DNA from: Amphiscolops sp. MND2022 | Taxonomy: Eukaryota | Reading direction: 5' to 3' | Assembly: GCA_964187785.1 (NCBI GenBank) | Contig: OZ076409.1 | Span: forward strand, 2,108,001-2,172,000 | Length of the DNA: 64,000 nt | The notes under the pieces: generated by a model | Told to the model about the DNA's origin: nothing | Databases searched by the model: none | Seen by the model: the letters and a program-made list of their open reading frames with translations, nothing else | Shown here: piece after piece, positions 1-64,000 of the stretch | Layout: every line of letters begins with the position of its first letter | Numbering within the stretch: the stretch's first letter is position 1 | Made by a program: the position numbers and the translations under genes

Positions 1-620
1 AGGCTATGCCAATCAAAATATAGAAGAAAGCGAAAACTAAAACATAAAACCAATATTACGAAGCAACAAGCGTTGAACGAGACGAATGGTCTCCACACGC
101 AGTGCACTCAAAAATCAGAACGGTCCTTCATGAAGACAAATACTGAAAGACGGACAACCATTCCTCTCTACAACGGTATTGGTTAATATCCGTCCATTCT
201 ACTTCGTATTCGACTGCGGATTTCCAGTCACACTCATGCCATAACACAAATTCAATGGAGTTTCACCAAGACAACCACTTCACGAGAATATAGACACGTA
301 AACAACAACAAAGTATTTATTGAAGGCAAAACACTGCCAAACGTCAAAACCTCCGGAGAAAAGGAGAAACTGAAACTAATAATTACAACAAAAAGAATGA
401 GTTTTTACTCGGAATAGGTTAAATGAAGCAATTGAGGATCAATCTGGATATGAAAACAACTAACCTACCAATCCAATATATCCTGGAAGATCCGGATATA
501 ACAGACCGAAAAAAAATTCGGAAACAATTTCCTCAAAAACACAATATTGAAAAGAATAGAAGTGGACATCCAACTGAAATCATTGCGTTCACTGGAATGT
601 CAATACAGGTAGGCCGCCCC
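1..620 (+). pseudogene. Degenerate Ty3/Gypsy gag-pol remnant (aspartic protease region)
   Basis: Decayed DxGxPVT-like motif near 210-240 and LLGxxxMKQLxI-like motif near 405-445, resembling the protease region of the element at 9166-9783; many stops and frameshifts. Confidence 0.5.
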
Positions 621-1190
621 AATATTTTTTAGGTTCAGGGAGAAAAAGACTCCGATATCCAGGTTTCCCGGCAAAGTTTCCATATTCTAATGATAGTATA
701 GAATCATAAAAATCAATCGCTTTTTTTCTTTGATCTCGCTACAGTCAATCTGAACTGGAAATAGCGCGTAACTTGAACCGACCTGTCAAAAAATCGAGTA
801 ATATACTTATGACATTAAGCAGACTCGAATTATACGATTGGTCAAAATTGTGTTCGCTAATAACTTTAGTTATTTGGAAATAAAGGACAGTGGAAATTAG
901 TAAAACGTCGTGAGTTGAAGTTTAAAAGTGATTACCGACAACAGATAAGTATCCCCGATCACATCATGTTGAGTATGGTAGACTAATATCAAGCTGTTTC
1001 TGCATAGGAAGAGAACCAGAGATAGTCTTGGAGACAAAAATGCATCAGGTACAAAATTTAAGCAACCTACTTTAACCAGACATTATAAACAATGAAAACT
1101 TGCAGAAACATTTTCTTTCCATTTTAGCAAATTTCAGTACCTTTTTCAACCTAATGAACCATGTTCCGACAAAATTAGAGTAATATTCAT

Positions 1191-1658
1191 TTTTAGTCGG
1201 CGCTTCATGCGAAACGCGACTAATATAGTGACTCTCTTTTTGTTTTTTTCCATCCACACGAACTAACCAAAACAGTTCTACAAAACTCTACGAAATTTTA
1301 TGGTATCAAACTGAACCATTTGGTCTAGCGAACTGAATCAAAAAGGGTTTTCCTTTTTTCCAGCGTAACATACAAAACCGGGCGAGACTAAAGGGTCCCC
1401 ATACAGTTTTTTCGGCATTGTGAGACTTTTTTTCGAAAACAATTCTGCTCAAAGAGTCTTCTACCTTCAATTTTTGAATGTTTTGCAGCACTGTATTTAA
1501 AAATCTGAAAGGGCTCCTTTTTAGCGCGCCAGTGCGCCAATTCGATCTAAATTTTGGGTTTTTCTGGTACTGTAGAAGATAATACTTGACACTTTGAAGT
1601 CCTTTTGCTATTTCTGAGCCTCAGATATAGCGCCGATTTACGCCGTTCCCGGCTTTGT
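1191..1658 (+). mobile_element. HINE/DINE-1-like non-autonomous Helentron, family A copy
   Basis: Starts TTTTAGTCGGCGCTT; ends GCGCCGATT followed by a GCCG-TTCC-CGGC hairpin and TTTGT; homologous to many other copies in the window. Confidence 0.6.
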
Positions 1659-1734
1659 AAATCCTGTTCCAACAATTTTCGGGTAAATTAAAGTTTTCAA
1701 AAACATGTGGTAACATTTTCCAAGAGCTGCCTGC

Positions 1735-1819
1735 CTGATTCTGAAGGAGATGATGGGGGTTCGTCTCCCCCGCCCCCGGAATCGCCCCCTCCACTGGCCG
1801 CATCGTCCCCTCCTCCCCC
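1735..1819 (-). CDS. Putative exon of a Gly/Asp/Ser-rich protein
   Basis: GC-rich island reading GGGGDDAASGGGDSGGGGDEPPSSPSES on minus, similar to GGGDDAAAGGDDS in the 4101-4387 segment; splice sites weak. Confidence 0.4.
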
Positions 1820-3372
1820 TTCAGGCAATGTTCACATGACACCATACTTTGCAAACTATGCAACTTTTTATTCAGTATTGAAATGTTTTTCCAAACTTCA
1901 ACTGCTGGAAAAAAACTCTGCCACTACGAGTGCCTGAGTAGTCGAAAAATTTTTGCATCTCCTAAAAATGCGTTTTTCAAGCCTGAAGGGTCATACCTTT
2001 GGTGCATTCACGCACTGCGCGATTTTTGCAAACTAAAATGTTTAGGAAAAAAAAACAAAATATTTGCGATATTTTCAGTTCAGAAAAGTTTTTTTCCTTA
2101 CGCTGAAAGATCCCCCCTAGGAATTCGCCGATTCTAACTTTATACGAAAAATATCGCAGTGTCACTGTGGCTTTTGTTGAAAAGGAACTTCAGTTAAAGT
2201 CAGTAAGTAAAAATTTGGTTTTTCCAATGTGTCTGGAAAAAGAAAAACACCTGGACTTCGGTAAAGTCAGGGGGTTGGTTCAACATAAAATATCCCAATT
2301 GGATTTGTGAACTAGGTAAAAATCCCAGAAACTTTCAAAGTCACTACTTTTTAAAATTTACTTCCGTTTTTGAGATACTCCTTTAGCAGATATGCCTCAT
2401 TCGGTTTTTTCACTATCATTACTGGGAACAGGTTCGACTTTTCTCCATTTTTTCTCCATTTTGTGCCACATTTTTCTCGCAACACTTTCTTTCAACACCC
2501 TGCAAAAACGTTGAGCAAGATCTTGCAGGATCTTGCAGACGTATTTTGTTTCCTTGTTCCGCATTTTCTTATTCTACTTCCTGTCAAAAATCTTTAAAGA
2601 GACGCTTTAACTTGTCAAGTTCTTGCCAGTAATGCAAGATACATAAACGACCTTGTGAATTTGTTTCATGCATTACTTCCATGCAAACATCTGCAAGATG
2701 TTGAAGGATGTTTGGAAGGAAAACATTTTTTCTCAACTAGAGTCTAATAACTATACACCAATTTTACTTTTAACGAAGCATGTTTACACATCAATTGAAT
2801 TGACCAATAAAATCGAGTCGTATCCTAACCATAGCGTCGCTTTATATTTCCACATAGAGTGAAATAATATCACTTCAAGTGAGCTCTAGCTGCGATCGAA
2901 GGAAAACAAGGCGATACAATTCAGTTCAAATGAAATAAATTTCAATTCAAATTATTCAATCGCTGAAAATATACCCTTTTAGTAGACGGCGAGAAAACAA
3001 ATTTCATCCGTGACGAGCAATCCTTTTGCGATCGACAACAGCTACGTTGTTTTATTTCTGTAATAGTCATTTGGAGTGATTCTCTAATCATGTCATATTG
3101 AGATTGAGTTGACCGACCTTTTGATTGGCTTCCGAAAGTTTGTTAACTTTTCACTGGATTGACTTGAAATATAATTTGTTTAACTTATATCGTAATTGAA
3201 TTGTTTTTGTTTTCAATTGGCTGTAAACACGGCTTCGGTTTCAACTAAATTGAAATGATCTTCGTTTAAATTAAAATTGGTGTAATACATCATTTATTGT
3301 TTAAACCAATAGTAGCATTCCAATTTAGTTGAAGACCATCGTCACGCTCACAGCCAGTAGTAAACGATTTAA

Positions 3373-3690
3373 CACAAGACGCCCGCTAAGCACCGGAATA
3401 TTTTCCGCCTTCTTAGTTGACTATTTTAGTTTCTTGATCAGTTTAGTTACTAGTAACTAGATGCGTCACTATGCGGAATTTACCTGAATGAGCAAATGTC
3501 ACTATGCGGGAATGAGATTCTGAGCATACGTCACTATGCGGATTTCACTGGAGCGAGTATGTGTCAACAATAGTCAAGTAACTGAAATAGTCAAGTGGTG
3601 GATGGAGATCGTGGAGATTTGGCAGAACTTGTATAAAAACGCAACACAGATTATGATTTTTCTCCCCCATTATACGTGGGCGGAAAATAG
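3373..3690 (-). mobile_element. HINE-like repeat, family E copy
   Basis: ACAAGACGCCCGCTAAGCACCG...TTTTCCGC at one end, GCGGAAAATA at the other; homologous to 19021-19380. Confidence 0.55.
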
Positions 3691-4100
3691 CAAAAGCAAA
3701 TCCATTTCAAAATGAGCAAAGCAAATTAGATTTCAAGTGAACCTAAATAAGGGGTTACAAACTTTCAGAAGCCAATCAAACGTTTAGTCAACTCAGTTCT
3801 AAGCTTAAATGAATGGAGACGAATCACTTTAAATGAACATTGGACAATGAAAACAAAAGTAGCTGTTGGTGATCGCAAAAGGCTTATTCATCACTGTTTT
3901 TTCATCAACTTTTCTCGCTGCCTACAGTACGAGGCTTATATCTCAAATAGTAATTTAATTCATTTGTGAAACCCCCATTGAGGTTTTTTGGCACTGTGTG
4001 ACTTTTAGGGAAAACATTTTCCCACCCTTATGGTATTTTCGGATGATTTCAGTCAGAGAAAAGCTCAACCAGAGTGTATAATGTATAAATTACTTGTAAT

Positions 4101-4387
4101 TTAATGTAAGAATACTTTGAACATTCCTGCTGAGTCGTCGCCCCCCGCAGCCGCGTCATCGCCGCCCCCCGAGCTCCCCCCTTCTCCACTCGCTGCAGCT
4201 GGGTCCGATGGCCCCGACCCGCCCCCCGCCTCTCCAGGGCCAGACGGCTTCCCTCCGGCCCCTCCCCCGCCGCCTGGTCCGCCTCCGCCGGGGGGTTTCT
4301 TCTTGTTCCCATCAGCAAGATGGGGGAACATGACGAGGAAAATGAAGAGCAGTGCACACAAGTCCACTGCATGGGCCGTTGGTTTCC
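4101..4387 (-). CDS. Putative exon of a secreted or membrane Gly/Pro-rich low-complexity protein
   Basis: Strong TTTTTTTTCAG acceptor; hydrophobic stretch LCALLFIFLVMFPHLADG followed by NKKK and Gly-rich repeats; GC-rich island. 3' boundary uncertain. Confidence 0.5.
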
Positions 4388-5152
4388 CTGAAAAAAAAAC
4401 ACCATTAGAATGTGGAAAATTCCTCAACCTTTGTTGATATATGAAAACGATTTGTATATTTGTGCTTTCAAAAACGAACGCCGAGGAAGTTTTGACTTTA
4501 CAAAAACTTGTTGGGCAAAATTTTATATCTAAATATTGGACTCTAAACTTCTTTAATTGCTCCTGTATAGGTTTCGTTGTTAAAAAAACGTGTTCCTTCA
4601 AGGAAGAAGAACGTAGTGCTAAAAAATGTCTATGTGTCAATGTTTCTTGAAAAGTCTAGAAACATGTGACTCTTTCCACGAAAATGTGTATGTGAGTTTC
4701 GTCATCCAATTACACAGTGAAAACAACCCGAGAAAAATTGCTTGATAATGCCTCGGGCAACCAAATAATTGGGCAAAATACCTATGATAAATTTACTTGA
4801 AGTTTCCCAGGTAAAATAACCTCAGTTTCCTCGAGCAATATGTCTTTCAAAGATCAGGCTAAAAATTAGTAAAACTTAGAGAGCTAACACGGACAGTTGA
4901 TGAACTTACTGTGTCCCTGAATCAAAGTGTCAATTTATGAGTAAAAAAACTGTAAACTTCACATTAACTTATTTTTGACAATTACATTCCAGTTTTTCCC
5001 GAGAATGATTTGAGAAAAACTCCATTGTCCAAAAAATTGTCATTTATATTGAGTTGTTTGAACCTATATTGATCATATTCATACTTTGTTCTGGAAGTTA
5101 GCCCAGTGAAAAAATCATCAAATTTGACAGTGTGCGTAGTTTGACTCCGTTG

Positions 5153-5713
5153 TCACAACTGGTATCCGAAGATTACATTACATTCAAATGATTCTATACG
5201 AAACACCATATGGTTCCATACGTTTCGATGCATGGAACTGGATGAAAACCCTGGATGTATTGGTTTCATGTATAGAATAGTTTCATCAGGATCGCAGGAA
5301 TGATTGTGGATGTATTTTGACTTGAGCAAAATATCGCCTTTCGTCTGAATGGTCGCAGGGCGTTTATTTTTAAAGTATTCCTTACATCGCCAATCTTGCT
5401 TCTCGTTAGAGACTCGGTGCAAATTATAGATGTAACCAAGACTGATAGCAATTGGTCTGTTACGTTGGCTTTTAGAAAATGCAACTGTATCCATAAAAAA
5501 TTGAAAAACAGATCTTGACTAGGAGTAAAAAAAATAATACGGATTAACCCATTTTGAAAAATAAACTCAATTGAGGTTTTAACTGAATTTAATTAAATGT
5601 GTGGAAATGTGTTGATTTTTTGTGTTGAGTTTTCTGTGTTGAGTTTTCTTGTTGAGTTTTCTTGTTGAGTTTCCATGTGTTGAGTTTTCATGTGTTGAGT
5701 TTTGCGTACCCCC
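5153..5713 (-). mobile_element. Truncated Mutator/MULE-like transposon: FLYWCH-type zinc-finger N-terminus plus one terminus
   Basis: ORF 5153-5494 has GYIY...WRC...HNH (FLYWCH-like); tandem TTGAGTTTT subrepeats at 5620-5705 ending in GCGTACCCCC resemble a subterminal repeat. Confidence 0.55.
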
Positions 5714-5850
5714 CGTCAGGAAACTGGAGCGATTTTTCCGAAGACTTTACACCAACCCCATGTAGTTTTGCAAACCGTTGTGGCTGCCCAAGGCACTTCT
5801 ATGCAATGGTATTCGTTTTTACAGTATACCTTTCTAAACTTACCTTGTTT

Positions 5851-6129
5851 CTACAGTGTAGGCACCCAAACATGTGACCTAGTATCCGCGGAATTTTGGC
5901 CATGATCGACACTTTTCCCTGATCTGTTGTCTCTAGTATTTAAAATGTGGATCTCCCCCAATTTTTTCAGATGCGTTACAACTAATACTCTCTGGTCTCC
6001 TAGGATACTGTCCTCACTTTCTTCTCTATCAAAGTGACTTTCGCCCAACATTATATCTACATTCTCTATGTCAGATATTATATCCTGTCCTCTAGACTTT
6101 CTTGCCTTCTGCTTCCTAGTGGCAGGCAT
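5851..6129 (-). pseudogene. Truncated ORF start (MPATRKQKARKSR...SDIENVDIMLG) of a probable repeat family
   Basis: Homologous start MPSTRKQKANARKYRRSGVLSDLEEINVML at 18826 on +; both decay downstream. Confidence 0.4.
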
Positions 6130-8025
6130 GGGAACCCGATAGTAAATCTTTGATTTATTTTTATCGGAAAACTGGTATTGTTAAACAGGTTTGAACAGTA
6201 GAACTGTTTACAAAGTTGTGTCCCCCTAAAGAGAGTGATGACTATATATACTCAACCGAGGATGACACTTGCATTTTCACATTTTTGGAGTATCGATTAA
6301 ATACGATAACAAGGTTCAAATCACATGACATCAAATCATAACATTCCATTAGGGATCATATGAATTCCATTTTTCAATGAGCATCCAAATAGAGGAGCGT
6401 TCTCTGAATTGGCACCTTTTTGGATAGCAACTTCAAACAGAACATCTACCTTAGAAATGTCAACAAATTACAAGGTATTTCAAGTATGGACTATTGACAC
6501 GTTCCGCCACGTGAAGACTGATAAGAAATATTGACAAGGTGAATTTATGATTACATGTAGAGGCCTATTTAGCATAGTGGTCTAATGTGGACAACTGACC
6601 CGGTGTTGTATCACAAATGACAGTCTGGGTTGGCTCAAGGACTGGTTCTTTTGACATAACCAGCACACGATCACTTAATACATTCTAAAGCATCAAACTA
6701 TCTAGCACAACTAAACTAGGAGTAAGTAACAATAAAAGGAAGAAAGGAACATTGTTACACAATTGGGCCGGAATAGGCCTTTTGCCTTATTTTATTCGAG
6801 GAACAGTGAAATACGAATAAACGGCCTTGATTTACAAGTGACACTATATCTGGGCTACTGGTAGCTAATACGGGTGCTTATTGGCATTAGCATCTTGTAT
6901 GAAAATAGCCCAAACAGGCCATTTGACTGGTGTCCCGGTTGAGCACAGCACAATAGCGTCAATAGGCTTTATTCAGCCTTTGATAAAAAAGTATACTATT
7001 AGCTCTGCAAAGAGTGAAGTGTGAATGGTTTAAAACATGAGCTCAAGTGACGTTGCCGGAGTAACACTCAGCGTCACTTGAACACGTTTCCTTTACTGCC
7101 GTACAGTTGTATACAATTCACCCCAATTTCTGCTTGGATTTATATACATAGCAACTTCAGCAACTTCAACAACTCGATTTGGACATTCCAAATCGTAATT
7201 TGACAGACTATTAGCCTAAACATTCTATAACTTATTTATTGGTACTACAGAGGTATATTGAAAGGAAAATCAAAATAATTGCGAGTTTAAAAGTTTGTCT
7301 GTCTCTAACTTTAATAGGTTGGTAAAGTTCCGGGTATGATGTTCTGTCCGTCAGCAGATGCCGTCATAGTCGTACCGTCACAGGCGACAGCCTGCGACAG
7401 ATACCCTCTTCTACAAATTTGAAAACTTTTCACTTTTTGAGCCTTAGATTTCGCGCCAACTTTAGACGTTCCCGTCTTGTTTTTCCGTTTGCGACGCGTT
7501 CTCAATAAATTGTTCGAAATAGTACCAATGTTTCAGACTCGTATCAGCCAATTGTATTGTAGATTTTGAGCAAATAGAGCATCGTCTATCAACGCCTTGA
7601 AATGCATTCTTTTGCAATAGTACTGTACATTAATTAGTTGGGGACTAAATTACATGTAGTGCAGTCGCTGCTCTGATACGTAAAAAATATTGGGTTAGAT
7701 AACGCATGGTAAAATTTGCTCTGCTTTTTCAATCAGCACCAATTCTTTATCCATTTTTTGTGTAAAAAAGATTATTTGTCAGATTGTAAACTGGAGGTAT
7801 TCAAACTGTGGGCATAGCTACCCGGGGAAATGAACCTAGTTGCGGAAAAATGGTCTGTTGGAACTTTTTCCTCCCAAATATTCAAAACAATTCGCGAAAA
7901 AGTTGAAAAAAATAGCATGGATCATTAGATGACATGCATTTATGTGAAGTAATCAAAATAGAGTAAAATAGTTTTAGGAATGGTTGAAAAAGAAATTTAG
8001 TAGAGTCCATACAATAACAAGCCGG

Positions 8026-8231
8026 TGTGGAATGTAGAGGTCACAGACTGAACTATTTTAGACAGAGAGTTGTTTAAACATATTTGATAACAAACTCTAA
8101 TTTCTGTCACATTTATGTTACTATATTACATTACCTAGATCTCATTACATTTGGATATATTGATACAAGATAGTTGAAAGAAATCTCTTTGCCACCAACA
8201 TTGTTTTATAGTAAACCAAGAGATCTTAACA
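8026..8231 (+). repeat. 5' LTR
   Basis: TGTGGAATG...TTAACA; about 4 differences from 13734-13940. Confidence 0.95.
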
Positions 8232-8246
8232 TGGCGCAGTAGCAAG
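8232..8246 (+). promoter_or_regulatory. Primer-binding site, probably tRNA-Ser
   Basis: TGGCGCAGTAGCAAG directly after the LTR; complementary to a tRNA 3' end ...CUGCG-CCA. Confidence 0.65.
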
Positions 8247-8311
8247 ATATTATTTTATCAAACCTTCTTACTAAAACACGAAACATTTTTACCAACCAAC
8301 AAATATCAAAA

Positions 8312-9125
8312 ATGGCCGTGGCAACAAAGATACAACTATCATACCTAGAAGATACCGGACTCGACGGGAAGAAAATATTTACACCAAAAGAATGGACCGA
8401 GAGATTTCGACACTACATAAAAAGAATCCACAATATAGATATCAAACCGATATTAACCGATGATACGGTACCTACCGGTGACCCATGGGACACAAAAGAA
8501 CCGAAAATCAGACAAGATTTCATCTGGGGCCCCGGACCGTCGGCAATTGAAATCATCACGAAAGGAGAATTTAACACGGACCCTGACACAATCAAAACCG
8601 ACAAGTTAATTCAACTATTCCGGGAATACTACATGCCCAAAAGAAACACATACCACAGCCGTGGAGATTTCTTCTGGGCCAAGCAAGAAGAAAATGAAAC
8701 ACCCGAGGAACACTGGAAAAAGCTGATAACACTAGAAAAAACATGCGATTTCAAAAACATCAAACAAGAAGACCTACTCATATCGAAATTTATCACAAGC
8801 ATAACAGACAAAAAACTTCGGGAAAAACTGATCCGTGAAAAAACCCTCAACCTGGAAACCACCATAGAACTCATCAAACAAGACAGCTATGACCGCCGAC
8901 ATAAACAATCAACCATGCCACCCGCACTGGCGAAAGACAAAAAAAAAAACAAGAACCGATTCAAACAATCCAAACAAAACAACCCCGAGAACAACCAAAA
9001 CAAAAGAAAAACAACTGTGGATTCTGCGGACAACAAAATTGGACACCCCAACACAATTGCCCGGCTAAAACGGTAAAATGCAATAACTGTCAGAAAACAG
9101 GACACTTCGCCGGGGTATGCCGCAC
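8312..9125 (+). pseudogene. gag: Gag with two CCHC-type zinc knuckles (frameshift near the A-run at ~8940)
   Basis: ORF 8312-9076; shifted frame gives CGFCGQQNWTPQHNC and CNNCQKTGHFAGVC. Confidence 0.85.
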
Positions 9126-9165
9126 CAAACCAAACAAAACAAAAAAAATCAACTACCTGGAAGAC

Positions 9166-12100
9166 ATGACCTCCGAGGAAGACAACGAAAACAGCGAATC
9201 CGAAGAAATACTCCAAATTACACGAATCAACAAAATAACACCGGACAATAACGACCACTACGGTGTTGAAATAAAAATAAATCGGAAAAACCAAAAGTTC
9301 ATCATCGACACCGGTTCTCCGGTATCCATCATGTCCAAAAACCCCACACTGTACAACCCAGAGAATATCCAACCACTAAAAGAGAGATACCAAGATGAAA
9401 ACAAAAACGAAATCACAGTTCTGGGGAAAGTATGGGTAGACAACGAATACAACGGCGAACACACCAAATTACCACTCCTAATTACAAAGAGAACCGATAT
9501 CACACCCCTATTGGGAGTAAATTGGTTAAAACAACTGCCAATCACCATCAACAAAAACTCATTGGACAACAACACCGACCAAGTAGAAACAACAAAGACA
9601 CACACGAAATTCAAGAAACTATTCGAAACAAACCACACTATCAAGAATGCGGAGGTGAAAATACAGATAAAACCGGGGTGTTACCCAATACAACAAAAAG
9701 CACGACCAATACCGTACCATCTACAAGACGACGTAAAAAATGAATTAGACCGATTAATGAAATCCGGACATTTCAATGATTAGAAACAATCGAAGAAGAC
9801 TGTTTCGTATCCCCCGTTGTAATTACGGTAAAAAAAAGGACAAAGCGGTCAAAATTGCTCTTGATGCACGGAAACTCAACGACAGTTGCATAAAGAAAAG
9901 ACCGCACATGCCAAATATGAACGAACTACTAAACCAAATCTCTTCCGAACTATCAAAAAACGAGCTAGACCCAATCTGGATATCAGTCATAGAGTTGGAC
10001 TATGCTTACGGAAATATTAAACTATCACCGGAAACAAGCAAACATTGTAATTTTGCCATTACGGGAGAGAAAGTCAACGGATACTACCGATTTCTAAAGG
10101 GTTTTTACGGACCAGCCGACATACTCACTATTTTCCAGGAGAAAATAGACCGAACCCTCGGCCACCAAATTACAGTGTGGCTGGACGATATAATAATTGT
10201 GACACGCGGAACAAAGGAACAACACACACAAAAATTAGAATCAGTTCTAACAAAACTGGAAAACGACGGCTATAAGGCCAGTAAAAAGAAGTCAAAATTC
10301 TACCAAAAAGAATCGGTATGACTGGGACATACCATATCACAAGACGGAATCAGACCGAACAAAGAAAAAACGGATGCAATCAACAAACTGAACCCACCGA
10401 CAAACACAAAAACCCTAAAATTATTTTTTGGGAGCAATACAAATGTTTGCGAAATCCATACCGAATCTATCCGAAAAGACGGACAATATGAGACAATTGC
10501 TGAAAAAAGGAGTAAAATGGGAGTGGACAGAAGAACGAAACGCAGACTTCAACAACCTGAAAAAAGAATTGACAACACAACCATGCCTAGCACATTACAA
10601 CGGCAACAAAGAAAATATTGTCACAACCGACGCATGTGAAACCGGATTAGGCAAAGCGCTATTGCAACGTCAAAACAACGGCGAACTGAAAGCAATCGTA
10701 TATGCTAGCCGCTACCTTAACGACGCAGAGAAAAAATACTCCGTCGGTGAATTAGAACTACTAGCCGTAGTCTGGGGCCTTGAACGGTTTCAATTTCACC
10801 TATACGGAAAACAGGTTCATTTATTCTCCGACCACCAGGCTTTGGAACTACTGTTAAAGAGAAAAAAGACCAACAAACAATACAGTGCCCGACTAACACG
10901 GTGGTTAGACAGACTAAAATACACCGCCGGAAAGGAAATCCAATTCACTGATTTCATTAGCTGTAACCCAACGGAAACTGCCGAACCGGAAGAAAACTAC
11001 GAAAAAGAATTTGTCTTCAACGCCTTCGCGCAACTAGCTACGGTAAACGGCAGAATTGGACGGATTTTCGACAAATCAGAAAACAGCAACACGGCAAACA
11101 TGCATGATACGCGCACGCGGACTGGTACGCGCTACAGCAAAACAAACACAAACCATTCCAATTTGACCGCTAATCAGAATAACAACACCATTCACGACAA
11201 TCGCAAAACTCACATTGAACAACAACAACCGTCAAATTCCAGACCGATTTCCTTGAAACGATAAACTCAAATACCACTGGGGAGCCGATGATGAAATGAT
11301 GAAGATAATCAACAGAAGAGACATTTCACCGGAGACACAAGAACTAGTAGAGAGAGGAATCGAACTAACACGACCGGGCCACATGCGACACCATTGGCGC
11401 AAGAAACTCGAGAGAGAAATACTCCTCCCAAGACGACCGGACGATGTGGACAGAAAAGAAATCAAACGCATCGACATCCGCCTAAGAAGGAAAGAAGAAA
11501 ACCGAGTCACACACATCGGGGGCGGCTACTTCAAAAACTTTGGAGACGAAATCCCACAAGCATCCGGCACATCATCGAAAATCAACATGGAAACCATAAA
11601 TACACTCAAGCCTGCACCAGACACCGAATCCACGGTTTCCTCATCACCAGAAGAACCGGTAATAACGGAAGAACCAGGGTCTTACCCAGCAATCCCCTTT
11701 CAAGATTACCGTGAAGTCCCGATTGAAGAGATAGTTGTACATTATGTACGTATCAACAAGGTGATCGAGACAAAAGCCCCCAGAAACCGACAACAGGAAG
11801 GTAACATCAGAGCCGCAGAACTCGATTTTATGTTTGACCTGGAAAAACTAATCAAGGAAACGGCAGCAGACCCAGACCTAATCGATGTTCAGTGTTGCAT
11901 CGAGGACAATAATACCCACGCCATCCCAGACGACTACAAACAAGTAGCAAAGAAGCTGACCCACCGCTGGGGAAAAACAATGGTGGACGACCGAATTTTT
12001 TTTCCCAAGAGTCTACGTTACGAAGCACTCAACGCATTACACTTCGGCCATCCAGGAATGAATAAAATGTGCAACGATGCAGTTATTTTCTGGTGGCCAA

Positions 12101-12704
12101 ACATTAGAGCAGACATCAAGAAAAAAACCAAAACCTGCTCCGCATGCCTGAATGCCGGTAAGATATTAAAAACCCAACTACCTAGTACCGAAAAATCAAA
12201 ACTTGAACCGCCCAAACACCCAGGCGAAGAAATCCAAATAGATTTTACGGGAAATTTGAACAGCAAACATTTCGACTCCTCCCCTTTTATCTTAGTAGCC
12301 GTAGATAAAAATAGCCGTTGGCTGGTAGCGAAAATTTGTAAAAACACCAACCACGATACAGTAATATCATTCCAACGGAAAACATAAACGTATACGGAGT
12401 ACCGAAGACTATTAAATCGGACAACGGCAGCGCTTTCATCTCGAAAGAGTATGAAAGCTTTCGCAAAGAATATAATATAATCCCTAAATACGGGACGCCA
12501 AACTTGCATACTGGCACGGGATTGGTTGAAAGAACCATCCAATCATTGAAGAACCTAACAGAAACAAACTTAGAAGAGACGCAGAATTTACGCGAGAGCT
12601 TAAATAAAGCTCTATATGTCCTCCGTTTCGCCACACACTCTGAAATAAAAAAAAACCCGTTGGAACTACACTTCGGGCGAGAACCCGGAACAAAACTAAC
12701 CTGA
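9166..12704 (+). pseudogene. pol: Pol (protease, RT, RNase H, integrase), disrupted by stops and frameshifts
   Basis: IIDTGSPVS; LDARKLN and WLDDII; TTDACETGLG and ELELLAVVWGLERF; HFGHPG...CSAC, QIDFTG, SDNGSAF, GLVERT. Confidence 0.92.
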
Positions 12705-13733
12705 AAAATGCTATTTCAGTTAATTCCAAGGACCTATCAGTCTACATCACCCGCAATTCGGCCGGCGAGATTACCGACCACCTGGTGATGTCGAAGAAGA
12801 AGACAAGCGACCCGAAATACCGGAGGGGGATGACTTTCACCCAAAAACAGAAACCGTCAAATACGGTAATTAAAGAAAAAATACTAACTACCCGTTTACT
12901 TTTTTCGAAAAAACACATACAAAATGCTCACTTGGAAGCAAATTCAAACACAAACCAATAATTGCGGTCTCGGGGACCAAACATACGGTAACCACGGACA
13001 AGAACAAAATCCCACATAGGAAGCTAATATCTAACCCGATACCCTTTCAGGCTACAACAACCCCGACAAAAAGAATCAACACCAGACTGACAACAACGGC
13101 CGAAAAACCAACATGCTCAAAGACGGTGGAAAACGCCTGCCTATACCGTAGAAAAGAAGCACCGAAACCGGAGAACACAGAGAGCAGCGCAGACTGGCTG
13201 AAGAGGAAAGACCAACCACGCAATGAAAGAGGCCAGTTCACAAGTCCCGACAAGTCGGTGGGAAAATCGATGGACCTGGATTTGAGCATGGTATCCGACG
13301 ACGAATTCCAATGCAATAATTCTAGCGAAGGAAAACCCGTCCTTGCCAATATAGACGATGAACTGCAATTGCTACCCATGGAAACTAACCTAACCCCAGA
13401 AACAGGAATAAAAACGAATCCATTATCAAATGAACCACAACAAACGGTGAGAAAGTCGAAAAAAATACCCAACGCAAGACAAACCGAAAAATTAGGCGGT
13501 ATCCCATATTCCACAAATAACAATAAAAGAAAAATAATTAATAGTTATATGTTACAGGAAAACCAAACCAGCCAACCGAGTCAACAGCAAATTGAAAAGA
13601 GAAGCAACCGTAAAATACGGACGAGCAACCGTGAAATACGGAAAACAGTAGAGCACAAAAACTTCAACCGATTAATTCGGAACCGCCATCAATTACTACC
13701 ACCGGAAACCGAGTCCACCCGGAGGAGGGGGAA

Positions 13734-13940
13734 TGTGGAATGTAGAGGTCACAGACTGAACTACTTTAGACAGAGAGTTGTTTAAACAAATTTGATAACA
13801 AAACTCTAATTTCTGTCACATTTATGTTACTATATTACATTACCTAGATCTCATTACATTTGGATATATTGATACAAGATAGTTGAAAGAAATCTCTTTG
13901 CCACCAACATTGTTTTATAGTAAACCAAGAGATGTTAACA
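13734..13940 (+). repeat. 3' LTR
   Basis: Direct repeat of 8026-8231 preceded by a polypurine tract. Confidence 0.95.
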
Positions 13941-16900
13941 ATCGGGAAAAATATTCTCTTCTAAAGTACCCGCATGAGGAAAAAATTGAAAAAAAACCGA
14001 TTTTCTCTTCGATTTTTTTCATTTTTTTTTGGTTTCCGGTAAGTCGCATAGTGCCGAAAAATGTAAAAATGGACCCAAAAAAGCCTAATTAACCTCTATC
14101 TCAAGTGCCAGTAGAAGTAGTGTGGCATTTAGTGTTTGTTCAAGTCAGCATATAAAGCTTAAAAAATCTGTCACTTCGTTGGTCTTGAAAAAAAGTGTGA
14201 GGTAAGGAAAAGCAGTCTATGTGCTCGGGGTGTTAGAAATTTGGTGGGACGATTTGACTTGTAACAGAACAGAAACAAGTTAGATCGATCAATCAGCCTA
14301 ACCGGATTCGAAATCTGTGGAAAAAGGATCAAAATTGCCTTGTAATAGGATTTGCCTCAAATGCTTTTGCAACGAATGTTTATTTTAGTGTTTTCCATGG
14401 ATTTCAAGATTGTTTGTTAACATTACAAAAATGTTCAAAAAAAACTGTTCTTACCAGATCCAGAGTTTTTTTGAAAATTTTTCAGCAAAATTGGTCCAAA
14501 AAGGCGGGAGGCGGAAATTTCGTCGCATTAAAGGCCATTCCTAGGTTTTAAGGAAAGTTTGCGGTTCGTTTTTATTCTATGAAGTCACGTTGTATTCTTG
14601 ATTAGGAAATCAACCGCTTCCTTCCTTTTTTAGTCACAAAAGTTTGAATATAGTCATAGTCAAAATGTTCGAAAAAGGTTTCGTTCAAACGTAAAACTAT
14701 TCCAAAAAATTTCACTTTTGATTAGGCCAGTTTGAAAAACATTCAATTTTTTTCAAACATTTTGATGGTGGGGAGTTTGAAAACAGCCAAATAGGCAAAC
14801 AATCGTTCTTGAATTAGATGAAAATAGCCAGAACACTTTAGCTTTTTTCTGGTTTCATTCACAATACACTGAAACTTTCGTTTCGTAAATGGGTGACCAA
14901 ATATGTAGGCCCGTCTCAAAGAGAATACTAACCGTGACAAGATAACATTTTGATTTGTTAGCAGAGATAATTTGAAGTTGCTAAGCGGGAGAAATTGCCT
15001 CTCTCGCTTTTCTCGCAGGCTAAACGTTTTTCATTGAAGCGTTCAAAGCTATGAGTCATCAAACATTACAATGAATTGCATAATCAAGTTTGATACTGAA
15101 TTGATTCAATGGAACATCATTCTCTGAAACTTCTAATCTTACATCTTGATTTGAAAATGACGTAAACTTGAAGCAGGCGATCAACCTAAGGCTCAGAGCG
15201 CTCTAAAAATATCAAAAAAGGAATCACTTAAGCATAAAAAAGTTTTTTTGACTTTTTTTTAAAATTTTGAAAATTTATTGAAACAATATATCTGAAAAAT
15301 GTTCATCATTGTAACAAATTTGCAAAATCTGCAATTCTTGTACAAAGCCCAATAATGCATAAATAATCACGAACATAAGTTATAATTAATTATTAGCTTA
15401 CACTTTCTTTAAATCACTAGATCAATTGACATATGCTGAACCAGTAGTTTCAAATGCGTTTGATATGCAGATTGAACAGAAAAGCACAAGACACGTGTTA
15501 CTTTCCAGAGCGTTCACGTTTGTTTTGTTTTTCGGTTCAGCTGTGATTTGCAGGGTCGTTTTGCTTGTGCACTTCAACATTTTTTTTAACTGACAATTTT
15601 GAAAAAAGATCTATACGTGGGGCCAAGAAAACAGATCTGAAAACTCATAAACAAAACGGTTTTTTTCAAATTTTCTAGATCTACAAAAGAATTGCAGTAG
15701 TAAGGGGGAATCTAAAGGTCCGAACTTTTGATTGCTTTTAGATATAATGTCAAAATTCGGATATAGAGCAATGATTTCGATCCCTTGCTTCATGTTTAGT
15801 AAAATGCCATTTACTTCATAAATAACGTCAAAAGTTTGGATATAGCGTGCTGAGACAAATGGGAGCGCCTTTTTCAGACGAGAAATGAGAATTTGAGCAG
15901 TCTCATGGTGCCGAAAAAGGTTTTAAATGTTTGGGATCAATTAACATCCATTCTGTTGCCAAATATCAAAACAAATAAAAGGGGCCTGGAGTCGTTCAAA
16001 AAATTTCGAAAAAATGTCTCACAGCGCCGAAAAAGGAACAACTCGAAAGGGGGACCATTCAGTCTCGTCCGAAATTTAATGTTCCGTAAAAAAATAAGTA
16101 TAGGTCAGTTCCCTGGACCAAATGGTACAATTTGGCGCCTTAAAATTTTATAGAACTTTCGGTAGAACTTTTTTGGTCAGTTCGTGTGGATTGAGTCACT
16201 GTTATAGTCGTGTCTCACTAAAATGCAACTTGCAGATCCTTTGTCTTTAGCTGCTCGGTTCTCCAATGTAACGCTTTTAAAGTTGTCAACTAATACACCA
16301 TTGACAATGAAAAACAATAAAAAGCAGTTTACTATTTGAGTTTTCGTGTCGCGTCGTTGTTTTCAAAAACTGGTGTATGAGATGCTTTTAATCACATTTG
16401 CAAGTGAAACTAATACGCCATTGACAATAAAAAGCAGTTTACTATTTGAGTTTTTGTGTCGCGTTGTTGTGCCGAGGTCTCAGCCGCATGACTACATGCG
16501 TGCGATTCCCTCAGTGAAATCCCACAAGAAGCGGATATTTCGACTGTGCTGTACTGAAGAAAATGCGTTCAACTGGTCCCTTGTTCCGCCAAGTTCAATG
16601 CGTTGTTCAGCAATATCGGTTCTCTTGACTAAGTGTGGTCCCAAGCGATTTCTCCTTACTAAGTGTGGTCCCTGCATAGTTTGTCGGAATTTTATTAGGT
16701 CGTCAGCTATGTTCACTTACCCCTAGTGCCCTAAATGCAGGAGCGAAGCGAAGCGGAGCGACGTGCCAATGGCCATGCCTCAATGTTGCTACCTGGCGAA
16801 GCGACCGAGCCTTACAACAAATATGCTAACCTTTTCAAGGGACCACATTTCGTCAGGAGTTTTCAGGCCGGCTGCTTAAGTTTTGTAGGGACCACACTCT

Positions 16901-16955
16901 TAGTCAGGAGTGCCGCAATATCTTAGCCAATCAGCTTCAAATAACCATGAATGTA

Positions 16956-17603
16956 TAGTAGTGATATTATTAAAAGCAACAAAGCAAGCGGAAAGAGTGC
17001 AAATAAACAAATCTCATTGGCTAAATGACGTCTCAGACTCTCATTTCATTGGCCGAGAGCGATTTCCAAAACATCTCTTTTTAGTTTTTCAAATTTTTGA
17101 CCCACTTACAAAGTTTTGATTTCAAAAGAATTTTGACAGAAAAATTCTCCCAAACATTTTGAATCTGACAATATATTTTTTTCTCGAAAATATTGTAAAT
17201 TGTATTAGTACGAGCTTGTTTTATATGGTTATATTTCAAAATCGTATCTTAATACATGTATTTTCGAAAAAGCTTGATTTTGCAACCTATTTTCTTTGAG
17301 ACTTTAGAATGATTTCTCAATCAAAACATATCAGTTAAATCAGGGGGGGGTCAATTGAACATAAAATGTTTCAAAAATTTTGAGCAAAAGTATATCAAAC
17401 CTCAATTTTGGCCTAAATTTGGCTAAAAATGGCTTATCGTAACTTCTACAATTTTCATCGCATAATCTTCAAACAAACATATTTGTAAACTAAATAAAAA
17501 TCGAAGAAACTTTCATTTTTATCATTTTTCAAAAATCACTGCTGTTATAGAGATATTTGATTTTGAGATTTGCCTTTTGTTGCTTTCAATAATATCACTA
17601 CTG
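16956..17603. mobile_element. Tc1/mariner-type MITE
   Basis: TIR AGTAGTGATATTATTAAAAGCAAC / GTTGCTTTCAATAATATCACTACTG flanked by TA; related to 56874-57889. Confidence 0.7.
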
Positions 17604-17718
17604 TAGTTAGCAGGACGGTAAGTCCATTCGTTCTGAACTTCTTTTATACTATGCTCATCAAAGCAGTTGAAAACTTCATAATGCCGCATATGCATATTTT
17701 TATAGTTTAACCAATGTA

Positions 17719-18283
17719 CAGTAGCGTTCTAAAATATCGCACCTCCAATGCTTGAAATTGCAAATTTTAAATCCAAATTTCTTGAAAACTGTCACAAATA
17801 CGAAAAAGTGTCAGCCAGGAAAGTTTCTTAGAATTTTATTTAGTTTAGAAAAATGTTTGTTTGAATTTCTGCGACAAAAATTACAAAAGTTAGAAATTGG
17901 AAATTTTGACAAAATCTAATCAAATTTGTATTTTTTCTGAATTTTCACAAAGTGTGAAAAAGATTTTTGAAAAATTTTCAGTCAATCATTTGCCCCCACA
18001 TCTCCTGAGGATGCTGATATAATTTGATCGAAAAACTTTTTCGATTTCAAATAAAAATCATCAATTTTCTAAATACAATTCCTATAGCCTATTTTAATAC
18101 ATGTACTTCAGTGCTCATAGACACAAAATATAGTGTATTTTTTCTGATTCGAAAAAAATTCTCGATCAAAACAATTCACTAGGTTCGGGAGATTATATCA
18201 AGTTTCCCAATGGAAAAAAATACAAAAAAAATTCTGTTACTCCATTTTATGCTATGAGGTTGCGTTATTTTAGAACGCTACTG
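17719..18283. mobile_element. Tc1/mariner-type MITE
   Basis: TIR CAGTAGCGTTCTAAAATA / TATTTTAGAACGCTACTG with TA on both sides. Confidence 0.8.
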
Positions 18284-19020
18284 TATAATTTGTCGCATAA
18301 TGAAAGGAGTTATTTCACCCCGCTTTTAGTAGTGCTACTTTAGACGTAATCGTCACTATGACGTTTTGATGAGGCAATCATGTGTTGTACTCTCAAAAAC
18401 AGAGGATTTGTACTTAAAATAGGATTGCATCTTTGTATCTAAATTGAAAAAAGAACTCAAAGTGGCATAACAGATTTACATCTTCAGTTTGTTTTGTTCA
18501 CCAACAACTAGCATCTTTTGTCTTTGTCTGAAATTCCGTGGGGATGATGATTGGCTGAACCGTACGACATCGGGTTCCGTTTTTGTTGTATAAAGACACG
18601 CGTTTTCTGGAATGTCATCCTAGATTACCTACATTTACGCGAATTATGTTCCAATTGGGGATTATGGTTCAATTGGGAATTATGGTTCTTTGTTGATATA
18701 GTACAAACCAGTTGCATATGCCTTTGATATTACCACGCTCGTTCTTCTTTGCTGAAGCAAAACTCAGTGTACGTTAAAATCATAGAAAAAGTCAGTTCTC
18801 TAGTAGAACGAACGCCACGTTCACAATGCCATCTACTAGGAAACAGAAAGCGAATGCAAGGAAGTATCGTCGATCTGGCGTATTGTCCGATTTAGAAGAA
18901 ATTAATGTCATGCTAAGAAAAAACAGAGTGAAGGAGTGAATGAAGGGAATTCCTCAGCAAGAGGATCAGAAACGGACTTGTTGTCCAATCACCCTCACAA
19001 CGGAAGAACATCGAACAATG

Positions 19021-19380
19021 AACAAGACGCCCGCTTAGCACCGCGATCTTTTCCGCCTTCTTAGTTGACTATTTTAGTTACTTGACTATTTTAGTTACTT
19101 GACTATTTTAATTACTAGTACTAAACTATATTAAATACTTGACTATTTTAGTTACTTGACTATTTTAGTTACTTGATTATTTTAGTTACTTGACTATTTT
19201 AATTACTAGTACTAAACTACTATTAAGTACTTGACTATTTCATTTCTTTGACTATTTAAAGTACTAGAAACTAAAATAGTCAAGTAGTTGATGGAGAGCG
19301 TGGGGATTTGGTAAAAATTTGGAAACAAAACGCAACAGAGATTGAGATTTTTCTCCCCCATTATATGTGAGCGGAAAATA
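19021..19380 (-). mobile_element. HINE-like repeat, family E copy with internal 17-bp minisatellite (TTGACTATTTTAGTTAC)n
   Basis: Same termini as 3373-3690; tandem 17-mers at 19066-19260. Confidence 0.6.
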
Positions 19381-20826
19381 TCAAATAAGTGTGAAAAAGT
19401 GGTTAACGTGTGGGTCTTTCTGCGAGGTGAGTAGGGCTGTAAAGCAAACAGACATGGGTTCAATACTCTCTATAACTCTCATGTTTGCAAAAGTAGACGA
19501 GACCGAAAGGACGAGATTCTTTGGCTTTCTCTGCAATTGAGGAGAAATATTTTTTGAATTTTCGAAAAAAATTGAAGTTTTCCGGTGAGTCGCATAGTGC
19601 CAAAAACCATCAAGGAGTCCTGTATGCTCGCAAAACGTTTCGTTTCTGGTAAAAATTAAGGGGGGCTTTAATGTCGAAACGGGGATCAATAGGGCTTTTT
19701 AAAAATCGAATTGGTTGCGAAATATCAGAAAAATTGAAGGGGTTCTTCTGTAGACATTAAAAAATTCAAAACAAAAGTCTCACAAAGTTGAAATAACCAA
19801 CCCTAAAATTTTGGCCAAGTACGAGACTCGAACCCTTTCTTGTTCTTCTCAGACTTCAGTTCAAAATCTGATTAACTACTGTGCCAAGTGGCAGTAGATG
19901 TTACAAGTTACTAAGCAACAGCTTATAAAACTTCTGTTAAAAAACAGCTTATCTGTCAGTTCGTTGGTACTAACCATTCCAGAAAAAGCGCCGACTAGAA
20001 AACAGGTATACGTTCGAGTCCTGCCAAGATCAAATGTTTCCAAACAGAACTATACTAAAAGTGTCTTCTTATAAAACACATTCAGTGAGAAAACTTTTTA
20101 AATGTAATGTTCATGTGTAGAACATGCCGTTTGTTAAGATTTTCTTGAATGTAGACTTAATCAGTTGCGGTTTTTGGAAAGTTTTCAGAGTAAACTTTCC
20201 TTATTCGTTTACCGTTTAAAATGTGGTACAAGTCGGCTATAACGTGAAAGTTTGGACAACATTGGGTTTAAACTTTTTACGAAATATGGTCAAAGTCAGT
20301 ACGGATAGTATTATGATTGTTCAAGAACTTTTCAGTCGGCGTCGTACGAAATGAGACGCGACTATTATTATAGCAATTTTTGGTCGTGTTTTCTTCCATT
20401 TTTTCAATCCAGTCGAAGTGAATAATAAAATTCTACAAATTTCCGTATTGATTGAGAGGGTCTATCCATTTTTTGACACGTATTGGAGAATTTCAATTGA
20501 CACTTCGATGCAAAATGAAACTTTAGTTGAAATAATGTCGAACGTTGTGTGCATTTTCCGGTGTCTAAATATCCACAGATTTGAGTCCAGATTAATTTGC
20601 TATTTGCCATGCTTTTTCTATTAAGTTTTTCGAAATGATAATGCCTGTAGTGAACCAAAAAAAACTACAGAATTTTCGATTATGTCCTCATGATCCAATT
20701 TCGAGATCTGTACAGAGACATCCATTTAGTAGAAGTAACCCGTAGCTTTTTCTTTGTGAATCCATTGTTTCTAAGAATGCTGCAACCTCCGATTCTTCCT
20801 AACATTGTCTTGAAACAGGATAAGAA

Positions 20827-21244
20827 AACAACCCGGGACAGGCCCAAGTCGGCGCCATGCCTAAGGCTCAAAAATAGCAGAAGGAATTCAAAGTGTCAAA
20901 GTATTCTCTTCTACAGTACCTGAAAAACCCAAAAAGTTTGGCGCATTTTTAACATCCATTGTTGCGAAACATCAAAAAATTGACGGGGGACCTTTTGGTG
21001 AAACAAAAATTCGGAAGTCTCACAGTGCCGGAAAAAAAACTGAAAGGGGCACCATTTAGTCTCTCCCGGTATTGTATGTTACACGGAAAAAGAAACCTTT
21101 TTGGTTGTTCGCTAGGCCAAATAATTGAGTTTGGGACCACAAAATTTCGTAGAACTTTTAAGAACTATTTTGGTCAGTTTGTGTGGATTGAAAAAAAGTC
21201 ACTATAATAGTCGCGTTTCACTTCATGAACCGCCGACTAAAAAA
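20827..21244 (-). mobile_element. HINE-like family A copy
   Basis: ACAACCCGGGAC...AAGTCGGCGCC ... CGCCGACTAAAAAA. Confidence 0.65.
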
Positions 21245-21818
21245 CACCAGTGTGACTGCTTCTTCCAATGTTTTGGATTTGTTTCTCGAGCTTCATTTGA
21301 GATCAGGAAAAGTTGGAGCTTCCTTTTCATGTCATCTTTGACAGTTGCCGTTTACCAAATTTTATTTGTGTTGTGGGGAAAAGTCTAGTGAAATTCACTT
21401 GGCATGAGATGTAAATGGTCAGACCCATCCATTGAAATCCGGACCGGAGCTAGAAGGAAAGTGAAGAAGGATTTAAAATACTGTCTTAAATTTAAAAATC
21501 AATTTCCGGAAGTTTTTTGAGCTTCCGTGCTGAAAAGTGAAGTCAAATTCTAATTTAGTTTTTTTGCGATTTTTTTTTCAAGTAGTACCTCAAATTCAAC
21601 TCAATCCGGGTTTTCTGTTTCTGCAAGCATACAAAAGTGAGCAAAACTCTTCGGCAGTAGTACAATGATTGAAAATTACACCATATTTAGTCACGCTTCC
21701 GGTGGAGAAGTTGGGAAAACATGCAAAAACTTGAATTCCAAATCACTACTCGATAATTTACTATCGCCGACAATCACACTAAAAGCTATCAAACCATGAA
21801 ATAATAATTAGTTTCAGA

Positions 21819-21824
21819 TTTATT
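21819..21824 (-). terminator. Candidate poly(A) signal of furry (AATAAA)
   Basis: AATAAA on minus about 270 nt downstream of the predicted stop codon. Confidence 0.35.
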
Positions 21825-22089
21825 ATCAGAAATTTCATCATCTTCGTTTTCCCTTTCCAATTCCCTACAAAATGGAAATTTCTTCCTCAAAATGACAAAT
21901 ATTGAGGAGAAAACAGTAACTCTGTTCGACTCCAACGTTTGTATATATTGTATTGTAAAGTATATATTGTTTGAGTATAGTAAGATGCTTTCCGAGCATA
22001 TAACGCAATTTCGGAAGAAACCGTTTCGTCAATGGGAAGGGGAAAACGGGAGAAAATAAGGAATCAGAAGAATTGGTGGATTGGAAGAA

Positions 22090-22230
22090 TCAGAGATAAG
22101 AGACGACTGAGTTTGAGCGACAGCTGCTCATTGGCTGCTGCTGCTGAGGCGTTTCGGACGATGACCTTTCGGCGACCAGTGAGTTGGTGTTGGAGTTCTC
22201 GTGTTGGGTGCTCACTTCGCCGACTTCGAC
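22090..22230 (-). CDS. fry: furry terminal coding exon
   Basis: TCTTTCAG acceptor, phase 0, VEVGEVST...SVVSYL*. Confidence 0.7.
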   Translation of the reverse strand, partial: VEVGEVSTQHENSNTNSLVAERSSSETPQQQQPMSSCRSNSVVSYL

Positions 22231-25200
22231 CTGAAAGACACACAACAACACCAGTTAATATATCACATGAAACCCCCCCCCCCCCCCTCAAAAATGCAGC
22301 GAAGGCGAGGAGGCAGTTTTTGTTTTTCAGTTCCAACTTTCAGACGAAATGTCAAACGTGAGTAGTTAAGATTTCGGCCGGCCTTTCAACGGGGGGGGTC
22401 CTCGGTTTTCACGGGGTGGGTCCTTGCTCTGAAATTTTAGGACCTATCCCTAAAAGGAAGGGGTCCTTCCAAATTGGTGTTCGGAATTGATTCGGCTTTT
22501 GACTACGAAAGTAAATTATTGGTCGGATTCTTTTTGTATTCGTTTTTGGAATCGGATTTTTGCGAAAGTACATGTAAAAGCGTAGACATTCTTGTTTATT
22601 CTTTGAATGTCTGAAATTTGGAAAGTACTAACCTTGAAATTTTGTTGTAATTGAATTGTAAAGCTGGATTGACTAATACTGCTAAAACTTTCTTGTAAAT
22701 AAAGGCAGTGGTATTTCCAACTTTCTTATCTGTATGTACGCTTTATATGCGTTTCTCCAAATGTAGTGGTGGCGGTGTTCTTATTTCTACCTGGAAATTA
22801 TCACTTGAAATAGTTGTTTTCCACGAAAATATTTCGAAAATATGTGAAATTATAAAGTTCATGTAGGAAAAGCATAGACATTCTTACTATTTGCTTGAAT
22901 GTCTTAAATGTTTGCAAGAACTAACCTTGACATTTTGGTGTAAGTCGAATCTGAGCGGTGGTGGAATAACTAACACTTTCAAGTTCGAACAAGCTGTACA
23001 AAACTTTCCAAACATGGTATCAACTATTGAAAGGTATTATTCCTTATTTGCAACGGTGGTTAGCTTGGAGGAATGTTAATATTACAATCAATGTCAGCAA
23101 GTGTTGTTTGGTAGTTGGAAAGAGCTCTACTTGACTGAAATACTGGCTGTAAAATTTTCTTCAATTCCTTCCAAATTTAGCAAAGGTCTAATTTTGATGT
23201 TTCACCAAAACGGTGTTACTTCTTTTCTTCGCCTTAATTGCAACTGGTATTTCTCATTGTGAAACACTTGTTAAAAGGAAGCATTTGCGAACATTCACCA
23301 GTTTATGGGTAAATACGATTTTACTTTACGATATTGGTATTACTAATTGTCATTTTTCAAGCAAAGAATTCTATAAAAATGGTACTAAATTTTGTCATCA
23401 AAGTCCGTAGCTGAAATCAATGAATCATACTTCAAATATGTTGAAAACTGGCAGTTTCTAAGGTAAGTGTGATTTCTTTTGAAGTTATATCAACAATGAA
23501 AAAAAGGTTAGATCATTTTTCAAACCAAAACCAAATAAATACAAAACCTGCATTATCAACAAAATTGTATCAAGTCATTAGTTTTTGTTGAACAACTGCA
23601 TAGTATACTTGATCAACCCATATTCGCTCTGCATTTTTGTTGTTAGATCGAAGCATAGGTCCCGTATTGCGTTTTGATATCGATCAACGGCATCTCCGTC
23701 AACATAATACTGTAACGGAGAGACTATGCTCGGAGAATTGAACCGTGGTATGACAAAAATCCATTTGTCCTTGATAGTTGGTAGACGGAGTGAAAATTCA
23801 GTTTGTTCCGACAAAACTACCTTCCAAAGACAGACATTGCATTTAACCATTTCTTGAAAATATTTTATGTAGAAGTCCGGGGACCCACATAAGAAAACTA
23901 TATAAAACCAGAAACAAATGGTAACCAGTTTAATGTTTTTATGAAAGGAACTAGGAAAATTGCTAATGTTTCATTCCGGTTGTATTTTTTACTGAAACCG
24001 TTGTAAATAATCATAGTGGGAAAATTTCAAGCTTGTTAACCTCAATCCTTGCTCAACGAGTGTTGTTTCGATCTGATTTTTTCCTGCTCCAAGAGTTGTT
24101 GGTTTTACATTTATAGCTTCCATTGCTCCTTGCACAATAGTCAATTGATCATTTTTCATATGAGAACCAAACATTTTGGTGTTATAGTCATTGAATTTGC
24201 TCTTTTGTGATTTTTTTTTGGTTCTAATTCCAAAGGTTAAGTGATTTGAATGAAGAAATGAAAGAACCGAGTGAATTGTTTTTTTTAGTAAAGTTTCTTT
24301 GAATCTCTTCTTTGTCAAAATTCTCCTTGAATGAATATCAATGTTTCGCTCACGCCCTGGGGAAAAGCTTACCTTCAAACTCTGGATATACTGAATTACT
24401 TGTATATTGTCTTTTATGGTAGTCCAGCCGCCAAGTTTTCCTGGGAAAATTTACACACCTTTATTCAGCTAGCCTCTTTCAATTGTAGTTACCTGATTAA
24501 TCATTTCAACCCTCGATTATTTAGGGTCTGAGTCATTTTGAGTTTTGTTCAATCAATCCTCCTTTAAAGAAGGGAAATGCTATTTTCCTTTGAAAAAAAT
24601 GAAAATTTTAGGAGACCTCCGTTTTCAAAATTCATTTTTCCAAAATCGTCTTGCGCATCTACACACCAATTTTGAGCTCGATCGGACCAGCCGTTTTCGA
24701 GAAAAAATGACCTTTTTTGCTAAAAATCGACCAATTTGAAAAATGTGAATCGGATCAATTATCTTGACATTGGAGGTTGCCAGAGTCCAACGGACGGTAC
24801 CAATCGATTCGGCGCACTCTTTACTGCAAAAAGGTGTTATTTTTAAGGTTTCATCTTTTTTATTTCTTGAAAAATGATCCATTTTTTCATGAAAAAGTGT
24901 CAAAAAGTTGTTTTAAAAATTGTCCATTTTCTCGTAAACTACGCGACTTTTGTTATTCACTCTTATAGTCAAGACTTGTGAAATTTTCCAAAGTTGACTC
25001 TTTGAGAATGTTAATTTCACACCAAAACGTTTCTACTTTACATTGTTTTTCCTCTCTTTGAGGGGAGGGCCTTGGTAATTTTCTTTGAAAAAATGAATAT
25101 TTTATGGACCCTCCCTTTTCAAAATTCATTTTTCCAAAATCGTCTCGCGCATCTACACACCAATTTTGAGCTCGATCGGACCAGCCGTTTTCGAGAAAAA

Positions 25201-28089
25201 TGACCTTTTTTGCTAAAAATCGACCATTTTGAAAAATGTAAATCGGATCAATTATCTTGACATTGGAGGTTGCCAGAGTCCAACGGACGGTACCAATCGA
25301 TTCGGCGCACTCTTTACTGCAAAAAGGTGTTATTTTTAAGATTCCATCTTTTTTATTTCTTGAAAAATGATCCATTTTTTCATGAAAAAGTGACAAAAAG
25401 TTGTTTTAAAAATTGTCCATTTTCTCGTAAACTACGCGACTTTTGTTATTCACTCCTATAGTCAAGACATGTGTAATTTTCCAAAGTTGACTCTTTGAGA
25501 ATGTTAATTTCACACCAAAACGTTTCTACTTTACATTGTTTTTCCTCTCTTTGAGGGGAGGGCCTTGGCAATTTTCTTTGAAAAAATGAATATTTTATGG
25601 ACCCTCCCTTTTCAAAATTCATTTTTCCAAAATCGTCTCGCGCATCTACACACCAATTTTGAGCTCGATCGGACCAGCCGTTTTCGAGAAAAATGACCTT
25701 TTTTGCTAAAAATCGACCATTTTGAAAAATGTTAATCGGGTCATATATCTCGACATTGGAGGTTGCCAGAGTCCAACGGACGGTACCAATCGATTCGGCG
25801 CACTCTTTACTGCAAAAAGGTGTTATTTTTAAGATTCCATCTTTTTTATTTCTTGAAAAATGATCCATTTTTTCATGAAAAAGTGACAAAAAGTTGTTTT
25901 AAAAATTGTCCATTTTCTCGTAAACTACGCGACTTTTGTTATTCACTCCTATAGTCAAGACTTGTGTAATTTTCCAAAGTTGACTCTTTGAGAATGTTAA
26001 TTTCACACCAAAACGTTTCTACTTTACATTGTTTTCCCTCTCTTTGAGGGGAGGGCCTTGGCAATTTTCTTTGAAAAAATGAATATTTTATGGACCCTCC
26101 CTTTTCAAAATTCATTTTTCCAAAATCGTCTCGCGCATCTACACACCAATTTTGAGCTCGATCGGACCAGCCGTTTTCGAGAAAAATGACCTTTTTTGCT
26201 AAAAATCGACCATTTTGAAAAATGTTAATCGGGTCAATTATCTCGACATTGGAGGTTGTCAGAGTCCAACGGACGGTACCAATCGATTCGGCGCGCTCTT
26301 TACTGTAAAAAGGTGTTATTTTTAAGGTTCCATCTTTTTTATTTCTTGAAAAATGATCCATTTTTTCATGAAAAAGTAACAAAAAGTTGTTTTAAAAATT
26401 GTCCATTTTCTCGTAAACTACGCAACTTTTGTTATTCACTCCTATAGTCAAGACTTGTGAAATTTTCCAAAGTTGACTCTTTGAGAATGTTAATTTCACA
26501 CCAAAACGTTTCTACTTTACATTGTTTTTCCTCTCTTTGAGGGGAGGGCCTTGGCAATTTTCTTTGAAAAAATGAATATTTTATGGACCCTCCCTTTTCA
26601 AAATTCATTTTTCCAAAATCGTCTCGCGCATCTACACACCAATTTTGAGCTCGATCGGACCAGCCGTTTTCGAGAAAAATGACCTTTTTTGCTAAAAATC
26701 GACCATTTTGAAAAATGTAAATCGGATCAATTATCTTGACATTGGAGGTTGCCAGAGTCCAACGGACGGTACCAATCGATTCGGCGCACTCTTTACTGCA
26801 AAAAGGTGTTATTTTTAAGGTTTCATCTTTTTTATTTCTTGAAAAATGATCCATTTTTTCATGAAAAAGTGTCAAAAAGTTGTTTGAAAAATTGTCCATT
26901 TTCTCGTAAACTACGCGACTTTTGTTATTCACTCCTATAGTCAAGACTTGTTTAATTTTCCAAAGTTGACTCTTTGAGAATGTTAAGTTCACACCAAAAC
27001 GTTTCTACTTTACATTGTTTTTCCTCTCTTTGAGGGGAGGGCCTTGGCAATTTTCTTTGAAAAAATGAATATTTTATGGACCCCCCCTTTTCAAAATTCA
27101 TTTTTCCAAAATCGTCTCGCGCATCTACACACCAATTTTGAGCTCGATCGGACCAGCCGTTTTCGAGAAAAATGACCTTTTTTGCTAAAAATCGACCATT
27201 TTGAAAAATGTTAATCGGGTCAATTATCTCGACATTGGAGGTTGCCAGAGTCCAACGGACGGTACCAATCGATTCGGCGCACTCTTTACTGCAAAAAGGT
27301 GTTATTTTTAAGGTTTCATCATTTTTATTTCTTGAAAAATGATCCATTTTTTCATGAAAAAGTGGCAAAAAGTTGTTTTAAAAATTGTCCATTTTCTCGT
27401 AAACTACGCGACTTTTGTTATTCACTCCTATAGTCAAGACTTGTGAAATTTTCCAAAGTTGACTCTTTGAGAATGTTAATTTCACACCAAAACGTTTCTA
27501 CTTTACATTGTTTTTCCTCTCTTTGAGGGGAGGGCCTTGGCAATTTTCTTTGAAAAAATGAATATTTTATGGACCCCCCCCCCTTTTCAAAATTAATTTT
27601 TCCAAAATCGTCTCGCGCATCTACACAGCAATTTTGAGCTCGATCGGACCAGCCGTTTTTGAGAAAAATGACCTTTTTTGCTAAAAATCGACCATTTTGA
27701 AAAATGTAAATCGGGTCAATTATCTCGACATTGGAGGTTGCCAGAGTCCAACGGACGGTACCAATGGATTCGGCGCACTCTTTACTGCAAAAAGGTGTTA
27801 TTTTTAAGGTTCCATCATTTTACTTTCTTGAAGTATGATCAATTTTTTCATGAAAATGTGATAAAAAGTGGGTTTTAAAAAGTGTCCTTTTCTCATAAAC
27901 TACGTGCTTTTTGATATTTACTTTTATGGTCACGACTTATAAAAGTTTTAAGAGATATCAATAGGAGCGAAAGTAGAGGGAGAGAGAGAGGAGCTAAGAT
28001 AGAATGTGGAGCGAAGATAACGAAAGAGAAAGATAGGAGCGAAAATAGAAGAAGATAGTGAGAGGAAGAGGAGCGAAAAGAGAGAGACA

Positions 28090-28137
<48 letters not shown>

Positions 28138-31100
28138 AGGGACAAAGGAGCGTTGATAGATAGAGGAGTGAAGATAGAGAAAGAAGGAGATTTCTAAACC
28201 TGGATAAAGAGACTTTCTCAATTTGATTACGATGGTTGAAATCTTCGAAGGTTCGAAGCAACTGCAAGTTTAAAAGATAAATGTTCAGAAAGGCCTTCAC
28301 TCTTATTGTTGGAAAAATAGTCATGACTCTGCTCTGACTCTTCATTATTTGTATTGGTTCTAATAAACACCAATTCAATTTTAGTCTCCAATTGAATCTA
28401 GTAGTATGAAAAAAAGTTAACACGAACCACTTTTTGCTGTTTTATTTTACCTCGAAAATGACTGGGAAAGTCAAACCATACGGTCGGTTTGAGTTCAAAT
28501 TTTTCTTCGTTGTCACTCTGCTTCATTTCATCGTCCGAAACAACAAATTTCTTTTCATCCAGAAATAAAGTTGAATTATCCAAAGTAATTGGTACAATGG
28601 TTTTCGGTGAAGAATGAGGTATCTTGTAATGCCCGAATGCTAACGTTTCATTTCCCTCTGCAATGTAACGGGGGGATTTACATTGAGTTACATTAACTTA
28701 AGTAGTTAAGATTTCAGCCGGCCTTTCAACGGGGGGGGTCCTCGGTTTTCACGGGGTGGGTCCTTGCTCTGAAATTTTAGGACCTATCCCTAAAAGGAAG
28801 GGGTCCTTCCAAATTGGTGTTCGGAATTGATTCGGCTTTTGACTGCGAAAGTAAATTATTGGTCGGATTCTTTTTGTATTCGTTTTTTGGATTCTTTTTG
28901 TATTCGTTTTTTGGAATCGGATTTTTGCGAAAGTACATGTAAAAGCGTAGACACTCTTGTTTATTCTTTGAATGCCTGAAAGTTTGGAAAGTACTAACCT
29001 TGAAATTTTGTTGTAATTGAATTGTAAAGCTGGATTGACTAATACTGGTACAACTTTCTTGTAAATAAAGGGAGTGGTATTTCCAACTTTCTTATCTGTA
29101 TGAACACTTAATATTATTAGGAATAGTAATATGCGTTCCTCCAAATGTAGTGGTAGCGGTGTTCTTATTTCTACCTGTAAATTATCTTAACTTCCCAACA
29201 AATTCGTTTTGAATCTACATGTTGTTGCTAACCCCTGACCTACCCAAGTTAAATTTAATATAACTGTAAACCACCATTCTTCGTTTCAACTCTTGTTTGA
29301 AAACAAAATGAATTTCACAAATTCAAGCTTTATTATGCTGTTAACGTTATACAAAGTAAAATTAGTGAATGATATTACTGTAATTCATTATCAATATAAA
29401 ATTTGACTTTTTTCTGAGGAGGGGGACCACGGGTGGGAACTTCCACTGCTTCACAGTCTAAAAATACATTTGGCTGGGTATTGGGTAAGTCTTCTTCGAA
29501 ATCAGACAACTCTGTTAGGTCAATAACGTCTGGTAATTCACTTTCTTCTATTGCATCTTGATTAAGTCCAGGGTCGGGTGGGGAAAATAAAGCTGGTTGG
29601 TTGGAGTTTGACTGTATCGGTGACTGAATAAAGTCCTCCTCCTCCTCGTCCCCCCAATCGCAATCCGCCCCAATTTCTCTGAATATTACGTCGTCTCGCA
29701 AAGAATAATGTCCAAAAGGTAAGGTATCAACGCCGTTTGGCATTATATATCTTTTATCGTCAAAACAGCTGAGAGAAATTTTTGTTGTCTGCAAGGTAAA
29801 CAGATTATGTCTTTCACTATTTATTGTGTAGTTTAATGTTCTAAGTAGTGTTTCTTTTTCGAGAATTCGATAAAATACAGAGTGTTGTAGGTTCTTTTGT
29901 GCATGTTTGGTGGTTCCTTTGGCAGAAATTTTTTGTTGATCACCCATCGCGATTGAATACAATTTTGATTTTAGTGCAACAATGCTGTGTATGATTTTAC
30001 CACCAACTTCGTCTTTGAATTTCAAAGTTTCCAACTTTTGATGTTTGGAATATAGTTGATTATCTTCTTTATAGTTTGAAAAGTCAAACTCTGGGTGCAC
30101 TTGTTCGTTTTCTTTGAGGTCAGCGTATATGTCTTCCGATTCGATTTCATAAATTAGGGAATCTGTATCGGAGTAGAGCACTAATGTTCGGAAGTTTGGT
30201 TTCATGTACATGTAATGAAACCAGTACATATGTCGTTTAGATAAATCCAAGATGGTAGCGCCGACTATCGTTGGCTTGTCCCAGTAAATTTTGCGCTGTG
30301 CAAACGTTATGGCAGCCAACTGGTTGTTGAAAATCTTGAATGTTTTCATCCACATTTTGCTTGTTTGCTTTTGCAACTCATCTTGCGTGCGGACAATCTC
30401 AATGGACAATCGTTTTCTTTTACTTTCCATGGTTTTACGTGAAGCAGCGTCTAACTGGGATATAGAAAGTCTTCATCGTTGTGACCTACCAATGCTACCT
30501 ATACAAATCAAACGCATCCTGTGTAGAGACGACTGCGCAATGGTTCCATTAACGGAGAATCAAATGGGTTTCTTCAGGGAGGTTGATTCACTTGAAGATT
30601 TTTGGGGAGTTGAACATGATCCTGCATCTCCATCACCACAAGTCTCCCCAGAAGTTCTGGTCTGCACAACAGAAGACGAAGAGACGAAAGATGGTGATGA
30701 TCTAACAGTGAGTCCTCAAATTGTGACGCCTGATAGCACTCGAACTGCAGCGTTGGAGCCACCACCAGTGAAGAAGGCAAAACAGCAGGAAAAGAAACTT
30801 TTGAAGCGATTCTAACCAATCTAACAAATACTGTCAAAAGCTTACTAACCAATCTAACCAAATACTGTCAAAAGCTTACGTCGAAATTTGAAGACATTTT
30901 ATGCAGAGTTCTGTTTAAAGTAGCCTAGGAAATCGTTTTTGAGAGTTGAGTTTGCGAAAAATTTACAAGACTTTTCCACAGGAGTAAATTTCAAAAGTCG
31001 CGTAGTTTACGAGATTTTGAACATTTTTTAAACTCAATTTTTGATCATTTTCGGTCAAAAAAACAAACATTTCTCAACATTGAAAAAAGTTTCGGAGCCA

Positions 31101-34100
31101 AAATTTGGCACAAAACTAGAAAAGAGGACGCTGAAAACGCTGGTGAAAACCGCAGGGCGCTAGCTTTACCGAGTGTTGAGATTTTGACCAAAAAATGCAA
31201 TTTTTAAAAATGCCATTTTTTGACAAAAAATGTCAATTTTCTCAAAAACTGTTGGTCGGATCGGTCTGAAAATTTGCAGGTAGGTGCGCAAGACGATTTC
31301 GAAAAAATGAAATTTGAAAAAGGGGGGTGCATGGAAATTTCGATTTTTTTGAAAAATGGAAAAATTCACTTTGCACTCCTCTATTATAGGCGAAATTTGA
31401 TTGTTCAAGCAGTCAAAGTTGTTTAGAAACCAAATTTGAGAGTTGAGTTTGCGAAAAATTTACAAGACTTTTCCACAGGAGTAAATTTCAAAAGTCGCGT
31501 AGTTTACGAGATTTTGAACATTTTTTAAACTCAATTTTTGATCATTTTTGGTCAAAAAAACAAACATTTCTCAACATTGAAAAAAGTTTCGGAGCCAAAA
31601 TTTGGCACACAACTAGAAAAGAGGACGCTGAAAACGCTGGTGAAAACCGCAGAGCGCTAGCTTTACCGAGTGTTGAGATTTTGACCAAAAAATGCATTTT
31701 TTCAAAATGCCATTTTTTGACAAAAAATGTCAATTTTCTCAAAAACTGTTGGTCGGATCGGTCTGAAAATTTGCAGGTAGGTGCGCAAGACGATTTTGAA
31801 AAAATGAAATTCGAAAAAGGGGGTGCATGGAAAATTTGACCTTCTTGCAAAAATGAAAAAAATTCCCGTTCCTCCCCCCTATAATGCCCAGCAGTCAATA
31901 TACGGAGACAAAAAAAAAGTTAGTCGAATATGCATACAATTTTCCTGGAAAAAACATGGCGCCTGGAATACCGTAAAAGGTGGTCGAATCAAAATTTAAA
32001 GAAATCCAGTCTCTCGGGATACCATAATTGGTTATCGCCTTGTTAAAAGTCGAACATGCAAACAATTTTCTTGGTAAAAATGGCACCTGGGATACCATAA
32101 ATAGTGATCGAATCAGAATTCAAAGAATTCAGTCGCTCGGGATACCATAAATGGTAATCACCTCCTTAATTGATCGGAGCGAAGTGCAAAAACATTTTCT
32201 CAATCTCAACATTGAGGAACACTCGACTTTCCAAAATGGGTGTGGAGTGTGATCTTTGTCTAAAAACATATAGTTCTTTGAGAAATTTGCGTCGGCACAA
32301 GCAAAATATACACAACACACAACCCAAAGTTCAACCTTTTGCTTGCTCCGATTGTGATTTTCAAAACACTTCTCTGGTTACGATGAAACAACATTTTTTA
32401 CAAAAACATGGACATATAATAGTAAATCATTGCCTTTATTGCAACATAGTTTACGGTGAAGCTATGAAATACTCGAATCATCTTGAGCATGATCATGGTT
32501 TACCAACAATATTTACACCCCGCGAAAATGACAACATCGAAAGAATGACCGGTTATCAACAGGTGGAAAAAGCCTTTTGGGGATCATTGGAAACGTATCA
32601 ACTCAAGCGAAGGATCACATCAATTGATTTATTCGAACTACTTTGTAAGGAAAAAAATCAAATACAAAACCTTATTAGAGAAAAATGTCGCAATGGACCC
32701 AAGAAATTTCAATTAACAACTGAATTGAAGTTAGTTAAACCGAAAGTTGATGATGACTCTCAAGAGACAATCACAATTTATACCAACACAAAGTTGCAAC
32801 CAGTTTACTTTTATGGGATCACAGACAACGACTATTATCAATTGATAGAACAACTTACTTCAGCTTTATTTACTTTTGCATCCCAAGGAAGTGGGTGGAT
32901 TTTGTCCGAAATTAAAAACCTTTTTGTTAAATTTACATCCTATTCTCCCATTCGGGGTAGCTCTTACATCGCACTTCCAAATAAACTTCAAGGTTGTAGG
33001 TCACTACTCAATATTCGGAACATTGAAGATGAGAATTGCTTTATATATTGTTATACGGCCGCTTACCACTTGCACACAGACATACCATTGGTTGAAACAA
33101 GTTCGTGGCGCTGCAAAACAAACCCAGGCACTTATAATCCTACATATAATCCTCTGGCAAAAAAGCATGCAGGCAACTTTCGGATGCCAATGCCGTTTCA
33201 TGAACTTGAACGATTCGAAAAACTCAACAAAGTCCAAGTCAATGTGTTTATATTGGAGAAGAAAGATTTGTTACCTCTCAGAGTCTCTAAATTCCCCAGT
33301 GACTTTATCATGGATCTTTTATTGTTGTCAGAAGGAGGTTCTCATCACTACGTACTGATTACTGATTTGAAACATTTTGTAAACTTTTTGAAAAATAAAC
33401 AAAGTAGATCGAGGGATGAAATTTGCAGAAACTGTTTTCATATTTGTAATTCAATCGGGAGTTTCGAAAGACACAAGCTCAACTGTTACGAAAACGAGGC
33501 CGCGGCGATCATATTACCCGATGAGCATAAAAACATACATCAATTCAAAAATACAAGAGCAGTTTGGTTTGTTCCACTGGTTATTTACCTTGATACTGAA
33601 GCGCTCCTAGTACCTTTATCTACATGCGCTCCTTCACCCAGTATTAGCAGTCAAGTAAAGTTGGAAAAACATGTGCCTTGTGGTTATGCTTTTGTAATTG
33701 TAGAACATGGAAATGATAAAGTTTTGTCTTACAGAATCATGCGAGGTCCCGATTGCTTGGACGATTTAATAAAAGAATTGGAAAAATTGGCAACAGACAT
33801 TTATCATAGAAAACAAAGTCACCGAATTTACAAGGGCAAGCCTTCAACGCACAAAGACACTGTAAATGATTGTTGGATTTGTAAAAAACCTTTCACGAAT
33901 GACGAGCAGAAAGTGTTGGACCATTGTCATTACAGTGGTACATTCCTAGGGTGGGCACATTCAGAATGTAATCTACAAAGGAAGTCAATAAACTTCACCC
34001 CCGTGATAGCACACAACATGGCTGGATATGATATACACCACATTTGTTCGGCAATCAACAATTGTAATCCAAAGAACAAGTTTTCAGTTATTCCTACAAC

Positions 34101-37100
34101 TGACGAAAAGTACATTTCCTTCACATTTTCTGTGTGGGTAAACTCATATACTGACAAGAATGGAATGACAAAAAATGTATATGAAGACATGCGATTCTTG
34201 GACTCTTTCAAGTTCATGCCCCAGTCACTAGATAAACTGGCGGGTTTCTTACCACAGGATAAATTCATTTATCTGGAGAGTCAATTCAATACATACAAAA
34301 CACCGTCGCAAATTGACTTGCTGAAAAGGAAAGGTGTTTATCCCTATTCATACATGGACAGTTTCGATAAATTTGCCGAGGAAAAGCTTCCCCCAAAAGA
34401 GTTTTGGAAAAACACTCTCGCAGGGGGTGAAGTCACAATTAGTGATCAGGATTTACAACATGCTAGTCTTGTATACCAAGAGTTTGATTGCAAAACACTA
34501 GGTCACTATCACGATTTATATTTACACACCGATGTTTTGATTTTGGCCTCGGTATTCGAAGAGTTTAGAAAAGTGTGTTATGCAACTTACGGACTGGATT
34601 GTGCTCATTTTTATACTGCGTCAAATTTGTCCGGTGAAGCCTTCCTTAAAGTGTGCAACGCAGATATCGAATTACTAACTAATCGAGAACACCTTGAAGT
34701 TGCTGAAAACCTAATCCGCGGAGGAATTTCTTCCGTGTTTGCAAAACGCAAATTTGAAGCAAATAACAAATATCTACCAACATACAACTCTTCACAGAAG
34801 CAAACATTTGGGCTGTTTATTGATGCAAACAACTTGTATGGAGGAATCATGGAAAAGTTCCCCTTGCCTTTAAAAAACTTTGTATTGAAAAGAGAAGGCG
34901 AAGTTGACCTACAAGAAATACTAAATACTCCAAATGACTCACCAGTTGGATATGTATTGGAAGTTGACTTGCATTATCCTGATCATTTGCACGATTTACA
35001 CACTGATTTCCCTTTGGCTCCTACGAAGGAAACAATTAATTTTTTTTGGCTCGGTGAATATCAAACACGATTGCTGGAAATGAGTGGAACAAAGACCTTT
35101 TCAACAAAAAACAAAAAGTTGATCCAAACACTCTACGACAAAACCAATTATACTATACATTACATGACATTGAAATTATACTGTGAACTGGGGTTACAAG
35201 TTACCAAAGTACATAGAGTGTTGCAATTTGAACAGTCAAAATGGCTCCAGCCATATATACAGTTAAACACAATGAAACGAAAAGCGTCTACAAACAAGTT
35301 TGAAGAAAACTTTTTCAAACTAATGAGCAACTCTGCTTTTGGTAAAACCATGGAAAGTAAAAGAAAACGATTGTCCATTGAGATTGTCCGCACGCAAGAT
35401 GAGTTGCAAAAGCAAACAAGCAAAATGTGGATGAAAACATTCAAGATTTTCAACAACCAGTTGGCTGCCATAACGTTTGCACAGCGCAAAATTTACTGGG
35501 ACAAGCCAACGATAGTCGGCGCTACCATCTTGGATTTATCTAAACGACATATGTACTGGTTTCATTACATGTACATGAAACCAAACTTCCGAACATTAGT
35601 GCTCTACTCCGATACAGATTCCCTAATTTATGAAATCGAATCGGAAGACATATACGCTGACCTCAAAGAAAACGAACAAGTGCACCCAGAGTTTGACTTT
35701 TCAAACTATAAAGAAGATAATCAACTATATTCCAAACATCAAAAGTTGGAAACTTTGAAATTCAAAGACGAAGTTGGTGGTAAAATCATACACAGCATTG
35801 TTGCACTAAAATCAAAATTGTATTCAATCGCGATGGGTGATCAACAAAAAATTTCTGCCAAAGGAACCACCAAACATGCACAAAAGAACCTACAACACTC
35901 TGTATTTTATCGAATTCTCGAAAAAGAAACACTACTTAGAACATTAAACTACACAATAAATAGTGAAAGACATAATCTGTTTACCTTGCAGACAACAAAA
36001 ATTTCTCTCAGCTGTTTTGACGATAAAAGATATATAATGCCAAACGGCGTTGATACCTTACCTTTTGGACATTATTCTTTGCGAGACGACGTAATATTCA
36101 GAGAAATTGGGGCGGATTGCGATTGGGGGGACGAGGAGGAGGAGGACTTTATTCAGTCACCGATACAGTCAAACTCCAACCAACCAGCTTTATTTTCCCC
36201 ACCCGACCCTGGACTTGATCAAGATGCAATAGAAGAAAGTGAATTACCAGACGTTATTGACCTAACAGAGTTGTCTGATTTCGAAGAAGACTTACCCAAT
36301 ACCCAGCCAAATGTATTTTTAGACTGTGAAGCAGTGGAAGTTCCCACCCGTGGTCCCCCTCCTCAGAAAAAAGTCAAATTTTATATTGATAATGAATTAC
36401 AGTAATATCATTCACTAATTTTACTTTGTATAACGTTAACAGCATAATAAAGCTTGAATTTGTGAAATTCATTTTGTTTTCAAACAAGAGTTGAAACGAA
36501 GAATGGTGGTTTACAGTTATATTAAATTTAACTTGGGTAGGTCAGGGGTTAGCAACAACATGTAGATTCAAAACGAATTTGTTGGGAAGTTAAGATAATT
36601 TACAGGTAGAAATAAGAACACCGCTACCACTACATTTGGAGGAACGCATATTACTATTCCTAATAATATTAAGTGTTCATACAGATAAGAAAGTTGGAAA
36701 TACCACTCCCTTTATTTACAAGAAAGTTGTACCAGTATTAGTCAATCCAGCTTTACAATTCAATTACAACAAAATTTCAAGGTTAGTACTTTCCAAACTT
36801 TCAGGCATTCAAAGAATAAACAAGAGTGTCTACGCTTTTACATGTACTTTCGCAAAAATCCGATTCCAAAAACGAATACAAAAAGAATCCAAAAAACGAA
36901 TACAAAAAGAATCCGACCAATAATTTACTTTCGCAGTCAAAAGCCGAATCAATTCCGAACACCAATTTGGAAGGACCCCTTCCTTTTAGGGATAGGTCCT
37001 AAAATTTCAGAGCAAGGACCCACCCCGTGAAAACCGAGGACCCCCCCCCCGTTGAAAGGCCGGCTGAAATCTTTACTACTAACGTGAAAGACCGTTACAG

Positions 37101-40100
37101 CAGCAATTTTATACGTTATTTCGCTTAAAGCACTTAAACCCAGGCCTGTTGAATTAATAGTTAAATAAATATATCACAACTGAAAATCAACGAAACATAC
37201 AAGTTATGTTTAAAATTTGGTGTATTTCTGAAAAACACATTTTCTACGTATTGTTCAATCAATACACATTTCTCAAGATGTGCATGGTTTGTTTCATCAA
37301 TTTTTTCACTACAAAACTTTCACGAGGTCCCGAGAAAAACTACTAGGTGTACCAAAAAACGGAACGCATAAAAATACTTCAGCTCTCAAAGTTTCAAATA
37401 TTTGTCAACAAATGTTTCAGAACAACTCTCAATTTTGCAATTCAGCTTGTCAGTCATCCAGCAAATAAGACAAGCTATGGATCAGAAACAAAGCCCCTAT
37501 CGCATTTTCCTAGACCTCAAAAAAGCTTTCGATACATTAGACCATGAGATTTTGCTGTCCAAATTAGAGTCTTTCGGTTTCCGCGGCAGAGTGCTAACGT
37601 TGTTGAAATCCTATCTAAACAATAGGAAACCATTTCTCTGAATGGATAGCTACAGATCATCTTGCCAGCCAGTGAAATGCGGTGTACCTCAAGGGTCTGT
37701 ACTCGGACCTTTATCGTTTCTGTTGTATATCAACGATCTTCCACGACATGCCAAGGCTTGTATTACTTTTGCCGACAATACGAAAATCTTTTACACTGAG
37801 AGCACCAGTTTGCAATAGTTGGCTGACATACTTGACAAGGTTGATGAATGGATACGAAGTAATAAACGGAAATGTAACCTCGATAAATCAACAGCTGTCT
37901 GCTTCGGCAAAAATACAGTGAACCATCAGATGGAAGATTTCAGATTAAACATCAAACATAAAGTATTTGGGTGTCATCATTGATGAGACACTTTCTTTCA
38001 AAGATCATATTTCGAAAGTGAAAATCAAAACTGCTATTTTGCGATTACAGTCTGGTGCACACGCCAACTGCTAATCAGCGATCAACTAATAATATACTAA
38101 ACGCTTCATGTCAAACCAATTACCCAATATGGGGTCCTCCTAATTGGTTGTACTCCCTATTCGGCACTGCAACCAATCATGGTTCTACAGAGGAGGCTCA
38201 TCAGAAGTATTTTCAAACTTCCGAAGTTTGCATCGGTGAAAGACTTATGATTGAGTACGAATTATCTTCGGTATATGAGCTCCATATTCATGAGCTTTTG
38301 AAGTTTTACTAGATTGCACACGAGAAGATCACTTGGTGGTAGCAGTAAACGATGTAATTAGGCAAATACAGGAACGAAGGTACAATTTCGGTCATGCGAA
38401 TCAGAAGGCTACTGTGCCTGTATCGCGCAATAAAAGTTTTGAACACTGCCTCTCGAAACGAATCCCGGCTTTGTTCAATGTGCTGCTCTCCTGGAGGGCA
38501 CTGCCTGATCTACAGTACATCTCCAAGCTCGATGCTGAAAAGCGCAATGCTCTATGTCATGACTTCTACAAGTGCTCCATAGGAAACGAGCAATTGATCC
38601 GTGTAGTGTTTGGTCTGGACTCATTCTGAAAGATATGATTTTTCAGTTTACCTGATGAAAAAATCCCGCGTTAGAGCTCGGAGGAGTCTACATTTATGCT
38701 CACCGTGAGCAGTGAAGACTCCTGGGCCAATAAAGTCGGGCATCAGGTGTGCAGAAGCGCTAAAACTATATCAACAAGGGTGTGAGATACGAGTTTTCAG
38801 TCATTTTATGCTTTCTTTCAGTACCCTAAACTTGTGGCTAACCGTTGACAACTTCAATTTGTGGAGCTAGTATTGGCAAAGCTATCAAGCCTACAGTGCT
38901 ATTCCCAAAAGTCAACAAAATATATTTTCAAGTTTTTTTTGGAAAGCTGGTTCTAGTTCTCTGTATTGAAATGTTCTATTTCTCTGAACTCTCTTTTTTG
39001 TGATTTGATTTTTGACTGCGAGAATGATGAGCTAGCAACCTGCTCTATGGAAAGCCTCCTACAAGCGGCTTTCTATTCTATTTGTATTCGTAATATGTAT
39101 GACCAAATGAATTAAATTATCATTATTATTATACTTTAACACCTTTTTTCCGAAGCCAAGAAACTTTCACACATCAAAAATGTGAACGTAATGACTGGTA
39201 AAAAAATCTAGCCTTTTCTGAAAGTTCGGATTATTCTTTGATAAATATTTGACTACGTAATGAGAGGATGATTGACAGAGAAAGTGAAAGATTATCAGTG
39301 CCTTGTTTACAAATATTATGATTTTGAAGAGTGAATATTTTGTGCATTTCGTTTTTTTTTTGTTTTACCTAGTAATCTTTGTAGGGTCTAAAACTTGTAA
39401 CAAAAAGCACCGACAAAAAGTAGGTTTGTTTCTATTTGAGGTCAAATTGTGCCGATGAGCTGATGAAAACTGACCTCATTGGACAGGGCACTGAGCTGGC
39501 CCCGTAATCGGGCATTGACCTCTGCCAGTCGATCTAGTTCGTCCATCCAGGCATTCTCGTCATGCAACGCCACACAGAAGAAAGCAGTCGAAGATGATGA
39601 TGTTGATGATGATGGTGATAACGAAGTTGAATTGTCCTCCACATCTTGAAAAGAAAAAACAAGTCGGCGTCATATCTAAGGCTCAAAAAAACTCGAAAAC
39701 GAAAAACACTTTTTCTACAACTGGACACAACAAAAGCTTTCAAAAAACTAAAAATTGAGTTAAAAATTTCCGAATTTTTTTCGGAATTTTTTTGAAGTTT
39801 CCGGTAAGTCGCATAGTGCCGAAAAATGTAAAAGCGGGGACGCTTTGGGATTTTTTGAACATCCATTCTGTTGCAAAATATCAAAAATTGATGGGAGGAA
39901 CAATAAATTCGGAAAAAATCAGTCTCACAGTGCCGAAAAAAGGAGGAAAGTCTCATAGTGTCGAAAAAAGTGGACCCTTCTGCTTTGGAATGGCTTTTTA
40001 TCTCATGTTAGAGGCTTTGGATGCGTTGAAAATGTACTATGTACATATGGTAAAAGTTTGTAAATGTGCATTAATGCACAAAAAGTGGACGTTACGCGTT

Positions 40101-43100
40101 GAACTGACGAAAAAAAACTAGCCACTGTAAGAGTCGGGATTTTCTTCGAAAACGCCGACTAAAAAGAATTATTTGAGACGGTACCTCAAGTAATGTACAA
40201 CAAGGTACGTACTAAAGGCCGTGAACATTTTATTAAAAGCCTATTTTTTGAAATCTCATTTGAATTTTCTGATTGTTCGTCGGCGCATTTTATGAAATAG
40301 GCGGCGGACCCAACTATTACACGTTTTGTTCACGTCGCCAGTAAGACCTTCCCTTCGATGTCTTCCTATGACTTATATTTTGTTTGCAAATCTTAACGTG
40401 TCAAAGAGTCCCACCTTGGCTTTTTTCGGCACTGTGCGACCTTTTACAATTTTTCATTTCACCAAAGAGTGTGGTACAAAAGTGAAACTGCAAATGCCTT
40501 GTATTGAGACACTTAGTGGGTGCTGTTTCTTGCTGATACGGACCAATAATCAGCTTGTTGATTAGCTACATCAAAATTCCAGTAGTGAAATTTATAAATA
40601 GGTTAATTAACAACCAAAAGGCAAGCAAATCAGGCGAACAGAAACGTTAGAAGCAATATATCTTTTTTCGAAGACTTAAGCCGGACTTATTATATAATTA
40701 TTAAGAATATTGCTGAATATGATTGAATATTAAGAATTATTGTTTAACTAGACCGTTAAACAAGCCTAATTATGTTCAGGATAGCTTTTGAAAAATTATT
40801 GAGAATCTCACTGCGGAAAATATCAAAAAGGAGCCCTCGGAGCTCGAAAACCCCAAAAAAAACAAGAGTTTTTTATTAGAAGTCGCGCAAAGCCTAAAAA
40901 CCCAAAATGTATTTAAAAAAAGTGACAACGAAAAACAACTAGTCACTGTAATAGTGGGGCATATTTACGAAATGCACCCACTGAAAACAGGTTGATTTTT
41001 GGCCCAAAATATAATTATAATCGCATCATTCTCCACTACACTAAGCAGCGGCGACAGCATTTACTGTGAAAAAAAGCAGTGTAACTGCGCCTCTAGTTTT
41101 TAGGTCAACAGAGAGGGGAAAGTACTTACCCGTGGTAAGAACAGCGGAAGAGTCCTGCAGTCTGTGGAGAATGAGAGAGTTCCACAGCATGGATATGAGC
41201 AGGAGTCTGTCTGAGGAATTGGCAACTACTTCTCCCTCGGTGCCAGCGACTGCGTCCTCTGGACTAGTGTCGAAATGATCTGTGGAAGACGATCTGCAAA
41301 CAAATGCCGCATTCCCAACTCTAACAATTTGCAAAATAGGCCCCTGCGGGGCACACTATTATTTCTGCGCTAATCTTTCATTTAAAATAGAATCATATCC
41401 GGAATAACTATACACAATTGTTTAATCATTATTTAGCGCACAATTACATGTAATCACTGTACAAGTTTACACCGCCTTTAATTCTTCTCGGAGTAAAGAA
41501 TTATGTATAACTACTAAGCGTAGACGAAGTTTCGCATTCGCATTTGAATGCAGGCGAAGCTTTCAACGAACAAATTAACACTCATTCGCTTCATCTCAAT
41601 GACGTCAGCGCACGAATGCATAATTACCACTCGCTCGCTCCATCGCACGAGAATTGAAATGTCGCCCGCAGCTTGAGAAATTTAAATCTCACGCTTACAG
41701 TCACTGTTGAACAAATATCTGAATTATTCAGTATCGCAACAAAAATTGTACTGAAAAAGTTGTGAATTCTTGAGATTTCAATAAATTCCTGCTATCGCAG
41801 AAATAAAAACAGCAAGAATTCAATAAGCTAACTGGTTTTATTCGTAATTTTCGAAATGGATATTGGTGTCGTTTGTCAACTTCACTTTTGTCGTATTCCC
41901 ACGAAAAAAATAATAAATGACAATTCCGTTTTGAACTCACTCTTTCAAGCAAATGAGAAACGTATTATCTAGAAATGTAGTTCAATTTTAAAAGAAACAA
42001 GCTGGGACCGGCCCAAGTCGGCGCCATATCCAAGGCTCAAAAATAGCAAAAGGACTTCAAAGGGTCAATTTACAGTCTCGAAAATCGAAAAGCCAAAAAA
42101 ATGGACCGAGTGGCGCGCCGGGGCCCGGTAGAGCGAGCCCCTGGCGCGCTAAAGAGAAAAAAATTTAGAAAAAAAAGTCTCACAATGCCGAAAAACTGAA
42201 AAAATTTTTTCCGAAAAAAAGTCTCGCAGTGCAGAAAAAAATTGAAACGGGGTCTCGCCCGGTATGGTATGTTGCGCGGGAAAACAGGAAAAACCTTTTT
42301 GGTTCAGTTCGCTAGGCCAAATGGTGAAATTTGGTGCAATAATATTTTGTAGAACTTTTAAGAACTATTTTGGTCAGTTCGTGTGGATTGAAAAAAAAGA
42401 AAAGCCACTATAATAGTCGCGTTTCACTTCATGAAGCGCCGACTAAAAAGTCGGTTGGTCATTTAAAGTCACTACCTTCTGCCTAGAAATTGGGCGCTCT
42501 AACCATTGGTCTAATTTGCCTTCGATTTCAACATGTGGAACATTTGATGGGTTTAGTTTGGTCACTTCGATTGAGAAACAAGAGCCGCACGTAAGGGAGT
42601 CGGAAACGGATTAAAATATTTTGAAAAACAAATTACCTACTTTATTATCATTTGGTCATTTTTGGACTATATTTGGCTGTTTCTCAGATCCCAGTCAAAC
42701 CATTTTGATGTCATTGCACACATAGGACCCCAATACAGTGTAGCAAAATTGTAAAAAATTTCGTTCGAATCGTATAACTCTCTGAAAAAATATCGAAAAA
42801 GGTCCAAAAATGGCCGTTTTTGGGCTAATTTTGGCGATGTTTCTCAGATCCCAGTCATACTATTTTGATGCCATTGCGCTTGAAGGAGCACCTTTGGGGG
42901 TAAAATGACTGTGCTAAATTTATTGAAAATTGTATGGACAGTTTTTTTAAAAAATTTGAAATTTTCATAGAAAGTTTAGGAGGAAAAAAGATACGAGTGC
43001 ATAAGTATTCGAATTTTTTTCTGACTCCTAAAAAATGATAGTGGGAGCTCTACATTTAATATACAGCGCCGATTAAAAAAGATATCTTGCCTGTTTCTGA

Positions 43101-46100
43101 TAAGAGAAAGAGCTGCTTGGAAGGTATGTGTGGTCAAATTGGACTGAGACAGAAGGTTGGTTATCTGTTGGGCTAAATGGGGCGCAATCACACGTCCTCC
43201 TTGCTGGATGCCCTCACTTAAAATACCCCCTCCTGCTCCAAAATCAGCGAATGAGGAAGACTCCATTGTCGGGGATCTGCTATCCTCGAATGTCGCAGAT
43301 GCCAAGAAAGCCGCCAGTTGTTTAAACGGGGTCGAAAGGTCAATGAGGACCTAAAACAGGTTTGAAGCTTCAAAACAACAAAAACAGCCAGAAAAATATA
43401 ATTTGAATCTCAATGATTCGCCAAATTTGACGTAGAACAAGTGTTTAAAATATTTGAAAACGGGTGTCGCAACTTTTCCAAAGAGCTCGTAATAGATAAC
43501 GCGGAAAATCACAGTGTTACTGAGCCTTTTCCGAACTTTAAGCTCCAAAATTGCCCAAAACGAACTATTTAAAGAATAGTTTTTCATATTTGAAGAAATC
43601 GGGCAAATTAGTAGCGCCATGGAAGGAATAGACCTGCTATACGGTGCTTTACGGAAACCGATTACATAATCATTTTGCATATGTGTTTTCTTCCGAGACT
43701 TCGGTAGTTGGCTTTTTGCAGGAAACGTACTGGAATATCTATAGAAAAGGTTTCGTATGAAATTTTCGGGATTCTGTCTCATTGGGTTTTGAAAAGGTAT
43801 TCATAATGTGGCGAACTAAACATACTGATAGCATTAAGCATTTTGTGAAACAAACCCGTCTAAAATAATTATGTGTAAAAAGGTGACTATTCAAATCGTA
43901 GAATATTCAAAACGTCGAACACGCATTTGCTGTATTTTACTGGAATTTGATTGGCTCATTTAATGCAATTTTGGTCACGTGACTGCGTGTAAACTGCTTT
44001 CGACGCTTTGAACATTCTACGATTTGAATCGTCCCCGTGCAAAAACCTCATTATGAAACAGGGTCATTCGAACTTCGTATGGCAGTTCAAAAAGTATATA
44101 CCAGTCGGTAGCCGCTCGTACAAGCGAATGAACTTCAAGAAGAACGAATAAAGCCTATCTCAAATGTGATTGGACGATGAAATCAGCCAACTGCCACCAT
44201 GGCTTCCATTTACTCTGACCGGTTGCTAAGTTTACATAATACTTTCATCATTCAAAGCTCACTGTCCTGTCGAACGCAGTGACGAATTACAATTAGGAGT
44301 TCAGTTCTGCTATAAATTTATTCTGCATTATTAATATTTCTGCTTTAGCAGGAATGTTATTGTAACCTCAAAGTTGGTCCTTTTTTTTTTCAGTCGTCAA
44401 ATTTCGTCCTACTGAATAATTCAGATATTTTGTTCGGCAGTGAGTGTAAGCGTGGGAAAGCTGCCGACAACAATTCAATTCTAGTGCGATAGAACGAGCG
44501 AGTGGTAATTATCCATTCGTATGCTGACGTCATTGAGATGAAGCGAATGAGTGTTAATTATTCGTTCGTTGAGAGCTTCGCCTGCATTCAAATGCGAATG
44601 CGAAACTTCGTCTACGCTTAGTTATATTTTCTTTAGTCCGAGAAGAATTAAAGGCGGTGTAAACTTGTACAGTGATTAATTGTGCTCTAAGTAATGATTA
44701 AACAGGAGTGTATTGGTATTCCAGATATGATTCTTTTATTAATGATTTTTTGTTTTAAAAAAATAAAGATTAAAGCAGAAATAGTACTGAGCCCCGGAGG
44801 GGCCTATTTTTACCATTCGGCTATACAAACTACCACCTTAAAATTAAGTGTTCTAGACCAACAGATAAGCGTAATTCAGGCATTGGCAACTCTAATGATC
44901 AGATAGCTAGCCAGCTGAATTTCGAATTAAACAGCTACATGTATTTATGTAACTTTGCAGCTTGAACTTTTTTGAATAATCTGCAAGACGAGAAAGAACT
45001 TACGGCTCAAAAAAGAGACAACTCCTTCAAATGTGGTTCTAAATTCATGGAAACGGGTTTGCAAGAGCATTTCTCTCAACTTCCGGAATAAGCTGTTCAG
45101 AAAAGCAAAAGCTTTCTTCAAAAAAACCAGAGCCGCATATGCGATAAAGGAGTCGGATCAGGATTTTTTCCTTCTGACTCGCTCGAATCCCAGTCATACG
45201 ATTTTCATGAAATTGCACATATTAAGCCCTTATATAGTGTAGAAAGACTCCATAAAAGTTCTTTCAAATCGTAGAATTTTCAGGAAATCGAAACAGGTCA
45301 TATGATTTGATGCCTTGATGCCATTGAATACATAGGACCCTAATATGGTGTGGAATGACTGTAGAAAACTTCGTTCGAATCGTACGAACATTGTTTGAGA
45401 AAATCGAAAAAGTCCAAAAATGTCTGTTTGTCATTTTTGGGCTAAATTTGGCCATGTTTCTTAGATATCAGTCATGCAATTTTGGTGTCATTGCGCAGAC
45501 AGGAGCACCTTTGGGTGTAGAATGACTGCAAAATTTTATGGAAATCGTATGGACAGCTTTTGAGAAATTCGACATTTTCATTGAAAGGTCGGGAGAAAAA
45601 AACCGTCACGAGTTCATAAGTAGTCGAAAATCTTTTCCGACTCCTAAAAACGAACTACTATGCGAAAACAATTTTCAGAAGAGCAAAGGTAACTAGCGAC
45701 CGCGTGGGGAAAAAGAACAAGGTGCTAATACCATTATGTCGACATCATTTACGATGAAAACGTTCAAAATAATTTACATTGATTCACAGCTGAAAACTGC
45801 TAAATTTTATTTTATGGCGGAGAAAATTTGTGTTAAACGGGGCTTCTCTATGCTATTTTGACTTGTCTCAGGCGTGAATTTTTGCTATTTTGGGCAATAA
45901 AAACAAACATTTGGGTAAATTTTTGCTCGAAGTATCGAAGCAACTGCAGAGACAATCATCTTAAGTATTTGTAACCATAAAAAATTCTTTGACCTGTGAT
46001 ATATTTTTAAAGAGGAAAAGGCAGTTTCGTGTTTGCGGGTTGCATCCGAAACAAGATGTACCTTGGGAGGTCGAGATGTTAAATAAGAAACCTGGGATCT

Positions 46101-49100
46101 CTTTCACCATGCCCTCTATAGCAAAAAGGAAGGACATAGTGTAACGCGTCAAAACGGGGGGGGGATAGTGAAACACTTTTTAATACATGTATGAAGAAGT
46201 ATCAACGCTTCTGATTGGCTGACTTGGGATTTTGATAAAAAGAGCCAATAAAATGAAATATTAAAGGACATAGTGTAACGCGCCAATAGGGGGGGCATAT
46301 AGTGAAAGAGATCCCAAACCTGTTTCAAAAACCGACAGCAATTAAAGTAGCGATAAACAAGACGGGAACGTCTAAAGTCGGCGCTATATCTAAGGCTCAA
46401 AAGCGCAAGACTTTTTTTTGAGAAAAAAACTTGAAATTTTTGATTTTTTTCTTTCAGAAAATGTCGCATAGTGCCGAAAAATGTAAAAAGGGGGACCCTT
46501 TGGGCTTTATTAACATATATTCTGTTGCAAAATATAAAAAAAACTCGAAAGGGGGAGTCTTTTGAGACATTAAAAAATTTTCGAAAAAAGTCGCACAATG
46601 CCGATAAAAAAATCGAAACTTTAGTCTCGTCCGGTTTTGTAGGTTACGTTAAAAAAGTAAAAATGGAAGGGGGACCCTTTTGCACTAATTTCCGCTGACC
46701 GGACTTGGCCTTATGCTAGTAGTTTTAGTAGTTTCGATTGTAAGAAAAGTGGCCCAATCAGAGTGAGATTGTAGTCTGACGAAAAAAAACGGAAAAAAAC
46801 TAGCCACTGTAAGAGTCGGGCACTTTTCACTAGAAAAGCGCCGACTAAAAATTGGGTGGCGATTGTGAAGTACTGGTGTAAGACTAACCAAATTAGCCTG
46901 TTGTGAGTGTTGGCTGGTTGCTTGACTGTTCGACTGCTGGAGGGCAGTGGAGACGAGAGAGTAGAGTTTGTCTAGGTGGTTGAACAGCAGAGATATCTGC
47001 AGGAAGGCACGTACCATGCCCCTACAGAAGGAGAGACCGGCCTGTCTCACAGATAGAGATGATGTGGTCACGTGCTCCGTGCCTCCCACAATCACGTCTT
47101 GCAACTGCTGGCTAATCTGCAATGATTAGAGGACAACATCACTAATATAATCATCACTTCCCCAAACGTCCTCATCTTTTGTTGTAATCATTACCATACA
47201 AGTTTAACAAGCGAGCAACGGCATAAGGCTCAAAAATAGTAAAAAGACATCAAAGTGTCAGAAAAAGTCAAAGTATCAAACTCACAAAAAAGTTTCGAAA
47301 AAAGTCTCACAATGTCGAAAAACCTGAAAGGGGGCCTTTTCAACATCTATTCTCTTTCAAAATACCAAAAAATTGAAGGGGGTCCTTTGGAGAATTTTTT
47401 TGAAAAGGTCTCAAAATGCCGGAAACAAACTGAAAGGGGACCCTTTAGTCTCTTTCGGTATTGTATGTTGCGCTGAAAAAAAAGGAAAAACCTTTTTGGT
47501 TCAGTTCCCTAGCCCAAATGGTTCAATTTGACACCATAAAATTTGGTAAGTTTGTGTGGATTGAAAAAATAATAAACGTTACTAGTATAGTCGAGTTTCA
47601 CTTCATGAAGCGCTGACTAAAAATTAATATTATTTAGCAAGTTTCAACACCTACTATGATGTCTCTTCGCCGGAGGAAGGGTGTAATTTTCAACAGTCAT
47701 TTTTTTTGAAAAAACCTTCTAATTACCACCACCCCCTTGGTCTTGATTTATGATGTCACGATAACTAAAGACAGTTAATCTATAAGCCCCTAATTAAGAC
47801 ACCCTGCATATTATCTCAAAGCATTCAATCAGATCCCAGACAATTTTAACTCATGGAAAAATACAAACACTTTCAATTTAGACTTCAGTTTACACTGAAA
47901 GTATTTAACAGTATTAACATTAATGAAAAACTCCTAAGAAAGCTCTCGCAGCGTAATTGACATCTTTTGGCGACAACTCATATCAAGGGTAAATAAAACT
48001 AAATAACAGAGTTTATCCCAAATAATTTAATAAATGATAGAGAAAACTAGGTGATTGATAAGCAATTATTAGCTGCTCTAACAAGTAAAATAGTAACAAG
48101 GTTCTATTGAAATCAAATTCCGCCAGTGCCATGGATTAATTGAGGTATTCGTGATTAGGTATTTAGGCCCCCACCAATCTTGTGCGTTTTTCACGGAAAA
48201 TTTTCTCGATTTTCACGCTGCATTTCACGCGCAAAGACTGAATACACGTGTACACGCTCATTTCACGCTACGTTCACGTTTTTTCCCCCAAAAAATCCAA
48301 AGGTAAATTAGAGTTACAATTTTCCAGCCTTGAAAAGAACAAAAGTGACTTTTCTGCCCCCCTCACCGCCGAAATTTTTTAAAGTTATTGAATATTTTAT
48401 TTAAAAAACTTGAATACATACCAAAATCTTTCAATTTTAAGTGAAAAGATTTCTGAGATTTTACATTCTCACAAATATAAGGTCGATTTCACGCTCATTT
48501 ACACGCCATTACACGCAAAAATCCAATCGACCAATTACACGCTATTTTACACGCGATTCACGCCGAGACATACGCACAAGCCTGGCCCCCACTGACAAAC
48601 CTGATATTAAGTGTCGCTTTTTCCTAATTGATATGAGTTATCGATACAGTCGTGGAACAAATTGTTGGGCCACTGCCATTTTGACGTTGCTGTTAATGAA
48701 ATTGACAGGTTTGCTTCGCATATTGCAATATCTAACCAAACGCTATAGCCATTTTGCTTGATTAAGTTACTCGTCAAAGTACTGATTTTACCCTTGTATA
48801 TCGTATTCTGATATTTATTAACAAACTTTTTTGTTTTGGAGTCTTTTGTGTAGTGGCCGAACAACTTGTAGTTATCGATCGATATGAGTTGTGGTTTTTT
48901 TGATTGAATATCTTTTGGTTGTGGCTAAGCACTGCACTCACCGTTTGGCACTGATTCAGAGTGCTTCGAATGTTCAGCACGGCCTCCGATAACTCCAACA
49001 TCGTCTGACCCAGGGTCCTCTGCAGGGTTCTTCTCAGTCTCGCACTCCCGCCACCACCGCCGCCACTCAACAGCACATGGGTCTTGAACTGTGACACAAC

Positions 49101-52100
49101 AACACAACCAATCAAATGATGTAGAAGAAATTAAATTTTCTCCAAGGGGGAGCTTGGCGTTGTGTTTAGAACATTCAGCTTATGCTGGGACGGTGACAGG
49201 TTTCAATCTCTCTTAACTTACCATTGTTGTGCCGGGCCTTCATCCCTAGCTTAGTGGTTTGACAAACTTCTTTGCTTCTGTGAAAAGACGAGGTTTTTCA
49301 TAAAAACTGCTTTAAATTATAAGTTTCTTTCAGTAAAGCATGAGCGCTAAAGAAAAAATTCAGCATAACCGATGTTTCTTACCGCTCCACAATATCAGAG
49401 TTATTTGCTGACTTTGCACTAGAACTCAAATTAACAATTTGAAAAATCCGCCCCTCCGGGGCACATTACTATTTCTGCTTGAATTTTTCAATTAAAATAG
49501 AATCATATCTGGAATACCAATACACTCCTGTTTAATCAATATTTAGCGCACAATTTATCACTGTACAAGTTTACACCTCCTTTAATTCTTCTCGGACTAA
49601 AGAAAATATGTATAACTACTATGCGTAGACGAAGTTTCGCATTCGCATTTGAAAGCAGGCGAAGCTTTCAACGAACAAATAATTAACACTCATTCGCTTC
49701 ATCTCAATGACGTCAGCATACGAATGCATAATTACCACTCGCTCGCTCCATCGCACGAGAATTGAAATGTTGTCGGCAGCTTGAGAAAATTAATTCTCAC
49801 GCTTATAGTCCCTGCCGAACAAATATCTGAATTATTCAGTATCGTGCGAAGAATTGTACTGAAAAAAAGTAGACATCTTGAGATTTCAATAATTGTCCTG
49901 CTATCGCAGAAATAATAAAAACCAAGTTGGTTCAATTTCGAAACTACGAAACTGCGAATTAAAACAAGCCGGGAACGGCCCAAGTCGGCGCCATATCCAA
50001 GGCTCAAAAATAGCAAAAGGACTTCAAAATTTCCAAGTTTTGGTGAATTGGGACTACTTTTATGGAAATTTTTTTTGAAAAAAAGTCTCACATTGCCGAA
50101 AAAACTGAAAGGGAGGACCCTTTGGCATTTTTCAACATCCATGCTGTTGCAAAACTCCAAAAAAATTGAAGGGGGGCCATTTCGTAGGGAAAAATTTTTT
50201 TTCGAAAAAAGTCGCACAGTGACGAAAAAATCTAAAGGGGGGGACCTTTTGCTCTCGTCCGGTATTGTATGTTACGCGGGAAACCTTTTTGGTTCAGTTC
50301 CTTGGGCCAACGGGTACATTTTGGGGTCTTCTGAATTTTGTAGAACTTTTGGTAGAACTATTTTGGTCAGTTCAGGTGGTCTTAAAAAAACACTGACGAA
50401 AAGCCATGACTATAGTCGACTCTTTTCTTAAGAAAAGCGCCGACTAAAAAACAGATTGTATGTCTTTCGAAAAAGTAACAAGCCGGGAACCGTATAAATT
50501 GGCATTCCGCTCAAGGCTCAAAAAAGCAAAAGTAATTCAAAGCGTCAAGAAATCTTGTTGAAAAAATACTCAAACTCACAGTGCCGAAAAAAATCAATGT
50601 GGGGAACTTTTTGCTTTTTCTTCACGAGAAATACAAAAACCAAATTTTTTCCTGTTTTATCACCAGAAACATCAAACAACCAAAGGGAGAAACCCTTTGT
50701 GAAATGAAAAATTTCCTAAACGTGCTAAAAACCGAAAGTGTGGACCCGTTAGGCGTGAATACGCTCTTTCCTATCCGAAAATATCAAAAAACCAAGACTC
50801 TTTTGGAAAACTGAATTTTTTTTGGAAAAAGGCTACACAAATGGTGATTTTCCTCCCCCTACACAATAAATTAAGGGCTGCAAATAACAAAGATGAATGG
50901 GTGATAGTGTGTGAGCTTACAGCTGAGTTGAAGAGAGTAAGGGGCGTGTGTTTGTGGGCGCCTGAGTTGAGTCTGTGGAAGCTGTTTTGCAACTCCAGCA
51001 ACAAGTTTCCAGTCAGAGTAAAACTCTCTTCGGAGGAAGTGGCTGCAGATGAAGCGATGACATCACCAGTTTGCACAATGAGCCGCTTGCTTTTTGCTAT
51101 AAACTCCTGAAACGAGGATAATTACTAATTGTGAACTAGACCGACATCGTTTTGTCTTTTTCGCTTTGAGCTTTCATCACACTGCAGCGATACAAATGTG
51201 AAAAAGCTGGATTTCAGCTTTGAATGACAATCCCCAAAGAGGGGGGGCTTCACTGACCTGAATGTATCGGGAGACCCCGACGAGGATATTGGGCAGAGTG
51301 AAGACACTGTGGGGGTGGTGGTCCACAACAACCCCTTCAGACTGCTGATGATGATGACCCCTCTCTGAATTGGTCTCCGGGTCAGGGTCAGAGGCGTTGA
51401 GCACGTGACTAATTGCCCCTGACCACAATCTATCCATCACTTGCAGGTCTTTCAGCACCACTACATTCACATCCACCAACTCCACTGATAGCGCTTCAAA
51501 TGTCACTTCTGGTGGTCTAAACGTGGAAACAGGTATTCTCAGTGGTTACAAAAAAGCCGGGAACGTCATAAGTTGGCGCCCTGCATAAAGCTCGAAAATG
51601 GCAATAACTTCCAGGCGTCAAGTATTCTTTTATACAGTACCCGAAAAACCCAAACGAGGACCCAACTGGCAAAAAAAGGGGGTCCCCAGCGATCTTTTAA
51701 CACCCATTCTGTTGCACAATACTTTAAAAAATGAAGGGGCGACCCTTTGGAGAAATTGAAAAATTTTCGAAAAAAGTCTCACAGTGCCGAAAAAAGGTGG
51801 ATTTTTTCCAAAACCCTTTGGACCTTTCTAACATCCATTCTGCTGCAAAATATCAAAACAATCGAAAGGGTAATGATTTTGATACTAAAATTTCACTAAA
51901 ATTCAATACCAATTGATAATGCTCAATTTAAATAATTTTTGCTATCCTACTCGCGACTGCAACGCTTACGTGACACGATAGCCGCAATATCTCCTAAAGC
52001 ATTCAAGTCCGACAAACTATTTATTGCGCGTTCACAATCAGGACTTCCCGGTTGATTTCTGAACGGCTGCACTGGCTCTGAACTTTGCGCCAAAACCTTG

Positions 52101-55100
52101 CACGCCTCGTGTCTCTGATTGCAAGTCACTGTTTAAAAACATGCTAGGGTCACTTTGACCCAATATTGATACCAGTGGAAACAGGTGGCCACAAACGGAA
52201 ACTGGAAAAACTGAAAATCTGCAGTTTTACATTTGTTTTTTAATTTCAGAGATATCAAGTCAATAATTCAATTCGTGAAAATGTGTGCAATGCTATGTAA
52301 TACCGTCTATAAATCTTATTCAAGTGTTTTCTTTTCCATTCAGCTAGTGCCTTCAGAAGTTTGTAGAAGCTAACTGGTAGGAAATCGTCGCAATCGCTCA
52401 TTTAGGGTTGAAATAGCTGCATATCGCGGCTTCTAATTTGAAAGAAAGAGGGAAGAGTTCGATTTCAAAATTCGACGCTGATTCAACCAATTTTATTTTA
52501 GAAACCGCTGGTATATAATATAAATTTCAGTTAGTTGTTCGAGCGGTCTAATTGAACTGAACTCGTATAATAACACCACAGTGTCGAAAATAAATATTTG
52601 GTCCCACAAGGTCGAAAAATGAATTTTAACAAGCATCGTCAATGACTAAGTCCCTATTGGCCGGCAGCCGTTCAAAGTTAGGATATCGTTCCTAAAACAG
52701 CAAAATCAATTGGCTGTATCACTCAGCCTTCCTCCTTTTGGAGTGTTTCGCGCCACTCGGCCTTCGTGCAAACCAGCCGCTAGTCAAGTAATAGCACGTC
52801 GCTTAGCTTCGCTCCTGCTCGTAGGGCATTATAGGTGTGCCTCCGTAGCTGATCAGGACTACGTTATGGTAATTTTTTCTCATTTTAGAAAATGTAAAAT
52901 TATGATAATTTCTAGCCAATAGAATTAGCTTTCGACTTTGTGGGACCAAATGTTTTTTTCGACGCTGTGGGACACCGCCAACACTACACTGTATAGTCTC
53001 AGTCAGTTCTGTCTAAAATGATTTTATTACCTATTCAAGTAATAGGGATTCACAAAAGCAGTAGGGGGCTCGTTGCTCTCCCCAGGGGTGTCCCCAAAAA
53101 GAGCATGGGACCCTGCGGGAGCATTCCTTGCAGATGAGTCAGCAGCCATGGAGTGGTCCACGTCACTCAACATCCCAATCTCTTCTTCCTCCTCCTCGTC
53201 TTCCTCTTCTTCTTCGTCGTCGTCGTCGTCTTCTTCATCCTCTTCTTCTTCTTCGTCTTCTTCATCCTCTTCTTCTTCTTCGTCATCGCTTGAATCGATA
53301 CTAACTCCATCGTGTGTAGTGATGGTAACCTTGATCATAAAATATTAATAAAAACCTGATATTGGAACAATTATATGATCTGAATGAAAGAACCCTTTAA
53401 AATCCAACTAATTCGCCCAACTGAAACAAAGAGACTTGAATATCTTTTTTTAAAAAAATAGGCCCTTGCGGGGCACATTATTATTTCTGCTTTAATCTTT
53501 AATTAATAATAGAATCATATCTGGAATACCAATACACTCCAGTTTAATCATTATTTAGCGCACAAATAATCACTGTACCAGTTTATATAGCCTTTAATTC
53601 TTCTCGGACTAAATAAAATATAACTACTGAGCGTAGACGAAGTTTTGCATTCGCATCTGAATGCAAGCGAAGCTCTCGGCGAACGAATAACTAACACTCA
53701 TTCGCTTAATTTCATGAACTCGACGTACGAAAGCATAAATACCACTCGCTCGCTTCATCGCACGAGAATCGAAATGTCGTCGGCAGCTTGAGAAATTCAA
53801 TTCTCATGCTCATAGTCACTGCCGAACAAATTATCTGAATTTTTGAGTATCACAACAAGAATTGTTCTGAAAAAAAAGACTTCTTGATGTTTCAATAATA
53901 ACAAGTGAGGCAGACGTTTGAAAAGCCGAAGAAGGATAGGTATCTTCTTCCAAAACCGAAATACAGCACCTAATCTAATTCGAAAACTGGTTTCAACACA
54001 TCTCGGAAAACTTGAGATGAAAAGCATAACAAAACAAGGCGGGACCGGCCCAAGTCGGCGCCATATCTAAGGCTCAAAAATAGCAAAAAGACTTCTATAT
54101 GTCAAAGTATTGGTGAGTTGGGGACCCTTTTATGAAAATTTTTTTTTGGAATAAAAGTCTCACAATGCCGAAAAAAACTGAAAGGGTGGACCCTTTGGGG
54201 GTTTTCAACATCCATTTTGTCGCAAAACATCAAAAAATATAAGGGGGACCCTTTGCGGAAATTTTTTTTCCGGAAAAAAGTCTCACAATGCCGAAAAAAC
54301 TGAAAGGGGACCCTTTGGTCTCGCCCGGTATGGTATGTTACGAGGGAAAACAGGAAAAACCTTTTTGGTTCAGTTCGCTAGGCCAAATGGTGCAATTTGG
54401 TGCAATAATATTTTGTAGAACTTTTGTAGAACTATTTTGGTCAGTTCAGGTGGTCTTAAAAAAACACTGACGAAAAGCCATGACTATAGTCGACTCTTTT
54501 CTCTAGAAAAAGGGCCGACTAAAAAATTAGCATTCGATGAATTGCTCCAAATGACGAAGTGCGAATCCATAGCAAAACAACTCAATTTTAGTCGGCGATT
54601 TCGATAGGAAACGCCGACAATAGTAGTGACTTTAAGTTTCAAAGGAGGCTCCCTTTTACATTTTTCGGCACTATGAGACTGTTAAAACTTTTTTTGAAAA
54701 TTTTTTAATGTCTCCGAAGGGTCGCTCCTTCATTTTTTTGATATTTTGCAACAAACTGGATTTTCAAAAAGCCCAAAGAGTCCCCTCTTTTACATTTTAA
54801 AAAATTTTGCGCTTTTGAGCCTTGGATATAGCGCCGACTTCAGACGTTCCCGTCTTGTTCCACTTTACCTGTTGTGGTCTTGAGTTGGTTCTAGACACAA
54901 GAGCGACTCCGGAAGCAGAGGGCCCTTCCCCTGCCCCCGCTGAGCAGCTGGTTTGTTCGTCGAACAGTTTCCTCGGGGCGGAACTTTCATCTGCCTTGGC
55001 TTCTTCCGACAAGGTCAAGTTCGCTGACGAGGCCGCCGAGTCGGAAGGACGACGGAGCCCGAATTGGAACTTGCTTTCTCCTTCTTCCTGGAATCACCAA

Positions 55101-58100
55101 ATCTTTTCATCAATTTGAAACCAACAACAATAGAAATTGAAATGGTTGAGATTGATTTTGGAGTTTTTGTGGTATGTCTTTGTATGTTTTTCAGCACATC
55201 CATCAAACAAACATCTTCCGGGGACGGCCGAGGAGTGATTCAAAAACCAAACCAATATAATAAGAGGAGGTGTATGGTCTGACATCAAGTCCGGTCCGGT
55301 ATCCGGTCTGACTTTTGACGGAACCTGGTAGGACAAATATCTATGCAAATGATCGCATATCTCAGATTAAAACCTAGAATTCGACACTCACGCATTTATT
55401 GCCACTTTTGAATATTAATTTCTTGGCAACAGTCAAAAGTTTCCGGCATTTAGAAGTTGAAGAAAAAACAGTTCTTCATAGAAAGAAAACAGAAGCGAAA
55501 AAAGTATCCCACTTTTTTGGAGCAAACGTTTACTCCATTTTTCTTCACACTCGCTTTTCATCACACCCATTGCCCAATTTTGAAAAGAGTCTTTCTTCGC
55601 TTACAGCTGAGGATAATGTCAGGTCGGGTCCGGCCGGTATCCGGTTCAATTTTGTCATGTTCGGTTGGCCGGCCGGACAGAAATTTTCCTGTCCGGTGCA
55701 CCTCTAATAATGAGTCATATAAAATTCAAACGGGAACAATACACAGTGGCCTGAAATTATCACTAAATGTATCATGACTAATTGTCTTCTGCTAGTGACT
55801 CAGTTGTTTGCTGACCATGTCGCTGTCGAATTCGCGGTCAAGGAAGTCAAAGTGGGTGAAGATGTCGAGGGACGTGGTGTCTTCTCTTCCCGAGGGGGTG
55901 CCTAGATCCAGGCCCCCTGGTGTCAAGTTCACGTCCTCGATGGACCCGTGACACGTGGTAGGCACTCCCGACACGTTGTCCCCCGTGCCCCCCATAGAAC
56001 TGCCGCCGTTGTGCCCGGTCAGTTGACCTGCAAACCCAAGGTGACCTCTTCAAAAAGTGTCCAAGAGAATAAAATTTAATTATAAATTTTTGTGTTAGAA
56101 CAAGAAGGATAGCCGTTCGTATAATCGAACGAGATTTTAAGGAGAACGAATGTAAAGCCGATCTCAAATGTGATTGGTCGACGGAATAAACAAACTACAG
56201 TATAATCCGTTTAAGGCGAACACGCTTATAGCGTACTTCTGGTTATAAAGTAGACGAGTTAAAGTCCCAACTCTTCTATTCCTAAAATTACCACGCTTAG
56301 TGCGAACGCTCATTGGGTCTTTCTTTACTGTACTTCTATGTGCCAATATGACTTTCATTTACTCTGGTCGGTTCTAAAGTTCGACCAATCAAAAATGAGA
56401 ATTCTATTCGGTTCTGCTATAAACTTATTATGCAATATTGTCGTTCGGCTATACAACCTACCACTGAAAAGAAGAAGAAAGTTCAATAATTAATTTTCGT
56501 CTTAGAAGAAAAAAGTTTAATTATTAATTTTTGTCTTGAAAACAAGAAAAAGTAAAAAGGCGTAAAAACTGTAACAAAAGGGGAAGAAAGAACAGAAATT
56601 TAGATATATTGAATTATTCAAGTGAAATAATGCGTTGTTTCAAAAAATTTATGCAAAAATATTAAATTTTGTAGCCCTTTTGTTGATTTACAGTCCATCA
56701 TCTGGTCTAGTTGGTAAGATTTGGGTTAATGTAAACATCAAAGTCTTCTATAGCATGTCGTTCAGTTAGGAAGTGATTGCAGACTAAAAGGAGATGATAT
56801 TCATCGCTTTTCGTTCGCGCATTACAGACGGACATTTTCTAGCACGTATCCTCCAAACTTACCTCTATAAACACAGTAGTGATTCTAGAAAAAGCAACAT
56901 ACGGCAAATCTCAGAATCGAATAGGCCAAAAACAGGCGGTGGTTTTCAAAAAATGGTCTTAAAAGTTTCTTGGATTATTTTTATCAAATGTTTGTTTGCA
57001 AAAAATATGCGATGAAAATTGTAAATGTTACGATAGGCTATATTTAGCCAAATTTAGGTCAAAATTGAGGTTTTTCTCACATTTGATCTACTTTTGCTCA
57101 AAGTTTTTGGGAAATTTCAAACTCAATCGACACGCCTGAACTTATAGAAGACCCTAGTGTGTTCGATTTACAAATAATTGTAAAATTGTAGTAAAAAAGC
57201 TGTATTGTTTTTTGCGAAATTACATGTATTAGGATACTACAACCTAAAACAAGCTCAATGATACGATTCACAATATTTCTGAGAAAAAATTATAACAGAT
57301 TCAAAATGTTATATTCAAAATAGGGAAATTTTTCGCAAAACGACAATTCGTCCCCATTTCCAAAAAGCGACAATTCGTCCTATTTTGAAAAAGCGACAAT
57401 TCGTCCCAAGTATTAAAAGCTGCAATTCGTCCCCAATTTAATTGCTAATCAATACTTTTGTAATAATGTATCCGGAAATATTACAATTAGAGGCAGGTAC
57501 CAAAATGACATGTAACCTAATGCTTAAATGTAATCGTTTGTAGTTTATTCGTTCAATTCTTTGATCTCAATCTTCAAAAGGTTGTTAATAAGCTGATCAA
57601 TTAAACAATTTGGGACGAATTGTCGCTTTTTACAAATGGGGCAAATTGTCGCCTTTCCAAACTGAGACGATCTGCCGCTTAGGACGAATTGTCGCTTTTT
57701 GAAATTTGGGACGAATTGTCGCCCAACCGAATTTTTTAGGTCAGAATTTGGAAATCAAAAAAGTGGGTCAAAAATTCGAAAAACATAAATATGATGTTTT
57801 GAAATGAGCGCGTGATATCTCAATTAGCCAATGAGATTTTTTTTCGGTCTCTTTTCGCGTACCATGTTGCTTTTTCTAAACTCGCTACTTTACGTAGCGT
57901 GCAACTTGGAGAGCAAAATTTCATCAGCGAGATTGTTCTTACCGCACGTCGATATGTTGAAAACATACATACCTATGTGACAGGTATGTGAAAGTTGCAT
58001 AATACTGCAACTAATTTTTGCTGCCTTTCGCTTTAGAATAACAGAGTTTAAGAGATTTTTTGAACTTTTTCCCCGGTCAAATGTTTCAAAAATCATTCAC

Positions 58101-60833
58101 CTAGCATGACATACAATTTTTGCATGCACTAAAAGGTGTCTTCTCTGTCCATGTGCTCAATTTTGATACGAGTTACACAATGGGTCGTTTTGTTACGTCC
58201 TCTTTGCAGAGGGATTGAAAAGCTCGCAAATCGTGTTTCTTTCTGGACACCTTAATACAAATAACTTTAAGGACAGTAATTAGTAAAAAGTAATTTCCAC
58301 ATCAAAAACGTGGAAGATTTTTTGACAGCGGATAGATTGCAGGATTTAGCAATGTTAACAAGCATGTGCATTTTTCGTACAAATGAGAGGGTGTGATATC
58401 CTAGATAAGTAGAGATCCCTAAGAAGTCAGGACCTGCGTTCTTCTTTATAAAATAGGCCCCTGTGGGGCACACTATTATTTCTGCTTTAGGCTTTCATGT
58501 TCAATCATAAAAGCATATCTGGAATAACTATACACTCCTGTTTAATCATTATATAGCGCACGATTATTCAGTGTAACACCGCTTCAACTCTTCTCGGACT
58601 ATATAGCTACGGAGCCTAGACAAAGTTTCGCATTGGAATGCTGGCGGAGCTCTCGGCGTACGAATAATTAAAACTCGTTCGCTTCATCTCAATAACTCGG
58701 CGTGCGAAAGCATAAATACCACTCATTCGTTTCATCTTAATGAATGCTGCTCTGCGTACGAATGAATATATAACACTCGCTGTTTCACCGCACGAGAATT
58801 GAATAGACTAACTGTTGTCGGCAGCTTGAGAAGTTTAAATCTCACGCTTATACTCAATGCCCAACAGAGTATCTGAATCTTTTTCACTAGGTACTCGGTT
58901 AACGAACAAACTTGGTTGGAAAAAACACCTTTTCTTCCAGTTTCTACATTATTGCTGCTATCGCAGAAATTATAAAAAGGATTATAACGGAGTATATTTT
59001 TGTATACCGATCCCCAGTTTACATATTTCCTCTGTATAAATGTAACGAAGTATGTATTTTTATATAGGGCCAATTCCTAATTTACATGTCTGAAATTCCA
59101 ATGACACTGGCAGTGTGGGGAGTAGACAGAGAGTGAGAGTAATGCTCATAGTACTACCTTCGTAGCCAGTGGGCAATGCACTGGAAGCTTGTTGGGCTGC
59201 TGCGGCTGCTGCCACACTCTGGAAGTCCACGTCAAGGGTGGAATTGAACACTACCGAGGGAGACCTCGCAACGGACAGCGCAGCGGGTCCAAACGACCTA
59301 AAAAACTCACCCATCATCACACCATCCTATCCTTACCGTTCAATGAGAAAAATAAAACAAAAATGCGTTCAAAATGCCTGCACTTTGTAAAAGTTACAAT
59401 TGGTTGAAAATTCCGACATTTCACTAAGCATCTGATCATTTCGGTACAACCAAAAATTTGGCGATTCCCGATGCTAAACTGCTTGCGTTTTGAACAATGT
59501 AATACTGGGAGTATTTTGTTGAAACTGTCAAATTTTCAAACACTACAAAAATTTCATTACAAAAATTAATACAAAAAATTATTACAATTTTATCAAAGTG
59601 TAATTTTATTCTCTTGAAAATATTTGGAACGTATATTAAATTTTGGTTTCTGTCACCATGCCTATAAGAGTTGCGAAATCAAGTGTGAACAATCGATCAA
59701 CGGCTTTGAACGTCTGCCATAGTTTAGTCTCGTTTCAGATCCTGCACCATGACGAGTACAGCCGAAGACAACGAAGGTTGTTAAAACAGACATTGCCAAT
59801 GCCAGAAATCCAAGGAGAATCTCTCACAATCACAGTTGCTCATCAAAATGAAGAGGGGTACCCTTTGACCAAGTGAAAATTGTATTGAAACAAAAGTCGC
59901 TTAGTGTCGAAAAAAATCGTAGATCTTTTCACTAATCATTGAGGAAACTCATCAGCTCCATAGGGTAAAAAAAACTTCGAAAAAAGTCTCTGTCAAAAAA
60001 AAACGAAAGAGAGGGGACCCTTTGGTGACAAAAAATTCGGGAAAATAGTCTCGGGAAAAAACCTTCTTAAATGTCTAGAAACGAAAAAAAACTTCAACAA
60101 CTATGATACCCAGAGGTACCTTTGGAAGCACCCGAGTATGCTTTTTAGGAAGATAGGAAGGCCTAGAGAAATTCTGTAAAAAGTGTGAGGTCTATAGTCT
60201 GGAGAAAAACAGAAAAAAAACAAGACGGGAACGTCCAAAGTCGGCGCTATATCTAAGACTCAAAAGCGCAGTTTTTAAAATATCCGTAGGACGTTTTCAT
60301 GAAAAGCTCAAACAACTGTTTCGAGATACCCAAAGGGTGCCTTTTATGCTCGATAGAACTCGGAAACCACTTTTTCCCCAACTGGAAAAAGATTTTCTTT
60401 CGGAAAAGTCCCATAGTACCGAAAACACTAAGCAGTCCTCTATGCTCGCAGAACTTTTCGTTTCTATAAGAGTCGTGACCGCTGGGTTCCCCCTAAACTG
60501 ATTAAAGTCTGTACTAAAAGTGGTACATACAGGGTGAGGTTTATGGTCTGACGAAAAAAAATCTAGCCACTGTAATAGTCGCACCTTATGACTCCGTTGA
60601 GTTTCTCTCTGACCCGTTTCTGGGAGAGGGAGGGTCTGCGCCAGTTGAACACCTGACTGCTCTCCCCACTGGAGGAGGCAGAGGCGGCACCCCCACCCCC
60701 ACCCCCGCCCCCGAAGGAGAGCTGTCTCCCAAAGAACAGTGAGGGACTGTTGCTCGTCATCGAGGGTGTCGGGTTCTCGCTCTTGCTCGTGCTGCTGGAC
60801 CCTTGCGAGTGGCTGGCGGCTGTCGACATGCAC
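22090..60833 (-). CDS. fry: Protein furry homologue (FRY/FRYL/Tao3/Mor2 family), C-terminal ~890 aa in 13 exons; the 5' part lies beyond these exons
   Basis: Furry-like motifs WRRPSLSQKRVREKL, RSPSVVF, FDFLDREF and EGESKFQFGLRRPS; all 13 exons join in frame with GT-AG introns (one GC-AG). Confidence 0.85.
22361..22802 (+). repeat. Outer left terminal inverted repeat
   Basis: Inverted match to ~36596-37080; mismatches and indels increase inwards. Confidence 0.9.
23578..23850 (-). CDS. Small hypothetical protein in the left arm of the element
   Basis: ATG-initiated 90-aa ORF (MVKCNVC...) with protein-like composition; no recognised domain. Confidence 0.3.
   Translation of the reverse strand: MVKCNVCLWKVVLSEQTEFSLRLPTIKDKWIFVIPRFNSPSIVSPLQYYVDGDAVDRYQNAIRDLCFDLTTKMQSEYGLIKYTMQLFNKN
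24555..27950. repeat. Tandem array of a 493-bp unit, ~7 copies
   Basis: ORF-track landmarks recur at 24777, 25270, 25763, 26256, 26749 and 27242; edge copies more diverged. Confidence 0.97.
27950..28195. repeat. GA-rich microsatellite with a pure (GA)n core
   Basis: (GA)n at ~28093-28133 with purine-rich flanks. Confidence 0.9.
28398..28670 (-). pseudogene. C-terminal stub of a second, divergent protein-primed PolB
   Basis: Reads RYIAEGNETLAFGHYKIP..., matching KRYIMPNGVDTLPFGHYSL of the intact pPolB; in frame with ORF 28398-28583. Confidence 0.7.
28701..30438 (-). repeat. 1.74-kb inverted duplicate of the element's right end (35342-37080), including the AGTAGT terminus
   Basis: Near-identical reverse complement; one amino-acid difference (N/D) over 351 aa. 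Confidence 0.95.
29375..30430 (-). pseudogene. 5'-truncated duplicate of pPolB (C-terminal 351 aa)
   Basis: Identical to the C-terminus of ORF 32170-36405 except one residue; starts right after motif B. Confidence 0.9.
30439..30815 (+). pseudogene. 3' part of an unidentified element ORF, cut at the inversion junction
   Basis: Open frame ending in an acidic stretch and PPPVKKAK (NLS-like); upstream part of the track ORF is antisense pPolB. Confidence 0.5.
30937..31880. repeat. Tandem array of a 497-bp unit, ~2 copies; inverted homologue of the 493-bp array
   Basis: GAGAGTTGAG at 30941 and 31438; shares CAAAAGTCGCGTAGTTTACGAG and other blocks with the reverse complement of the 493-bp unit. 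Confidence 0.9.
31920..32165 (+). promoter_or_regulatory. ~123-bp duplication with four GGRATACCRTAA motifs upstream of pPolB
   Basis: Motif at ~31964, 32017, 32089 and 32138; function inferred only from position. Confidence 0.45.
32236..36405 (+). CDS. polB: Protein-primed family-B DNA polymerase (Polinton type) with N-terminal C2H2 zinc fingers and an inserted Endonuclease VII-like domain
   Basis: Intact intronless ORF; Exo I YLDTE, Exo II HNMAGYD, Exo III YLHTD; Pol A DANNLYG, Pol B KLMSNSAFGK, Pol C YSDTDS; RKGVYPY; CWIC...DHCHYSG...AHSECN; first ATG at 32236. Confidence 0.96.
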   Translation: MGVECDLCLKTYSSLRNLRRHKQNIHNTQPKVQPFACSDCDFQNTSLVTMKQHFLQKHGHIIVNHCLYCNIVYGEAMKYSNHLEHDHGLPTIFTPRENDNIERMTGYQQVEKAFWGSLETYQLKRRITSIDLFELLCKEKNQIQNLIREKCRNGPKKFQLTTELKLVKPKVDDDSQETITIYTNTKLQPVYFYGITDNDYYQLIEQLTSALFTFASQGSGWILSEIKNLFVKFTSYSPIRGSSYIALPNKLQGCRSLLNIRNIEDENCFIYCYTAAYHLHTDIPLVETSSWRCKTNPGTYNPTYNPLAKKHAGNFRMPMPFHELERFEKLNKVQVNVFILEKKDLLPLRVSKFPSDFIMDLLLLSEGGSHHYVLITDLKHFVNFLKNKQSRSRDEICRNCFHICNSIGSFERHKLNCYENEAAAIILPDEHKNIHQFKNTRAVWFVPLVIYLDTEALLVPLSTCAPSPSISSQVKLEKHVPCGYAFVIVEHGNDKVLSYRIMRGPDCLDDLIKELEKLATDIYHRKQSHRIYKGKPSTHKDTVNDCWICKKPFTNDEQKVLDHCHYSGTFLGWAHSECNLQRKSINFTPVIAHNMAGYDIHHICSAINNCNPKNKFSVIPTTDEKYISFTFSVWVNSYTDKNGMTKNVYEDMRFLDSFKFMPQSLDKLAGFLPQDKFIYLESQFNTYKTPSQIDLLKRKGVYPYSYMDSFDKFAEEKLPPKEFWKNTLAGGEVTISDQDLQHASLVYQEFDCKTLGHYHDLYLHTDVLILASVFEEFRKVCYATYGLDCAHFYTASNLSGEAFLKVCNADIELLTNREHLEVAENLIRGGISSVFAKRKFEANNKYLPTYNSSQKQTFGLFIDANNLYGGIMEKFPLPLKNFVLKREGEVDLQEILNTPNDSPVGYVLEVDLHYPDHLHDLHTDFPLAPTKETINFFWLGEYQTRLLEMSGTKTFSTKNKKLIQTLYDKTNYTIHYMTLKLYCELGLQVTKVHRVLQFEQSKWLQPYIQLNTMKRKASTNKFEENFFKLMSNSAFGKTMESKRKRLSIEIVRTQDELQKQTSKMWMKTFKIFNNQLAAITFAQRKIYWDKPTIVGATILDLSKRHMYWFHYMYMKPNFRTLVLYSDTDSLIYEIESEDIYADLKENEQVHPEFDFSNYKEDNQLYSKHQKLETLKFKDEVGGKIIHSIVALKSKLYSIAMGDQQKISAKGTTKHAQKNLQHSVFYRILEKETLLRTLNYTINSERHNLFTLQTTKISLSCFDDKRYIMPNGVDTLPFGHYSLRDDVIFREIGADCDWGDEEEEDFIQSPIQSNSNQPALFSPPDPGLDQDAIEESELPDVIDLTELSDFEEDLPNTQPNVFLDCEAVEVPTRGPPPQKKVKFYIDNELQ
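36596..37080 (-). repeat. Right terminal inverted repeat
   Basis: Ends ...CTTTACTACT followed by TSD AACGTG. Confidence 0.9.
37400..39131 (+). mobile_element. 5'-truncated, decayed non-LTR retrotransposon (CR1/L2-like RT)
   Basis: FLDLKKAFDTLDHEILLSKL, GVPQGSVLGP, YINDL, FADNT, KYLGV; ends in a short (ATT)n tail. Confidence 0.85.
39475..39644 (-). CDS. fry: furry exon
   Basis: TTTCAAG acceptor, GTCAGT donor, phase 1 to 0. Confidence 0.75.
39655..40164 (-). mobile_element. HINE-like family A copy
   Basis: AACAAGTCGGCG ... CGCCGACTAAAAA. Confidence 0.65.
41130..41293 (-). CDS. fry: furry exon
   Basis: TTTGCAG acceptor, GTAAGT donor, phase 2 to 1. Confidence 0.75.
41333..41830 (+). repeat. 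Interspersed ~450-bp repeat family B (other copies 44405-44810 minus, 49440-49930, 53455-53900, 58450-58975)
   Basis: Shared core GCGTAGACGAAGTTTCGCATTCGCATTTGAATGCAGGCGAAGC; class not determined. Confidence 0.8.
41995..42449 (-). mobile_element. HINE-like family A copy
   Basis: AACAAGCTGGGACCGGCCCAAGTCGGCGCC ... GCGCCGACTAAAAA. Confidence 0.7.
42576..43037 (-). mobile_element. HINE-like family F copy (second copy 45122-45650) with internal ~160-bp repeats
   Basis: AACAAGAGCCGCA...GGAGTCGGA at one end, TCYGACTCCTAAAAA at the other. Confidence 0.55.
43091..43350 (-). CDS. fry: furry exon (GC donor)
   Basis: TTTTAG acceptor; AG/GCAAGA donor gives the phase 2 needed by the next exon. Confidence 0.7.
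43882..44036. mobile_element. Short foldback MITE
   Basis: ATTCAAATCGTAGAATATTCAAAACGTCGAA / TTCGACGCTTTGAACATTCTACGATTTGAAT inverted pair. Confidence 0.6.
46355..46851 (-). mobile_element. HINE-like family A copy
   Basis: AACAAGACGGGAACGTCTAAAGTCGGCGC ... GCGCCGACTAAAAA. Confidence 0.7.
46889..47116 (-). CDS. fry: furry exon
   Basis: TTGCAG acceptor, GTTAGT donor, phase 0 to 0. Confidence 0.72.
48942..49088 (-). CDS. fry: furry exon
   Basis: CACAG acceptor, GTGAGT donor, phase 0 to 0. Confidence 0.75.
49962..50450 (-). mobile_element. HINE-like family A copy
   Basis: AACAAGCCGGGAACGGCCCAAGTCGGCGCC ... GCGCCGACTAAAAAA. Confidence 0.7.
50921..51106 (-). CDS. fry: furry exon
   Basis: TTTCAG acceptor, GTAAGC donor, phase 0 to 0. 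Confidence 0.75.
51258..51516 (-). CDS. fry: furry exon
   Basis: TTTAG acceptor, GTCAGT donor, phase 2 to 0. Confidence 0.75.
52577..52969. mobile_element. MITE with CAC...GTG ends
   Basis: ~40-bp imperfect TIR CACAGTGTCGAAAA...TTTGGTCCCACAA. Confidence 0.65.
53031..53329 (-). CDS. fry: furry exon with a long poly-Glu/Asp tract
   Basis: CAAG acceptor, GTAATA donor, phase 0 to 2. Confidence 0.72.
54031..54859. mobile_element. Two oppositely oriented HINE-like family A copies (54031-54526 and 54586-54859)
   Basis: Family A termini on both copies. Confidence 0.65.
54869..55087 (-). CDS. fry: furry exon
   Basis: TTCCAG acceptor, GTAAAG donor; EEGESKFQFGLRRPS. Confidence 0.8.
55816..56027 (-). 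CDS. fry: furry exon
   Basis: TTTGCAG acceptor, GTCAGC donor; DIFTHFDFLDREFD. Confidence 0.82.
56874..57889. mobile_element. MITE related to 16956-17603, carrying a nested foldback element (~57321-57728)
   Basis: Outer TIR CAGTAGTGATTCTAGAAAAAGCAACAT / ATGTTGCTTTTTCTAAACTCGCTACT; inner repeated GACAATTCGTCC versus GGACGAATTGTC. Confidence 0.65.
59158..59297 (-). CDS. fry: furry exon
   Basis: TTTTTTAG acceptor, GTAGTA donor; SVARSPSVVFNS. Confidence 0.8.
60585..60833 (-). CDS. fry: furry exon (most 5' exon identified in the window)
   Basis: TTTGTAG acceptor, GTGCGA donor; WRRPSLSQKRVREKL. Confidence 0.82.
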
Positions 60834-61969
60834 CTACAAACATTGCAACATGCATGCATATACATACTACAGTGGGGGGTCTCCCCTGTGGGGGGGGGGG
60901 GGGTTGCTTTTATACCGACACTGAGTGGCAGGTGATTTTAATGTCACTATAAAAAAGTATCGCTCGTTAAAAAGCACTCCCGTTATAAACACCCCTTACT
61001 GTAATAACTTTTCAAGTTCCGTGGAGTCACTGAAAAATGACAAATTGGCAACTGTTAAAAGTGAAATTAAAATGACACTTATTCTGAATTTGCAAACCGC
61101 ACAACTTCGGAGTACAAAATGTTTGGGAAACGAGTAAAATGACCACAATTTATTACCAAATTTTCGATCACTGTTCAATGTTTTTGTTGCTTGATTGCCT
61201 TTATTGTAATACTAAGATAACCACTCTTTTTGTAAAGCTCTTTTACACTGTGTTCAGATTATTAAACTTTGTTCATTCGTTTCGAAGTTGTCGTCACATT
61301 TTAGACCAAAATGCTTTTAACCCTAAATAGCCTAGCGGTACTTTAAAGCATCATAACTTTTCAAAATCTCTGATCTGTTTTGCCAGTAGCTCATATTCTT
61401 TACCACCGTTTTTATTAGGCAGTTTTTTAGTACTGTGTTTGATTTGAACGACATAAGCTTTAGAAGCAAATTTGTCTCCAATATTCTTGAAAAGGTTTTT
61501 CTTGCCAGTAAACCATATTATCTGGCACAGTTTTTGTCAACAATCCATTGGTACCTAGTCTATTTGAATGGTACAAGTGAATATCACTCCGAAACTGAGA
61601 AAAAATGGTCTTGCAAAAGTGGTAATACTTTTCCGATTCCAGTTTCATCAAAAGTCAATGACCCATAGAGAAAAACAACCCAATACACTTCCACAACAAG
61701 ACCTTGTTTAACAAAACCAAATGAAACGAAGTGCGGAATGGCCTAACCTATATACAGTCTGTTACAGCAAAAGTGACAACAATTTGTAAACTTCGATTAC
61801 GTTTCCCCAACACAAGAGAAACCAATATTAACAATTTCCAAGAAATCGACAACACGTCTAAGTCAACAGAAATTAGGCCAGATCTCCCAACTTGCCGAAT
61901 TTTTTGGGGATGTTTTCCATCAGTTTTCTGAAAACATACGAATCCAACGATCTCGCACACGCTTTTATT

Positions 61970-62660
61970 CTTTTTGCCAAAGTTTTTGTGTCATATGCCA
62001 TAAAGTTGTCTTAGTTCACCTTTCGTTCCCGAGTCTTCGTTTGGGTCGGATCTGAGGACAGGGGGGGTTCGGTTCTGTGGACATAAGACAATCTTTACTC
62101 TCCAACCAATTTAACATTCGGCGCTATGATATACCACCTGAGCGTGGTGACATGGTGCTAAATCAGGCCAAAAGTTACAATTGTATCAGCCTTTGCAAAT
62201 AGTATCCATTAATGGTTTTAAAAAAGTCCTAAAACTTCTTTTATAGCGTGTTTTGTTTATCTAATCGCAACTTTCATTAATAAAATTTCACTAATGCCTG
62301 CTTACGAAATTGCAACCCAGGCCAAAGCATTGGGTTCAAAGTTTTGTTTTCCATAAAACTTTGTTTCGTTTGCAGTTTGGTCCTCGTGGAAGGTGTAGAA
62401 TCCTTAATTGGTTGGGAAAGTTGGAACAAGACAAGGTAAAATAAGACTCATCGTCGACCACCAACATTTCAACATTTTTTTCAAGAACCTTGATTGTGCT
62501 AGTTTCAATGCTCGTTTCTCTCGCTGTTCCCGTGAGGTCTTTGCAACGCGGCTTCTTTTCCGACATCTAATATTCAGTTTTTTGATTGAGCGATTTCTGG
62601 TGGAAATTTTGTGTGTTTCTGCCAATTTTCTCTGAGATTTTACAACTCTGAGAATACTAA
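61970..62660 (-). pseudogene. Decayed IS630-Tc1-mariner transposase
   Basis: VVDDESYFTLS, FWPDLAPC and NPPCPQIRP motifs across broken frames. Confidence 0.65.
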
Positions 62661-62695
62661 ATTTCATGAAGTGAAACGCGACTATTAAAGTGACT

Positions 62696-64000
62696 TTTTA
62701 GTCGGCGCTTCATGAAGTGAAACGCGACTATTATAGTGACTCTTTTTTTTCCTATCCACACGAACTGACCAAAATAGTTCTTAAAAGTTCTACAAAATAT
62801 TATGGTGTCAAATAGCACCATTTGGCCTAGCGAACTGGACCAAAATGGTTTTACCTGTTTTTCCGCGTAACATATCATACCGGGCGAGACCAAAGAGTCT
62901 CCCCTTTCAATTTTTTCGGCACTGCGAGACATTTTTTTCGGAAATTTTTCCCCCTGCAATTTTTTGATGTTTTGCGACAGAATGGATGTTGGAAAATCCC
63001 GAAGGGTCCCCCCCTTTCAGTTTTTTTCGGCATTGTGAGATTTTTCCCGAAAATATTTTTTTTTCAATTTTTTCATGTTTTGCGACAGAATGGATGTTCC
63101 AAAAACCTCAAAGGGTTTTTCGGTCCATTTTTTTGAGTATGTAATATTTTCGAAAAAAAATTTTTTCGAAAAATTTTCGATTTTCGAGTACTGTAAAAGA
63201 GAATACTTGACACTTGACACAAAATTAATAGAAATTTGTAAAATCTGGCATTTCGTCGGTCTTAAAAAATATCCACTACTATAGTCTGCTCTTTTCAAGA
63301 AAGCGCCAACTAAAAAAACTTACCACTGTAGGAGTCGTGGTCGTTTTTTCCAAGAAGCGCGGACTAAAAATTATAATTTGTTTAGAAGTTATCCAAAGGA
63401 TGGAAACAACCCCGGAGTGAATCAGTGGCTTTCCATGAACTATCCACCTCGACCTTATTGATGACCGGTTCGGTATTCATGATATTTTACGCTGCGGTCA
63501 CTTGTGGGACCAATCCATTCGTACTAGTTTCCGAGTTTCCGCAACTTTGGTTTCCAATCTTGAGTTGACAATATAATTACCACGATTGATGAAAACTGCC
63601 CATATAAGGGTATCATTGAATTCTGAGTGATCGACGCGTCGAACGACCATCGATTGATAGCTCGTCCGACTACAGCAATGTTTTTTAGTCGGCGCTTCAT
63701 GAAGTGAAAGGCGACCATTATAGTGACTCTTTTTTTTCTATCCACACGAACTGACCAAAATAGTTCTTAAAGTTCTATAAAACATTATTGCACCATTTGG
63801 CCTAGCGAACTGAACCACAAAGGTTTTTCCGCGTAATTACCATACCGGGCAAGACCAAAGGGTCCCCCCTTTCAGTTTTTTCGGCACTGTGAGACTTTTT
63901 TCCGGAAAATTTTTCCCCCAAAGGGCCCGGCCCCCTTTCAACTTTTTTGCTGTTTTGCGACAGAATCTATGTTGAAAAATCACAAGGGGTCCCCCCTTTC
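62696..64000 (+). mobile_element. Cluster of HINE-like family A copies (62696-~63230 and 63681 to window end)
   Basis: TTTTTAGTCGGCGCTTCATGAAGTGAAA starts at 62696 and 63682. Confidence 0.65.

Follow-up and report, generated by a model that had tools for sequence, protein, structure and literature searches.

Organisation of the element

The window (the whole 64,000-nucleotide stretch of DNA that was analysed) holds an element of 14,720 bp at positions 22361-37080. Its outer ends, AGTAGT at 22361 and ACTACT at 37080, lie directly inside two copies of the TSD AACGTG, which abut them at 22355-22360 and 37081-37086 as the sequence-only reading had claimed. The probability of finding this hexamer by chance is 2e-4 and that of a match between two random hexamers is 5e-4. 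The termini are of the Maverick/Polinton type, (AGT)2//(ACT)2 with TIRs, although the outer TIRs are imperfect, and the 6-bp TSD seen in the window sequence is also that of a Maverick/Polinton. The TSD and the two outer ends are undamaged, so that one molecule bearing these ends integrated here in a single event. The features of the locus are as follows.

22355..22360, no strand: left TSD, sequence AACGTG
22361..22802, plus: left TIR, begins AGTAGT and matches the right TIR imperfectly
22854..22943, plus: second copy of the TIR segment 22565-22650, 80% identical
22867..23410, plus: putative broken ORF in several short frames, doubtful; no family match
23578..23850, minus: ORF-A, 90 aa; the same sequence on 11 contigs, 11 sequences in its cluster
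23989..24174, minus: ORF-B, 61 aa; the same sequence on 42 contigs, 16 sequences in its cluster
24330..24530, minus: leader-like motif similar to that found ahead of pPolB; it aligns with a score of 62, against a maximum of 54 in 200 shuffles
24582..27938, no strand: tandem array of a 493-bp unit, 6.8 copies with 96% matches
28079..28134, no strand: (AG)n microsatellite
28398..28670, minus: frame in which 19 residues match the C-terminal motif of pPolB (own HMM, E 0.005)
28701..30438, minus: internal inverted copy of the right end, with AGTAGT at 28701, TIR to about 29186 and the 3' part of pPolB at 29375-30438
30439..30815, plus: remnant of gene X; the first 75 residues are lost and the rest is joined to the inverted piece of pPolB
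30929..31885, no strand: 497-bp repeat, about 2 copies, 95% identical
31922..32169, plus: two 125-bp copies (82%) of the leader-like motif, upstream of pPolB
32236..36405, plus: intact protein-primed family B polymerase (pPolB), 1389 aa, C2H2 fingers at the N-terminus and an insert resembling endonuclease VII
36594..37080, minus: right TIR, ends ACTACT
37081..37086, no strand: right TSD, sequence AACGTG

The pPolB frame is uninterrupted from 32170 to 36405 (1411 aa in all, 1389 from the methionine) and the ExoI, ExoII, ExoIII, PolA, PolB, PolC and KxY motifs were all located in it, so that its earlier description as intact holds. A total of 1,522 homologues were found, many with PF03175, and with these motifs the protein qualifies as a Maverick/Polinton polymerase (for the distinction between pPolB1 and pPolB2, see the accessible part of PMC10748475). 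With the protein itself as query, Pfam gave zinc-finger and endonuclease VII matches alone, PHROGs named the endonuclease VII insert as the sole part and a PDB sequence search matched the zinc fingers only. No match was found in viral contigs, searched for pPolB and separately for the TIR pattern, or in the prokaryote genomes searched. Spliceosomal introns are apparently present in sister pPolB families.

The outer TIRs measure 442 and 487 bp and are separated by 13 substitutions and by indels of 24, 18, 2 and 1 bp, a difference of about 3%. Much of the interior is tandem repeat, as had been noted before: the 493-bp unit occurs 6.8 times and the 497-bp unit twice, and the two arrays are about 67% identical in inverted orientation. 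Only 3.4 kb of the interior is free of repeats and pPolB, and the longest non-pPolB frames (175-190 aa) lie mostly within repeats. The statement that there is no credible long ORF is literally true, but it overlooks the multi-copy short ORFs A and B and the 5'-truncated gene X. ORF-A has five more clusters at 73-86%. Among interior frames not derived from pPolB, the highest codon-usage scores were those of X (7.8), A (5.7), B (5.5) and the frame at 28398 (4.5), where the 99th percentile of the flank is 5.2 and the score is weak support. The frame at 28398, located 30 bp from the internal terminus, is possibly a scrap of another pPolB, judging from its motif match; its exact 61-aa form gave no match in the protein collection.

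The internal inverted end and its fusion to gene X

The element has three termini, the third being the AGTAGT at 28701. The polymerase duplicate reported earlier is indeed present on the minus strand, where it comprises the last ~355 codons of pPolB, but it is part of a whole inverted right end that starts at 28701. This internal copy of 1,738 bp differs from 35343-37080 by two substitutions and two homopolymer indels, and the divergence of the outer TIR pair is far above this. The second right end is joined exactly at its AGTAGT terminus, outside which the flanking hexamer is AACTTA and not AACGTG, the two agreeing at four of six bases. On its other side it is fused to truncated gene X at 30438/9, with an in-register AAGCAG found in both parents 3 bp away.

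The missing upstream sequence of X is present in 13 of 15 sister X proteins, and the other two begin downstream and are uninformative. The fusion was seen in none of these 15 (the X cluster has 22 members, of which six others were not among them). The fusion ORF, 30402-30812, was found on one contig of 128,398 bp, the same contig as this pPolB, and its two alternative starts gave no match in the protein collection. At the protein level, the deleted layout was thus not found at several loci with TSDs of their own. The unit 28701-37080 does have long inverted ends with natural termini, but it has no own TSD (AACTTA against AACGTG) and no independent copy, being seen on one contig.

Gene X is a conserved gene of the family, and contigs with a call for it number only about two dozen. 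No sequence in the X alignment received a convincing Pfam assignment, and the ESM Atlas gave no match for X or ORF-A at a threshold of 0.9 or above. The structure model of X (pLDDT 76) had no structural match at E 0.001; its best rows, which are leads only, point to a Pur-alpha/PC4-like part in residues 1-70 (Foldseek E 0.078; VIA Z 4.4) and to an RWD-like match (Z 5.2).

Search for core genes

Pfam gave nothing relevant on 48 interior ORFs. An HMM of 120 related integrases, together with tblastn using the same proteins, gave no matches inside the element, while the flank yielded E 0.005 in this search for an unrelated integrase of Ty3/gypsy type. ORFs for the ATPase, integrase, minor-capsid-like protein and a partial protease of related loci gave no tblastn match below E 0.07, the ATPase and minor-capsid queries being single ORFs of L002, a lineage 36% identical in pPolB. 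Hence the RVE integrase that an autonomous Maverick/Polinton carries in cis was not found, nor were a packaging ATPase and minor capsid in cis by the L002 tblastn queries and by Pfam on the 48 ORFs. The claim that integrase and ATPase are lacking, even as remnants, is upheld by Pfam, the integrase HMM and tblastn; the scope is narrower for the other two genes. No major capsid was found by Pfam, an absence judged on Pfam and on the 3.4 kb of available space. For the protease, Pfam was blank and the tblastn query was partial and protease-like only.

Age and integrases of the family

The pPolB cluster has 122 members, many of them 5'-short. The family is considered to be young because five long sister pPolBs are 99.1-99.7% identical and ORF-B is identical on 42 contigs. 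Two sister pPolBs each share a contig (6,506 and 14,248, matched on size) with an integrase. Dozens of young Maverick families are apparently present in the host lineage, and in some of them pPolB has breaks that resemble introns.

From the tree, which holds 41 integrase clusters, six were examined on the basis of tree position and size, with 120 of 492 matches listed. One of them, P0314, has 58 members with an rve match, and one 323-aa form of it is identical on 21 contigs. P0314 shares contigs with X (444,336) and ORF-A (619,385), that is, 2 of the 15 listed, with contigs matched on size; the background P for this link is 0.005-0.07 across genome sizes, and unrelated elements may lie together on one contig. 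The five other clusters share no contig with family genes (0 of 73 distinct). By the same size matching, the left-arm genes (25 contigs) and right-arm genes (26 contigs) have no contig in common, where about 5-11 matches would be predicted if both arms usually lay on one contig (P ~1e-3 or less).

Origin of the locus

We consider that the locus is probably a one-off copy with a rearranged interior, derived from a young Maverick/Polinton family in which the full-length members encode integrase. A second family copy, or a copy-back product, would have inserted inverted into a first, and a later deletion would have fused the inserted pPolB with the outer copy's gene X at the short homeology. The same deletion would have removed the block of integrase, ATPase, protease and capsid genes. 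Nested insertion with deletion, in this putative order, is probably the route. pPolB would have stayed intact through the youth of the copy and its own position beyond the deleted block, and not through selection as a satellite. Further movement of the locus now needs a helper, like that of any defective copy.

The suggestion that a core was deleted or replaced while pPolB was kept thus fits the data: X is cut at the junction of the inverted duplication, 13 of 15 sisters have the missing part and none has the fusion. That the sister lineage L002 encodes an ATPase, an integrase and a minor-capsid-like ORF also counts in favour, as do the contigs shared by family genes and integrases and the precedent of the C. 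elegans loci described below. On the other side, full-length members are deduced from proteins rather than DNA, the missing contig overlap between the arms would require putative contig breaks inside full-length copies, and the difference of ~3% between the outer TIRs is well above that between the internal copy and the right end. The sequence-only reading had set beforehand, as grounds against itself, a unique layout among otherwise complete members; at the protein level the layout is unique, but the completeness of the other members is unproven.

It is less likely, at a rather low probability, that the 8.4-kb unit 28701-37080 is a copy-back defective genome from protein-primed replication, which a helper integrase put into a sister copy. 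The unit would then be a putative pPolB-only linear replicon with 1.74-kb inverted ends.

The outer TIR divergence and the lack of contigs common to left-arm and right-arm genes are also what a chimera of two families would show. Here the left arm (ORF-A, ORF-B and the 493-bp array) would come from a sister element type with a near-identical TIR, and recombination, or the shared use of an end from each, would have linked it to the pPolB arm before the composite integrated as a unit. The 493-bp and 497-bp arrays are only 67% alike and the left arm ends in a putative scrap of a different pPolB (E 0.005), which would also suit such an origin. We nevertheless regard it as unlikely. The left TIR differs from the internal copy by 2 substitutions in its first 220 bp and 10 in the remainder (P 0.04), so that the differences grow inward from a near-identical tip, as would be expected for two ends of one family. 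Furthermore, cluster P0314 touches both arms, and contig breaks within long near-identical elements would also abolish the overlap.

The other possibility raised before, a core-less class of pPolB-bearing satellites that replicate themselves and borrow integrase and capsid in trans, is in our view improbable to a high degree. The 8.4-kb unit would be its copy-back mini-genome with 1.74-kb inverted ends, and the near-perfect long inverted ends, natural termini and intact pPolB would suit this, as would a junction homeology compatible with a template switch and the many 5'-short pPolB members set against X on about two dozen contigs only. However, the fusion ORF was found on one contig only, the unit lacks a TSD of its own, the short pPolB members may be frameshift fragments and gene X is broken rather than streamlined away. 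The layout shows no sign of amplification, and the lineage has intact young integrases that share contigs with the family.

An assembly artefact, in which copies of a high-copy repeat were collapsed or mis-joined, might be suspected from the ~100 near-identical copies and the short contig (128 kb), but it is very unlikely: the internal copy and the right end differ at two non-homopolymer sites, the coding site of the internal copy agrees with all six sister proteins covering it, and the junctions are sharp and the TSD perfect. Two independent neighbouring remnants, with a hexamer match due to chance or to target preference (hinted at, on two sites only, by the four of six bases shared by AACTTA and AACGTG), are scarcely credible given a chance match of 2-5e-4 and a left part without a closing TIR of its own.

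Significance

As read here, the locus is of low importance because Mavericks are as a rule defective and integrase-free loci with pPolB and TIR have been published already. It does caution against taking a perfect TSD plus an open pPolB as proof of a satellite class when the family is very young. If the inverted right end did arise by copy-back, it would record the way in which Mavericks replicate outside the chromosome, as a fossil of defective-interfering Maverick DNA in the genome, and would be evidence for an extrachromosomal replication phase in an animal. To our knowledge, extrachromosomal Maverick replication has not been observed in animals. If the host lineage does hold dozens of young Maverick families, it would be a good place to seek active elements.

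Comparison with known systems

In the literature searched, which was mostly without subscription papers and supplements, no core-less, trans-mobilised pPolB class was found. Copy-back defective genomes and terminal duplications in linear DNA replicons have one end duplicated inverted and the rest lost, whereas the unit here has no own TSD and no second copy and is known from DNA sequence alone.

The L002 Maverick (JAAUXT010002407.1) shares the zinc-finger N-terminal end and a similar C-terminal tail, and its pPolB was placed as sister to the clade of the window in a quick tree (SH-aLRT 100). Its pPolB is only 36% identical, however, and it encodes an ATPase, an integrase and a minor-capsid-like ORF, arranged in another order.

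In the accessible parts of PMC8097293 and PMC4028283, vertebrate Maverick/Polinton TIRs range from 46 to 1,447 bp and 96% of vertebrate copies are defective; the (AGT)2//(ACT)2 end motif is as given in PMC8097293. As far as these parts describe animal Maverick/Polintons, the element shares with them its ends, a 6-bp TSD, a TIR length in range, a size of 14.7 kb and a motif-complete pPolB, but differs in its third internal terminus, its imperfect outer TIRs and its lack of integrase, ATPase, protease and capsid. The vertebrate fossils described there have a pPolB eroded by stops and frameshifts, whereas pPolB is unbroken here.

In C. elegans, the accessible part of PMC11414722 gives ten loci with pPolB and TIR but without integrase, and loci, including eri-6/7, with pPolB-end remnants, several insertions at one place and rearrangement. 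In contrast to the remnants described there, the rearrangement here lies inside one TSD-bounded element in which the polymerase ORF is whole.

Termini and gene content of the element

The Maverick copy at 22361-37080 is 14,720 bp long, starts with AGTAGT and ends with ACTACT. The AACGTG direct repeat that the sequence-only reading placed on both outer flanks was confirmed, the chance of such a match being 2-5e-4, and the same end motifs with a 6-bp target-site duplication (TSD) are used in the definition of Mavericks in PMC8097293. The outer terminal inverted repeats (TIRs) agree at only 442 of 487 bp and differ by 13 substitutions as well as four indels. The outer ends and the TSD were set by one integration event.

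The protein-primed family B polymerase (pPolB) named in that reading is indeed present at 32170-36405 with all Exo and Pol motifs, and also has zinc fingers at its N-terminus and an insert resembling endonuclease VII. The layout described there, lacking integrase, ATPase, protease and capsid genes, was likewise upheld. No integrase remnant was found in the element by HMM and tblastn (120 related integrases), ORFs of related loci used as queries, the protease one being partial, detected no trace of an ATPase, a minor capsid or a protease in it, and a Pfam search of 48 interior ORFs gave nothing relevant. The apparent absence of the major capsid was judged from the Pfam result and from the interior outside repeats and pPolB, which is only 3.4 kb.

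The interior carries multi-copy short ORFs, namely ORF-A (90 aa, identical form on 11 contigs), ORF-B (61 aa, identical form on 42 contigs) and the gene remnant X.

Arrays and polymerase-like motif inside the element
24582-27938: 493-bp array, paralogous to the 497-bp array
28398-28670, minus strand: pPolB C-terminal-like motif, a 19-residue match (E 0.005) beside the internal terminus, at the left arm's inner edge
30929-31885: 497-bp array, paralogous to the 493-bp array

The two arrays are inverted paralogues, about 67% alike. In both arms the array precedes genes, and a leader-like motif, similar in the two cases, comes after it. A sister X protein (P0186) was observed to read into a similar array, and arrays of this type may be a lineage-wide feature. 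An exact match to the 28398-28670 frame was absent from the protein collection.

Internal terminus and the junction at gene X

A third terminus, overlooked previously, was found at 28701. The right end is duplicated there in inverted orientation (28701-30438), with an exact AGTAGT start, and the copy is separated from it by 2 substitutions and 2 homopolymer indels across 1,738 bp. Its outer flank is AACTTA and therefore no TSD is shared with the right end. Between the left TIR and this copy, the initial 220 bp contain 2 substitutions and the remainder 10. A second right end is joined precisely inside the element.

Gene X, conserved and about 200 residues long, has 51 relatives at E up to 0.001 and belongs to a family with no Pfam name. 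At 30439-30815 it begins at residue 76, joined to the reverse strand of pPolB. The junction is damage, repair-like, and removed the start of X and all genes upstream. AAGCAG lies in register in both parents, 3 bp from the junction, which suggests that homeology guided the joining. The lost N-terminal domain (protein P0184) is modelled as a four-stranded sheet with a helix and gave weak Pur-alpha/PC4-like matches; it is perhaps a single-stranded DNA binding protein.

Among the 16 of 22 X cluster members examined, the upstream part is present in 13, another 2 begin downstream of it, and the last is the element's own; a point-changed copy could lie among the other six or could have been called differently. 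The junction-crossing ORF occurs on one contig of 128,398 bp, equal in size to that of the exact element pPolB. As far as protein calls go, the deleted layout is unique.

Origin of the locus

We consider the element to be probably a one-off deletion derivative of a Maverick. Of the two origins proposed from sequence, loss of the core with retention of pPolB is the one supported, by the truncation of X at the junction and by the fusion ORF on one contig. In the simplest route, another family copy would have inserted inverted into the outer copy, and a deletion would then have run from the pPolB of the inserted copy to X of the outer copy. The pPolB frame stayed open owing to the youth of the copy and to the position of the gene beyond the deleted part. 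A possible second route, with the same product, is a copy-back mini-genome that entered the outer copy, with later recombination of the direct right-arm repeats; both substitutions separating the internal copy from the right end are apparently private to the latter and so leave the two routes undivided.

One observation counts against the deletion reading. Matched by size, 25 contigs with left-arm genes and 26 with right-arm genes had none in common, where 5-11 shared ones would be expected for arms that mostly sit together on a single contig. Contig breaks inside full-length copies, at long 99%-identical repeats, are a plausible cause. Alternatively, the left arm may derive from a sister type of element, which would fit both the missing overlap and the 19-residue pPolB match at its inner edge. 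A satellite class mobilised in trans, the other proposed origin, is not supported, since among the protein calls the junction ORF is on one contig and the element does not qualify as part of an amplified non-autonomous family; nor does it qualify as an autonomous member.

Family, relatives and integrase

The pPolB cluster of the element has 122 members. Of fifteen compared, the six longest share 99.1-99.6% identity with the window's own pPolB, and for the shortest the figure falls as low as 81%. About 50 more pPolB clusters (41-55% identity) form one clade, to which the related locus L002 is sister in a quick tree without bootstrap. L002 encodes a packaging ATPase, an rve integrase and a minor-capsid-like ORF. 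Its integrase has 492 relatives, and among the 120 listed, two are on contigs sized as sister pPolB contigs (6,506 and 14,248, small sizes that can coincide).

Six integrase clusters were compared with the family. Cluster P0314 has 58 members, including a 323-aa form that recurs unchanged on 21 contigs. Of its contigs, 2 of 15 equal family contigs in size, one carrying X and the other ORF-A, for a background probability of 0.005-0.07 under assumed genomes of 2 to 0.5 Gb; the other five clusters shared none of 73 contigs with the family by size. By the same matching, X and pPolB share 3 contigs beyond the element's own, and ORF-A and ORF-B share 1. This is a young family, and a probably autonomous one.

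Together, about 50 clusters of pPolB and over 30 integrase clusters of several members each form one lineage. Many of them have tens to hundreds of members, which points to a large recent Maverick expansion. An HNH/NUMOD1 endonuclease ORF (L009:238-1152, minus strand) adjoins a distant pPolB relative.

Flanking sequence

Features outside the element
5153-5518, minus strand: zinc finger of the FLYWCH type (E 1e-8), which may come from a Mutator-like transposon
8243-13785: remnant of an LTR retrotransposon, frameshifted, in which protease, RT, RNase H and integrase are arranged as in Ty3/gypsy
22030-22235, 39490-39645, 53027-53344 and 60563-60937, minus strand: exon-like stretches, recognized by eye
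37372-38300: reverse transcriptase of a LINE, broken, on the right-hand side of the element (RVT_1, E 2e-8 and 7e-7)

The stretch at 60563-60937 gave a weak Furry C-terminal match (E 3e-4, below cut-off), and the element may lie inside an intron of a furry-like host gene.

Putative introns in sister polymerases

Among sister pPolB representatives (P0010-P0051), 20 of the 35 reaching the KxKxYS motif end four residues later. G, S or C stands at the break in 15 of these 20 and K, E, N or a stop follows in 13, the pattern of a read-through GT splice donor, which suggests an intron. P0030, another of these proteins, continues past this break with an insert some 20 residues long. The usual C-terminal motif is absent in only 2 of 65 more distant homologues. 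Furthermore, a clade of 7 breaks at a second site, with K followed by VS or VG. These protein sequences suggest two spliceosomal introns in Maverick polymerases, and the element's own pPolB has neither. Intact vertebrate elements are described in PMC8097293 as having no introns, and introners are reported in polinton-like viruses of dinoflagellates (PMC12166617). A search by title and abstract found no animal Maverick-intron case. The putative sister introns are possibly more interesting than the core-less element.

Comparison with known Mavericks

Among the papers listed in a literature search, none described a pPolB-only class mobilised in trans. Defective copies are reported in several sources, where 96% of vertebrate loci are defective (PMC8097293) and nine elements show concerted loss of capsid, protease and ATPase (PMC4028283). 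In C. elegans, PMC11414722 describes remnants from the pPolB end, a locus that received more than one insertion, and 10 loci where pPolB and TIR are present and integrase is not. Further background is found in PMC6431247, PMC12166617 and PMC10748475. The core-less layout is a real feature with an ordinary cause, and the element works like, and is, a defective Maverick.

Follow-up and report, generated by a model that had tools for sequence, protein, structure and literature searches.

A copy-back-like Maverick segment with two right ends forms part of a composite insertion in the genome of Amphiscolops sp. MND2022

RESULTS

The window analyzed here (i.e., the whole 64,000-nt stretch of contig OZ076409.1) contains, at positions 28701 to 37080, an 8.4-kb segment that carries a polymerase gene and ends in two long inverted arms. 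The left arm (28701-30438, reverse strand) is the reverse complement of the right arm (35342-37080, forward strand), with 2 substitutions between them (28707 T vs 37074 A and 29563 T vs 36217 C in a global alignment) and 2 homopolymer-length differences (2 nt in a G-run and 1 nt in a T-run). A repeat search revealed a longest arm pair of 1543 nt (28908-30450/35330-36872) and a second pair of 181 nt (28731-28911/36868-37048), each 100% complementary, as well as an additional 46-nt terminal piece. When the global alignment covered 28701-30450 and the reverse complement of 35330-37080, it contained 9 differences, 4 of which (30439-30441 and 30448) fall beyond the switch point at the inner end of the left arm. 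The stem measures 1,738 bp and the loop, which holds the polymerase gene, 4.9 kb. Both arms end in AGTAGT, and the inverted arm ends exactly at the element terminus, without flanking DNA. An earlier reading of this DNA, made from its letters alone (the sequence-only reading), had described near-perfect inverted arms that both end in AGTAGT, and our alignment and the sequence of the two termini bear out this description. In addition, a 23-nt terminus pattern matched the window three times, at 22361 (+), 28701 (+), and 37080 (-), and not once in 100 shuffles; the third terminus, at 22361, is absent from the earlier reading.

The polymerase ORF (32170-36405, forward strand) comprises 1411 codons from a TTG, with the first ATG at codon 23. 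It is the sole long open frame within 28701-37080, and its earlier description as the one intact gene holds. The product has N-terminal C2H2 fingers, an endonuclease-VII-like insert, and the stretches DTE, DANNLYG, SNSAFGK, YSDTDS, and KSKLY, which we take to be B-family motifs. Pfam returned no DNA_pol_B_2 match in the polymerase part at E<=1, and sequence searches of PDB and PHROG returned endonuclease VII and zinc-finger matches only, with none to a polymerase. Among the nearest atlas clusters (score 0.98), PF03175 is found in 38-44% of members, and in one cluster with a score of 0.90 it is found in 94%. The internal Maverick sequence upstream of the ORF (30439-32169, forward strand) contains the 3' portion of a 199-aa ORF that is broken here, a 497-bp repeat present ~1.9 times (30929-31860), and a pair of 123-bp repeats. 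The left arm contains a right terminal inverted repeat (TIR), a 3' untranslated stretch, and the C-terminal 351 codons of the polymerase (29375-30430).

Alignment to other copies revealed that the segment belongs to a multicopy Maverick/Polinton family (family M), of which a full-length copy measures 16,204 bp (16.2 kb). More specifically, 30439-37080 aligns over 6650 nt with the right part of the full-length copy at 99.5% identity, the right arm being the native right end (TIR at ~36726-37080, according to the repeat search and alignment), and 28701-30450 is 99.2% identical to that right end in reverse. What is present here is the rightmost 6.64 kb of M, capped by an inverted copy of M's last 1,738 bp, in agreement with the earlier proposal of a copy-back-like Maverick derivative with two same (right) ends. 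Besides its polymerase, the full-length copy encodes a retroviral-type integrase (rve; E = 3.9e-11, 43.5 bits vs a cutoff of 32.6), an A32-like ATPase (Pox_A32; E = 2.1e-06, 27.9 bits vs 22.8), and an adenovirus-type cysteine protease (Peptidase_C5; E = 4.7e-05, 23.6 bits vs 21.3) recognized by Pfam, together with two capsid candidates (ORFs of 435 and 288 aa) that lie in the expected position and have no Pfam match at E<=1. Except for the polymerase, none of these genes or candidates is carried by 28701-37080, and this comparison of gene content supports the earlier inference that integrase and capsid would have to be supplied in trans.

Copies of family M are 98-100% alike, their TIRs (~324-355 bp) are ~90% identical, and their termini read AGTAGT...ACTACT. 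All 10 complete elements that we checked (8 of 8 M elements and 2 of 2 elements of the palindromic P/P type described below) are flanked by a perfect 6-bp target site duplication (TSD), and half of these TSDs (5 of 10) carry AAC at one 5' end. The integrase, ATPase, protease, and putative B-family polymerase of M, its TIRs, its AG...CT termini, and its 6-bp TSDs match the description of Mavericks/Polintons in PMC6431247. The window copy departs from that description in having lost everything to the left of full-length position 9558 and gained an inverted second right end, and its polymerase does so in going unrecognized by DNA_pol_B_2 and in its fingers and insert.

At the inner junction (30438/30439), polymerase codon 1058, on the reverse strand, is joined to full-length position 9558. 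Residue 1058 lies within KLMSNSAFGKT, presumably motif B of the B-family polymerases, and position 9558 lies inside the 199-aa ORF, for which Pfam returned no match; the sequence-only reading had correctly placed the switch point in the polymerase on one side and in an unrelated ORF on the other. A 6-nt match, AAGCAG, occurs in register 3 nt past the junction, and the terminal 3 nt misfit a clean microhomology-primed switch. A search with the 40-nt junction, allowing for up to 3 mismatches, uncovered only 1 match in the 1.07-Gb genome. All 39 other scored copies match solely to the right of 30439, and all 7 other copies that were fetched extend to the left of the equivalent position, with sequence that is 98.9-99.7% alike among them and missing from the window. 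A LINE-type (twin-priming) reading of the sharp boundary at 30439 was rejected, as other copies continue leftwards and Maverick genes were found. Among 65 M right-end markers, we found no second locus with two outward-facing M right ends, and an opposite pair within 20 kb occurs here only. On C10, two M right ends that point the same way are separated by 6.9 kb.

According to the sequence-only reading, a junction unique to this locus would reduce the segment to a one-off event. Since the junction has a single match genome-wide, 28701-37080 is such a one-off, without sign of amplification. Of the words sampled, 5-7% were present in each of 6 public sequencing runs, and 4 of these runs (X1, X3, X4, and X6, with X2 and X5 left out) were aligned. 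Their contigs are mostly 90-95% identical to the window and therefore come from relatives, being silent on the source individual. Contigs that reach 30436-30438 proceed into normal polymerase sequence, a contig that starts at 30456 is preceded by normal internal sequence, and no contig from the 4 runs bridges 30438/30439 or 28700/28701.

Examination of the flanks revealed that 28701-37080 is not a self-contained insertion and is part of a larger composite. The hexamer before 28701 is AACTTA and the one after 37080 is AACGTG (37081-37086), and the two do not pair as a TSD. Given that all 10 complete elements have a perfect TSD, insertion of 28701-37080 as a unit was rejected, and the earlier claim that it had been captured as a self-contained unit fails. 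AACGTG is also found directly before the third terminus (22355-22360), and thus the integrated unit is 22361-37080 (14.7 kb). Within this unit, a 30-nt linker (28671-28700) separates the internal Maverick terminus from an arm of a second family (family P). The linker ends in AACTTA, contains the beginning of the P return arm twice in partial form, and, including its AACTTA end, is part of no other P copy; indeed, a 35-mer over 28660-28694 has 1 match in the genome with up to 3 mismatches allowed. In a search for an empty site or alternative allele, the right flank (37081-37335, ~255 bp) had no other match among the best 40 of 1903 candidates.

The P arm (22361-28670, forward strand) makes up the left 6.3 kb of the composite, is non-coding, and is 99% identical over ~2.3 kb to at least 24 other arms (25 of 386 candidates scored). 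It comprises, in order, a right-end-like terminus (22361-22802), a unique stretch of ~1.8 kb, an array of a 493-bp satellite (24582-27938), and ~0.73 kb leading to the palindrome centre. The terminus is 88% identical to the M right end over 485 nt and 94% identical to the M left TIR over 330 nt. A tblastn search of the arm for polymerase remnants returned nothing better than E 4.3, no ORF of at least 110 aa was found in 22300-24700, and a 176-aa ORF at 27893-28423 shows no similarity to the broken 199-aa M ORF.

P copies are usually giant palindromes with flanking TSDs, and P markers form 12 convergent pairs among 49 arms. In C11 and C13, whose P copies are contiguous across the centre, the two halves join at window-equivalent 28663|28670 with a loop of ~8 nt, and it is at this palindrome centre that the P arm of the window ends. 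A perfect 6-bp TSD flanks 3 of 5 P/P pairs (C4, AACTTA; C13, AACTTT; C9, GATGCA); of the other two, the first shows a 22-bp flank repeat together with a terminal truncation of 16 nt, and the second lacks a TSD. Two-same-end, presumably helper-dependent derivatives are present in this genome as the palindromic P family. The wider idea of such derivatives in the sequence-only reading holds for P and does not hold for 28701-37080, which is a singleton.

The unpaired hexamers at 28701 and 37080, the uniqueness of the inner junction in 1.07 Gb, and the status of this locus as the sole double-right-end M locus among 65 markers make it extremely improbable that a self-contained unit, be it a defective-interfering or a minimal replicon, was captured whole as 28701-37080 and is propagated by a helper, and the relatives' contigs from 4 runs (90-95% identity), which leave the junction into normal sequence, argue weakly in the same direction. 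Such a replicon would account for the presence of two intact, same-type termini alongside the open polymerase ORF, two-same-end derivatives are integration-competent here (as the TSDs of 3 of 5 P/P pairs attest), and one of the routes that we discuss below passes through a free molecule of this kind.

The occurrence of AACGTG on both sides ties a P-type left terminus and an M-type right terminus to one site, and this also argues against an assembly artefact, in which 28670-28701 and/or 30438/30439 would stem from chimeric reads or from a mis-join among similar repeats. Chimeras produced by strand-displacing polymerases usually consist of inverted junctions a few kb apart, and the form of the segment would suit such an origin, as would the close likeness of M copies and the frequent failure of the assembler at P centres (a 200-N scaffold gap in 5 of the 8 stretches fetched, with one further arm beginning a contig). 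However, a simple fold-back read would yield a palindrome that lacks the 4.9-kb spacer and includes the flank. Furthermore, the window contains no N, the linker consists of new sequence instead of abutting one repeat directly on another, and the arms, given their substitutions and homopolymer differences, are not copies of one consensus. We consequently regard an artefact as improbable.

We compared the two arms with 21 other M right ends, which differ from them by 9-22 substitutions. Both substitutions that separate the arms from each other are private to the right arm, and 2 further substitutions are common to both arms and found in none of the 21 other right ends. Judged by these substitutions, the two arms are sisters. 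Their near-identity is not decisive, because 4 of 210 between-locus pairs likewise differ by no more than 2 substitutions (median of 13 differences between M right ends from different loci). These data bear on the possibility that two M elements were independently inserted in opposite orientation near a P centre and that a deletion then took away everything between a point 1,738 bp into one of them and position 9558 of its counterpart. One burst could yield arms as alike as the 4 pairs mentioned, nested or adjacent M copies do exist (e.g., on C10), and AACTTA before 28701 resembles an integrase target, AAC being present in half of the TSDs. Still, the private substitutions common to both arms and their 2 differences against a median of 13 make this course of events improbable, and an extra step would be needed to bring the right terminus of M next to AACGTG, the partner copy of which adjoins the P-type left terminus.

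DISCUSSION

From the anatomy of the locus, the pairing of its TSD, the single occurrence of each junction in the genome, and the arms' relation as sisters, we infer that it probably arose when one M genome, joined to a P arm, underwent a copy-back-type rearrangement as a one-off event and that it does not propagate. In a single strand or template switch, an inverted copy of the final 1,738 bp would have taken the place of the left 9.5 kb of M. The rearranged M is joined at 28701, via the linker, to one P arm, and the resulting composite occupies one AACGTG-marked target site.

Given that the inverted arm stops exactly at the terminus, either the template ended there or the register was set by TIR homology. 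It is possible, and we propose it tentatively, that the switch took place on a free linear, protein-primed genome that subsequently integrated. The two-right-end molecule would have entered a resident P palindrome close to its centre or joined a P half-molecule before integration, and the P right arm would later have been lost via recombination between directly repeated terminal sequences. A second route, to which we give slightly less weight, is an in-place rearrangement of a full M inserted near a P centre; during gap repair, the left TIR would prime on the homologous inverted right TIR, copy inwards, and rejoin at 9558. Both routes have against them that each takes three or four separate events. 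Since the linker occurs in no other P copy, a nested insertion into P must assume a privately revised palindrome centre. In an end-joining route, the AAC-type hexamer has to be a coincidence (1 in 64). Context for a copy-back origin comes from the palindromes with two right ends that have integrated, with TSDs, elsewhere in the same genome.

Abortive gap repair is known to give internally deleted TIR transposons, and protein-primed linear plasmids give hairpin or palindromic derivatives; both systems yield elements that have exchanged one end for an inverted copy of the other, with the terminus kept in register. Defective adenovirus DNA with inverted ends was reportedly described by Daniell and Mullenbach in 1978. 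As defined in PMC13506859 for defective viral genomes, a copy-back genome carries a reverse-complement copy of one genome end and forms a panhandle with a large loop, whereas a snap-back genome is a symmetric palindrome. By these definitions, 28701-37080 fits the copy-back class and family P the snap-back class, with the difference that the classes concern mainly RNA viruses and free replicating genomes, whereas the structures here are chromosomal DNA and the copy-back form is a singleton.

We cautiously postulate that this genome could keep integrated fossils of both defective classes to be expected when a protein-primed, strand-displacing polymerase switches strands on free linear Maverick DNA, i.e., the copy-back singleton and the snap-back family P. 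The latter would have retained a pair of right-end origins as well as the integrase sites while losing all genes, and would have spread to ~49 arms with TSDs, and it would now carry an expanding 493-bp satellite. To date, the replication of Mavericks has been inferred from gene content alone. Terminus-exact inverted arms and terminus-to-terminus palindromes are known by-products of protein-primed strand-displacement replication (in adenoviruses, phi29-type systems, and linear plasmids). If our postulate is true, these structures would constitute the first genomic evidence on the mode of Maverick replication, as well as a path by which a virus-like element could give rise to foldback-type transposons and satellite DNA. 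If long reads confirm them, they would provide a testable handle on Maverick replication, on the origin of non-autonomous derivatives, and on how foldback-like elements and a satellite may have arisen. By itself, the 8.4-kb segment amounts to one dead-end rearrangement.

Our literature search found no report of palindromic, copy-back, or foldback derivatives of Mavericks/Polintons, nor of Maverick counterparts to the abortive-gap-repair and linear-plasmid products mentioned above, which is no proof of their absence. Foldback transposons (FB and Tetris; see PMC4079207) resemble family P in their long inverted arms made up largely of tandem repeats, tiny loop, non-coding nature, and link to satellites. 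Family P differs from them in its Maverick termini and 6-bp TSDs, and because of these two features it presumably requires a Maverick integrase instead of a transposase of the foldback superfamily.

The flagged segment is an internal part of a 14.7-kb composite

The 8.4-kb segment at 28701-37080, in which a polymerase gene lies between ~1.74-kb inverted arms (left, 28701-30438; right, 35342-37080), had been interpreted in the sequence-only reading as a captured defective-interfering or minimal self-replicating derivative of a Maverick. Our analysis indicates a one-off rearrangement of a Maverick copy, located within a 14.7-kb composite. The inverted repeat itself was recovered as three collinear pieces by repeat search (28908-30450/35330-36872, 28731-28911/36868-37048, and a terminal piece of 46 nt) and again by global alignment. 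In the latter, 28701-30438 differs from the other arm by 2 substitutions (28707/37074 and 29563/36217) and by length differences of 2 nt in a G-run and 1 nt in a T-run, and arm identity stops at 30438/30439. Both arms carry the AGTAGT terminus, as had been described; terminal AGT-AGT reiteration would be a requirement of jumping-back protein-primed initiation.

AACTTA precedes 28701, whereas AACGTG follows 37080, and these unlike flanks rule out 28701-37080 as the insertion unit. A third match to the terminus pattern lies at 22361 (+), directly preceded by AACGTG (22355-22360). We estimate that two unrelated flanks would match by chance in ~0.2% of cases, allowing for the AAC bias of target-site duplications (TSDs). 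Given the AACGTG at both 22361 and 37080, the integrated unit spans 14.7 kb (22361-37080) and encloses the terminus at 28701. The AAC bias itself, with AAC at the 5' end of one strand, was seen in 5 of 10 TSDs (AACCAC, AACTTA, AACTTT, GTGGTT, and TACGTT). A right-flank search revealed no alternative allele of the site in the assembly (40 of 1903 candidates scored).

The right part of the composite derives from a young Maverick/Polinton family

The assembly holding the window is eukaryotic and comprises 1.07 Gb in 1929 contigs. A probe across the inner junction at 30438/30439 (J2) was covered on both sides only at the window's own locus, and the 39 other places scored match it at 100% solely from 30439 rightwards (40 of 152 candidates scored). 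The DNA to the left of the position equivalent to 30439 is common to all seven copies fetched (98.9-99.7%) and absent from the window; therefore, 30439 is a breakpoint within a larger repeat and not an element end.

That repeat is family M. One full-length copy, used here as the reference copy, measures 16,204 bp; its terminal inverted repeats (TIRs) are ~324-355 bp long and ~90% identical to each other. Three of its 15 ORFs exceed the Pfam cut-offs (Pox_A32, rve, and Peptidase_C5), and the other 12 have no Pfam match. Window 30439-37080 is 99.5% identical to the right 6.65 kb of this copy, and 28701-30450 is 99.2% identical to its right end in reverse. The proposed Maverick origin is supported, as is the copy-back topology.

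Family M is both young and abundant. All 40 copies scored are at least 99% identical over 3.6 kb (40 of 268 candidates scored), and pattern counts gave 169 genomic occurrences of the 30-nt terminus pattern and 65 of a 34-mer specific to the right end of M. Perfect 6-bp TSDs flank 10 of the 10 complete elements checked, of which end markers assign 8 to M and 2 to paired ends of family P, described below. M corresponds to a typical Maverick/Polinton as portrayed in PMC6431247.

The reference copy (C2:94546410-94562613) has 27-bp direct repeats of flanking DNA in place of the 6 bp. At C10:31647932-31655415, two M right ends lie 6.9 kb apart in the same orientation, probably because one M is nested within another or directly adjoins it. 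We also compared the TIRs at 28701-29200, 36580-37080, and 22361-22860 with the ends of the reference copy. Both TIRs of one copy carry common variants that vary between copies, as though homogenisation acted on the two ends of each copy; around position 129, both ends of the reference copy read gaaatacttc and the window arms gaattgattc.

Family P is a palindromic family

The left 6.3 kb of the composite belongs to a second family, P, which we consider a more interesting result than the flagged segment beside it. Sequence 99% identical to 22361-24700 recurs at 24 further places (25 of 386 candidates scored). From its terminus inwards, a P arm consists of ~1.8 kb of non-coding DNA, a 493-bp satellite array, and ~0.73 kb more. 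The terminus is 94% identical to the left TIR of M over 330 nt, and its similarity to the M right end extends past the TIR (88% over 485 nt). The P satellite is 67-69% similar to the internal 497-bp repeats of M, and both have the same polarity with respect to the right terminus.

Pattern counting gave 49 genomic hits for a P-specific 35-mer, of which 24 are arranged as 12 convergent pairs with spacings of 6.5-13.8 kb. Palindromic copies were located at C11:6936867-~6950900, C13:17513324-17525469, C4:12242298-12257533, and C9:28801315-28816713. Those on C11 and C13 are contiguous, their arms meeting at the window equivalents of 28663 and 28670 around a loop of ~8 nt. Five pairs of P ends were examined for TSDs: three have perfect 6-bp TSDs, one (C3:~43137183-43151366) has a 22-bp flank repeat and is missing the outermost 16 nt at one terminus, and one has no TSD. 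P is a giant palindrome without coding capacity, whose termini resemble the right end of a Maverick and whose arms each contain a satellite array. Since 200-N scaffold gaps interrupt 5 of 8 P-centre stretches inspected, and a further arm lies at the start of contig C1433, the assembler often fails across these palindromes.

In the vocabulary used in PMC13506859, P is a snap-back form and the flagged segment a copy-back form. Literature searches returned no account of such Maverick derivatives, which does not imply their absence from print. The P arm of this locus is distinguished by a private base in its 35-nt marker (23403-23437), the only exact match; 37 other P arms have one common alternative base.

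Both junctions of the inverted copy are unique

At J1, the linker (28671-28700) that joins the P arm to the inner M terminus, the P arm reaches the turning point of its family and is followed by a 30-nt stretch found nowhere else in the genome; none of the 23 other P copies scored passes 28670. This stretch contains two incomplete copies of the first bases of the return arm, with AACTTA at its end. It could be end-joining filler at a broken palindrome centre, or it could be a P centre that was altered at this locus alone and then targeted by the integrase. Half of the TSDs checked carry AAC at one 5' end, which speaks for the integrase-target reading, a coincidence having odds of ~1 in 64.

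Further copies of J2 at independent loci had been proposed as a search target, and the junction proved to occur once in the genome. Three nucleotides past J2, AAGCAG is found in register on both parental sequences, which with the next bases agree at 8 of 9 positions. The 3 nt at J2 itself are unpaired between them, so a clean microhomology-primed switch is unsupported. With a single J2 and unlike flanks at 28701 and 37080, the mini-replicon interpretation is not upheld; the structure is a singleton, with no sign of replication or movement as such. Over 28867-30700, Maverick relatives that are 90-95% alike were found on marine-metagenome contigs and contigs of one other organism (4 public sequencing runs), and these have the normal arrangement to either side of J2.

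We then asked how closely the two arms are related, using 21 other M right ends (20 plus the reference copy) of the ~63 in the genome. Only 2 substitutions separate the two arms, against 9-22 between the arms and the other right ends. Two further substitutions are common to both arms and occur in none of the 21, and both arm-to-arm substitutions are private to the right arm. This pattern favors one source molecule for both arms. Two M insertions from one burst could still have supplied them, since among 210 pairs of copies from separate loci, 4 are as close as the two arms. Of the four differences between the arms, those at position 7 and in the G-run fall less than 40 nt from the right terminus, a clustering that would fit a recombinant terminus; the hint is weak because one of the two is a homopolymer.

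The exact stop of the inverted arm at the element terminus points either to a template that ended there, as in a switch on a free linear genome, or to a register set by TIR homology during in-place chromosomal repair. As for the composite, an M-type right terminus adjoins the AACGTG that pairs with the one at the P-type left terminus. In the simplest path, an M-derived element would have integrated into a resident P palindrome close to its centre. Recombination between the two right-end sequences, which are in direct orientation and match almost perfectly over their outer ~146 nt, would then have removed the P right arm. Alternatively, M-derived and P molecules may have been joined before a normal two-ended integration. 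We infer all of these steps.

The polymerase gene and a degraded retrotransposon pol

The polymerase gene (32170-36405; 1411 codons) is the sole long ORF of the flagged segment and, as had been noted, its only intact gene. The switch point falls within it at codon 1058, in the stretch KLMSNSAFGKT, which we take to be motif B, and on the other side inside an unrelated ORF, both as previously read. Pfam, PHROGs, and PDB sequence searches recognised no polymerase, their sole matches being endonuclease-VII-like and C2H2. The N-terminus carries C2H2 zinc fingers with CTCF-like matches, and an endonuclease-VII/HNH-like insert lies at residues ~564-602. The nearest protein-atlas clusters contain PF03175 together with endonuclease-VII-like and C2H2 domains, and clusters combining these three domains are drawn from several animal phyla; the PF03175 assignment that they suggest is a lead.

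Elsewhere in the window, ORFs in several frames at 8312-13785 (+) match retroviral aspartyl protease, RVT_1, RT_RNaseH_2, and Integrase_H2C2. This stretch, with an AT skew of up to 0.39, is the degraded pol of a Ty3/gypsy-type LTR retrotransposon.
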